A stretch of 63,588 bases of DNA, filler included, from Nemertoderma westbladi (taxonomy: Eukaryota; Animalia; Xenacoelomorpha): the NCBI GenBank assembly GCA_032718475.1. It is 4 parts of 4 records of this genome, joined end to end, with 100 filler letters (N's around TTAATTAATTAA, not from the genome) between each part and the next. Parts side by side here need not be neighbours in the genome. Positions count along the whole stretch, not along the records: positions 1 to 18,456 come from JAUCBJ010002159.1; 3 more parts are not named here. One strand, written 5' to 3'. Of this stretch, positions 1-63,588 are shown piece by piece. The position numbers and the translations under genes were made by a program. The notes beneath the pieces were generated by a model. That model saw nothing but the letters and a program-made list of their open reading frames with translations, made no database searches and was not told the DNA's origin. How positions within the stretch are numbered: position 1 is the stretch's first letter; each line of letters begins with the position of its first letter.

Positions 1-23
1 ACAAGGAATAATTCAAAGTCCTC

Positions 24-220
24 CTTATATACCCTATTGATATGCAAATTCGGATCGAAACGTACAACTTCTCATTGGTTAGCAGTAGGGCATTCTTTAC
101 AATTCAACCATCCCGTTTCTCCATTGGCTGATTACTCAGAGAAAGCTTTGTAAAGAACTTGCATCCCATTGGCTGATGACTCAGAGAAAGCTTATCAAAG
201 AACTTGCCTCCCATTGGCCA
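24..220. promoter_or_regulatory. Divergent H2B/H2A-type histone promoter (octamer, TATA, repeated CCAAT boxes)
   Basis: Minus-strand TATA at about 25-31 and octamer ATGCAAAT at 42-49. CCAAT (ATTGG) boxes lie in an imperfect 45-bp tandem repeat at 121-165 and 166-210 that also holds TGACTCA. Octamer plus TATA facing left is the classical H2B promoter layout, so H2B probably lies just outside the window. Confidence 0.6.
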
Positions 221-351
221 CTCTGTTACGTTTGGATCCACCCTGTTTAATGACTAGGACGAAGGCCCTGTAAAATCCTCATTCTTCACCATAATATTAT
301 CAATTGCGTTGCGTTGCTGCAGTTTATCTCTTATCTCAAAACTAAATCAAC

Positions 352-729
352 ATGTCTGGTCGCGGAAAAGGAGGCAAGGCTAAGGGAAAGGCAAAGACGC
401 GGTCGAGTCGCGCTGGACTACAATTTCCGGTCGGTCGAGTGCACAGATTCTTGCGAAAGGGAAACTATTCCGAGAGGATTGGTGCTGGTGCCCCGGTATA
501 TCTCGCTGCCGTCCTTGAATACCTGACTGCTGAGATTCTAGAGCTGGCTGGTAATGCTGCCAGGGACAACAAGAAATCTAGGATTATTCCCCGACATCTG
601 CAGTTGGCCATCCGTAACGATGAGGAGTTGAACAAGTTATTGGCTGGCGTTACCATCGCGCAAGGCGGTGTTCTACCTAACATTCAGGCAGTTTTGTTGC
701 CTAAGAAGTCTGGCAAATCTGCCAAATAA
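352..729 (+). CDS. H2A: Histone H2A (canonical, replication-dependent)
   Basis: 125 aa with [41 protein letters not shown] and LLPKK. Intronless, with a 3' stem-loop. Confidence 0.99.
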
Positions 730-769
730 ATAAGTCTTGTCCTATTGCCCTACCTACAACAACCCAAAC

Positions 770-785
770 GGCCCTTTTCAGGGCC
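770..785 (+). terminator. Histone mRNA 3' stem-loop (H2A)
   Basis: AAAC-GGCCCTTTTCAGGGCC-ACCA matches the SLBP-binding stem-loop consensus. Confidence 0.97.
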
Positions 786-1276
786 ACCATCTTCTACTCA
801 GATTCGTAAGTTTGTTTGATTGACTGGTGGGTGAGTTATGCGCAAATTTTTTTGGGCTCAGGACTTAGGTTTTGTAGCGGGTACCACGGGGCATAGCGAC
901 GCACCCCCCTGTCTAGTTCTCGTGAGGTTGTATGCATCCTCACAGTGAGGGAGTGGCCGTCCGTCTTCCCTTTATATAGTGAAGAAAAACATGGGATATT
1001 AATTGATACTTGGAAGCAACCAATCAAATCATCCACGAACACCCAAGTCTGGCCCTCCTATGAATGGCTAGACAGCGGTGGTGCGTATTATAATAGTATT
1101 ATAGGTACAGACTTCTAAATGATGTCTTGTTTCATCCAGAACCTACTACACACACAAGGTAAGCAAACTAACTAACGTAAAGAAAGAGGTAGTATAGTAT
1201 GTATGGTATGATATAATTGAACAATAATCAACTCTACTAAAACAGACAGCAATAAGCAATCCGAGTTACATGTGGT

Positions 1277-1292
1277 GGCCCTTAAAAGGGCC
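1277..1292 (-). terminator. Histone mRNA 3' stem-loop (H4)
   Basis: Minus strand reads AAAC-GGCCCTTTTAAGGGCC-ACCA. Confidence 0.97.
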
Positions 1293-1350
1293 GTTTGGGT
1301 TGGATGATTGATAGACTCGGACTTGTTTGGGGAAGCGAAAAACGTTTCAA

Positions 1351-2573
<1,223 letters not shown>

Positions 2574-2618
2574 AGCAATGTGACAGACAGCATCCGCAAG
2601 TCCTAATCAAACCCAAAC

Positions 2619-2634
2619 GGCCCTTTTCAGGGCC
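2619..2634 (+). terminator. Histone 3' stem-loop (H3); copies at 5942-5957 and 9265-9280
   Basis: AAAC-GGCCCTTTTCAGGGCC-ACCA. Confidence 0.97.
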
Positions 2635-2976
2635 ACCAATCCTAAAACTCGGGTCGTGACTCGCCTTGTATGTCACACAGATCTGCGTCTGTACGTCGTG
2701 TCTGCCTGCTATGCTATGTTATGCATGAATTCAGTGCGCAATATTACATGCAACAGGAAATTTCCAAAATGATTAGCGATAAAGGCACACTGACACATAT
2801 TAATTAATGTATGTAATAGGCTTACTTACCTACATGTTAGTTACACGATATTTATTCGTCGTGTCTCTCACTGAGTACTAATTAATTAATTGACACTCTA
2901 CGATAATAATAATAGTAAGCAATAACAATAACAAGCAAAAATACGTATTGTCGATACCGTGGTTTATGAAAGTGTT

Positions 2977-2992
2977 GGCCCTGAAAAGGGCC
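2977..2992 (-). terminator. Histone 3' stem-loop (H1); copies at 6300-6315 and 9623-9638
   Basis: Minus strand reads AAAC-GGCCCTTTTCAGGGCC-AACA. Confidence 0.95.
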
Positions 2993-3046
2993 GTTTGGGT
3001 TTTGGTGGGACTATATAAGACTAAGACAGAATGAGAAATAATGTCT

Positions 3047-3628
3047 CTATTTCTTGGCAACCTTCTTTTTAGGGGTTGCCTTTTTGGCAGCGGCGGGCTT
3101 GGCAGTCTTCTTGGCTGCTGGTTTCTTCACGGAGGGTTTCTTAGCAACAACGGCCTTCTTAACGGCAGGCTTTTTCGCAGACGATGCTTTCTTCGGTTTG
3201 GCGGCGGCGGTCTTCTTGGCCACGGGCTTTTTGGCAGCAGTCTTCTTCTTTGCCGGGGACTTCTTAGCGGCTGCGGTCTTCTTGGGCTTAGCTGCCGACT
3301 TTTTGGGAGCGTCCTTGGCGCTGGCGGGCAACTTGAAGGAGCCACTGGCACCGGTTCCCTTGGTGTGCACTAGCTTACCGCTTGTCACACCAGATCGAAG
3401 CTGCCTTTTGATGTGCGAGGTGAGCTTCTCGTCGACCTTGTAGTTGGCCGATATGTACTTAACGATGGCTTGACGGGAAGATCCGTTTCGCTCCTTGAGA
3501 TTCTTGATTGCGGCTTTAATCATGTCGATAACCGGAGGATGTGTCGGAGCAGTCTTCGGTTTCTTCGCCTTGGCGGCCTTCTTCGGCGACTTGCTGTGCA
3601 CAGCAGTTGCGGTTGCAACTTCAGTCAT
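3047..3628 (-). CDS. H1: Linker histone H1, copy 1
   Basis: ATG at 3628 (MTEVATA..., 193 aa). Globular domain [26 protein letters not shown]...[10 protein letters not shown], followed by a K/A/P-rich tail and a stem-loop. Confidence 0.97.
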
Positions 3629-4871
3629 TGTTCTTGAGGATAATTTTGAGTAGCTCGAGTAATAAAAGAAGAATAAAACGAAAAACCGTGGCAGCACAGG
3701 TTCGATTTGTTATTGATATATCGGGTGAATTTGAGTGGGAGGCCCCCTTTGGGGGTTGTATCCACTAAACGAGATCCCATGGAACAACATGCATGCATTT
3801 CGACAAATGGCTCATATTTTGTGCTATTTCGGAGGTATATTTTTATCTATAACTTGACTTCTCCGGTATCAAATTGATTTCTGTAAAGTTGCCACGGTTG
3901 ATCTCAAATAGCTTGTCGCGATGGCCAATAAATTATATTATTATCACGCGTTTTTTACGTAATATTGGCGATTTTACGCATTTGAAACACGTGTTTCACA
4001 GAAAATTGGTTACATTTAGCCTTCCATTCAAAAAACGGTCATTGTAAATTAAGGCTATTATCCAAAATTTGATATAATATTTAATAGGCTTTTCAAAAAG
4101 TAGGCTGTCGTGCACAGCTAACCATGTGTGGAAATGGTATTTTCGCCCAAAATAAAATTTTTGATTACACCTATTTTTAGGGGAATGCCTGTACAATTCA
4201 CCCTATTTACTATAGCAAGTCAATATCGGGACGATGCAATGGCTAACGATGCAATATTTTCTTTTAGTTTCAGATACCATTCTAAGCCGAATTATGCTTG
4301 TTTTGGAAAATTTGGGACAGCCTACGTTGAAAAAAAAAATACGACAAGGCTTCCTTATCCATATAGAAAAGCCTGCGAAATGATATATGTTTTTGTAAAC
4401 GAACTTCGTGGCACAAAGCAATTGAAGGAGAAGATATATTTCGTATCTTTTATTACTTTTTCAGATATAGAAAATTATGCTGCAATAATTTTTTTTCTGC
4501 AGCCTACTTTCATATCTAGAAAATATATTTTTCTTATTTTATTTTATAAACAATCAACCTATTATTGAACAAATATTGATTTCATATATTATTTTCCTCC
4601 TGGAATTCATTGCTAAATACAGGAATTTTGCTTTGAAACCGATAATTGTATGCCTATTGCCTATGCATGTATGTGATATAACAAAACATGAAAAATATTA
4701 GCAAAAATCAATAATATTTACGCTGTTATATCCTGTCTGGCCTCTATATAACAAGAATAAAGAAAAATCTTAACAAAACTTTTAATATTCTCGTATATTT
4801 TATCATTCATTCTTGAATAATACTGTAGTTTAGCAATTTATTAAATTTATCTTCTTTATCTTCTTATCTTC

Positions 4872-5060
<189 letters not shown>

Positions 5061-5470
5061 TCACCTACTTCTTATGTATGTCCTAAACGTGTCCGCGTTT
5101 GTCAGGCTGCAGAACAATAGCAGCGGTGAGTCATAGGCAAGGCAAGCCCAGGAGCACGTGCTATCCGAGCGCCTATTGGACAGGGGGCCGCAATGTGATT
5201 GGCCGAGGCAACTGCTAGGCCTCTTGCTACATACATACGGTGCTTGTTGAAAGAAAATAGAATTACATTTCGATACCGGATTTTGGTGGATCGAAACGTA
5301 ATTGTTACCTGCAAGTGATTGGCCGTTAGGCAGAGCCAATAAGCAGCCGAGTTTGCAACCAATCCAAAGCGAGTATTTCTTTCTCGAAAATGTGGTAAAG
5401 TGGTGTGGCCTTCTTCCTTCTTCATTCATTCATCCACACCACATTGCATCGTTACTGCTATATTCTCTAA

Positions 5471-5896
<426 letters not shown>

Positions 5897-6369
5897 AGCA
5901 ATGTGACAGACAGCATCCGCAAGTCCTAATCAAACCCAAACGGCCCTTTTCAGGGCCACCAATCCTAAAACTCGGGTCGTGACTCGCCTTGTATGTCACA
6001 CAGATCTGCGTCTGTACGTCGTGTCTGCCTGCTATGCTATGTTATGCATGAATTCAGTGCGCAATATTACATGCAACAGGAAATTTCCAAAATGATTAGC
6101 GATAAAGGCACACTGACACATATTAATTAATGTATGTAATAGGCTTACTTACCTACATGTTAGTTACACGATATTTATTCGTCGTGTCTCTCACTGAGTA
6201 CTAATTAATTAATTGACACTCTACGATAATAATAATAGTAAGCAATAACAATAACAAGCAAAAATACGTATTGTCGATACCGTGGTTTATGAAAGTGTTG
6301 GCCCTGAAAAGGGCCGTTTGGGTTTTGGTGGGACTATATAAGACTAAGACAGAATGAGAAATAATGTCT

Positions 6370-6951
6370 CTATTTCTTGGCAACCTTCTTTTTAGGGGTT
6401 GCCTTTTTGGCAGCGGCGGGCTTGGCAGTCTTCTTGGCTGCTGGTTTCTTCACGGAGGGTTTCTTAGCAACAACGGCCTTCTTAACGGCAGGCTTTTTCG
6501 CAGACGATGCTTTCTTCGGTTTGGCGGCGGCGGTCTTCTTGGCCACGGGCTTTTTGGCAGCAGTCTTCTTCTTTGCCGGGGACTTCTTAGCGGCTGCGGT
6601 CTTCTTGGGCTTAGCTGCCGACTTTTTGGGAGCGTCCTTGGCGCTGGCGGGCAACTTGAAGGAGCCACTGGCACCGGTTCCCTTGGTGTGCACTAGCTTA
6701 CCGCTTGTCACACCAGATCGAAGCTGCCTTTTGATGTGCGAGGTGAGCTTCTCGTCGACCTTGTAGTTGGCCGATATGTACTTAACGATGGCTTGACGGG
6801 AAGATCCGTTTCGCTCCTTGAGATTCTTGATTGCGGCTTTAATCATGTCGATAACCGGAGGATGTGTCGGAGCAGTCTTCGGTTTCTTCGCCTTGGCGGC
6901 CTTCTTCGGCGACTTGCTGTGCACAGCAGTAGCGGTTGCAACTTCAGTCAT
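6370..6951 (-). CDS. H1: Histone H1, copy 2
   Basis: Protein from MTEV identical to copy 1. Confidence 0.97.
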
Positions 6952-8194
6952 TGTTCTTGAGGATAATCTTGAGTAGCTCGAGTAATAAAAGAAGAATAAA
7001 ACGAAAAACCGTGGCAGCACAGGTTCGATTTGTTATTGATATATCGGGTGAATTTGAGTGGGAGGCCCCCTTTGGGGGTTGTATCCACTAAACGAGATCC
7101 CATGGAACAACATGCATGCATTTCGACAAATGGCTCATATTTTGTGCTATTTCGGAGGTATATTTTTATCTATAACTTGACTTCTCCGGTATCAAATTGA
7201 TTTCTGTAAAGTTGCCACGGTTGATCTCAAATAGCTTGTCGCGATGGCCAATAAATTATATTATTATCACGCGTTTTTTACGTAATATTGGCGATTTTAC
7301 GCATTTGAAACACGTGTTTCACAGAAAATTGGTTACATTTAGCCTTCCATTCAAAAAACGGTCATTGTAAATTAAGGCTATTATCCAAAATTTGATATAA
7401 TATTTAATAGGCTTTTCAAAAAGTAGGCTGTCGTGCACAGCTAACCATGTGTGGAAATGGTATTTTCGCCCAAAATAAAATTTTTGATTACACCTATTTT
7501 TAGGGGAATGCCTGTACAATTCACCCTATTTACTATAGCAAGTCAATATCGGGACGATGCAATGGCTAACGATGCAATATTTTCTTTTAGTTTCAGATAC
7601 CATTCTAAGCCGAATTATGCTTGTTTTGGAAAATTTGGGACAGCCTACGTTGAAAAAAAAAATACGACAAGGCTTCCTTATCCATATAGAAAAGCCTGCG
7701 AAATGATATATGTTTTTGTAAACGAACTTCGTGGCACAAAGCAATTGAAGGAGAAGATATATTTCGTATCTTTTATTACTTTTTCAGATATAGAAAATTA
7801 TGCTGCAATAATTTTTTTTCTGCAGCCTACTTTCATATCTAGAAAATATATTTTTCTTATTTTATTTTATAAACAATCAACCTATTATTGAACAAATATT
7901 GATTTCATATATTATTTTCCTCCTGGAATTCATTGCTAAATACAGGAATTTTGCTTTGAAACCGATAATTGTATGCCTATTGCCTATGCATGTATGTGAT
8001 ATAACAAAACATGAAAAATATTAGCAAAAATCAATAATTTTTACGCTGTTATATCCTGTCTGGCCTCTATATAACAAGAATAAAGAAAAATCTTAACAAA
8101 ACTTTTAATATTCTCGTATATTTTATCATTCATTCTTGAATAATACTGTAGTTTAGCAATTTATTAAATTTATCTTCTTTATCTTCTTATCTTC

Positions 8195-8383
<189 letters not shown>

Positions 8384-8793
8384 TCACCTACTTCTTATGT
8401 ATGTCCTAAACGTGTCCGCGTTTGTCAGGCTGCAGAACAATAGCAGCGGTGAGTCATAGGCAAGGCAAGCCCAGGAGCACGTGCTATCCGAGCGCCTATT
8501 GGACAGGGGGCCGCAATGTGATTGGCCGAGGCAACTGCTAGGCCTCTTGCTACATACATACGGTGCTTGTTGAAAGAAAATAGAATTACATTTCGATACC
8601 GGATTTTGGTGGATCGAAACGTAATTGTTACCTGCAAGTGATTGGCCGTTAGGCAGAGCCAATAAGCAGCCGAGTTTGCAACCAATCCAAAGCGAGTATT
8701 TCTTTCTCGAAAATGTGGTAAAGTGGTGTGGCCTTCTTCCTTCTTCATTCATTCATCCACACCACATTGCATCGTTACTGCTATATTCTCTAA

Positions 8794-9219
<426 letters not shown>

Positions 9220-9692
9220 AGCAATGTGACAGACAGCATCCGCAAGTCCTAATCAAACCCAAACGGCCCTTTTCAGGGCCACCAATCCTAAAACTCGGGT
9301 CGTGACTCGCCTTGTATGTCACACAGATCTGCGTCTGTACGTCGTGTCTGCCTGCTATGCTATGTTATGCATGAATTCAGTGCGCAATATTACATGCAAC
9401 AGGAAATTTCCAAAATGATTAGCGATAAAGGCACACTGACACATATTAATTAATGTATGTAATAGGCTTACTTACCTACATGTTAGTTACACGATATTTA
9501 TTCGTCGTGTCTCTCACTGAGTACTAATTAATTAATTGACACTCTACGATAATAATAATAGTAAGCAATAACAATAACAAGCAAAAATACGTATTGTCGA
9601 TACCGTGGTTTATGAAAGTGTTGGCCCTGAAAAGGGCCGTTTGGGTTTTGGTGGGACTATATAAGACTAAGACAGAATGAGAAATAATGTCT

Positions 9693-10274
9693 CTATTTCT
9701 TGGCAACCTTCTTTTTAGGGGTTGCCTTTTTGGCAGCGGCGGGCTTGGCAGTCTTCTTGGCTGCTGGTTTCTTCACGGAGGGTTTCTTAGCAACAACGGC
9801 CTTCTTAACGGCAGGCTTTTTCGCAGACGATGCTTTCTTCGGTTTGGCGGCGGCGGTCTTCTTGGCCACGGGCTTTTTGGCAGCAGTCTTCTTCTTTGCC
9901 GGGGACTTCTTAGCGGCTGCGGTCTTCTTGGGCTTAGCTGCCGACTTTTTGGGAGCGTCATTGGCGCTGGCGGGCAACTTGAAGGAGCCACTGGCACCGG
10001 TTCCCTTGGTGTGCACTAGCTTACCGCTTGTCACACCAGATCGAAGCTGCCTTTTGATGTGCGAGGTGAGCTTCTCGTCGACCTTGTAGTTGGCCGATAT
10101 GTACTTAACGATGGCTTGACGGGAAGATCCGTTTCGCTCCTTGAGATTCTTGATTGCGGCTTTAATCATGTCGATAACCGGAGGATGTGTCGGAGCAGTC
10201 TTCGGTTTCTTCGCCTTGGCGGCCTTCTTCGGCGACTTGCTGTGCACAGCAGTAGCGGTTGCAACTTCAGTCAT
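9693..10274 (-). CDS. H1: Histone H1, copy 3 (one K>N change; promoter interrupted by LINE)
   Basis: Reads ASANDAPK versus ASAKDAPK in copies 1 and 2. Confidence 0.97.
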
Positions 10275-10584
10275 TGTTCTTGAGGATAATCTTGAGTAGC
10301 TCGAGTAATAAAAGAAGAATAAAACGAAAAACCGTGGCAGCACAGGTTCGATTTGTTATTGATATATCGGGTGAATTTGAGTGGGAGGCCCCCTTTGGGG
10401 GTAACTGAACTGAACTGCTGAAATACGAAAAACTGCTCTTAACTTTCGTGATAATTTTAACTGTAACCGTACCGTAAGTTTGAGTTGGCGCCGGTTCTCC
10501 GGGTTGCCCTTCAAGCCATTACCCCCTCCTTCGACTAAGAAGATCCCCCAAGACTAAGTCAAGGAAAACACACAACCTGTAGGA

Positions 10585-13500
10585 ATGATGTTGACAGCGG
10601 GAGCGGCAAAACTCGCGGCCGGTAAAAGCCACGGATCGGCAAACTCTCCTCTTCATAGAACGAGGCAGTCGATCGCCATCCGAACAAACCGGAGAGAATC
10701 GCTCGGCCTGCAATCGATACCTAAACACAAACCACTGGCAGGCGCAAAGAAGAGAAACGGGATGAAAGAAAATATGCCGCAGAAACGAACATCGACTGAC
10801 GGAATAATTCAAGGAGATATCGGCAGAAACTCGATAGACCTGTCCACTTCAGGTCATTCTGAATCGCCAACTCATCCATCTCCCGTTCCGCACTCGTCAG
10901 ACACAGAAACATCAGAAACGTTCGCCAAACCGGAACCTTCCATCGACATATCGGAACCCGTCCAAACGGAAGCGAGTTCCCTCAAAAAGAGTAAAATTAT
11001 TTTCAAAAAGACAATTGGAGCCAATAATGGTAAAGGTGCAATTACGATAAAGCCTGGATCCTTTGATGGGATTACTAGAGGGGAATTTAACCCCAGTGCC
11101 ATAAATTTGGAGAACTCTGTTAACTTAGATTTCAGTACGACGTTCTCAGTAAGCACACCTTCAGAGAAAATCCCGCACCAGGAACCGGCCGAAATTGGTG
11201 AAAATGTCGAAATAATTGACAACTCTATAACAATAACACACGAAAGGCCAGCCACTAAGGTAGACAGTTGCGAATTATATCCTAACGCGATCGAAAAACT
11301 GGACCCACAGGAACTAATAAATAAGATAAAAAATTGTCTACAAGAAATCACCGATAACCGTCCGGCCAACACCATCCCCCTACCCGCGGCGCTAAAAACA
11401 CTCGAAAATAAAGCCTGGCTCAGTGATGATGTTGTGGATGGATTTATGGGACTAATACAACTCCACTTCCCCCACACAGCGCCTGTACCAAGCCAACTCG
11501 CGGAGCAGCTGAGATCATCGGGGTGTAGCCAACTTTCCGCAATCCAATACGTGGCGACCCGGTATCTCGGTCGCTATCAATCTACAGCACCGACTCTTCT
11601 CTTCTTGCCGGATTGTAATAAAGATCACTTCATCCTTCACGTGGCCGACACCAGAGTACGTACCGTGTACGCAATAGACTCAAACCGAGCGTCGATGCCC
11701 ACGCGAATAACCTTTGCCTTCGCTAATATTCTGAACACAATCGACGAAAATAAACCTTGGAGCAAATATAAAGCAACTGAGAAATGGAAAGTGGGATCAA
11801 AGTATACAACGTTAAGTAAGCAGGGGAACGGCTATGATTGCGGGGTGTATGTCTGTCTGGGCGCCCTAACAGTAGCCCAGGACAAGAATCAGTTACCACC
11901 AATTCACTACGACAGCGCAAAGGCTCGGGGCTGGCTGCAGTCCTGTTTTAAAGACTTTAAACTTGCGAATAATGTGGATGTGGATATCGATTTTGACTAT
12001 ACTCCAGCGACCACCGTCTCTACCGAGGTGAACAATCTCAGCGAACATCGGAATACTGAGGGGAACCCTCCAAACCACAAACTAGCGCTGGGCGAACTTG
12101 ATAATATCTTGCATCTACCTAGGAAAGAAGCTCTCAAAATCTTATCAGATAAATATTCTATGGAGCAAATCTCAAATATTCGGAATGACCTGTTCAATTG
12201 CGTTACTAAATTAACATCACCTCTCCAACAGGTAACTCTACAGCTGCAATCGCGATCCTCTGCAAGCGCCCTGGCAACCGACGTTCTAGAACTGCTACGG
12301 TGTAGACTGAATGGGTTATTGACAGAACCCTGCCGCAAACGTTTGCGTAAGATTGAATCTACGGATAAAGGTATTACATTGGAAGGCCTCAAGAACGATC
12401 TCATAACTGCTGTCTCTGCCCTACAGGCTCGCATGTGTATGATCGAGGCTGAGAACTCCAACCTCAAAGAGCGCATGGGAACTGTGGTAGATGAACTGAG
12501 CATCGAACGCCACCATCGAGTCATGTGGGAGTCTAAATTCAACAAACTCAGTTCGACTAAACCAACAATAGGACATATACTATACGACAATCCCAGCTCA
12601 ACAATCACCACTATAATAGAACCCGTCACAGAAAACCAACCAATGGGCGACTTTATTCTAAACACGCCTCTCTCGCCTCATGGCTCGCCCCAAATAGAAG
12701 AATACTTGATTGTTGACTCAATCAATTCTCCACCAGTTTCACCAGCAGCGCCCCCTGTATCCAAAGACGCGACACAACAATCAAACGCCGATGGCTGGAC
12801 AACTGTAGAACCAAAAAAGAACAAATACACACGAAATTTGGGCGTCGAAACTAAGAGTGACAACCGCGGTCAAAAAAGAGGCACTATAAGAGGGAACGAC
12901 ATTCAACCGAGCAAACCGGTCTCAAACAGAGATCCTCCACAAAGACTGCGCTGCGCAGACTCGAGACGACTTCATTCCCTGTTCATCAGCGGAGTATCAA
13001 GGAATAATAACGAGAATGATGTTCTAGAATACCTGCACCGTAACAAAATTGAGGTACATCGTTCATCATGCAGGTTAAGCCGTGACTCCATTAACATCCG
13101 ACTAACCGTGGATTTAAACGATTCAGAGACACTAAAACAATCCGATTTCTGGCCTGCTGGAATTCGATGTCGCGACTGGGAATATCATCCCAGATATGTG
13201 GAACAAAGAAAACGTCATGAAGATAATCGAGATCACCATAACAACCACGTACAACACCGACGGCATAAAGACCCCCATATTCAACGTGATAATAGCGGAC
13301 AGCCTTCGAGTCAACACGACCGCAACAGCCAACAAGATACCAACGGACAACCCTGGGTGCATCGCAACCTGACCGAACAACTAGACTCCCGCGGACAACG
13401 CTCGAAGGATGGAGACCAGTATGGGGGGCAACGAGATCAGTCTAGGAAACGAGATTATGATGGACAATCCTCGTGGCTGCGCGACCCCAACGAACAACAC

Positions 13501-13638
13501 TCATGGAAACAGGATCGCTACGGACAGCCCTCAGGCCATCGTGACCGCGATGAACAACTATCGTGGAAACGAGATCGCAACGGACAGCCATCATCATATT
13601 CTAATCCTAGAGAGTTCCCGAACCGGTATTGTCTTTAA
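10585..13638 (+). CDS. LINE ORF1: Ulp1/SENP-like C48 cysteine protease, coiled coil and RRM-like domain
   Basis: Protease motifs WLSDDVVDGF, PDCNKDHFIL (His), YAIDS (Asp) and KQGNGYDCGVYVC (Gln, Cys). Heptad region ALQARMCMIEAENSNLKERM. LFISGV...FWPAGIRCRDW resembles the RRM-type C-terminus of LINE ORF1 proteins. Confidence 0.88.
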   Translation: MMLTAGAAKLAAGKSHGSANSPLHRTRQSIAIRTNRRESLGLQSIPKHKPLAGAKKRNGMKENMPQKRTSTDGIIQGDIGRNSIDLSTSGHSESPTHPSPVPHSSDTETSETFAKPEPSIDISEPVQTEASSLKKSKIIFKKTIGANNGKGAITIKPGSFDGITRGEFNPSAINLENSVNLDFSTTFSVSTPSEKIPHQEPAEIGENVEIIDNSITITHERPATKVDSCELYPNAIEKLDPQELINKIKNCLQEITDNRPANTIPLPAALKTLENKAWLSDDVVDGFMGLIQLHFPHTAPVPSQLAEQLRSSGCSQLSAIQYVATRYLGRYQSTAPTLLFLPDCNKDHFILHVADTRVRTVYAIDSNRASMPTRITFAFANILNTIDENKPWSKYKATEKWKVGSKYTTLSKQGNGYDCGVYVCLGALTVAQDKNQLPPIHYDSAKARGWLQSCFKDFKLANNVDVDIDFDYTPATTVSTEVNNLSEHRNTEGNPPNHKLALGELDNILHLPRKEALKILSDKYSMEQISNIRNDLFNCVTKLTSPLQQVTLQLQSRSSASALATDVLELLRCRLNGLLTEPCRKRLRKIESTDKGITLEGLKNDLITAVSALQARMCMIEAENSNLKERMGTVVDELSIERHHRVMWESKFNKLSSTKPTIGHILYDNPSSTITTIIEPVTENQPMGDFILNTPLSPHGSPQIEEYLIVDSINSPPVSPAAPPVSKDATQQSNADGWTTVEPKKNKYTRNLGVETKSDNRGQKRGTIRGNDIQPSKPVSNRDPPQRLRCADSRRLHSLFISGVSRNNNENDVLEYLHRNKIEVHRSSCRLSRDSINIRLTVDLNDSETLKQSDFWPAGIRCRDWEYHPRYVEQRKRHEDNRDHHNNHVQHRRHKDPHIQRDNSGQPSSQHDRNSQQDTNGQPWVHRNLTEQLDSRGQRSKDGDQYGGQRDQSRKRDYDGQSSWLRDPNEQHSWKQDRYGQPSGHRDRDEQLSWKRDRNGQPSSYSNPREFPNRYCL

Positions 13639-16600
13639 CACGTCAAACAACGAGGAGAGAAGTGAAATCGTAGCTGTAAGATGTGGTACACTAAATACAA
13701 ACGGATTTTCAAGCAATACAAACTATATAAATAAACTTCTTGATGAATGTGACTTCCTTGGAATACAGGAACACTGGTTGGACGATCTGGAATGTCAGGC
13801 CAGCCTCTTTCCGCTTGACAATAAATTTGACTGCGTCTACGCTGTCAGTTCTCTGATGGAAAATCCGGATAGAAAACGCGGTGCGGGCGGCGTCGCTTTA
13901 TTCTTTAGGAAGGATTTATTGAGGAATTGGTCTCAGGTAAACGGCGGCGACGACATAGTTGGGGTTATTGCTGACCTACACGATGCCGAGCGGCCGGTTT
14001 TGGTGTTATCATGTTATGCTCCGGATCAATCAAAGGACACCGCCTTGTATGACAGTTTCCTGGGTCGCCTACGCTCCCTCATAACTCAATATTCAGGGTG
14101 CCTTCCGATAGTCCTAATGGACTGCAATGCCGATGTCGGTAACTTACAAGGTGCGAGGGGACACCTATCAAACGAAAAACCAAATTCTAGAGGCATTCAT
14201 CTGAACTCATTCCTAAACACCATCGAGTTATGCGCGGCAGACACTCACACTCAGTTCAGTGGGCCAGTGGTAACTTTCCGGGGACAGGGTAGAGATACGT
14301 CCTCGTATATCGACCACATACTGACGTCAACCACCGGGCTCGATCTCATCAACACTGGAATAGTATACGACGACGATCCAGCCAATAACTTCTCCGACCA
14401 CGTTCCAGTAACTGCAATTTTTCAGCTCACTTCAAATAACGGCGACGCTGATAGTGATACACACATTTCAAAGCACAAACGACGTCAATTGAAGTTCAAT
14501 TGGGCGAAGGCAACGGATGAGGATAAAGATAAATATAAGGAGGTAGTTGACTTCGCAGTCGAAAAGTCTGCCCTAGAGATCAATGACCTTCGAGCCAAAA
14601 ATGGTAGCATCGAGGACATAAACAACTGCATGGACAAACTACAATGTGCAGTGATTGCGGCCGCAACAACATACATCCCGACGCTGAAACAAAGACGCAG
14701 TACGAAAAATATACGAATACGTTCCAAACTGCTACAATCAAGTGCGAAGATTACACGGCAGCTGTATAAACTGTGGGAGGAGGCGGGCCATGAGCCCACC
14801 GACCAACTGGGTTCGGAGTTCAAAGAGTCGAAACGGCGCACTCGGAGGATTAAAAATTATTTATCAAAGAACTTTGTTCGCAATTCCACAAACAAATGGG
14901 CCAGAAACATCAGTTCAAACCCTAGAAACTTCTGGGCCAACGTTAATCGCGCGAAGACTACTAGTGCCCCGCCAACGATGGAGTCTCCCCTGCGAGACCA
15001 CTACGCCACTAAGTTCAGTGGAGGCGGCGGAGTGAGTGAAACTCTGAACGCCGAACTGCGGGAAGCCTGTTCGGAAACGGTTCTCCCTCAAATCTCGTCG
15101 TTAGCTGTGAGACGAGCCGTGGTCTCACTATCGACTGGGAAATCCCCTGACTTCGCCTCATTAAGTGTGGAACATTTACTGCACATGAACCCAGAACCGA
15201 TCTGTGAATATCTCGCCACTTTAATCAATGCCTGTTTTAATCTAAAGCAAGTACCTGAATTGTTTGGAAATTCGGTCGTATCAAGTCTTTACAAAGGAAA
15301 GCGAAGAGACATATACAACACTGGATCCTATAGACCTATAGCTTCCATAAGTATCTGGGCGAAGGTGTTCGAACGTATCGTTCTCACCGACTTCCTCATC
15401 AATATCAAACTCCACGATAACCAAACTGCATATCGGGACAGGATCGGCTGTGATATTGCCATAGCGACAATTCTAGAATGTATGGAGAACAATCTATCCA
15501 GCAAATCGACACTGTTCGTATGTCAGCTGGACATCGAGTCGGCGTTCGACACGGTAGACTACGACGCACTCGGTCGCAAGATGTTGGAATTCGTCAACCC
15601 CCATGTGGTCGCGACCGTGCTGAACTATTACACCGTCAGTACGATATTCCTTAAGTTTGCCGGTTTAGTAGACAGCGACGGATTCCAAGTCTCCCGCGGA
15701 GTTAAACAGGGGTCGCTCCTATCGCCTCTCCTGTTCAATCTATATACCCGGAGTATTATTGATGACCTTCAGGACACAAACATCGGATACTCAATTAACT
15801 CGATCTGGTTGGGAGCAATCTCATATGCTGACGATTTTCTGTTGATGGCTAACAGCGCCAAAGACATTGAGCAGCTGTACACTACGTTTAGCTCAAGCGC
15901 CAAAAACATAACGCTGTCGGTGGAAAAGAGTAAAATAAACTGGTCGGTTTTTTCGAACCAACGATCTCTACATCTCCCAACTTTCATCACATTAGAAGGC
16001 CAACTGATCCCCGCCAAGAACTCGTGGACCTTTCTGGGCTACAACTTAGCCCAGGCTATGACCAACCCTCTGGGCGCGTCGGTGCAGAAAATCGCTGCTC
16101 TGGCCCACATGTTCCAGTCGAAGGGTTGGTCCACGAGGTGGCTCCCGGCGTCGGCCGTGTCTAACCTGTGGCGATCTATTGCGTTACCGGCTATTGTCTA
16201 CTCGCTAAAATTAAACATTGGAGCCCTCAACCAAAGCGATGTGAACACCCTCGATATCGCCTATAGAAACGCGCTCCGCAGTCTACTCAACGTTAGCTGC
16301 TACATCGGGAATGCCACACTCTATCATCTGTCGCAGCTCAGGCCGATCTCGCAGGAGGCTCTTCGACTCGCGGTGGGCACACTGACGAGGTACAACGAGT
16401 GCCGCAACAAGGCACTTCATAGTGCATTTATCAGCCTCGCAGTATCGAGTCTTTCACCTGGTGGAACGAAGGGTGGCCGAGGTATCCTTAGTGCGTATCA
16501 CAGCGCTGCTCTCGAACATCCATTACCGCGACTCGAGTCTATACTAATGTACCGGTACGCGAAGGAATCCATTGTTAACCGGATGGTCTTGGGCGCACCG

Positions 16601-16711
16601 ACTTCCGCAGATACTGCGAACGCCGGCTTCATTGCGGCCTGCTTCGACTTACAATCCCTGACGTTGGTGGAAAAACGAAACCGAATAAAGGATTATTTTG
16701 CAATAATTTAG
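13409..16711 (+). CDS. LINE ORF2: AP-endonuclease plus reverse transcriptase
   Basis: APE motifs TLNTNG, GIQEHW, GGVALF, DCNAD, IDHIL and SDHVPV. RT motifs YRPIA, LDIESAFDTV, GVKQGSLLSPLLFN, YADD and FLGY. No internal stops; the true start codon is uncertain. Confidence 0.96.
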   Translation: METSMGGNEISLGNEIMMDNPRGCATPTNNTHGNRIATDSPQAIVTAMNNYRGNEIATDSHHHILILESSRTGIVFNTSNNEERSEIVAVRCGTLNTNGFSSNTNYINKLLDECDFLGIQEHWLDDLECQASLFPLDNKFDCVYAVSSLMENPDRKRGAGGVALFFRKDLLRNWSQVNGGDDIVGVIADLHDAERPVLVLSCYAPDQSKDTALYDSFLGRLRSLITQYSGCLPIVLMDCNADVGNLQGARGHLSNEKPNSRGIHLNSFLNTIELCAADTHTQFSGPVVTFRGQGRDTSSYIDHILTSTTGLDLINTGIVYDDDPANNFSDHVPVTAIFQLTSNNGDADSDTHISKHKRRQLKFNWAKATDEDKDKYKEVVDFAVEKSALEINDLRAKNGSIEDINNCMDKLQCAVIAAATTYIPTLKQRRSTKNIRIRSKLLQSSAKITRQLYKLWEEAGHEPTDQLGSEFKESKRRTRRIKNYLSKNFVRNSTNKWARNISSNPRNFWANVNRAKTTSAPPTMESPLRDHYATKFSGGGGVSETLNAELREACSETVLPQISSLAVRRAVVSLSTGKSPDFASLSVEHLLHMNPEPICEYLATLINACFNLKQVPELFGNSVVSSLYKGKRRDIYNTGSYRPIASISIWAKVFERIVLTDFLINIKLHDNQTAYRDRIGCDIAIATILECMENNLSSKSTLFVCQLDIESAFDTVDYDALGRKMLEFVNPHVVATVLNYYTVSTIFLKFAGLVDSDGFQVSRGVKQGSLLSPLLFNLYTRSIIDDLQDTNIGYSINSIWLGAISYADDFLLMANSAKDIEQLYTTFSSSAKNITLSVEKSKINWSVFSNQRSLHLPTFITLEGQLIPAKNSWTFLGYNLAQAMTNPLGASVQKIAALAHMFQSKGWSTRWLPASAVSNLWRSIALPAIVYSLKLNIGALNQSDVNTLDIAYRNALRSLLNVSCYIGNATLYHLSQLRPISQEALRLAVGTLTRYNECRNKALHSAFISLAVSSLSPGGTKGGRGILSAYHSAALEHPLPRLESILMYRYAKESIVNRMVLGAPTSADTANAGFIAACFDLQSLTLVEKRNRIKDYFAII

Positions 16712-18059
16712 TCGTATTTATTTTATTTGCTTTATCAGATATATTTTTAGTCAGAACATACTCGGAAAATTTAATTCTTTAATCCAAATAACTTAATTTG
16801 ATTCAATTGTGTGCCATTCTTGCTATCTGGAGTACATTTTTATCTAGTCAGTTTTTAGATTCAATACCAATACCAAATTGGAGGTCACCAGAGGTCACAA
16901 CTGTCATTATGACCTTTTAAGAATCTGGGATCTTATTTTTATCAAGTAATTCAATCAAGAGGCGAACCTCTTTTTACTTCATGAAGTACACGTGTTATGT
17001 CATTATTTATCACATATTAACTGTTGTATATTTATGTAATTGTGTTCAGTTGCTGTCTTAATGATTTTATTGTCGGCTGGTCCGAATTAAACAAATGAAA
17101 TGAAATGAAATGTATCCACTAAACGAGATCCCATGGAACAACATGCATGCATTTCGACAAATGGCTCATATTTTGTGCTATTTCGGAGGTATATTTTTAT
17201 CTATAACTTGACTTCTCCTGTATCAAATTGATTTCTGTAAAGTTGCCACGGTTGATCTCAAATAGCTTGTCGCGATGGCCAATAAATTATATTATTATCA
17301 CGCGTTTTTTGCGTAATATTGGCGATTTTACGCATTTGAAACACGTGTTTCACAGAAAATTGGTTACATTTAGCCTTCCATTCAAAAAACGGTCATTGTA
17401 AATTAAGGCTATTATCCCAAATTTGATATAATATTTAATAGGCTTTTCAAAAAGTAGGCTGTCGTGCACAGCTAACCATTTGTGGAAATGGTATTTTCGC
17501 CCAAAATAAAATTTTTGATTACACCTATTTTTAGGGGAATGCCTGTACAATTCACCCTATTTACTATAGCAAGTCAATATCGGGACGATGCAATGGCTAA
17601 CGATGCAATATTTTCTTTTAGTTTCAGATACCATTCTAAGCCGAATTATGCTTGTTTTGGAAAATTTGGGACAGCCTACGTTGAAAAAAAATACGATAAG
17701 GCTTCCTTATCCATATAGAAAAGCCTGCGAAATGATATATGTTTTTGTAAACGAACTTCGTGGCACAAAGCAATTGAAGGAGAAAATATATTTCGTATCT
17801 TTTATTACTTTTTCAGATATAGAAAATTATGCTGCAATAATTTTTTTTCTACAGCCTACTTTCATATCTAGAAAATATATTTTTCTTATTTTATTTTATA
17901 AACAATCAACCTATTATTGAACAAATATTGATTTCATACATTATTTTCCTCCTGGAATTCATTGCTAAATACAGGAATTTTGCTTTGAAACCGATAATTG
18001 TATGCCTATTGCCTATGCATGTATGTGATATAACAAAACATGAAAAATATTAACAAAAA

Positions 18060-18456
18060 TCAATAATTTTTACGCTGTTATATCCTGTCTGGCCTCTATA
18101 TAACAAGAATAAAGAAAAATCTTAACAAAACTTTTAATATTCTCGTATATTTTATCATTCATTCTTGAATAATACTGTAGTTTAGCAATTTATTAAATTT
18201 ATCTTCTTACGCAATAATTATTGTTGTTTTACCATATCTGGAATCTATAAAACAAGAATAAAAAAAATCTTTGCAAAACTTTTACTATTCTCGTATAATT
18301 TTAACATTCATTCTTGAATAATACTGTAGTTTAGCAATTTATTAAATTTATCTTCTTACGCAATAATTATTGTTGTTTTACCATATCTGGAATCTATAAA
18401 ACAAGAATAAAAAAAATCTTTGCAAAACTTTTACTATTCTCGTATAATTTTAACTT
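18060..18456. repeat. AT-rich tandem satellite, unit about 149 bp, running into the gap
   Basis: TTAGCAATTTATTAAATTTATCTTCTTACGC recurs at 18182 and 18331; about 2.5 copies visible. Confidence 0.85.
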
Positions 18457-18556
18457 NNNNNNNNNNNNNNNNNNNNNNNNNNNNNNNNNNNNNNNNNNNN
18501 TTAATTAATTAANNNNNNNNNNNNNNNNNNNNNNNNNNNNNNNNNNNNNNNNNNNN
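18457..18556. other. Artificial contig spacer (N-run, TTAATTAATTAA, N-run)
   Basis: 100-bp linker with stops in all six frames; the same linker is at 37261-37360 and 58425-58524. Confidence 0.98.
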
Positions 18557-21500
18557 TCTCACCTCTCCTGCAGAGAGCGACGGACCACTATAGCTCCTGG
18601 AATCGGCTTTGTGACGCCGTCATATACTTTGAGCGATGTTTCTATCGTCACTATTCCAGGACGAAGAGGAAACCTGGAATTGTATTCAGGATGCAGCGAC
18701 TCAATCACCCAGTCGGTCGTTTGTGTTTATCGGAAGGGAATGGAGGACTCTCCGGAAACTGTGGAAGGCAAGATTCTCTTCCCACGACCACCTCCCTAAT
18801 CCTTCAAACATCTAGGGACTCCATAACGTAACAACATATGGAGTGGGTGTGTGACTCTATTATTTTATATTATTTTATTATTTTTATATTTATGTATGTA
18901 TTACTATGTAATTCTATTATAATCGTTTTCTTTAATTTAATTTAGTAGAATATTATTTTGGCGATTATTTTGTAGAATAGTGCAATATATTCGTGTTTAT
19001 TACGTACGTAATTACTTATATTATATTTAGTGAGACGGCGAAGAAATAATTATTTTTTATCTTTCCTTACTGTCCGTATTATATTATAAATACGTAACTA
19101 CAGTAAGATGAAATGTCTGTACTTATTAAAGTACAATAAAGCCACTACTATATTAAAGTATTATTGGTAGGCAGAGTATTAGGAATGCAAAGTTCAGATC
19201 CTCGTGTCTCGGCTAAACCAAGCTCTGGGTAGACCTTGGAAACGACTTGCCTCTTCACCCTGACATTGCTTCGTGCGATATTGCTCTCATACCGTATATT
19301 AAATAATACATATAGTAGCGTGATGTCCCTTTAACAGTAGCGTATAACGCAAAATAAATCTGTTAAACCCTTTGACCATCTGTAATTCTAGTCGATTAAG
19401 ATATCGTGGCACCCACCGATATACTTGAAAGACAAATTATAGAATCAGTGGTTAACGTCCCCAGACAAGTTCTGGAATAAATCGGTGCCCATCTCAAATA
19501 TTAATTAGTTAATATTTACAAATCAAATAAGTCAAAATCTGTAAAATTCAGATCCTTCAACAATTCTAGTCAATTAAGATATCGTAGCATTTACCGATAT
19601 TCTTAAAGAGACAATTTTCTTAGAATTAAGGATCTTGTGTCCCTAGACAAGTTCTAGAATCAAAATATGTCCATTTAATTATCAAATAATAAAATTTCAG
19701 GGAATAAATTTAAATTCATGTCTTTTAATGAATTTAATAAATTGCCATTTTACGCGATTTATAACATTCCCAAAATTCCATAAATTAATAGATCAAGGGA
19801 GCGGAGATTTATATTATTATGCGTATGCGTGTACGAAAGTCTCCCAAACATAGTTAATAGCCGATAAAATTCGTAAAGTCATGTATAAACAGGACATTGA
19901 CTATTAAAGAATTACTATTAAATAACATCCCAGATCTGTATGCATTGGAATTACTCTAATTCTACCGCTAGCTTTGCATAATGTCACCATAGCAACAACC
20001 ACGCTAGAATTAGAATTGAGTTAAACAAACAATAGAAAGCTTGTCCCATTGAATAGCATAGGGAATAAATAGTGCACTGATAGTATCCAAGGATACATAA
20101 TAATACAGTGACATTCTGGAAGGCATTGACTAACGGACAAGTGACCCGAGTGTGTGTAATTTGTGACAAGTTGTGTGTGTGGTACTTGTGAGTTTATAGG
20201 CGAATGTTACTACTAAGGTGTGTTTACAGTAGCCAGTCGCAATCGTAAAGTAACCTAACTCTCCAAGGAAAACCTGAAGTACATCTAAGCCTTTGGGACG
20301 GACAGTTGAGTGACTTGTGCCGGTTGTCGTTGTCGTTGTGCGGCTACGTCGTTGGCGAAAGTACAGCGGCGACGACACATCGGCGCTGAGGATCTCGTAC
20401 AGTCCGGGGGTTAATTGGAGTAGGCAGCGACGCTCGCTAGCCTAAATATAAACTCCTTATAATGTGGATAAACTCATATATAGCAGACATGACGGAGTTG
20501 ATAGAAGATGGTCTTGGTATCGAGGAACGATGTACTCTACTTTTACAAGCGTTTGTTGATAGCTTAATTCGCGGCGACGTTAGTCCAACTGCTGCGGAGG
20601 ACGATGGTCGTTATATCGAACCGCCAATGTCCCAAGAGCAGCCCGCGCGCGAGTTGGACTATAGAAAATTCGCTGCTCGATATACGCAGCGTAATGGTAC
20701 GTATATGGTCTTCTTAACTACTGGTCATCCTATCGATTTACACAATACGGACTATGTCGACTATATATCCTGCCCAGCGGAGTCGGAACCATAAACTGAA
20801 ATTCGAATGCGAAAATTCTATTCGAAATCGGCTCGAAAGAAAAGACACTAAAGAAACAAATGGACGCGGTAACTCCAAAGTATATTTGGAATTCTTGATA
20901 GAAGCATTGTAACAACAAATAAATGTCACCCGCGTTTACCCTACCAGACGTGCGTCTTTGGTATTATTACGATAAACGCCCTAGACCCAAATAATAAACG
21001 GAAAGACATAAACATCCATGTAAACCGAAACTTGTTGACGTATCACCTATGCTCACTCGGCTCGAACGATCCTGGAGTAAACCTACGATCAGAGTCCCGG
21101 AATACTCGGTCAAACCTCCTCATTCCTTAGTTGGACCTCAGACCTGCGATCTTGGTGGTGTCGCGGATCCTCGCGGACTGTATTCACTGTTCAAAGATCT
21201 AGTGCTACCCTAACAATTAATCGGTAACACTCCGACAGTGATTTCTAGCTAGCCGCCCATCTTACCTAGCCGGATTGTGATGCGGACACCTAATATCACT
21301 ATCCTACCGTATGGTCGTCCCCGTTTAACGCGATACAACCCTTCATCAAGGTGAAGGAGAGTTTTGTACGAAACGAGTTAAACGTGATTCTATAAAGATC
21401 AAAAGGGAAACCTGCGTTTGTTCAGATAAACGTAAGTTATAACAGTAAGTCCAATCGATAAACGAATTGGCCTTATCTCGGTTCGATTGGGAAATCTCGA

Positions 21501-21851
21501 ATCTCTAAGAAGATATCAAGCTTAGAAAACCCTATTCTCTGCGAGAGTTTTGGACGAACATATCCCATGACAAGCGGAGAAAAATCAGCTCGAGGAGAAG
21601 CATATCGAAATGGACGAGACACCGACAGTAAACCCAAACCTTCTAATGCAATCATATTGCACCCTTCACCCAGGAGTTATGGCCCTCCTAGTAAAGTGGT
21701 TCCCCCCAAAGAGAAAAGGACTCTTGCTAGCTTTAAAAAACTGCGTAAACGCCGTCCGCGCGAGAAAGACTAACTGTTTAGAGTATCTTTAGGTTTTAGA
21801 AACTGTGATTTTTATATTTTATAGACTGAAAATCCCATTTTCTGGGAGCGG

Positions 21852-23089
21852 TGTAAAAGCCTTTGCTGAATTGCCCCGTTATTTTTATTATCTTTTACAT
21901 TAAAATACTCTGTAGTTGATTTAATAAGTGTAAGAGACCGTATTATTGCTGTATCGGTGTTTTTAGAGGATCTAAGACCTATTTCCTCCGTATGTGTACT
22001 GTGAAAGGCATATTTTATGATTCTATGGCAATTCGTGACGCAAAGGGGTGATAGCTACTCTTGAACAGTAGTTACTATGACTACGGTTAACAGCTGACAT
22101 TCATACGTGTTGATTTCCTTTGTTCTACGGCGTCTCTCAGTTCAGTCAGCCAATTAGAGCGTTTTTGTGGCTCCTTGTACAGAAAATTTCCGAGAAATGA
22201 CGCAATGCCTATGTGCAGTGTTTACATTCAGTCCTGAGCCAAAGAAAGAACGGCTTGGAAGTATTTTGTGCTTTACTGTTTTTAGTCTTACACTAGTAGG
22301 TTTAATTATAAAGGGCATATATCCTTTAACCTACCTGACTCATGGAATCACTGCTGACTGATCATACATGCTGACTGCTGAAACATTGCAAACTCGTAAC
22401 AATCAATGTTCAGTTGTTGTTTTATACTGCTATTTACTGTCAGTTCTTCATAATATGGTTGATGAATTATTATATTTGGAATAACGATAAATAACCCCGA
22501 AACCCAATATTCTTGATATACCGAAGGTAAGAGAGAAAGGTTACCAATAACGATTGTGACTTATGTTAAAGTGGTTTGAAGTGAATCCAATGTTATTTGA
22601 TAGACCCTACATGATTCAGTCTGTGTTCCTTTTATATGTGACTAAAATCAGTGAAGATTGGCAGATTAGTGTGCAGTATTGTGCAGCATTGTGTATGAGT
22701 GAGTCTGTTAAAGAAGCAATTCCTAAAGAATGCGCCATATATGTGAATTATAATTAAGCCATATCGTTGTGAGTAGTTTAAGTCATAACTCTGTTTATAT
22801 AGATAAAGCGCCACGTCCTAAAGGAACTGTTAATATTCCCGAAGGTGAATAATATTGTCAGAGATTATATAATACTGTCAGTCGAATAATACATTAGGCT
22901 TACATAGCAATAAAATTAAACCGTCGAACCCAATCTCCCGGGAATCTCCAGCGGGTGAATGGTCGCGCACGGATTGGTTTCGACTAGTGTAGTGAATCAA
23001 ATACTTGTCATAGACTAAAAACAGATTTAATATCTAGAAGACATCTTAATTTGGTGGGTTAAACTGCCAAAGGTCTGAAAGCGCGAACA
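21852..23089 (+). mobile_element. LTR (TG...CA), probable 3' LTR of a BEL/Pao-like element whose internal part is 18557-21851
   Basis: Starts TGTAAAAGC and ends GCGCGAACA. Homologous along its length to the solo LTR at 49698-50799. Preceded by a purine-rich PPT-like tract (TGGGAGCGG). Cuts the RT C-terminus of the second LINE at 23090. Confidence 0.75.
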
Positions 23090-25909
23090 CAGGGTAGTGC
23101 TTCGTTGTCCATCCATTCCTATGGAATGTGTCCGCAAGTGCAGCTATTGATTGTATTATGTCAGATACATAAATGTTATTGTGATCCAGTTTAATCCCAC
23201 GAATAGTGACCCAAGGAATGTGAGGGATGGAGATGTGGCATGAAGATATCCATTTATAGAAATCATGAGCGGTGGACTGTCGTTTTTCCGGTTGGTGTGA
23301 GATTCCTTGAAAATCCAGTTTACTTTTGATGTCTCCAATGCAAGGTTGAGATTCGTGAGTTCAGTTTGTATATGACTGGCCATTTGCTCAATTTCATTGC
23401 TGGACGTTCCCATTAACAGTATGTCATCCGCATAAGAAAGTGTACCCATAATTAGATGAAAAATACGACACCCTTTACTGTCTGGCCCGCCATCATGAAG
23501 TTGTGTAAGAATACCATTGGTGTAGAAATTGAATAATACGGGCGATATTATAGATCCCTGTTTAACACCATTATGCATTGCGAATCCATTCGTGTCCACC
23601 ATGCCATTGATGTTGATAAACACCATACTTGCTTTGTAATAAACTACCAGCAGTCGACATATATAGGGATTAATATGTTCTGATAATTTTTTAAATAGAG
23701 GATAGTGATTAACAGAGTCGAATGCTGCTGCTATATCCATTTGGCAGACGTAAACCCCGGAGCCTCTACTGGGATAAAATTCTATATGTTCTAGAATAGC
23801 GCTGAGTATAACATCGGAACCGATACGTTTTATCTTATTATTAGGTATAATCTCCAAGAAATATTCCTTTGCAACGATACCTTCCAGAACTTTTGCAAAT
23901 TAACAAATGGATGCGATGGGACGGTAAGATGATGGGTTCATTGAATCTTTGCCTTTGCCTTTGTATAGGCATTTTACAACTGTCTCCCCAAAGAAAGTTG
24001 GTACTATGCCTAGGCGAATGGATTCATTGTAAAGTCTGGCTAAGTGTTTGCATACTGTATCCTTATCTGTGTAGATCAAGTGTTCGACTGTCAAGGTACT
24101 TTTATCCGGTGATTTACCTTTGCCCAGGAGTAAGATAACGTCTTCCACCGTCTTTTCTGAGATGAGTGGGTGCTCAGTCCCTTCACATTTTGCATTTATA
24201 TCATCTATTAATGTTTCAAGATCTCCAGTTTCACCAGAATCTCTCTGAAATTGCTGACGCAGATGGGTAGTAAGTGGGACGCGCATTGATTCTGAAGTTT
24301 CTACGGTTTGTTTATTCTTAAGGTGATTCCATAAGGAGCGAGGTTTGGCAGTATGGTTTTGAATTATCCCGTGAATATGATTAGATAGCCTGTTCTTGGT
24401 TAACCAGTTCCTAAGACGCCTCACTGCACGTTTTGAATCCTTGAACAAATGGTTGTAGCGATCTGATTGACATTTACCACGCTCACACCAGATGCCATAT
24501 AGAGTTCTGGTGATTTTGGACTTTTCATGCAATTGGGTACTCCTAATTCTATAATTACGAGTTCGTTTTCTGATGGAACTCTGGGGAACGTGTGCACAGG
24601 CAGCTTCGTAAAATACACTCTATAATGATTCCCCATACCACTCCAAATCAACTTTGGTCCAACTGTAATGGTTACCTTCTATTACGTCATCTAGGTGGTT
24701 GTGATCGGCAATGGTCGCTTGCTTGTAACTTTCTAATTGCTCTTCGCTACATTTATGCCAGTTGAATCGACGAATACGATGGTGTGAAGAGTTTAGTTTA
24801 TTAACCGCACTGTCCGGAGTTGGTCTTATGGTAACTTTCAGTGTGGCGGATACAGGTACATGATCGGATTGGTTTGATACGTTATCCATATCGTAAATTC
24901 TACCATTCATTATCAAGTCTAACCCAGTGTCCGTAGTTAGTATATGGTCTATGTATGTACGCCCTCACCCATAGAATGTGCAGCATGGGCCGTCAAAGTT
25001 ATCAAGTGTATCAGCTGCCTCCAGAGTGTGGTCAGTTAGGAAGTCGTTCAGTGAAATTCCTCTGGCAGTTGCCACTTTTCTACTGTACCTTTTACCTTGG
25101 AGCGGCCCAACATCAGCATTCCCATCCATTAAGATTAGGGGTATCGTGGTATGATGAGAAGTAACCACATTACTTAATCTTCCAAGAAAGTCATTGTAGA
25201 CACTGGGGGGCTTGCTGGAGTCCGGTGCATACGCTGAAATAATTAGGAGTTGTTTATGAAATCCATCCATTGTGGCAAGCACACCTATGACGTCATTTCC
25301 AGATTCAACCGGTACAACGGAACTGAATATACCACGCTTAATAAGTATACATACGCCTCCCCGCGTGCTGTTAGTAACTTGTGACGTTGTTCCCGGTAGG
25401 TATTTACATATATAATCACCACCAAAGGTCCCTTCTAAAATTTCTTTGCATTCAACTGCATCCAGCCAGTGTTCCTGTATAGCAAAAATGTCAATGTTGT
25501 TTCTTAATAAACTACTAATATAATCTAAATTAGCAATTAATCCCCTAGTGTTGAAACTACAGCACTTTAATGTGGAAAAATCAGTGGAAATATATTTTTT
25601 ATTGGTATTGTTTGAATCCGTGGGATAGGGTCGGCCGCTATTAAGGTTGGGGATGTAATTCGTGCTATTGTTATTATCCAAACTTGATATGTTAATGATA
25701 TTATCCCGTATTATGTCGTTGTTCACATTATAAAACTCTGTATCAGCAGCACCCGCTGTTGTCCCACCACAATTATTAAAGGTGATTTCGCCCTCCCCGG
25801 CTGGACGTATAATGTTTGGTGTGGAATCCTGACACTGGGCTATTGTTATTGTTTGAGTTATATGGGTAGGTGTGGTTGTATGTCTCTCTGCGGTCCTTCC
25901 ATAGCGCAC
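23090..25909 (-). pseudogene. Fragmented ORF2 (APE + RT) of LINE copy 2
   Basis: Four ORF pieces (24965-25909, 24620-24916, 23900-24532, 23156-23857). A terminal piece SIAALADTFHRNGWTTKHYP matches KIAALAHMFQSKGWSTRWLP in element 1. Confidence 0.92.
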
Positions 25910-27378
25910 AGGTTATCCCTTCCGTCCATAAATCATTTCCAAGTAGTATGGAAGCGTTGCCGCTTTCCATTATTAATTTCATATTCTTACTATTGTTGTG
26001 GATCCTTGTGGTTATCCGGTAAACTTTTGCACCCCTTTCCTCAATGTAGGAAACAACCTCATCCTCTGTGTGCCCCCGATGTATCCCATTTACAAAGTAC
26101 ACAGTCCTTTGCCGTGTGTGTTGGTCTGCTGCCCTGAGTTTGATATTGTGATTGTCGTGTTCACCTCGGTGTTTATTGTGCACATGATTCGTTGATGCAG
26201 AAACACCCCGGGCAGCATCCTGATTCTCCTTCAGTAAGCAATCACTTGATTCATGGAATGGCATCGGTTGTATGTTATCATGGTTGCTGTGACTTGTCAA
26301 TCCATTCAGTACTTCATACCGATTATGTACCGGAATACTATTGTTAATATACTGTTTACGGGGGGCTGGGGAGGAGATTCGATGGCGGCGTGAGTGATGG
26401 GTCCTGCTCTCCTTGCTGAAGGACATAGAGGAAGCTGCATGTAACGGTAAACTTGTGCTTTCCGAGTCTACACCACTGACTGGGTGATTTTGGTAGGGTT
26501 GGGTTCTGTCTTTGTTGGCTGCATTGGCGATGGAAAGGTTTGGTGTCCCAATCGTTTTGTCATCCCCACTACAAGAGGCAGAGTCAACAATTATCAGGTT
26601 CTCTAGATCTTCATTCATGTCATCAGGGATATACAAATGTTCCAACTCCGTATTGGTAGAGACGGCTTCGACATTGCAAGTTTGTGGAAGTTGGTAGGAA
26701 GTTCTATCAGGAATATTGGATTGTGTGTTAAACTTATTAAATTTGTGTTCTAATATCATCCTTATGCGTCTTTCATGGCCTAATTCTTCTTTAAGATTGT
26801 TGAAATCTTGTTTCAGAGTGTCATACTGTGTTTCATTCCTACACATACGGGTTTGAAGAACCGCTATTGTGTTGATGATGTCCTGTCGTAGTCTTTCCAA
26901 TGAGATAGTTGAGTCCTCAATGCTTGTGTCTTTCTTGAGGCGGCGCTTACAGCTGTCCGTGAAGCAGTTGTCTTCTTTACTTCTATAGAGTTCATATATG
27001 TCCATGGCCATCTCTTTATCAGATGCTCTAGATCGTAATTGAAGTGTAGCGCAGTTGATAGGAGTCATTAGGTATTTCACGTCTGTAAATAATTGTTCCC
27101 TCAACAAGATTCGTTGGTCTATTGGAAGTTTAGTAATTAAGCGAATTGCATCATGGCGAGGATGTTGGACAATTTGATGCAGGGGGGACCCATCCATCAA
27201 TTTGTTTAATACTGACCAGTGATTATTCTCAGATGAGTCATCTTTGTTGTTCAGGGTGCTCACACTAGGTGTATCTATAATAGGCCTTTGCAATGGGGCC
27301 ACGTTTGAAATTCGTGCGGTATCTATTTTCACTTCTGAGACGCTCTTTTCTATCCAGTTACGCAACTGAGTGGAGTCA

Positions 27379-30205
27379 GGGTAGGTGTAAAACGCGGATC
27401 CGGATCCGGATTCAGGATCCGGATACGGATCAGGACCCGGATTGGCGAGTGTAAAAGGCGGATCCGGATTTACATACAATCCGTAACTGAGTGTAATATG
27501 CGGATTCTGAAATACGCAATCCGTATTGCAGTGTAAAACGCGGATTCATATATTTTGTGAATCCGGAATGGAGTGTAAAATACGGATTTACGTTAATTAC
27601 CAAGTTTTGTTGGATCCGGAATGGAGTGTAAAATACGGATTTTCGTTAATTACCAAGTTTTATTGGATCCGGAATGGAGTGTAAAACACGGATTTATGTT
27701 AATTACCAAGTTTTATTGGATCCGGAATGGAGTGTAAAACACGGATATTCGTTAATTACCAAGTTTTGTTGGATCCGGAAAGGAGTGTAAAACACGAATT
27801 TTCGTTAATTACCAAGTTTTGTTGGATCCGGAATGGAGTTTAAAACACGGATTTTCGTTAATTACCAAGTTTTGTTGGATCCGGAATGGAGTGTAAAATA
27901 CGGATTTTCGTTAATTACCAAGTTTTGTTGGATCCGGAATGGAGTGTAAAACACGGATTTTTGTTAATTACCAAGTTTTGTTGGATCCGGAAAGGAGTGT
28001 AAAACACGGATTTTCGTTAATTATTAAGTTTTGTTGGATCCGGAATGGAGTGTAAAACACGGATTTTCGTTAATTACCAAGTTTTGTTGGATCCGGAATG
28101 GAGTGTAAAACACGGATTTACGTTAATTATCAAGTTTATTGGATCCGGAATGGAGTGTAAAACACGGATTTATGTTAATTACCAAGTTTTATTGGATCCG
28201 GAATGGAGTGTAAAACACGGATTTATGTTAATTACCAAGTTTTATTGGATCCGGAATGGAGTGTAAAACACGGATTTTCGTTAATTACCAAGTTTTGTTG
28301 GATCCGGAATGGAGTGTAAAACACGGCTTTACGTTGATTACCAAGTTTTAATGGATCCGGGAAGGGGTGTAATACGCGGATTCAATTTATTTACCAAGTG
28401 TTACTAGATCCGGGAAGGGGTGTAAAACGCGGATTGATTCAGGTTAATTACAAAGTGTTACTGGATCCGGGAAGGGATGTAAAATGCGGATTTACGTTAA
28501 TTACTGAGTTTGTTAATGAGGGACACAACTATTAATGAGGGACACACATTAATGAGGGACACAAACATTAATGGGGGACACCTTAATAGTTAATAGACAC
28601 CTTAATAATTTGTCTATGTCTAGGGGCCACACATAAGCTTAATCCGGCTCTGGGGGACACCTTAATAGGGGTCAATGCTTCCCAATGAATTATTAATAAG
28701 GGCGGTGGTGATGCTTGGCCGTCAGACATTATTAGATATTGATTAGCTGAAAAACTATACTACCGTGGGAACGTGACCTCTCTGGTAGAGCGGCTCTGTA
28801 GACAATTGTAAGGTAGGAATACTGTCCTGTTCCCTGATTGGCTTATCCATCCCAACCTCCCTTACAAACAAGAATCACTGTTCTGCCTAGCTGGCGGTAG
28901 TTTGTACTGCATCATAGCGTACTCTATTTAAGGCCTTGCAAGCGTGCTGCCTTCCTAATTTATGGAGGCTGAACTGTTCAGTATAATTTCTTATTTAATT
29001 TCTTATTAAACATGGATGACAGTGATGACTTTGTAAAGGTTCCATTTACGGGATTCGTTATTCCGAGTCCAACCAATGATACAGCCATTGTTGAGCCGCT
29101 TGAACTCACTACGCAAACATCGTGCACCCCGAGACCGGAGAAGAAAAAAACCAGGAAAGTCAGCAAGCCAAGAAAAGTTACTAAAGAACAATAAACATTG
29201 CACTAATTAATAATTGTAACTAGATGAGGGTCTGGGTCTTTATTGCATATGCGTTTTACAAATTGTTCATTAAAACTTACTAATTAACTTGAATCCGCGT
29301 TTTACACCCCTTCCCGGATCCAATAAAACTTGGTAATTAACATAAATCCGTGTTTTACACTCCGTTCCGGATCCAATAAAACTTGGTAATTAACGTAAAT
29401 CCGTGTTTTACACTCCATTCCGGATCCAATAAAACTTGGTAATTAACGTAAATCCGTGTTTTACACTCCATTCCGGATCCAATAAAACTTGGTAATTAAC
29501 GTAAATCCGTATTTTACACTCCATTCCGGATCCAATAAAACTTGGTAATTAACGTAAATCCGTGTTTTACACTCCATTCCGGATCCAATAAAACTTGATA
29601 ATTAACGTAAATCCTTGTTTTACACTCCATTCCGGATCCAATAAAACTTAGTAATTAACGTAAATCCGCGTTTTACACCCCTTCCCGGATCCAATAAAAC
29701 TTGGTAATTAACTAGAATCCGCGTTTTACACCCCTTCCCGGATCCAATAAAACATGGTAATTAACTTGAATCCGCGTTTTACACTCCATTCCGGATCCAA
29801 TAAAACTTGATAATTAACGTAAATCCGTGTTTTACACTCCATTCCGGATCCAATAAAACCTAGTAATTAACGTAAATCCGCGTTTTACACCCCTTCCCGG
29901 ATCCAATAAAACTTGGTAATTAACTAGAATCCGTATTTTACACCCAATCCCGGATTCAGTAGAAAAATGAATCCGCGTTTTACACTCCGTTCAGGATTTA
30001 GCCTAAAACATGAATCCGCGCTTTACACTCCGTTCCGGATCTGAAAAAAAGGCCAATCCGCATTTTACACTCGGTTCCGGATTCGGTAAATTTAGCAGTG
30101 CGCGGATCCGCAGATTACACCCTAAAAATGTAAATTCAGTCGACTTCCATAGGGACAATGTTAAATGATAGAATCCGGATCCGGATCCGCGTTTTACTCT
30201 GACCC
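27379..30205. mobile_element. Non-autonomous foldback DNA transposon (Mutator/FB-like) with a 9-bp TSD
   Basis: TSD GTGGAGTCA at 27370-27378 and 30206-30214. TIRs of about 35 bp, GGGTAGGTGTAAAACGCGGATCCGGATCCGGATTC, and an imperfect reverse complement. Inverted arrays of a 53-bp unit at about 27560-28505 and 29277-29960. Confidence 0.92.
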
Positions 30206-30214
30206 GTGGAGTCA

Positions 30215-30890
30215 GTATGTTCCGGGCCAATAATTTTGGTGTCAGTTGCAAGGGCAACAGCATATAAGCAAACAAAGCCACCACAGTCGAAATGATTTTT
30301 TTAATTGGGGAATGATCGTTTATACTTCATATCCACCTTCCAATCAGCCGGAATTCCACGAACCTTATTTATTAAATTTAATATATTACAGATAGATTCT
30401 GAAATGACGTGGTCAGATTTAACTGTGTCTAAGCTGTTGAGAGAATATACCCTTTTCTCCTTCTGATCTGCCACATGCAAAATAAAATGTTTCCTACGAC
30501 AGTCGGGGAAAACCATAAGTTGTATACTGGTAGGGTCACACCTGTTTGTAATATACGATATGGCGCTCGCCGTGTCAAATGTGTCCTGCCGCAGCTTTCG
30601 GCAGAGGGTTGAATCTATACAACCTATGGAATCAGTTTGCCGCTGCAAAATGGACAGAAACGAGTCGACAATTAATGTTGAGAGGAAATTCTCATCTTCG
30701 AAATAGTCCCAGTCGGGATCGCTGGGCTTCAGTAGAACTAAGCCTTGAGCATCTGGTAACATGGTTGCTGCTAACACCACTGCTTCCTCATTGAAGCCTT
30801 CGCTAACATCTGGAAATACATGAACCGATTCTTTTAATTCCATACCAATGTAACTATTTGGATTACGAATTGGCAGAGCGTTGTTAAGAG
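30215..30890 (-). pseudogene. Ulp1-like protease domain of LINE copy 2 ORF1
   Basis: FLSTLIVDSF...FPDCRRKHFILHVAD...SLNS...PN*KNHFDCGGFVC. A TAA at 30301-30303 sits where element 1 has the oxyanion Gln. Confidence 0.85.
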
Positions 30891-31809
30891 TGTTGTAATG
30901 ATGACGTCTGAGTCACTGCCTGGCACATGGATTGTTTTTGCACAAACATTGTTGGGGCAGAAATAAGGTGCTGTTGCCGATAATACTGAGTGTGGAGAGA
31001 CGTTGGCGGAGTGGGTTACCGGTGGTGTCGTTGATTGAGGTGTAGGTGTAGATTGAGTATTGAGTGACGTTTGTGAGTGGGTTGCTGGTGGGGAGATTGT
31101 TTGAGATGTGGGTGTTGGTTGTAACTGGGTCATGGGTGTTGGTTGAGAAGCAGGTTTAGGCATAGGCCTCGTAAGTAAATGAGTTGCTGGTATGGTCTTC
31201 TGTTGGGACGAGGGTGTGATTTGAGATAATGGTGTTTCTAACGGCATTGGTTGATTTCTTTTAGAAACTTTATTTTTGTGCTTTGTAGCCTTCTTTTTTT
31301 GCTTTGTTGCCTTTATAGGCCTCTCTTGTGAAGTTTGGGAGCGACCATTGCTTCTCGTGTGAGGCCTATGTGTGTGTGTTTTATCGTTGAGTGTGGGTGA
31401 GTGTGCTGGATGAGTGTCCTCGGGTATTGTTGGGCTATAGTCATTGTCCATTGTCAGGTCTGAATTAGATGAGGAGACAGTGTGGGATGATGTAGTGGTG
31501 TGTAAGTCTAGCGTCTTAGTGGATGTGTAGACTAACTTACAAGAGCTGTATACAGGTACATCAGCATTATGTACACCACTATGTATTGGTAAAGTGTTAA
31601 CAACAACCCCCGTAGTTATACAGTTATTTTTCTCACCAATATCCGATGTAGTGGAAGCTGTTACCATAGTTGTCGTAGCAGTTTTGCGACTGCAGGCAAG
31701 ATTGCCATCAATGCCTCCCCAGCCCAGGTCACTGGCTGTACGGATTCCCGAACCTAACTGAGCCGGGGTTGCCATTACTAAATGTAGATTCGAAGGTACT
31801 CGGTATGAA

Positions 31810-34730
31810 TGTTCCTCTGGGCTCCTCGTCGCCCCGGCGGACTCCCGGATTGTCATCGACTCGAAGGGATCGGCAGGGTTCGACTTGGTGGGTTCCTCCG
31901 GGCTCCTCGTCGCCCCGGTGGACTCCCGGATAGTCATAGACTCGGAGGGATCGGCAGGGTTCGACCTGGTGGGTTCCTCCGGGCTCCTCGTCGCCCCGGC
32001 AGACTCCCGGATCGTCATCGACTCGGAGGAATCGGCAGGGTTCGACCTGGTGGGTTCCTCCGGGCTCGTCATCGCCCCGGCGGACTCCCAGATCGTCATT
32101 GACTCGGAGGGATCGGCAGGGTTCGACCTGGTGGGTTCTTCCGGGTTCCTCGTCGCCCCGGTGGACTCCCAGATCGTCATCGACTCGGAGGGATCGGCAT
32201 GGTTCGACCTGGTGGGTTCCTCCGGGCTCCTCGTCGCCCCGGCGGACTCCCGGATCGTCATTGACTCGGAGGGATCGGCAGGGTTCGACCTGGAGGGTTC
32301 CTCCGGGTTCCTCGTCGCCCCGGTGGACTCCCGGATCGTCATCGACTCGGGGGGATTGGCAGGGTTCGACCTGGTGGGTTCCTCCGGGCTCCTTGTCGCC
32401 CTGGTGGACTCCCGGATCGTCATCGACTCGGAGGGAACGGCAGGGTTCGACCTGGTGGGTTCCTCCGGGCTCCTCGTCGCCCCGGCGGACTCCCAGATCG
32501 TCGTCGACTTGGAGGGATCGGCATGGTTCGACTTGGTGGGTTCCTCCAGGCTCCTCGTCGCCCCGGCGGACTCCCAGATCGTCATCGACTCGGAGGGATC
32601 GGTAGGGTTCGACCTGGTTGGTTCATCCGGGTTCCTCATTGCCCCGGCGGATTCCTGGATCGTCATCGACTCGGAGGGATCGGTAGGGTTCGACCTGGTG
32701 GGTTCCTCCGGGTTTCTCGTCGCCCTGGCGGACTCCCGGATCATCATCGACTCGGGGGGATCGGTATGGTTCGACCTAGTGGGTTCTTCCGGGTTTCTCA
32801 TCGCCCCGGCGGACTCCCAGATCGTCAACGACTCGGAGGGATCGGCGGGGTGGGACCTGGTGGGTTCCTCCGGGTTCCTCGTCGCCCCGGGGGACTCCCG
32901 GATCATCATCGACTCAGAGCGATCGGCAGGGTTCGACCTGGTGGGTTCATCCGGGTTCCTCGTCGCCCCGGCGGACTCCTGGATCGTTATCGACTCGGAG
33001 GGATCGGCAGGGTTCGACCTGGTGGGTTCCTCCAGGCTCCTCGTCGCCCCGGCGGACTCCCGGGTCATCATCGACTCGGAGGGATCGGCAGGATTCAATC
33101 TGGCGGGTTTCTCCGGGTTCCTCGTCGCCCCGCCGGACTCCCTGCTCGTAATTGACACGGAGGGATCAGCGGGGTTCGACCTGGTGGGTTCCGCCGGGTT
33201 CCTCGTCGCCCCGGCAGACTCCCGGATCGTCATCGACTTGGAGGGATCGGCAGGGTTTGACCTGACAGGTTCCTCCGGGTTCCTCGTCGCCCCGGCGGAC
33301 TCCCGGATCGTCGTCGACTTGGAGGGATCGGCAGGGTTCGACCTGGCGGGTTCCTCGTCGCCCCAGCGGACTCCCGGATCGTCGTCGACCCGGAGGGATC
33401 GGCAGGATTCGACCTGGCGAGTTCCTCCGGGTTCCTCATCGCCCCGGCAGGACTCCTGGATCGTCGTCGACTCGGAGGGATCGGTATGGTTCGACCTAGT
33501 GGGTTCTTCCGGGTTCCTCATCGCCCCGGCGGACTCCCAGATCGTCATCGACTTGGAGGGATCGGCGGGGTTGGACCTGGTGGGTTCCTCCGGGTTCCTC
33601 GTCGCCCCGGCGGACTCCTGGATCGTTATCGACTCGGAGGGATCGGCAGGGTTCGACCTGGTGGGTTCCTCCAGGCTCCTCGTCGCTCCGGCGGACTCCC
33701 GGGTCGTCATCGACTCGGAGGGATCGACAGGATTCAATCTGGCGGGTTTCTCCGGGTTCCTCGTCGCCCCGCCGGACTCCCTGCTCGTAATTGACACGGA
33801 GGGATCAGCGGGGTTCGACCTGGTGGGTTCCGCCGGGTTCCTCGTCGCCCTGGCGGACTCCTGGATCGTTATCGACTCGGAGGGATCGGCAGGGTTCGAC
33901 CTGGTGGGTTCCTCCAGGCTCCTCGTCGCCCCGGCGGACTCCCGGGTCGTCATCGACTCGGAGGGATCGGCAGGATTCAATCTGGCGGGTTTCTCCGGGT
34001 TCCTCGTCGCCCCGCCGGACTCCCTGCTCGTAATTGACACGGAGGGATTAGCGGGGTTCGACCTGGTGGGTTCCGCCGGGTTCCTCGTCGCCCCGGCGGA
34101 CTCCCGCATCGTCGTCAACTCGGAGGGATCGGCAGGGTTCGACCTGGTGGGTTCCTCCAGGTTCCTCGTCGCCCCGGCAGACTCCCGGATCGTCATCGAC
34201 TCGGAGGGATCGGCAGGGTTTGACCTGACAGGTTCCTCCGGGTTCCTCGTCGCCCCGGCGGACTCCCGGATCGTCGTCGACTTGGAGGGATCGGCAGGGT
34301 TCGACCTGGCGGGTTCCTCGTCGCCCCAGCGGACTCCCGGATCGTCGTCGACCCGGAGGGATCGGCAGGATTCGACCTGGCGAGTTCCTCCGGGTTCCTC
34401 ATCGCCCCGGCAGGACTCCCGGATCGTCGTCGACTCGGAGGGATCGGCAGGGTTCGACCTGGCGGGTTCCTCCGGGTTCCTCATCGCCCCGGCGGACTCC
34501 CGTATCGTCGTCGACTCAGAGGGATCGGCAGGGTTCGACCTGGGTTCCTCCGGGCTCCTCGTCGCTCCGGCAGACTCCCGGATCGTCGTCGACTTGGGGG
34601 GATCGGCATGGTTCGGCCTGGTGGGTTCCTCCGGGTTCCTTGTTACCCCGGTGGACTCCCGGATCGTCGTTGACTCAGAGGGATCGGCAGGGTTGGGCCT
34701 GGTGGGTTCCTCCGGGTTCCTCTTCACCCC
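31810..34730. repeat. GC-rich 81-bp minisatellite (about 36 units) with a 963-bp higher-order duplication
   Basis: Unit GGGTTCGACCTGGTGGGTTCCTCCGGG...GAGGGATCGGCA gives a 27-aa repeat RESAGATRSPEEPTRSNPADPSESMTI on the minus strand. Identical sub-ORFs at 33230 and 34193. Confidence 0.95.
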
Positions 34731-35987
34731 GCTGGCCATGTTGGTTGGTGGGCCTATTCCAGAGCCATTCAGATGACAGCCGGTTCTCTTTTTTTGTTGA
34801 TATCAACCATACATAAAATATGTTCAAACAAAAATAATGCTTATTATTTTTACTTTTATTATTTTAGTTTACTTAACTGTGGTAATTACATTGCAAGTCT
34901 TACAATTCATGTTACTATTCATGTCATTTTTTGAGAAAGTTTGACTGGCCCATTTGTTTGAAAATTGATTTATTAAATTAAATGAACGGGAAAAGGGCCA
35001 CCTTTACTATCATAAAGAATGAGATGATTTACATTAGGGCCACAAATATACATCATTTACAATGGCCCATTTGCATCCAAATTGATCTTACAAATAAACT
35101 GAACTGTAAGAATAAAGAGAAATAAGATAGGGCCATTGAGTTATATAGGTACACTATACCTACATATCTCACTATATAGATATACAAGTTGGCCCTTTCG
35201 CTCGTTTTTTCATCTTTATGTATGTATATTAAAATGGTATATGTAGGAACATATATACACAAGATATGTAGATATACTAATTCCCTTTTTACTTCCATTC
35301 TGTGTTATATAGGTACATAATACCCTTCATTTCAAAGATACATATCTATGGCCCTTTAGGCCGAACGTACATATATATATATATATATATCTAAATAATG
35401 CAGCCAAATCTCATCGTCATATATGTCTTTATTCAATTTCCATTTTCTCGAATTTAGCTGAATATTTTTTTCTAATTTTTCTAATAGACGTAGAGAAAGG
35501 AATTTTCTACGAGGCCAAAACATATTTGGATCATAAACATTAAATCATTCAAAGAAAATTGGAATATATATATCGCCATATATATATATATATATCCCTT
35601 ATATATATAATATACTAGATGTATAACTTTTTTTGTGGTTCTTTGGCTACAAATATACAATATATGTATAATGGCACCCTATGCTGCTCGCATTCTATAT
35701 TGTGTTTAGAAAAACCACTTTCAGTTAAAATTACATTTCCGTGATAATTGGGTTAATGTACTGTACCTAAAAGCGAAATACATTACCGTATAATACTGCA
35801 GGTATCGATGCCATACAGTATTACTTGTTACATGAAGTACTGTATATAGGTAGGGTGAGTGAGGGAGACTTGAACCCCAAAAGTTATAATAGCTCTAAAG
35901 AGCAGATAAATAAATTTGTCAATGCCGTTTTAACTTTTTCACATTACATTTATGATTGCTATCACTATGTCAGAGTTTGAGAACTTC

Positions 35988-36780
35988 AAGGACGCAGAAG
36001 TAGTAGATATCCGGCAACTACAGTCACAGACACCGAATTCGCGGATGACATCGCCCTGCTCTCTAATACGCTAGCAGATGCACAGCTTCTACTAAATAAA
36101 GTGGAGAGGGCTGCTAAGGAGGTTGGATTGCATATAAATGCTACCAACTTCATGACTTTTAATGTTGATGGAAACTTGACATCCATTGATAATAATCAAC
36201 AAAGGAAGGTTGACGACTTCCAGTACCTAGGATCATGGATAGAGAGTAGCAAAAAGGACATAGAAGTTAGGAAAGCAAAGGCTTGGGTAGTCTATTGATA
36301 CCATCTGGAAATCAGATCTCCTCCAGGCACCTGAAGACTAAGTTCTTTGGAGCAACAGTGGAAAATGTATTTTTATACGGGGGTGAGACCTGGACACTGA
36401 CTAAATCACTTGAACAACGAATTGATGGTTGCTACACAAGACTACTAAGGGCAGCCCTAAACATCAGCTGGAGACAACACATGACAAATGCCGGGCTTTA
36501 TGGTACAATACCACATGTATCAACCACCCTCCGTGAACGCAGATTAAGATTCAGTGGGCACTGCTGGCGAAGTAAAGACGAGGTCATACCAGATCTACTT
36601 CTCTGGCAACCAACTCATGGAAAGCGTAGTCGTGGACGACCGGCCATAACATATATAGATCAACTTTAAAGGGATACTGAACTCGGGAGAAACGAAATTG
36701 CGACAACTATGGAGAATCGGGAAGCCTGGAAGGATCTCATTTCCATTGTCCGAGATCGCTCGACTTAGTAATAGTAGTAG
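35988..36780 (+). mobile_element. 5'-truncated RTE-group (Proto2-like) LINE fragment
   Basis: RSSRYPA..TDTEFADDIALLS, DDFQYLGSW, LYGGETWTLT, RLRFSGHCWR and RGRPAITY, with an (AGT)n tail. Confidence 0.85.
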
Positions 36781-37360
36781 GTATTGTACCGTAGTTCTTT
36801 CAATCTTAAGAGAACCAAATAATCAACCAGAATTCAATAAAGTTAATTTGTTCTTAAGTCACTTTTTTTGTCAAAGTCGTTAACAATTTTGACAAAAAAA
36901 AAGAATACTTTTTTTGTCAACGTTGAATTAAATTTCAAAGTAATTTCCATGACATTGATTTTTTATACTAGCTAGTTTTTGCTATTTTTTTTTAAATGTT
37001 ATGAACACGTGTTAGCTATCAATTTTGATAAATAATTTTGTTCTAGAACACTTTTTATGTATATGAGTTATTATTTACCAAAATGAACCCCAACACAAAA
37101 TCTATAATAAGCGAAGCGAGATAAAGGAATCATGATTGGGGTGATTTATATTGAGTCAATGCGATAATGAAGATGGTCTGGAGGCGCTACCACCCAGTGG
37201 AAAAGTGCTGGTTATGTGAAGAACATTATATTTACATTATATAGAACTTAAAAGTAATGGNNNNNNNNNNNNNNNNNNNNNNNNNNNNNNNNNNNNNNNN
37301 NNNNTTAATTAATTAANNNNNNNNNNNNNNNNNNNNNNNNNNNNNNNNNNNNNNNNNNNN

Positions 37361-37542
37361 GCATCCGAATTCAGTCTCCCGGGTGTAGATCCATCGGGTG
37401 AATGATCGCGCATGGGCTGACTTCGGCTAATGTTTTGCGTATTAGCATAAATTATTGTCGTATGCTAAAGTGGTTTTAATTAACTAAAAGACATATAAAT
37501 TTTGGCAGGTTAAACTGCTAAAGGTCTTCAAAAGCGCGAACA
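37361..37542 (+). mobile_element. 3' end of an LTR of the same family as 21852-23089 and 49698-50799
   Basis: Ends GGTTAAACTGCTAAAGGTC...AAAGCGCGAACA; its 5' part is lost in the gap. Confidence 0.75.
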
Positions 37543-38050
37543 GTGATTGTTTTGGTTAGAAAAACCCGCATCTGTAACCTGCTCATTTCCCTCAATTGGT
37601 ATATTATTATATATATACCAGTCCTGCAGTCAAGGACTACTTTACTACACTGTTGTACTACACTACTATACTGTACTGTAGTGTAGTAGTCCTTGATACC
37701 AGTATATAGTATATACCGGCACTAGTCAGCTAGTACAACAGTAGTAGGCCTAGTTCTGTAGTTCAGTAGTTAGTATATATATTACCGGTACATGTATTAT
37801 TATAGTATAGTACTGTAGTACTGTCTCAGGGTCTGGCTATAGTAGGCCTACTGTCTGACTATAGTTGGCCTATACCGGTATATAAAAGGTCGGTCCCTAA
37901 AGCAGTAAAGTAGCTACCGTAACCGGCACTCTGCACGTTGCTGAATTAAACAACCAGATTTACTACCGCTACCGGCATCTACTACCTTCAAGAATCAACC
38001 GACACACTATCTGACTACAGGACTATATCAGTATATAGGTAAACAACACG

Positions 38051-38461
38051 ATGGCAGTTAGTACTGGAGTGTCATTCTTACTCTCTCTAACTCTCAGTAT
38101 AGTTCTCTTTGCATCCATGCAGATGTTCCGCGTCACTTTGGCCGAACAACAAGGTCTAACTATCCTGGGAGGGTTTCTAGGATCTAACCTGTTTATCGCG
38201 CTACTAACGGCTCTTAACAACGCAGAGAACATTGTGTTCGGCGGGGGTTTCCAGGCATCTGTGTTCCCGGAAGTGGCTATCTGTCTCGGGTTGGCTATGT
38301 TCTCAGCTAGTTTGGTGCACAGGGTCTCGGTTACAACCTGTCTCGTCTTTAGTTTAGTGGCCCTCTTCTACGTAAACCGTATTAGCTCGAAGGAATACTC
38401 TTTGCCGGAGAGCGCGAGCTCGCAGTACGCGGGGACACACAAGTCGAAGAAATTCCGATAA
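38051..38461 (+). CDS. KRTCAP2: Keratinocyte-associated protein 2 (oligosaccharyltransferase subunit KCP2)
   Basis: 136-aa multi-TM protein with LFASMQMF, TILGGFLGS, GFQASVFPEV and LVHRVSVTTCLVFS, and a C-terminal KKxx ER-retrieval motif (KKFR). TATATAAAA at 37879-37887. Confidence 0.92.
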   Translation: MAVSTGVSFLLSLTLSIVLFASMQMFRVTLAEQQGLTILGGFLGSNLFIALLTALNNAENIVFGGGFQASVFPEVAICLGLAMFSASLVHRVSVTTCLVFSLVALFYVNRISSKEYSLPESASSQYAGTHKSKKFR

Positions 38462-39076
38462 TCTTCGGTTTATTTAACTGTTTACAGTTTATTTTCACCA
38501 CAACCGGGGCGTTATTGGTAGACGTTATCTCTGACCTGGGATGCGACTCGGATTTATACTTAGAAGGCTTTCCTGGTGTGGGTTTTACAGTTTTGCGCGT
38601 TGCGCAGTTGGTTTAAGATGATGTATCAGTAACAGTACTCTGGTAATTGGTGGTTCATAACTTATTTTATTATTATAAAGCTAGACAGTAAATTAATATA
38701 AAGGTTGATCATTAATAAATTGTGTTTCTAAGGCTTGATCAGGGGCGATACGCTGCTGTTAAACATTTGTATTCATAAAACGATAGGCCTAAGTTTATTG
38801 TTTTGGTTCTCTTTGTCCCTCCACCCTTACGCTACTATTCATAGCGATGTGCGTATTGTTTTGGTTCTGTGTCCCTCCACTCGACAATGATGCTACTCTC
38901 CCAAAAATTTGAATATACATCAGTTATTGTTAATGAGTTTTTTATTTATTATATTTATAAAAATAGCGTACTATAAATACTATCTATAGTAAGACTAACA
39001 ATATTTTTTATTTGCAAATTATATAAATTGTGCGAGGCCAATAAGTAGGTGTTGGGTCGAGGCGATATGGTTGGTG

Positions 39077-42000
39077 CTACTTCCCTTTGAGTATAGATAA
39101 TGGTTTTTTGGGGGAGGATTGAGCTTCCTGAGGCTGTATTGGCATTCCTTCGTGACGCACTGTTAGATACTCGAATATTGCATCTACTCCCTTGGCCATT
39201 GGAGCGCAGGCGTAACAGCCAACATCTGACGTAACTGACTTTTCTGTGGAGCCCAGATGGTCCTTAATGCGTCCCACTATACCAGACCTCACGTCAGTCA
39301 TGTGCGCAAGTCGCACCAGGTGCCAGTTTCTTTCTTCTGGGGTTTTACATTCCATCTGCGGGTAAATAAATTAAATATCTTTTCGAAACTTCCAAACCGA
39401 TTTACTGATCCCCTGGGAGGACAGTAAATCCTCGTTTTTTTTCCGTCAAGTCATTATATTAAATTAAAAAATTTTCAATAAAAATGCATTCACATCTAAG
39501 TTTGATTCAAATCAAACAAACACACATTGTATAGATATTTTAATTAAAAACCGTACCGGTATAAATATAAACAAAATATTATCAATAATTTCCTACCATG
39601 ATATTATCAATGTCTATCCGAATTCTAAAACATGCTTTGTCGTTGCCATGCCATTGAGCTAGCGACCAATCGCTGAAGCCATCTGTTACAACAACCGTAA
39701 CTTGTATTACTTTGTTAATATATTCTAGACCCTGCAAATGTTATGATAATTAATTATAAACTTTTGCTAGAGCAGTTGGATTTAGTTGTATTAGTTCGTT
39801 AACTACAATGTATAATAAATCAATTGGGAAATAAACTTATTTTCATATAAGTTTATTTTCATAAGTCTCAACTACGAAACCTTGGTATAATTTATTACGA
39901 GCATATTGAAATCGACATTCAACATTGTAGAGCTGTCAATCATTAAGGTTTTAGCACATTATATTTTGTCGTTTACCAGTTCAATGCCTGAAACGCCCAA
40001 CATGTTTTTTGTTTTTTTTTTTTTCATTAACACATAACCGCATTACATTAAGTACTACAGTATATTTTTATTTTATTTAACAATAATCAATAACTTCCGG
40101 GATACAATATTAGGGATGACTATGACTAACCATCCGGACCCATTTCTCCGGGGTAAGACGAGCCATCAATCCCGCTTGATCGTATTCGTGTTGGGGGAAC
40201 AGCTGCACCATCGTTTCGATGATTATCGTTTTCTCATCGACGACGAAAAACAAGAAGGTGCCGTCGTCCTTAGCGGTACCATCTTCGTAAAATGTTTTCT
40301 GCCAGAAGTCTGTTTTATCTCCCTACAATATTCATTTTAAAAATCCAGGATCATTTTACCAGGATCTCTGTTTGACCTCAGCATCCAATAATCTCCATTG
40401 CAGATAATTCATTTAACCGGTTATGTGCCTATTACGAACTCGGTTTCGTTGAATTGAATAATTTATAATACTTATTTATTCCATAAAATTAAATAATCGA
40501 CGTATGTGACAATATATAGATAGATCAACATCCATTTATTGCAATTAAATAATTAAACTAGATTTTATTTTTTAATAAATATAGTATTTTTTAATTTTAG
40601 ATTATATTCTTAAGCCTACTGTAGGTACTGTTTAAAATTAATATCAAATTTCTCCTATTAATAATAATTAAGTTTAAATTAAATAAATCTTAATATGACG
40701 TAAGAAACGCAACTGACCGGATGTATCCTCAAGCCTCCTCCCTTTAGGCATTCCCAATCAGGGGGTTGGTTCAACCATCTCAAACCTCGGGGAATATAAT
40801 TAGGGTAGACGGGGTCTGTGAACTTCGTTTGGTACAAGTAGAACTCCATCGGCGGGAGGGTCTGATAGTTAGCTGTTGATGAAGAACCTAAAACAGCGAG
40901 GATTATAAAATAAATCAATTGAGAGGCTACCGGTAGGCAACTATGACTTTTAAGACACGTTTACCAAATTATTCTTATTATTTTTATTTACCGATAATGG
41001 TGGAATCACTGATATTTGGAATTCCGATGCTTTGCGATGAGTTTAGTCGGGAATCCAAACTGAAGGTTTTACCAGTATCCACACTGGTTGGTGGCCCCGG
41101 TCTACTTTGTGTAGGCGGCCTCGTGTCCACACTGGTTGGCGCTCCCTGTCTACTTTGTGTCGACGGTCTAGTGTCCACGGTCTCTTGTATTGTAGACGGC
41201 CTAGACTCTGTTGGTTGACTTCCTTGGTTTCCTTGATTCACTGCGATATAACCAAATTGGGACCCTTTCGCAAAATATTATAATTATTTTTCAGTTATCT
41301 ATCAACCGCGTATAGCAACCATCACCATTCTCATTAAAAAATTTATTAGAAAATTGAACAAATCATGTAACTCCGTATGGAGAACAGAATATTTTATATA
41401 TAATGTAGAACTTTATATGGCGGGTGATAATTGTTTTTACGGCGTATGTGATGAACCGATAACTATTAAAGCGGAATCACTGTGTAGCAGTATAGTAATG
41501 GAATTTAATGTTTTGTTTAAAATTCAATTTCTAACAAATATAGCTTTTCTTTTTATTAAAACACCTCGAGGTGTAATCTTATAAAGGGTTATATTATAAG
41601 ACTTAAAAGTAAATAATATATTTCGAATATTCAGTATTTATATTGCATATATGTTTATGGTTTATATATTAACCGTTAGTTATATCACCTTATAATAATA
41701 TCATAACTAAATTGCGATACATATAAATACCGTATGTAAATTCTACCGTACAGTATTTTATGGATTGAACTTGACTGATGGATTGTACTGGTCTGTACGA
41801 GTTATTGTATGCATTATAATACTCACTTAATACTGATGTCTGTGGTTCTGGGTTTTGGGTCACCCTAGGCGCCACATAAGTTGTTGGCTTTTCATTTCTT
41901 CTCGGGGCGTTCCTTAAATATAGAGAAAACATATATAAATTCATAGTGTAAACGATAGGCATATGCCGACATCTGGCAGTCACAAAAAGTCAGCAACAAG

Positions 42001-45000
42001 TGAATCAATAAAAACTTACATGGTGTTCAAAGCAACAAACTGTAGTTGGTCTACTATGTAATAGTCACACCTCAAACGCAATTTTAGGTTTACTCGTAGC
42101 TATGCAATGGTCCCAAGGAAATATATGTAAAATATACGTTTTTTTTTTTGAAGTAAAAAAAGTATTTCTTCAGCCGCAAGGCCAGGGATTACGCGCACAA
42201 AGTCTGACGACTTATTTACAGTGCGGACCCCCAGAGGAAACTCTAGTACTCATTTAGCTACCATTTAAGGATGCAAGGCAGAGATGCCGTCCTTTTTAAG
42301 AATTCACACCGAAACCCATGTCCTTCGTTCGGAGAGGTGTGAATTAATGCTATCACTACACCAAGGACCAATGTGGGTCTAAGAAATACAGTTTTAACTT
42401 AACAAACGTAATAGACACATTTAATAATTAGGCTTACTCATACTCAGTACTCAGGTCCCCGGTAACTTTTGGCATACTCAAACTCTTAAATCTTAACGGA
42501 AAACATCCAACCCACCTGTGGGACTACTCGAATTTACTATAACACTCTTAACAGCCATGTAACTTACTGTAACGGTCCCATTTGCGATGGTTCTGCGGGG
42601 TAAGGCCAAGGTCCCCCGGCTGGCTGAGGTCCGCTACCTGGCTGTTGGCCCTGAGTGACCGGGAATTCTCTGGGTCTGTCTGTAGGTTGAATAACAGGTC
42701 TTGGTCCAACACCAGTCGGAATCTTGTAGTCCATATATGGATTGGCAATAACATATCCTGTTTTAGAGTCTAAGACGATATTTTCACTACCAAATAAGGA
42801 AATAAACAAAATACTACAATTTCTGTACAATGCCCGAATGGTAAATAATGATTTAATAATTAAACTCCCCTTCTTTCATTAAAGAAAACAGCGTTATCTC
42901 ACATGATTATACTCTATACAGATAAATTGCGGATTTTCATGGCTTTAATAATAATTATCTAATACTAATTGATTGTCAACCTACTTTGGAACGTTGAAGT
43001 ATGGGTTGTATATATTCTGGTATCCTTGTGTGACTGGTTGGTATGAAGGAACGCCAACAGGTTGACCTGCCGCCAATCCGTAATCCTCTGCGACAATCGC
43101 ATCCCCCAAAGCCGATCGTATGATCCGTCGACCATCTGTGGATCCGGAATATTTTACTATAACTAACTAATATATTAAGTATCATTCGCACCAAAATAAA
43201 GCGCACCCGATGTATTACAATGAAGTTTGACTTTTGTCTCCCAAGGGCGGTGCCAGTTTCACTATCAAGTATGACAGACCCACCTGCATTGTACCGCGGT
43301 GCCTCTGTCTTTAGGATGGGTCTAATCGGTTTATCTTCTTCGTCGCTGTCCTTTGTCGGTTTGAGTTTATCTCTTTTTTCTTTTTCTTTCTTTTCTTTTT
43401 TTTCTTTCTTCTCCTTCTCATCTTGTTCTTTCTTCGCAGCCTTTTCTTTTTCCTTTTCCTTTCTTTTCTGTTCCTTTTCTTCTTCTTTGGCCTTTTTTTT
43501 CCTCTCCTTTTCTACCGCGATATCATCTGACGCCTATAACGAATCAACAGTACCTACTGTATATAACAGATTACGAACATGAAGCGGTTCTTTCCGCGTC
43601 AGGGTTCTGTTTGGTCCCTCTCGAACGGATAAACGTTTGTTGCTGCAACTTGTGTCTGAAGTCAGACACTTCTTGCAGCTTCTTAAAGTGCAATTATGAA
43701 CAATGGCGAATTTAATATTGTATTTATTTGTGGGTATTTATTTGATATTATGCATTTGAACTTTCTAGAACAACCCTGTAACAGGAAAGCATGTCATGTT
43801 AATTATAAACTAAACTTTACACTATTTCTGAACACTTTTAATCCACAATTGTAATATTACTCAACGCCGTTAGTATTAACAGCGAGTTGTTATTTAACAC
43901 TTTACAACTTTAGAGGACATTACAGCATTGTATTGGTGTATTATTATTATGTAATGTCCCATTGGCGTGACTTTACATCACGCCGTCATGGTACCACATA
44001 AACAATTGTTGGTATTTATTATTAATTGCCTGACAGTCAGTATTCAAATAGTTTTTATATGTGGTGTAATATAGGTATTACAGTAGCGTAGTGTAATGGA
44101 TAACACGTTTGGTTATTAATCTAAGAGCCGTTGGTTCCAATCGAACCCATTTAATTAATTTGAAAGTAGGCTCTATTATCGTATGGTACGACTGGTACGC
44201 ATGGCGTAGGGACTTACTGAGAAATAGAAAGTTGGAAAATATGTTTCCCTACGCGATTTGGTAGTGCGAAATCAATTTCACGAAATAAATAAAAGCGGGG
44301 CTATCTCAGTTGGTTGAGAGCCGGCCTGCAATCTACTGGTTGTAGGTTCGAGCCCCGCCCGTGTCCACCGTGTCCACTCAGCCTTTCATCCAGTGGGGTC
44401 GATAAAACTGATTCACTGGGGTTAAAATAATGGGACCACATCTTTGGATAGGAGTAGCGCCCGCCCCTACCCTCGGGTAGCAGATAGGAGTAGCGCCTGC
44501 CCCTACCCTCGGGTAGCAGATAGGAGTAGCGCCCGCCCCTACCCTCGGGTAGCAGATAGGAGTAGCGCCCACCCCTACCCTCGGGAAGCAGCTATCGGTC
44601 GCCTCCGGCCTCGACCGACTGTTTGCTTGCTAAATATAATTTAATATTAGTCATATTTAATTCATACACAAACGGGGATTATTTAATTACGAAAACCAAT
44701 GGGGTTTAATGGGTTAGTAGAATATTTCTTGCAAGTTACATAACATAACATAAATAAATTTGCACTCAGAGGAATTATATATTCAGTGATAAAATAAAAC
44801 AGTTTTAAAACACGAATGGAATCTGTGCGAATGTGGAAGCTGTTAAGTGTTAATCGACAAAACAATACAAATGTAAATAGGTATGTCGCATAAACCCTAC
44901 CACCTCGGTCGCATATTACCATTCTTTGTGACGTCTACAATGATGTTCAACTTTCATAGCTGAATTATTGTATCCAAAACAAAAAATGAGAGTCAAAAAT

Positions 45001-45760
45001 AGCACAGGATGCAGGAATTTATTTATTTATTTTAAGGCATCAATCAGCCTTTATTTGCGCTAATTTGTTGAACGTTTGTTTAACTTTTTGAAGAGCATAC
45101 AAAATCGATTAACTTACTGTGTGCAAAATTTATTTGTGGTGGTGGTGGAATTAGGTCATCATGATGAACTGCAGGAGATAAATTCGCAATACCGTTGATG
45201 CGAGCTAAATGAATTGCAGCAATAAAACGGGGCAATGTGAATGTGATGCAAAATTATTATGCAATTAATATATATTAAATGCCCTTAGTACATGGGTACC
45301 ACCGGTACCTACTACTTGCCTTTACTTTAGGGGGTTTATCGGTTGGTGGTGTGTCTGCTACAGGTGGTGGGGGTGGCTGGGTTGAGGCAGGGCGCGATGA
45401 GGGAGGCGGCGGTGGTGGGACATCGTCTGTCGGTGGCGTCAGTGGTGCTTTCGGGGGTGGGGTTTTAGGTGGTGGCGGGGTTGGTTCTGGTGTTTTGGGT
45501 GGCGGTGGAGGTGGTGGAGTTTGCTGTGGTGGTTTGGGCGGTGTGCTTTGTTTTTTGGGGGGTGTTTGTGGTGGTGGAGGGGTTGGTTCTGTTGAGAGCG
45601 GCGGTTTGGGTGGCGTTGAGGATTTTGTTGTTTTCTCTTGAGAAGTAACAGGTGTTCCCGGTTTTGTTGTTTTCTCTTGAGGAGTAACGGGTGTTCCCGG
45701 TTTCACGTCATCTTTTTCATCGAACGACACGTTTTTTGATTTGGAATCTACACTCGCCAT
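39077..45760 (-). CDS. 10-exon gene, about 720 aa: Pro/Lys-rich disordered N-terminus and a C-terminal DUF1349 (Ree1/ConA-like) domain
   Basis: Phase-compatible exons 45760-45320 (or 45326), 43533-43284, 43135-42985, 42786-42568, 41912-41827, 41240-40992, 40887-40718, 40322-40131, 39731-39597 and 39355-39077. Spliced C-terminus reads WLNQPPDW...KTDFWQKTFY...DDGTFL...YDQAGLMAR...WVRMGLE...VVTDGFSDWS...WHLVRLAHM...VGCYACAP. Confidence 0.8.
42170..42370 (-). mobile_element. Degenerate tRNA-derived SINE-like copy in an intron
   Basis: Minus strand starts GGTCCTTGGTGTAGTGATAGCA (A-box-like) and has an AAATGAGTAC core-like motif. Confidence 0.45.
44295..44631 (+). mobile_element. tRNA-derived SINE with an internal 36-bp x4 repeat
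   Basis: A box (TATCTCAGTTGG), B box (GGTTCGAGCCC), central CTCAGCCTTTCATCC...GGTCGATAAA motif, 36-bp repeat at 44447-44590, and a 3' hairpin TCGGTCG...CGACCGA. Confidence 0.7.
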
Positions 45761-47252
45761 TTTGGTTACATCAAGTTTGTTGAAAAATGTTTAAAAATTA
45801 TTATGTCTTAATTTGTGTACTACAGTAGTTTGACCTCTTCTGCTGCACGTTTATATATGTACCGGTACACTTCTACTATTGAATAAGTCCTACTACTGAT
45901 GATATTCTTAAAGAGTGATTTATTTTTATTACAGGGTTGTATTTGTTTATAAAGTTAATAAATAAATATATAGCATCGGCCTCGCGCAATGTATATAAAC
46001 ATGCAACTTTCGAACGCCGAAATTTGAGCTAATCTTCACTGATTTCGAATCGGAGTAATATAAGGTAGAGGAAGGAATAAGAATAGGAGGCTGAGCAGCA
46101 TTAATTTATTGATGAATTATGAAGTATATATATGAAGGACATATAATAGACTATATACTCCGGAACAATAGAAACACTTAAAATATTATATTGTATAAAA
46201 CTACACCTAATATTATAAAAAAATACTAACTATTAAAAAAATATCACAATATTATTTCGGTATCCAAGTAAATTTTCTTAATAATTACTGTGTGTTCAAT
46301 TAGCAACACAGTATACACATGATATATTATAGGCCTACTTAGTAAAGTATGATGCGATATAGTAATTTGAAATTGTATTAAATTGCAGATAGTTGGCTTA
46401 TGTGTATGTATTCTCAGCCAACGTTAATTAGACGTAACCCATATCTATGTAGTATTAGTTGTCTGAAGGTTTTGAAAGAAGTTAGGGTCCTTGGTGTCAA
46501 TCATGTTGTTGGCACATTCTTAACAACTCGGACGTTATTGTTTAGTTCATATATTAACGAGTGTGTTCTAGAACATTTAAATTGTAATTTATTACGCCAG
46601 CATGCGGAAGGAATACATTAACAGAAAATCGGATATATAAGATAGATATATCATTATTATAATAATTGGAATAGATACACCCCCAAACGGAGTAAAATGG
46701 TAAACATAATAAAATATATTCAGAGACACAAAAGATACTATAAATTAAATTTGTAAAAATATTAAAAAACCTAAAATTGTAACTTAAGAGTTATATGTGT
46801 GGTAGAGACGCGATTGAGGGTCATTGCGGACACTGTAGAGCGTGGTACGACCTTAAGATTCCGGAGATCGAACATACAGTAGTTTACAGCGGCAGTTATC
46901 GGAGATTATGTGGAACGGGGTGGGGTTGCAGTATAATTTTGTGTTGGTACCCACTACCCATGCGCCGTGAAATTAGTAACTAGGAATATGTTCTGTTGAC
47001 CACCGGTTTTCCAGGTTGGGTTTCTGAAGGCGGGTCCTGTAGTGTATTGTTGGTTTATGAAGTTAATATTTCTCTCTTGTCTGTGAGCTCGGTATTGATT
47101 AAGAGTTTCAAGGTTGAAAGCGTGTGGGTATTGTTCAAGTACATCCTCTATAAAGGTGTTTCATTATTATATTATATCATTATTATAATAAGACAGATGT
47201 AGGATATGAGGCTTAATAGGCCGAAACGCATGGCGCTGGTTTACCTCCCCCC

Positions 47253-48168
47253 CTCTGTAGTTGCAGGATGTCTGTCTCTGTAGTTGCAGGATGTCTCTCT
47301 CTGTAATTGCAGGATGTATGCCTCTGTAGTTGCAGGATGTCTGTCTCTGTAGTTGCAGGATGTCTGTCTCTGTAGTTGCAGGATGTCTGTCTCTGTAGTT
47401 GCAGGATGTCTGTCTCTGTAGTTGCGGGATGTCTGTCTCTGTAGTTGCAGGATATCTGTCTCTGTAGTTGCAGAATGTCTGTCTCTGTAGTTGCAGGATA
47501 TCTGTCTCTGTAGTTGCAGGATGTCTGTCTCTGTAGTTGCAGGATGGCTGTCTCTGTAGTTGCAGGATATCTGTCTCTGTAGTTGCAGAATGTCTGTCTC
47601 TGTAGTTGCAGGATATCTGTCTCTGTAGTTGCAGGATATCTGTCTCTGTAGTTGCAGGATGTCTGTCTCTGTAGATGCAGGATGTCTATCTCTGTAGTTG
47701 CAGGATGTCTGTCTCTGTAGTTGCAGGATACCTGTCTCTGTAGTTGCAGGATGTCTGTCTCTGTAGTTGCAGGATATCTGTCTCTGTAGTTGCAGGATGT
47801 CAGTCTCTGTAGTTGCAGGATGTGTCTCTATAGTTGCAGGATGTCTGTCTCTGTAGTTGCAGGATGTCTGCCTCTGTAGTTGCAGGATGTCTGTCTCTGT
47901 AGTTGCAGGATGTCTGTCTCTATAGTTGCAGGATGTCTGTCTTTGTAGTTGCAGGATGTCTGTCTCTGTAGTTGCAGGATGTCTGTCTCTGTAGTTGCAG
48001 GATATCTGTCTCTGTAGTTGCAGGATGTCTGTCTCTGTAGTTGCAGGATGTCTGTCTCTGTAGTTGCAGGATATCTGTCTCTGTAGTTGCAGGATGTCTG
48101 TCTCTGTAGTTGCAGGATATCTGTCTCTGTAGTTGCAGGATATCTGTCTCTGTAGTTGCATCTGTCTA
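47253..48168. repeat. 23-bp minisatellite (CTCTGTAGTTGCAGGATGTCTGT)n, about 40 copies
   Basis: Read directly; it explains the repetitive ORFs at 47241-48202. Confidence 0.97.
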
Positions 48169-49697
48169 CGTTCTTATAGTGAGAATCCAAGATCTTCTTC
48201 ATCAGTTGTGGCTGACCTCATTACATGTAGTAGGGTAGATTAATGTAAAATCATTCAAATTGTACTACAAGCATGAAATTTGGTACGAACGTTCCTTTGG
48301 GGTCACTTTGCAAGAAAAAAGTTCTAGCTAGTTTCCATGGCAACCAGTTAAATATGTGCACTACATTTGGAAAAATATATGTTGAATATATAATTTTCAT
48401 ATAATTTGTTTGTTTCCATGGCAACCGACATAAATTAAAATTTGAAATTTATAAGTCATCTGCATCGTGATATATTAGTTAAAAATAACTAGGCTTGCTT
48501 TTGTGTGTTCTCGTTTATGATTAAGGATCGAATCCAGATGGGTGTTGTGTTATCTCAACTGTGTATTTAAATGTACAGTACCTGTAGCCATAGCAACCAC
48601 ATCCATCATTATTTCCATTCAAATAACTTTATTTTGAGACTTAAAATTTATATAATATTCCGATCACTTCTTAATGTTGATTTACGGTCATTGTTCGAAG
48701 TGATTCTAGAAATCTTATAATTGAGTTGATGCCCTGGCTACTATGGTAAATATGCTTAAGTTCATAGTATCTAATGTCTATTGTTCTGGTTATTTCTGAA
48801 AATAAAAGCTACATACACCATGTCCTGGAATATAGGTTGGGATATAGGTTAGAATATATATTGGTTGGGAAATAGCTGAGATATTAGCGTTGAAAAGTTG
48901 CATGTTTTTGCACCTGCGCGGGGCTGTTTTATTCTATTAAATAAAAATACCATATTCTAGTACATTTTGTTTATGCATGAATAGCGACATAATAGTATGT
49001 TTAAAGAAGCATTGCATTGTTGCCCAGCGACGTATGGGATAAACAAAATGTTCTGGAACATTAATGTATTTATTAAATAGAATAAATGGCGTGCAGGGGA
49101 AGCAAATACATAAAATTTTTTAAAGCTCATATCTCAGCTATTTCCCAATCAAATTCAAATATTTTTACATTTTTTGAATCCTTGCATGGTTAGCTTTCTA
49201 TTTCTACCAACAAATAACGATAAGGGTCATGAATAACTGCAGTGTAAGTAAATGGTGAAATATCACCGGAGTCACATTTTCAAACGCGTGTAGCTAAAGA
49301 TTGAAAGCAAAAATAGAAATTCTGGCTCACCCAGCAAGGAGGAGGGAGGTGAAACTATCTCTGTTTCAAATTTCATGCAATCTCATTAAGGTTTGTAGAA
49401 ATTTTTTTTTTTGGGGGGGGGGGGGGGGGTCCTGGTACTTGAATAACGACACTATATTCCAGGACATGATGTAATGGGGTACAACTCAGTCCTAAAGAGT
49501 AGCATTTGCATCGTCCACCGCATGATGTATTACATCCACATTTGGTTAATTGCCGGCAACTCTTTGCAATGGCAGGTAGGGCAGTCCAAAATACCTCCCA
49601 GGAGTCATCTTCATTGACCCAGCCCCGCTTGGATGGGCGGGCACTGAATTTTAAGCTGGCTGACTATTGAATTCGTTCATGTATATGGATCCATCTC

Positions 49698-50799
49698 TGT
49701 AAAAGCTTTTGCGGACATAACAAGTCATTTTTACGCAATGCGCAGAATACTCTAAAATAGCCCTAAATTTATCCAACTACGCGACGGGAAGGAATTAGAA
49801 CCAAGATGACGAAATCTGTCAGCTGATTCTTTGTGGACGTGGAAGTTCTTTGTTCTGTCTTATTCAGCCAATCAGAGCAATTTTCACTTTATGTATAACA
49901 GAAACCTATGGAAACTCGCGCAATGCATTACGGTCTTTGTTTACTATTTTCTGAGCATCAGAACCAACTCAGAATTTTCTGTGCTTCTGTGTGGAAGTTT
50001 CAGACTTTGGCCTAGGAACATCAGATGGCTTTGGTTATAAGAACGTAAATCTATTATCCTGAACCACTGCATAAGTAACACATACTGACTGTTCACCGCA
50101 TTATTTTACTTCTGTTTATAGTATTAATTGTTGTTATATTAATGGATACTGATGTTATATTTGGAGAATACCGATAAATAATCATAAACCCCTCAATCTT
50201 CTTGATTACTGAGGTAAGAGGAATAGAGTTTACCGGTAGCAACTGCGACTTAAATTATAGTGGTTTTGTGTGAATTAAATGCTATTTCATAATCCCTACA
50301 TGTGTCAGTTGCGATCTTCCTTAGATATGATCAAATTCAGTGACGGTCGGCAGATTAGTGCGAACTAGTGTAAAGTAGTGTGAAGTAGTGTGAAGTCGTG
50401 TGAAGTAGTGTGAAGGTTAATAAAGCATCTCCTAAAGAATGCGCTATTTACGAAACTCTGTGGCCATCTAGTTGTGATTAGTATAAGTCATAACTCTGTT
50501 TTTATACTTAAAGCGCCACGTCCTAAAGGAACTGTTAATATTTCCCCGAAAGTGAATATAGTTGTCAGAGATTATATAGTAGCTTTCAATCGAATAATAC
50601 AGTAGGTCTACACTGCAATAACTCCCAAGGAATCCGAACCCAGTCTCCCACACCGTGGGTCATACGCCGCGCACGGACTGGCTTCGGCTGATGTAACTTC
50701 AGTACACTAGGTAATTGGTAAAAGGCTAAAGTCGATTTATAAACAAGAGGACAACTAAAATTGGCAGGTTAAACTGCTAAAGGTCTAAAAGCGCGAACA
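49698..50799 (+). mobile_element. Solo LTR (BEL/Pao-like) with a 5-bp TSD
   Basis: TGTAAAAG...GCGCGAACA flanked by ATCTC at 49693-49697 and 50800-50804. Homologous to 21852-23089. Confidence 0.88.
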
Positions 50800-50903
50800 A
50801 TCTCTTAAGTTCCCCATTTTTTCGAGACCTAATGCTTGCTGCAAGGGATGGAATAAGAGATACGACAATAACTACTATATAATAATGTATCATTGGCTTC
50901 AAT

Positions 50904-51562
50904 GAGCCGAGCCGAGTCGAGTCGAGTCGAGTCGAGTCGAGTCGAGTCGAGTCGAGCCGAGTCGAGCCGAGCCGAGCCGAGCCGAGCCGAGCCGAGCCGA
51001 GCCGAGCCGAGCCGAGCCGAGCCGAGCCGAGCCGAGCCGAGCCGAGCCGAGCCGAGCCGAGCCGAGCCGAGCCGAGCCGAGCCGAGCCGAGCCGAGCCGA
51101 GCCGAGCCGAGCCGAGCCGAGCCGAGCCGAGCCGAGCCGAGCCGAGCCGAGCCGAGCCGAGCCGAGCCGAGCCGAGCCGAGCCGAGCCGAGCCGAGCCGA
51201 GCCGAGCCGAGCCGAGCCGAGCCGAGCCGAGCCGAGCCGAGCCGAGCCGAGCCGAGCCGAGCCGAGCCGAGCCGAGCCGAGCCGAGCCGAGCCGAGCCGA
51301 GCCGAGCCGAGCCGAGCCGAGCCGAGCCGAGCCGAGCCGAGCCGAGCCGAGCCGAGCCGAGCCGAGCCGAGCCGAGCCGAGCCGAGCCGAGCCGAGCCGA
51401 GCCGAGCCGAGCCGAGCCGAGCCGAGCCGAGCCGAGCCGAGCCGAGCCGAGCCGAGCCGAGCCGAGCCGAGCCGAGCCGAGCCGAGCCGAGCCGAGCCGA
51501 GCCGAGCCGAGCCGAGCCGAGCCGAGCCGAGCCGAGCCGAGCCGAGCCGAGCCGAGCCGAGC
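50904..51562. repeat. (GAGCC)n pentanucleotide microsatellite, about 130 units, with GAGTC variants at the left end
   Basis: Read directly. Confidence 0.98.
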
Positions 51563-52153
51563 ATGTAGGAATATCCGTGTGTCAGCATCTTCATGGGTAC
51601 ATGGGACCAATTCTTGTAAGTTAATTCTGATTTCATTCACGGTGGTGGCAGCGTCTTCTTCTTTGGTGGTGGTAACTGGATTTAGATTTAAATTGGATTT
51701 TTTTACAGTTGTCATCTCAGCCACTTTGTCCGCAAGAAAATGGAATAGCTCTGTTTTATTGGCGCTATTTCTAATAAAGCTCATCCAATTTGATGGAGTT
51801 TTGCTTGTTGCTATTACTCTCCTTCTCTCCCACTTGCTATTACTCTCCTTCTGACTGCCTTTCCTCTTTGGGATCTTGTTTCTAATTTCAAGCTGGACTG
51901 ATAGTACACATCAAAGATAATATATGTTCCCTTGTGTTTCATGCTCAACTTTTGGAATAATATCCATTATTGCATACTCGTCAAAAAAATCTGTAACATG
52001 TTCTATTGAACATAACTCAATCAGTCAATCTGTAAAATCATAGCCATTCAGTGAAATCAATAATGTGTTAGTAATAGGATTGCGAAACATCAGGGAAAAC
52101 AATCGGCAAACATTAGGCTTAACGGTAATTGCGTTTATGTGGGTCTCACTTAC

Positions 52154-52798
52154 ATTGAGTGACACATCGGCATCAGATGGGGTTGTAGTTGGTGGTGGCG
52201 ATGGTGGTGGCGGGGAAGGAGGTGGCGGGGATGGGGGTGGCGGGGATGGTGGCTCCCGTCGAGGTGGGGGTGGGGCGTGTTCCAAGCTCGGTTCTGTGGA
52301 TGCACGTCGATTGGGTGTTGCGTTTCCTGGCGTCACGGCTCGGGGAGGAGTTGAACTTACCGTCGGGGTATCCGGCTTCCGACTGACTCCGGTAGGGGGT
52401 GTCGCAGTCGGAGTTGCTGCTGGGGATTTGCGTGGCGGGGTGCCAGTTTGTGATTTAGCTGTTTGTGAGTCTGCTAAGGATGCTCGTCTTCTCTCTGTTT
52501 TCTGTGGAGTAGGTCTACGACTGTCTGTAAGCGGTTCGTCATCGAATGTTACAACTCGAGCATCGGTGGCTGCTGGAACAGGTTTTATTTGCTGAGTCTT
52601 GGGTTGAATTGGTTGAGTTTTGGGCTGAGTTGGTTGAGTTTTGGGCGGTGTTGGTTGGGCTGAGGGTGGACGACTGGGTGGATTATATGAAGGTCTTCGA
52701 CTTGGTTGTATTGATGGGGGTCGGCTTGATGGAGGAGGAGGAGGTGTGGTTGGTGGTGGTGGTAGTAGTGGTGGTGGTGGTGGTGGAGGATCACTCAT
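52154..52798 (-). CDS. Pro-rich first coding exon, possibly an alternative first exon of the DUF1349 gene
   Basis: ATG at 52798, 215 codons open, strong donor AAT|GTAAGT at 52153 (phase 0). Composition resembles the 45320-45760 exon. Confidence 0.6.
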
Positions 52799-53643
52799 AT
52801 TTATTATCCAATCAATAAAATATTAATATGGTATTCGTAATAGTGGAATATTTAACATAATATTTTCATGCTAATACACTTTAAACTACTGTGTACGAAG
52901 GTATTTATTACTGTATTGTTATTGTTAGGCAACAGTAAGTTTAACAACATTATGAATAGAGTACGTGGAATTGTCCTTTTGGTGATGACATGTGGTGTTG
53001 CCAAACTTTCAACCAGCTGTTCATAAGCTCCACCATTGAAAAAATGCAGCATTGACTACAATCTTGCAATCTAACTACAATCTTTGGTCAAATGGGTTGT
53101 GATCTGGTTTGAAAAGTTGGCCAGTCTAATCTAAACAATAAATAATAAACAATAGGACAATAAATAACATGTCGATCCTCTTTCAGTCTCATGTACATTA
53201 TCTCCAGTGAGATTTATAGGACATCCGTTTTCAGTTCCAAAATATAACACTTTGGTGTAGATTTTCTTGTGTTGGTGTGGGTTGTGGGTATTGACTTTTC
53301 ATAAGTTCTAAATTGAGAATAGATAGACTAGAAACTGAGGTTTTTGACAATTTTATGATACTAGTGATTAATCAGCGCAACAATACTTTGTAACACAGTA
53401 GGGAACAACTGAGTTATACCAAGATCAACTCGCTGGTTTTGTCGAGTAGCTCTCAAATTTCGTAGACTATTCTCTAGACAGACACAATATCAGATTCAGA
53501 ATTTATTAAATAGGGTCGTTTATGTATCACACCTGCTGCATCGCATAGTTGGACAGAATGTGGGTTTGTTGACAATGTGACTGGAGGTATGAGCTCCATA
53601 TTGGGAAGAACACCTCGTGGCCAAATCCATAGTCTCATGGTGC

Positions 53644-54340
53644 TACTACTACTTGGTCGATCGAGATCGGACAGCGGAAATGGGATCCTTACAGGCTTCC
53701 CGATTCTTCGTAATTTTCGCAATTTCGTTACTACTAACTTTCTCTTCAGGTGCCTGGAGAGTTCTGATTTCCAGATGGTGTCCATTTTTTATAGCGCAAC
53801 CCTACCCATGCCATTTCTATCTTTTGGCTGCTCTCTATCCATCCAACCTTCAATGGGCAATGTCATCCTCAATGTATCTATATATCAATGTATCTATATC
53901 TATATCTATATCAATGTATCCGGCAACTATAACTGCAGTTGCCGGATATCTGCAACTGCGTTCTTGTAGAGTGAGTGGCAGTCATCATTGCGTAATAAAG
54001 TACAATTACGAATAGTAATGGCGCCAATGTGTCACCTTGCAGTACACCAGCCAGGATTGAGAAAAACTCAATTTCACCATCTGGTGAAAGTACCTGAGCT
54101 TCTGTGTCACAATATAACAATCCAATGCCAGCGAAAATTACCTCTGGTATTCCATAAGCTCTTATGATTTCCAGCATTCTTCCTCTATGGATGGAGTCGA
54201 ACGCCTTCTTGATGTCCACAAAAGTCAGAACTGCGGGAAGGTTCTTTGACGTAATTCCTTCAACCAGCCTCCGTAGCGGTAGTATTAGTATCAGAGCTAT
54301 TGTTGATCTATTTGGTTGAATTGCATTTTGGCTCTTACGT
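53644..54340 (-). mobile_element. Internally deleted Proto2-like LINE fragment, same family as 35988-36780
   Basis: DIKKAFDSIHRG and GVLQGDTLAP; shares the 3' end and (AGT)n tail with the 36.7-kb copy. Confidence 0.82.
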
Positions 54341-54431
54341 AGCAGTTTCTTTACAGTACTGTATGTGAGGCCTAAATCTATATACAGTATAATATTTTTT
54401 TGTTGTAAATTTTGGCACTACTACCGGTACT

Positions 54432-55410
54432 ACACTACTACTACTACGATAATCGGCCTGCTGCGTTGAAGCTGCATATTGATATGATATGCTGGCTTAA
54501 GAAAATATATTTTTGCCACCACCATGCTATCCACAATTGGCATGTCCCAATGCAGAATACATTAAGAATGCTGTGCCGGCTTATCGACAAAAAGACACAG
54601 CCACAACTCCCTATCCATCATGACTGGCGAGATTATCCGCATCTTCAAGGCCAGTGTCCTTTAGGAGGCGTCTCACGAAAGTAATGGGCTGTCCACCATG
54701 CTTATTTTCTCCACGGGGCTGCCATGCACAAGATTGTACACAGGCTGGTCCAAACGGCAGAAAGCAATGTCCTATAAAGCGGAGGCGGCTTTGTTCAAGT
54801 CTCAAAATTGGGAACCAATAAGACACCTCCAATGTTATATAATGACTTGTTGGTGATTTGTGCATTGTACTTGACACAATGAACCCGGCGTATCATTCTT
54901 GCGAATGTGCCATCCAGAGATTTGGTGTCCTCGCAGTTAGAGCCCAGCATGGACTCCCAGAGAGGAGTACTGGAACTACTGCTGCTCTAAATAATCGGAC
55001 CGTAAGTTTCCAATGAATTCTGTGTGACTTCCAAATCCTGGAAAGCCCATTCAATGCTACCCATGCCTTTCCCTTGAGTATTCGAAGGTACTCACCCGAT
55101 TGCCGGATCCATGATCCCAGGTAACAGAAGTCGTCCACATGCTCAAGCATACCATCATATGAGCTTATGCTAATGCGACCAGACATTTCCCGAGAACTTT
55201 CAAAGTTAACTGTCAAAATTTGCGTCCTCTTGAAGTTAACAAAAAACCAACACTAGAAGCAGCATGTTCTAATGAGCTGAGGAGCCGTTGGGATCCCTCT
55301 AGTGATTCTGAGAGTACTCCTAAGTCATCAGCAAAGTCTAGATCAGTTAGGTACTTGGTAGGATTTCCTCGACTTCTGGAGCCACTAGGCCACATTACCA
55401 TCACTCAATC
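54432..55410 (-). mobile_element. Degenerate RTE-group LINE 3' fragment
   Basis: YLTDLDFADDLGVL, DDFCYLGSW, RLRFIGHC and a (TAG)n tail. Confidence 0.82.
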
Positions 55411-56345
55411 GTCATTATGATGATCTAAGGACATGTGTAGAACACTTACGCATCCCGTTTCTCTATGGGGCCTAATTTTATATAGAATCATTTTGTTGTA
55501 TATTTTGGCAGCTACCACAAGCAAAGAGATCCCACGATAGTTTGTTGGTACCCGAGGTCTCCTTTCTTGGGGAGAGGCTTTTAGTCGACGTTTAGTCCAA
55601 ATTGGTGGTGGCTTTTCCCCTTTAAGCCCGGTTGCAAAGGTAGCCCTGAAGCCCGGTAGCCTCCTTGGAGTAAGATTGGTGTGAAACGGCCTCGGACAGC
55701 TGATATCGCTATTAAGTCAGTATCAGGACGATTCACCTTAAAGACAATTCGGTCCCGGAAAATTCCATCTCCCAGGGATTTCGAAATCTGTCCCATTATT
55801 ATAAGTCCGAAGTGTTAAAAATTATTCCTACATTATCGGACAAAATTTTCCTACATGAAAGTCAATTTTATGACTTATGATCTCTAGAGTTAACATAAAT
55901 AGCCTGTGTCAGCATGACTGATAATTGCGTTATTGGCTAAATAATATTATATAGGGCACCTTCTACTTCTACTTCTACTATACGATAATTCCAAGCCAAA
56001 CACTTATAGGATTATAACTCATGTCGTGAACGCACAAAAACATTAACACTTTTCTAGGAATATAATGCGCTGTGTTTCAAGTCCAATTAACTCTTTATTG
56101 GATCTAATGCGCTTTGTTACAAGACCAATTAAGTCTTTATTGCTAGCGTTTGCGAATAATTAATTGTTTGGCCTCATGGTAAATAGTCTTTGTTAATAAT
56201 CAGCGATATTGTATGACGAGGTTATGGATCGTATTATTTCCGAGTGTTGGTTTCATTTTAACAACAGCCACCAATTGTACATAACTCATACTGTAAGCAC
56301 AATGCGGTTGAGTTATATACTTCCAAGTTCAAAATTACATACTTT

Positions 56346-57445
56346 TCAATTCAATTCAATATAAATTTAATCCGTTAAGTTAAATTAAATTAATGGTATT
56401 GCACGCACCCAAACACCATAAGCTGTGGTTATACAGTGAAAGTAATTAAGAAAAAAAGAAAAAAGATGGAATGGTGTTAGGGAAGGGGAAATGTAAGGAC
56501 ACGGAGGCTAGCTAATAGCAGGGCTAGTAGACGCTAGCCACAGGGGGGGGGGGGGGGGGGGGGGGGGTCTGAGGGCGGGAGGTTACATCTGAATACTCAT
56601 AATTTAGGATAGTTTTTATTAGTTTCGATTTTTATTCATTATATATTTAAACCGTGGGACTAATCTTGTAAATAGTTACTTATTGTATGTCAATAACAAG
56701 TGAGGTAACGTCAGCGAGAAATGTGTAGACGACGGATGTACAATGTGCATGGAATTACGATTTTTGTAATTTGGAAGAAAATAAGCAAAGACGCAGGCCA
56801 GTGATATGATTTGTATGGGAGTTAAATTGGTTATAATTTTGAAATTAGATGAAGTTTGTAATTTTTTGAAAAACTAGGTTTGGATGTTTTGTTACGCATA
56901 TCACAAGCGATGGCACTCCAAATAGATGGGCCTTGGAAACACATGGATCTTTGGGAAGAGGTTAGACGAAATAGCGGTAAACAAAAGTTTCCTAAAAGAT
57001 GAAGAGCGGGTGGCTTAATTATGTATAGATGAAGTTTAAGTAAATAAAGAACCGAGTTCAGAGGTGGGGCTGATAATGTGGTGGTGGATATCATGCATGA
57101 AAAGGCCGACCTGGTGTTTATACAGTAAGTTTATACAGTAGGTAGAATTCCTATACATTTGTATAAAGGCGCAGAGGAAGATTGTGAGTCACTGAAAGTA
57201 ATGCATCTGATAATTTTGTTTATTTTAACTCTAAGTGGATAAAGGGTGGTGGAATGAGTACTTCCCCAAAGTAGAATACCGTACTGTATGTAAGGGTGAA
57301 TTAGGGTGAAATAAAGTTGACTTAGAATATTTAGAGGGAAGATATAGCGCAGTTTGTAGAAAATTCCAGAGGTTTTTTATATTTTTTTAAGTATGAAGTT
57401 TATATGAGGTTTCCAATTTAGATTACTATCCACCCAGATGCCAAC
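56346..57445 (-). mobile_element. CR1/L2-group (Crack-like) LINE 3' fragment
   Basis: YFTLIHPYIQYGILLWG and SMCFQGPSIW...SFSKNYKLHL, with a (TTGAA)n tail at 56346-56360. Confidence 0.75.
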
Positions 57446-57984
57446 TTTACACTTACTTGTCACTTACTTTCATGAATACACTCAATATATAACCAGCGCA
57501 AATACAAATTATTATGTAAGACAGGAATGTTAGTAGTCGCAAATAAATATGTCATTAGATGTCATAGTAGTGATACGCATGTCATATAATGGAACAGTGT
57601 GGTCGTAGATAGTAAGAAAGTAAAAGCAATTGTCTGAGACAGATGGTCGTCTACTGGCACAAACCACTACTGGTCGGAGGTAATAAGAAAGTGAAAGTAA
57701 TTATCTGAGACAGATGGTCGTCTACTGCCACACACAACTAGCGGTCGGAGTTAATAAGAAAGTGAAAGTAATTTTCACCCCTCTCCAGGTGAAAATCGCC
57801 CCAAATAACAGCTGATTACTGTCAAAAATAAAACTGTTATATTGACTCCTCGGTCAAGCATCATCGTAATTTAAAGGATAAAGAAAAATTAAGATATATT
57901 ATTGTTTATTACATTAATTTAGATAACAAAACAAATATGTCCCGGTCCATGTTTGCTAGTGTAACTGGTCAATTATTGACAAAA

Positions 57985-58125
57985 CAACTAATTGTCCCTC
58001 GGACAATTGCCTCCTAACTATTGTCCCCCTGACAATTGTCCCCGCTGACAATTGCCCCCGCGGAGAATTGCCTCCGCGGACTGTTGCCCCCGAGGACATT
58101 TGCCCCCGCGGACAATTGCCCAATT
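57985..58125. repeat. Short degenerate tandem array of GGACAATTGCCCC (MITE-type sub-terminal repeats)
   Basis: About 8 imperfect copies of a 17-18-bp unit. Confidence 0.7.
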
Positions 58126-58524
58126 ACAATGAGTGACGGTGCAATGACACTTACCCACCAAACAATTTCCCTCGAGGAAAATTGCAAAATAAATAAGTTC
58201 GTTGCTAACTAGCAATAACAAACAATCCTAAAATAGTACAAGCACGGCACGGCACGGGATAAGATTATAAATACAATACAAAATACCTGTAGGCAGATAG
58301 AAGGATAGGCCTACTGAATTACTGTACTGAGTACCGGTAGGCCTTCTAAAACTAATAATTGATCGATTCGGTTGTTCGGTGATCAGGTATGTACACTAAA
58401 CCCTAAATTAGGTACGAGTACTTGNNNNNNNNNNNNNNNNNNNNNNNNNNNNNNNNNNNNNNNNNNNNTTAATTAATTAANNNNNNNNNNNNNNNNNNNN
58501 NNNNNNNNNNNNNNNNNNNNNNNN

Positions 58525-59291
58525 TGGCGTTGGGTTACATGCACTAGTCAAGATATGTGAGCGTTACGGCGCTAAATTTGATATTTTGTTCAATCCACTC
58601 AAATCACACTGTTTGTATTTTATGCCCTATCGTTTTCACCGTGCAGGCGACATCTATCTCAATGGAAAACCGTTAGAATGTGTTAAGCAGGTTTCTTACT
58701 TGGGACACATTATAAGCTGTGACCTTTCTGATGAAGCAGACATAAATAAAATTAAATCTTCTTTATTTTGTCGAGGTAATTTGTTAGTTAGAAATTTCTC
58801 TCGGTGTTCTCTTGGTGTTAAACTATGTTTGTTCAAAACTTATTGCTACAGTTTATATTGCAGCTCTTTGTGGTCTATTTTCCGTGTTCAAACTTTGCGA
58901 CAAGTGAAAGTAGCCTATAACATGTGTTTTCGTCTGTTGTTTAAATACTCCCGCAGTGACGATGCAGACACAATTTTTGTTAATAATAGAGTAAATACCT
59001 TTAAGGCCATTATGCGCAAATCTATATTTTCCTTGTTAAATAGAGTAAATAACTCAGGTAATACGCTAATTGGTGCTATTATAACTAATTTTTCAGTGAA
59101 CTCTGTTCTGATTGATCGGTGGCACAAGGTGCTTGATCCAAGTTAAACGTAATTATTTTATTCGACTTACATTGTTAAATTTCCTTTATTTTCGTATTTG
59201 GTGTAATTCTACTTTAATGTGCTGTATTTCTCAAATTTAGTTTAGTTAGTTCAGCCTTGTATGTACAATGGATCGTTTGTGTCCGAGATTA

Positions 59292-59322
<31 letters not shown>

Positions 59323-59323
59323 A
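58525..59323 (+). mobile_element. RTEX-like LINE 3' fragment
   Basis: FNPLKS, YLGHIIS and LFKTYCYSLYCSSLW, followed by a 3' UTR and a (TAAA)n tail at 59292-59323. Confidence 0.8.
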
Positions 59324-59885
59324 TGTACGTTATACAAACCCTACAATAGTGCTTGCACACCACATAGGTTGTATAATCATTAGTAATGGATAAATGTGTA
59401 AAGGATCAGGTCAGTGAAGCGTCGTGACGAATTTGTTCGTGATATTTGGGTTATCAGTCGGGGGTTGACTGTTCAGCGCCATATGGGTAATATTCTAGAG
59501 TAAACCATTATACTCTGTTTCCAAAGAAGTTACCTTGGTTCCCAATCCCACCCTTACGACATGTGATGGATGAAAGCCTGGGTGGAGCTACGCTGCATAT
59601 ATATTGTAAATCACTGTGCCCAAACAAACAGACTAGGACTCATTCCTGGGGCATAATGATTACAGGCTAAAAATTTCACCACTTTGGCTAGTATAATTTT
59701 CATCGTGGTGCATTCAATTTTATGTACCAGATATTTTATATATTTAACGCGTTCACATTAATATAAAACTTAAAAGTGGTTAAATGATTTGCATTAAAAT
59801 TGAATATAAAGTATAATAAAAATATGTCAATAAAATAAGTAAATAATAAAGTTTTCAATTATTAGCAAATGGCACTTTATAACAG

Positions 59886-62017
59886 CTATTCAAAATAGAT
59901 ACCAAAGACATGACCTATGCAGAACATAGTTTTATTAGAGAATGAGTATGAAGCATAACTATCGTACCGCGGATCCCACAGACATTCACTTGCGTCGGTG
60001 ACTCCCTGGTCATTTATCCCACCAAGAACTATATACGCCACGATCTTGTATCTGGAGTATTCCATGTGTCTGACGCGGCGTTTCACGATGTCGGACATCT
60101 TGCTTACGAGCTCAGGCGCAACTCCTGGGCTGTACTTGACGTCTTCCAATGTACTATGGATGACTTCTTTAAGAATTTCTCTAACTCTGCCGGGTTCAAA
60201 GTGCCCCTTTTTATCGGGCCCCATTTTATAAGTTGGTTCATATCGCCGGAAATCTGTGGTTGTTTGAAATCGCCTAAATAATATATAATTATTTGTGTTA
60301 ATAATAATGAATATATTGTTCATTATTACATAATACACCTCGTATGTGTCCCACTAGCGTGCTATTTATGGTACCAATCCAAATCTAAACACCCCAGCAA
60401 CCCCTTACCGAAACATCATATTATTTTAATTTTAATTTTAATTATTTTATTTTTATTTATTTTATATTTATTTTATTTATTTTTTAATTTAAGTTTATTG
60501 TTTTGCTGTCGTCGAATTGGTAGCCCTACTCTTCATTAAATGAACCACAATCCACAATCAACCTGTTACAGTGCAGCTTACATAAAGAAGTGTCAAGTAC
60601 AATGCACACATCTTCAACCAGACACTATATAACATTGGAGGTGTCTCATTGGTTCCTCCAAGCTTGACACTAGAACAAAATCGCCTCCGCTTCGCAGGAC
60701 ATTGCTTTCGCCGTGAGGACCAGCCAGTGTATAATGGATTGAGTAAATAAGCATGGTGGACAGCCCATGACTTTCTTGAGACGCATCTTTAATGGACACT
60801 GACCTTGAAGATGCGGATGATCTAGCAAATGTCATGGGTGATAGAGATTTGTGGCGGTGCAATTTTGTCGACAAGCCGGCACAGCATTCTTAAAAATGCA
60901 GCTGCAATGCAGCATGCCGATACTAGTAAGAAGGCTATGCCAGCTTATCGAAAAAATTGCGCCGCCACAACTCACTAACCCCCATGATTTTCGCGAGATT
61001 ATTCGGATCTTTAAGGCCACTGTCCTTTAAGAGGCGTCTTAAGAAAGTCATGGGCTGCCAACAATGCCTAGTCTCTCCATGGGTCTTCAAAAGCACAAGA
61101 TTATGCACTGGCAGGTCCTTACGGCGAAAACAAAGTCCTGCAAAGTGGAGGCCGCTCCGATCAAGAGTCAATCTTGGTGGAACCGAAGGAACACCTCCAG
61201 TATTATGCTGTAATAGCGTCGGTTTGAAGAGGTGTGTATTGTACTTGATACAGTGAACCCGGCACAGCATTCTTGTGTATCTGCCATTCAGAGATTTGGT
61301 ATTCTCAGCAGATAGAGCCCAGCATGAACTCCCATGGGAGTACTGGTTCAACTGTTGTTCGAAATAATAGAACCTTAAGTTATATATACAAAATACTTGT
61401 ATGAATTCCTAATCCTGGAAAGCCTATATAATGCTGCACTTCTATTCAATGCTGCATACTCCTTGCGTATTCAAAGGTCTTCCTTCACCAGACTTCCGGA
61501 TCCATGATTCCAATCCAAGTCGTAGAAATCATCCACATGCACAAGCAGATTATCCCTTAGAACTTATGCTCATACGATCAGGCATTTACTGAGGGCTGTC
61601 AAACTGTCAAACTGTACTTAATTAAATAATAATCGTTGGCTTGACAACCTAGGCCGTCCGTGTGTGGGCATAGTCATTCTAGTTTACTAGAGTTAGTTAC
61701 AATATTTATACTCACCGCATTAAAGTAAGTCTTTTGACGGATCCGTAAAACTTCGACAGACTGCCACGTTTATTTAAGGCAATGCTTCCTCTTGGCATCA
61801 TACTACCCCGGGGTTCCATCAAACTAGGACGCATACTAGGTCTGTGTGCCATACTAGGTCTGGGTGCCATACTAGGTCTGGGTGCCATACTAGGTCTGGG
61901 TGCCATACTAGGTCTGTGTTCAACCCCCGGTTGGAATTCCACCTTGCTGTTACGGTTTGGTTTCGCTCCTGAAGAACCCGGGTTTATTAGGATAGTTGGA
62001 CGTCGTTTCTCAGCCAT
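59886..62017 (-). CDS. TCTEX1D1: Tctex1-domain dynein light chain (TCTEX1D1/DYNLT5-like), 2 exons, 229 aa
   Basis: Exon 1 62017-61716 (donor CG|GTGAG) and exon 2 60273-59886 (acceptor TTTAG|G) match in phase 2. Domain YEPTYKMGP...RYKIVAYIVLG...CLWD..YDSYASYSF.N...VFGIYFE. Paralogue identity (D1 vs D4) is uncertain. Confidence 0.88.
60600..61600. mobile_element. Two RTE-group LINE fragments in tail-to-tail orientation inside the Tctex1 intron
   Basis: Plus copy at about 60600-60895 and minus copy at about 60929-61600, both similar to 54432-55410. Confidence 0.7.
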
Positions 62018-62718
62018 TTTGACAGTTTACGCGTAAATTAATTTAACTAAAGCGAAAGTAACATTTATTGTACATTTAAGATATTTCGATGTAGCGTAAT
62101 AAATTTCGAAACAATGGTGATGTTGACACTTAGATTTTAATTAATATATATGCCAGGAAGTCTGTTGTGACTGTTTATTAGTGACGCCTCAAAACTTGGC
62201 TAATGCTATTAATAATATATATACACACACATGCTCTCTTGGAAATAAAAGGTTCCTATTTTATAATGAGATCGTATCTAAACAAAGAAACTTAATACTG
62301 CGGACCCTTGCTGAATTTTGCATTCCTTAATTGATTGATCACATACATTCATCATTTCTGCAGTAATACTTACAATCATTGAGAATGCCTAACAAGTTGA
62401 CATGATAAATTATAATGTATAAGCCTAATCAAATATCCAATTATGCTTGCGTTACAGTGCCAGGACTGCCTTGGACTATAAATATAAATTCTAAGAAAAG
62501 AAAAGTCTTCTTGGGAGACAAGAAGGGGGGGGGGGGGGGGGGGACTTGACGCAAATCAAATCCCATTTTAGTGAATTAATATCTCGTCTCGATGATAAAT
62601 TGTTAAATTAAGGGACATGAACAGGTTACAGTGCCTAATTTTTTTTCAAATTTCAAATGGTTGTTGTACAGTATTAAGGCAAGGGAGATTGTGTTGTGTA
62701 TGGTACTTTATAATAATA

Positions 62719-63326
62719 TGTGGGGCGAGACACGTAGTCGGCGAGCCTTGGCATACGGTTCATATAGGGCAAATGGGGCATGTCCGTCTGTCTGTCTGTC
62801 TGTCTGTCTGGTAAATGTTTGAACGCGAATTTCTCGGCATCGCTGGTTCGGAATTGAACCAAACTTTGTAGGTAAGTAGTAGAGAGAAAGTTTAGAAAGT
62901 TTGTAAAGTTTGGTGAAAAATCATGCAGTCTGACGTCAGCTACGACAGATTATGTGGTTTTTAGAAAATGTTAAATTTCTCGGGAAGGCCTCATTTTTCT
63001 GAGCTGAAATTTTGGTGGCCTGTAGAGAATCATGAAGTCTATCTTTTACGAAATTGAAAAGTTAAGACATTTAATTGGGGATCCGCAAGAGACTCAGAAG
63101 TAATGACATAGGCCTACCGGTACGGTACTGCTGTACAGTGCTGCACTGGTAAGTACGAAATTGCAGAATAACAATTTGACACCACCTAGCGGATTAACAT
63201 ATGATTGTATATCGAATGAATACATTTATAGCATGGGATATGGGGTCCAAACTAGACATGCCCCATTTGCTCTATATGAACCGTATGCCAAGGCTTGCCG
63301 ACTACGTGCTGCGCGAAGTCCCCACG
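62719..63326. mobile_element. Non-autonomous element with inverted arms and a (GTCT)n tract (DINE-1/Helentron-like or MITE)
   Basis: 62731-62784 is the near-perfect reverse complement of 63255-63308. (GTCT)n at 62782-62810. Confidence 0.55.
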
Positions 63327-63588
63327 AACGTGTTCTTTTGTTTTATTAATAAAATTATGTATTTCTTATTTTTACTATGGGCTGGGCATTGCTGTCTGAA
63401 TGAAAGAATAGAATAAACAGGGTGGTCAATATACATCATATACAGTACGACACCACCTTGTTGAGTCGTCCTCCCACATCCTATTGTAAAGAAACGTGTG
63501 GCTCCGCGCCCCACGATTATTGTTTATGGGCTGCACAGTTAGTTACAAAACGCCCCCAGTTAGATATTAATGTCTGAAGGGAAACAAA

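Follow-up and report, generated by a model that had tools for sequence, protein, structure and literature searches.

A Ulp1/SENP-like protease domain in ORF1 of an APE-type LINE from Nemertoderma westbladi

A full-length LINE interrupts a histone unit

The analysed DNA is a 63,588-nt stretch (the window), and all coordinates are positions in it; copy number and flanks were taken from public contigs only. A full-length LINE, designated element A, lies within the third copy of a histone H3–H1 tandem unit (Table 1). It splits the unit in the upstream region of H1, 128 bp before the start codon of that gene (minus strand, 10274). In silico excision of the element restores the uninterrupted unit exactly from the flanks, and the empty-site joint (10402>17111) is found in public DNA contigs of 4/4 runs. 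Element A itself is also seen in such contigs, in 3 runs from 2 samples. It displays the non-LTR traits of discrete insertion, a 3′ simple-repeat tail, an empty site elsewhere and several copies, and a target duplication is absent. Other copies run on as (AAT)n past 17096. Specificity of element A for histone clusters is unsupported, because the related element B is located away from the cluster and a contig of run X3 points elsewhere. This contig begins at the 5′ end of element A, and its 54 flanking letters are not on the histone unit, suggesting an insertion at another locus.

ORF2 of element A encodes an APE endonuclease followed by a reverse transcriptase (RT) in an open frame, the arrangement of APE-type non-LTR elements. 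A preliminary description of the window had called the element an intact APE-type LINE, and it was right: both ORFs are open, and ORF2 matches Exo_endo_phos and RVT_1. The best database relatives of ORF2 are merely 22–25% identical. By eye, the RT spacing from a conserved Lys to the Gln after the YRPI motif counts 20 residues in element A. The same spacing is present in 11/11 Proto2 rows seen in a labelled RT alignment (PMC10294476, supplement file 23) and in two non-Proto2 rows, NeSL-1_TV and PERERE-9; by the same kind of count, RTEX rows have 24 residues in 15/15. The RT motifs resemble those of Proto2-1_HM and Proto2-2_HM by eye. In an unrooted RT tree with 15 unlabelled relatives, which left out the labelled Proto2 references, a long branch carries both A and B, with a group of 20-residue spacing (9 rows) on one side and a group with spacings of 22–24 (6 rows) on the other. 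Judged by RT spacing, element A is Proto2-like. It has in common with Proto2 LINEs, which belong to the RTE superfamily, two ORFs, APE plus RT and the 20-residue spacing. The main text of PMC10294476 contains 0 mentions of a protease.

Table 1. Coordinates of features in the window
Feature	Position	Strand	Remarks
H3–H1 tandem unit, third copy	8384..18208	.	3323 bp, interrupted by element A
Element A	10403..17110	+	APE/RT LINE, full-length, Proto2-like; 6708 bp, without target-site duplication
ORF1 of A	10585..13638	+	open, 1017 aa
C48 (Ulp1/SENP-like) protease domain	11392..11964	+	aa about 270–460 of ORF1
Helical block of ORF1	12082..12378	+	no family match; shared with family B
Predicted coiled coil of ORF1	12379..12564	+	heptad pattern
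RRM-like domain of ORF1	12937..13194	+	database and profile matches
ORF2 of A	13385..16711	+	stop to stop, 1108 codons, 1024 past ORF1 stop; no internal stop
Single Gly-Gly of ORF1	13423..13428	+	aa 947–948; candidate self-cleavage site, weak lead; not above chance in tail
CTT-TAA at ORF1 end	13633..13638	+	candidate +1 frameshift site into ORF2; same hexamer in B
APE endonuclease of ORF2	about 13670–14425	+	Pfam Exo_endo_phos, E 2e-8
RT of ORF2	about 15320–16048	+	Pfam RVT_1, E 1e-27
3′ UTR of A	16712..17110	+	ends in short 5-bp repeat tail
Element B	23036..34802	-	decayed copy of sister LINE family, same ORF1 layout; in-frame stops in ORF2
ORF1 core of B	25776..27377	-	helical block, coil, RRM-like; CTT-TAA end at 25781–25776
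Foldback-like DNA element	27380..30205	.	high-copy; inverted 53-bp tandem arms, 10-bp target duplication
C48 of family B	30208..30702	-	His, Asn at Asp position, Cys; stop at Gln position
81-bp (27-aa) repeat, B ORF1 N-terminal part	31811..34731	-	36 copies

Domain organization of ORF1

ORF1 of element A consists, in order, of a basic N-terminus (K+R fraction of 0.19 in residues 1–80), a Ser/Thr/Pro-rich linker, the C48 domain, a helical block, a coiled coil, an RRM-like domain and a charged tail. The helical block and coil are 35–36% identical between A and B. A by-eye resemblance of the helical block to P0023 was rejected, the match probability being 0.1. Hydrophobic residues occupy 12/18 a/d positions of the coil in A and 11/18 in B, and the coil of B resembles leucine-zipper/coil models with scores under the cut-off.

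An exhaustive database search with ORF1 returned 48 matches, comprising 31 to C48, 16 to the RRM region and one C1q coil artefact (P0016). A profile built from the 16 matches hnRNP RRMs weakly (E 4e-4), as does the Pfam model RRM_DEAH11 the region itself (E 0.046); L1 ORF1p is absent among the 27 PDB matches of the profile. The order of coil then RRM, a trait of L1-like type II ORF1 proteins, may occur in A, going by the heptad pattern and these weak matches. SUMO-interacting motifs are not enriched in ORF1.

The C48 domain

The characteristic C48 residues are all in frame, namely W278 (11416), H348 (11626), D365 (11677), Q413 (11821) and C419 (11839). The Pfam family Peptidase_C48 (PF02902) matches the whole ORF1 at E 4.1e-4 with 20.7 bits, exactly the cut-off (20.7), and the isolated domain at E 2.9e-5 with 24.4 bits. 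A phmmer search against the PDB gives 13 matches at E up to 10, all of them Ulp1/SENP and the best being yeast Ulp1 (E 7.2e-10). NEDD8 and ubiquitin proteases are missing from these 13. In the phmmer alignment, the His–Asp spacing (17) and the Gln–Cys spacing (6) are the same as in yeast Ulp1.

Prediction from the single sequence is uninformative (pLDDT 35.7), and an alignment-based model reaches a pLDDT of 85.7. The model matches SENP/Ulp1 structures with Z of 21–24 (maximum 23.9) and rmsd of 2.1–2.6 over 185–190 residues at 16–22% identity, and Foldseek gives TM of 0.7–0.79. NEDP1 matches with Z of 18–19, below the SENPs in a ranking biased by the alignment, and African swine fever virus (ASFV) pS273R and poxvirus I7L with Z of 12–14. 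The fold ranking is not independent because the model alignment included host-like C48 rows.

Sequence matching and modelling thus confirm a predicted C48 fold with a complete His-Asp-Gln-Cys set in ORF1 of A. The preliminary description had placed the full catalytic set in this order and at these positions, ahead of a coiled coil and an RRM-like domain, and had suggested HMMER and structure prediction as checks. Its reading agrees with the present results, the HMMER match being at the cut-off for whole ORF1 and above it for the domain, the fold match resting on an alignment that includes C48 rows, and the RRM assignment itself being weak. None of the 34 ORF1 variants classified from public contigs, drawn from a listing cut short by 393 variant rows, alters the His, Asp, Gln, Cys or first Trp. 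A tree with 29 of the 31 C48 matches, the two-domain P0020 and P0060 being left out, joins A and B (support 99) on a long stem and does not resolve the donor.

The putative substrate-binding surface

The domain of A has its fold and catalytic order in common with yeast Ulp1 and human SENP1/2/3/5, but differs in a His-Phe pair and a diverged binding region. A set of 29 host-like rows provides a consensus for the surface. The Trp following the catalytic His is present in 29/29 rows and is replaced by Phe in both A and B. Residue 304 is Phe in 19/29 rows and Gln/Thr in A/B. An Arg-Trp pair (17/29 and 20/29 rows) is gone, positions 304–305 and 322–323 are off consensus, and the stretch between the first two strands diverges. 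The domain of B is further changed: its first Trp has become Phe, an Asp invariant in the host-like rows (29/29) is Thr, and the triad Asp is Asn. Neither A nor B therefore has the His-Trp pair and host-like binding region that mark a SUMO-specific protease. These Trp residues and variable regions are described as determinants of substrate choice in CE-fold enzymes, whose specificity switches to ubiquitin or NEDD8, or whose chemistry switches to acetyl transfer (PMC4961225, in part).

A sister family and selection on C48

Element B is related to A, with tblastn identities of 36% in ORF2 (E 2e-163), 28% in the ORF1 core (E 2e-26) and 33% in C48 (E 3e-20). A foldback-like element interrupts its ORF1 between C48 and the core; in runs X1 and X3 (one sample), C48 directly adjoins the core. 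The stop at the Gln position is confined to the window copy, Gln being present in 3/3 covering runs (X1, X2 and X3), and the Gln and DCG motif are conserved in both families, for the Gln of B per public contigs. The B piece preceding the stop has no Pfam match.

In a direct alignment the C48 domains of A and B are 35% identical with a score of 221, and shuffles score at most 27. This identity equals that of helix plus coil (35%) and is near that of the endonuclease and RT (43%). Four-fold sites match at chance level (23/92), the silent sites being saturated. The persistence of 35% identity against saturated silent sites argues that C48 has been kept by selection; on this comparison, C48 is an old, selected component of the LINE lineage.

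The ORF1–ORF2 junction

In both families ORF1 stops at CTT-TAA, ORF2 is in the +1 frame, and the hexamer flanks are at chance identity. The hexamer closes 9 of the 1105 stop-free runs in the window, and two of the nine are ORF1 of A and of B. Established +1 sites include CUU with a stop or slow codon directly behind it (PMC5009743, in part). All sequence features of such a site, namely CUU with a stop or slow codon, an open +1 ORF and conservation, are found in 2/2 families. The junction resembles Ty1 (CUU_AGG_C) and release factor 2 (CUU_UGA) in having CUU in the P site, a slow or stop codon next and the downstream ORF in +1 (PMC5009743, in part). It differs in being CUU_UAA in an animal LINE, with no stimulator found and the frameshift only predicted.

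In the ORF2 frame of A, five in-frame ATGs lie upstream of the ORF1 stop, and the first Met after it is codon 73, within the endonuclease. The B frame is free of Met from -45 to +169 codons around the stop. The overlap of ORF1 and ORF2 in A (84 codons) is not exceptional, as other +1 runs within ORF1 reach 78 and 70 codons. For mammalian L1, the favoured model for ORF2 is AUG-independent initiation, and a review calls LINE ORF2 translation unresolved. CTT-TAA is a candidate +1 frameshift site joining ORF1 and ORF2, spotted post hoc in two families. If real, the frameshift would be a new route to ORF2 translation and, like the arrangements of NeSL and Ginger1, would couple protease and integration machinery. 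The preliminary description had overlooked both family B and the shared junction within the window.

Relation to known elements

A Josephin-related cysteine protease is assigned to Dualen LINEs, which carry APE plus RLE. Dualen and element A are alike as APE-encoding non-LTR elements with a ubiquitin-system protease, but Dualen has another protease fold and dual endonucleases and is algal. A Josephin-related cysteine protease is described in PMC9977147 (in part). Ulp1 is borne by the NeSL and Utopia-1_TSP non-LTR retrotransposons, nematode elements with a single ORF and a restriction-like endonuclease (PMC4640811, in part). In contrast, A has C48 in ORF1 of a two-ORF element, together with a coil and an RRM-like domain, an N-terminal APE in ORF2 and no Pfam match to a restriction-like endonuclease. 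Ginger1 and Mutator carry Ulp1 (PF02902) or OTU domains, for which a role in transposition or repair has been proposed (PMC2836005, in part); unlike A, they are DNA transposons with the protease fused to the transposase and have no RNP or ORF1. LINE ORF1 types I–V, especially L1-like type II and esterase type IV, have a coil and RRM core, to which the predicted coil and RRM-like domain of A compare, and offer in the esterase a precedent for an enzyme domain that ORF1 carries and keeps active (PMC4120745 and PMC3905857, both in part), whereas in A the enzyme domain is a C48 protease positioned before the coil. PMC4120745 is confined to the Jockey superfamily, and its main text makes no mention of protease, peptidase, Ulp, SUMO or C48.

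The preliminary description had proposed an undescribed system. C48 in ORF1 of an APE LINE was indeed not found in searches of the literature, but Ulp1 capture by transposons is already published. No relatives of the C48-bearing ORF1 emerged from a word-indexed search with ORF1 residues 255–660 (0/7993 candidates) or from an A plus B profile against longer proteins (0/4244), both in collections poor in animal DNA. Two metagenome scans, one viral scan and the Atlas (residues 255–880) likewise gave none, and contain little animal DNA. C48 is joined to RRM in one protein in 0/48 matches of the exhaustive search.

C48 is a second enzyme class in LINE ORF1 proteins, after the esterase. Ulp1 domains recur in transposons, and a role has been proposed for them (PMC2836005, in part). 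Element A, being recently inserted and intact in its ORFs and its C48, makes this role testable by a single Cys-to-Ala change.

Possible roles of C48

Our preferred reading, held at a little under even confidence, is that the C48 of ORF1 acts as an isopeptidase removing SUMO or a related tag near the element RNA and the insertion site, with a predicted +1 frameshift that would tether it to the endonuclease-RT. ORF1p would multimerise via the coil and bind its own RNA via the RRM-like domain, which would carry C48 to element transcripts, the site of SUMO-dependent piRNA silencing. There, C48 may strip proteins of the host or of the element of SUMO or a related ubiquitin-like tag. Frameshifting at CTT-TAA would fuse ORF1 to the endonuclease-RT, and the fusion would carry C48 to the integration site, much as NeSL/Utopia and Ginger1/Mutator couple Ulp1 to an integration enzyme. 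Ulp1 or OTU is fused to transposase in DNA transposons free of polyproteins (PMC2836005, in part), which points to host tags as the substrate. The binding surfaces, which differ from those of host SUMO proteases, speak against SUMO. The ATGs upstream of the ORF1 stop in A speak against the frameshift, with L1-style AUG-independent initiation as the alternative. The shared +1 junction also opens a rather unlikely reading in which C48 cuts the ORF1–ORF2 fusion in cis after the tail Gly-Gly, freeing the endonuclease-RT. ASFV pS273R and poxvirus I7L, of the same fold as the model, cut viral polyproteins after Gly-Gly. Self-cleavage would also fit the hexamer and +1 frame common to A and B, the scarcity of Met near the junction, the diverged SUMO surfaces, which suit a new substrate, and the location of the sole Gly-Gly in ORF1 of A and in the core of B, both in the tail. 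Gly-Gly counts do not, however, exceed chance (P 0.47 for the tail of A, 0.05 for the tail of B and 0.12 for upstream depletion), a further 6 occur in the B N-terminal repeat region and several in both ORF2s, and decay of the B copy in the window may have removed an ATG there. A Gag-Pro-Pol-like LINE, in which a captured SUMO protease both matures a CUU-UAA +1 polyprotein and deSUMOylates the RNP or target chromatin, is unlikely.

It is quite improbable that free nuclear ORF1p acts purely against transcriptional silencing, deSUMOylating piRNA/SetDB1 proteins, with the junction hexamer arising by chance. Such a role against piRNA/H3K9me3 silencing was what the preliminary description had suggested. 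The basic N-terminus could serve as a nuclear signal, SENP/Ulp1 are the nearest relatives of C48, and piRNA silencing in Drosophila requires SUMO (10.1101/533091, in part), but no DNA-binding domain was found in ORF1, the SUMO surfaces are diverged in both families, and the shared junction is left unexplained. More improbable still is a different chemistry or substrate, in which C48 would be a deubiquitinase or deneddylase guarding the RNP, would bind tags without catalysis or would transfer acetyl groups in the manner of YopJ. The YopJ family likewise lacks the conserved Trp, small changes shift CE-fold specificity (PMC4961225, in part), and Ginger1 uses OTU and Ulp1 as alternatives (PMC2836005, in part). 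Against these stand the Gln and DCG motif retained in both families and the position of NEDP1, which scores below the SENPs in the alignment-biased ranking and is missing from the sequence matches. It is hardly credible that C48 rides along neutrally or owes its presence to faulty assembly. The architecture has no relatives outside Nemertoderma westbladi in the collections searched, which contain little animal DNA, but the domain is in frame in A, its homolog occupies the same place in B despite saturated silent sites, and the element is present in contigs of two samples.

The C48 domain of ORF1

ORF1 of element A, a full-length LINE, contains a real Ulp1/SENP-like protease domain (C48). The preliminary description had proposed a full catalytic set, and translation places W278, H348, D365, Q413, and C419 all in frame at the coordinates it gave. 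Its suggested identity also holds at the level of profile and fold. Pfam C48 is matched at the cut-off by full ORF1 and above the cut-off by the isolated domain. A PDB sequence search with ORF1 gave 13 matches, all to Ulp1/SENP proteins and led by yeast Ulp1 (E 7.2e-10), and a joint profile of A and its sister family B retrieved the identical 13. C48 clusters take first place in the Atlas (0.96; 28/30 matches). A model predicted from an alignment of 31 rows (pLDDT 85.7) resembles SENP5/3/1/2 and Ulp1 with Z scores of 21–24, compared with 18–19 for the NEDD8 protease NEDP1 and 12–16 for viral and bacterial CE enzymes. Because the remaining rows are host-like C48 proteins, this fold ranking does not bear independently on the substrate.

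Table. Features of the window
Feature	Position	Strand	Remarks
Element A	10403–17110	+	flanks rejoin 3323-bp H3-H1 tandem unit
ORF1 of A	10585–13638	+	open reading frame, 1017 aa
Family B LINE, decayed	about 34.8–23.0 kb	−	ORF2 36% identical to A
27-aa repeat, 36 copies	31811–34731	−	N-terminus of B ORF1, inside 1322-codon open frame
Foldback- or Mutator-like element	27380–30205		inverted arms of 53-bp tandem repeats, 10-bp target duplication
LINE ORF2-like fragment	36271–36669		by eye
LINE ORF2-like fragment	53911–54417		RVT_1 at 53914–54417
LINE ORF2-like fragment	58481–59146		tblastn matches at 58532–59083
LINE ORF2-like fragment	60935–61408		by eye
Keratinocyte-associated protein 2, host gene	38039–38461	+	E 2e-46
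Tctex-1 family protein, host gene	59886–60353	−	E 5e-25
23-bp satellite, 40 copies	47253–48160		source of long spurious ORFs
5-bp microsatellite, 132 copies	50904–51562		source of long spurious ORFs

Conservation in family B

The domain order first noted in A, with C48 ahead of a coil and an RRM-like domain, recurs in B, whose ORF1 is likewise composed of C48, a helical block, the coil, and the RRM-like domain. Amino-acid identity between A and B is 35% in C48, the same in the helix plus coil, and 43% in the endonuclease and reverse transcriptase (EN and RT). Since C48 retains this identity despite four-fold degenerate sites at chance level (23/92 identical), the protease is an old, selected part of this LINE lineage.

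Damage in B ORF1 is confined to the window copy, as observed in contigs of public sequencing runs. The Gln position is a stop in this copy and Gln in 3/3 covering runs. The foldback-like element interrupts ORF1 between C48 and the core, which are joined straight in contigs of two runs from one sample (X1 and X3). In X1, X3, and X5, 16 added letters would bring the repeat-rich N-terminal frame into phase with C48. Neither the 27-aa repeat region nor the C48 piece ahead of its stop, taken by itself, has a Pfam match. The foldback-like element is high-copy: at its end, read depth exceeds that of family B several-hundred-fold, and the flanks are many and different.

The ORF1/ORF2 junction

ORF1 ends in CTT-TAA in both A and B, with ORF2 in the +1 frame. 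The hexamer is identical at 6/6 positions, the 30 bases on each flank at 7 and 5. Among 1105 stop-free runs of at least 30 codons in the window, nine end this way, including both ORF1s. In B, the ORF2 frame lacks Met over the 45 codons preceding the stop and the 169 that follow it. In A, five Met codons lie upstream of the stop, and the next one past it falls within the endonuclease. Release factor 2 and Ty1 shift sites place CUU ahead of a stop or slow codon, and AUG-independent initiation is probable in mammalian L1 (PMC5009743, in part). A +1 frameshift joining ORF1 to ORF2 at CTT-TAA is a candidate that we regard as evenly balanced, the pattern having been spotted after the fact in two families.

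Novelty of the architecture

No APE-LINE ORF1 with C48 was found in the portions covered of the full-text literature, mostly non-subscription and exclusive of Repbase/Dfam, nor in the available parts of PMC3905857, PMC6431247, PMC5718144, and PMC9977147. Protease-related terms have zero occurrences in the main texts of PMC4120745 and PMC10294476 and in PMC11203168 with its one supplement. None of 48 database matches combines C48 and RRM, and further protein, metagenome, and viral scans likewise gave no outside relative with the pair, in collections that are weak for animal repeats. The protease of NeSL/Utopia lies in the RT protein (PMC4640811, in part) and that of Ulp1/OTU-bearing DNA transposons is fused to transposase (PMC2836005, in part), whereas A carries its protease in ORF1.

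Possible function

We tentatively propose, at slightly less than even confidence, that C48 is an active isopeptidase that strips SUMO, or another tag related to it. Through the RRM-like domain and coil it would travel with the element RNA, and the +1 shift, if it occurs, would tether it to the endonuclease-RT. A tag on host proteins, removed during integration, is favored because in DNA transposons Ulp1 or OTU is joined to a transposase that lacks a polyprotein to cut (PMC2836005, in part) and NeSL/Utopia has Ulp1 in its RT protein (PMC4640811, in part). In Drosophila, piRNA silencing depends on SUMO (10.1101/533091, in part). That C48 processes an ORF1-ORF2 fusion of its own is rather unlikely; the sole Gly-Gly in A ORF1 and in the B core sits in the tail ahead of the junction, a placement not above chance. 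Less probable still is transcriptional anti-silencing alone. We give very little credence to C48 as a passenger, which is contrary to its 35% identity between A and B with four-fold sites at chance.

A different substrate or chemistry ranks just below anti-silencing, and the residues of A and B are relevant here. The residue after the catalytic His is Trp in 29/29 host-like C48 rows and Phe in A and B. Residue 304, Phe in 19/29 rows, is Gln/Thr in A and B, and an Arg-Trp pair (17/29 and 20/29 rows) is lost in both. In B, Phe also replaces the first Trp, Thr an invariant Asp, and Asn the triad Asp; the public-contig comparison lists no variants at these positions. The equivalent Ulp1 residues presumably contact SUMO. 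In CE enzymes, which change specificity, the substrate is determined by the Trp residues at issue together with the segment that separates the first two strands (PMC4961225, in part). The diverged residues speak against a plain SUMO protease, and SIMs (SUMO-interacting motifs) are not enriched in ORF1.

Insertion and clade of element A

Element A interrupts the third H3-H1 unit without target duplication, at a point 128 bp upstream of H1. Identity with the second unit is 99.95% for the left flank and 99.0% for the right, consistent with a recent insertion. Public runs show the empty site in 4/4 cases, and A is covered across all bins in 3/4, from two samples, with near-identical as well as decayed copies. 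At its 5′ end (10403–10417) is a short 5-bp repeat, with a similar repeat at the 3′ end (17097–17110), where element and target share 2 bp of microhomology at the junction. In other copies the tail is (AAT)n instead.

The stop-free ORF2 contains APE and RT domains, and its closest relatives in the protein collection are 22–25% identical (15 matches). RT spacing between two anchors, judged by eye against the labelled alignment in supplement file 23 of PMC10294476, is 20 residues in A and in 11/11 Proto2 rows seen whole, 24 in 15/15 RTEX rows, and also 20 in two non-Proto2 rows. In an unrooted RT tree with 15 unlabelled relatives, the long branch carrying A and B falls between a group of 9 rows with 20-residue spacing and a group of 6 rows with a spacing of 22–24. 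A is probably a Proto2-like LINE.

The CpG observed/expected ratio is 1.12 in A (10403–17110), 0.71 in decayed B, and 0.86 in 35001–63588. Differences in other A copies are mostly C>T and G>A. Both would fit methylation of older copies. The histone region (346–18208) contains H2A and a whole H4 once each, followed by three 3323-bp units at 99–100% identity, each with H3, H1, and a 185-bp H4 5′ stub; public runs cover this unit at very high depth.
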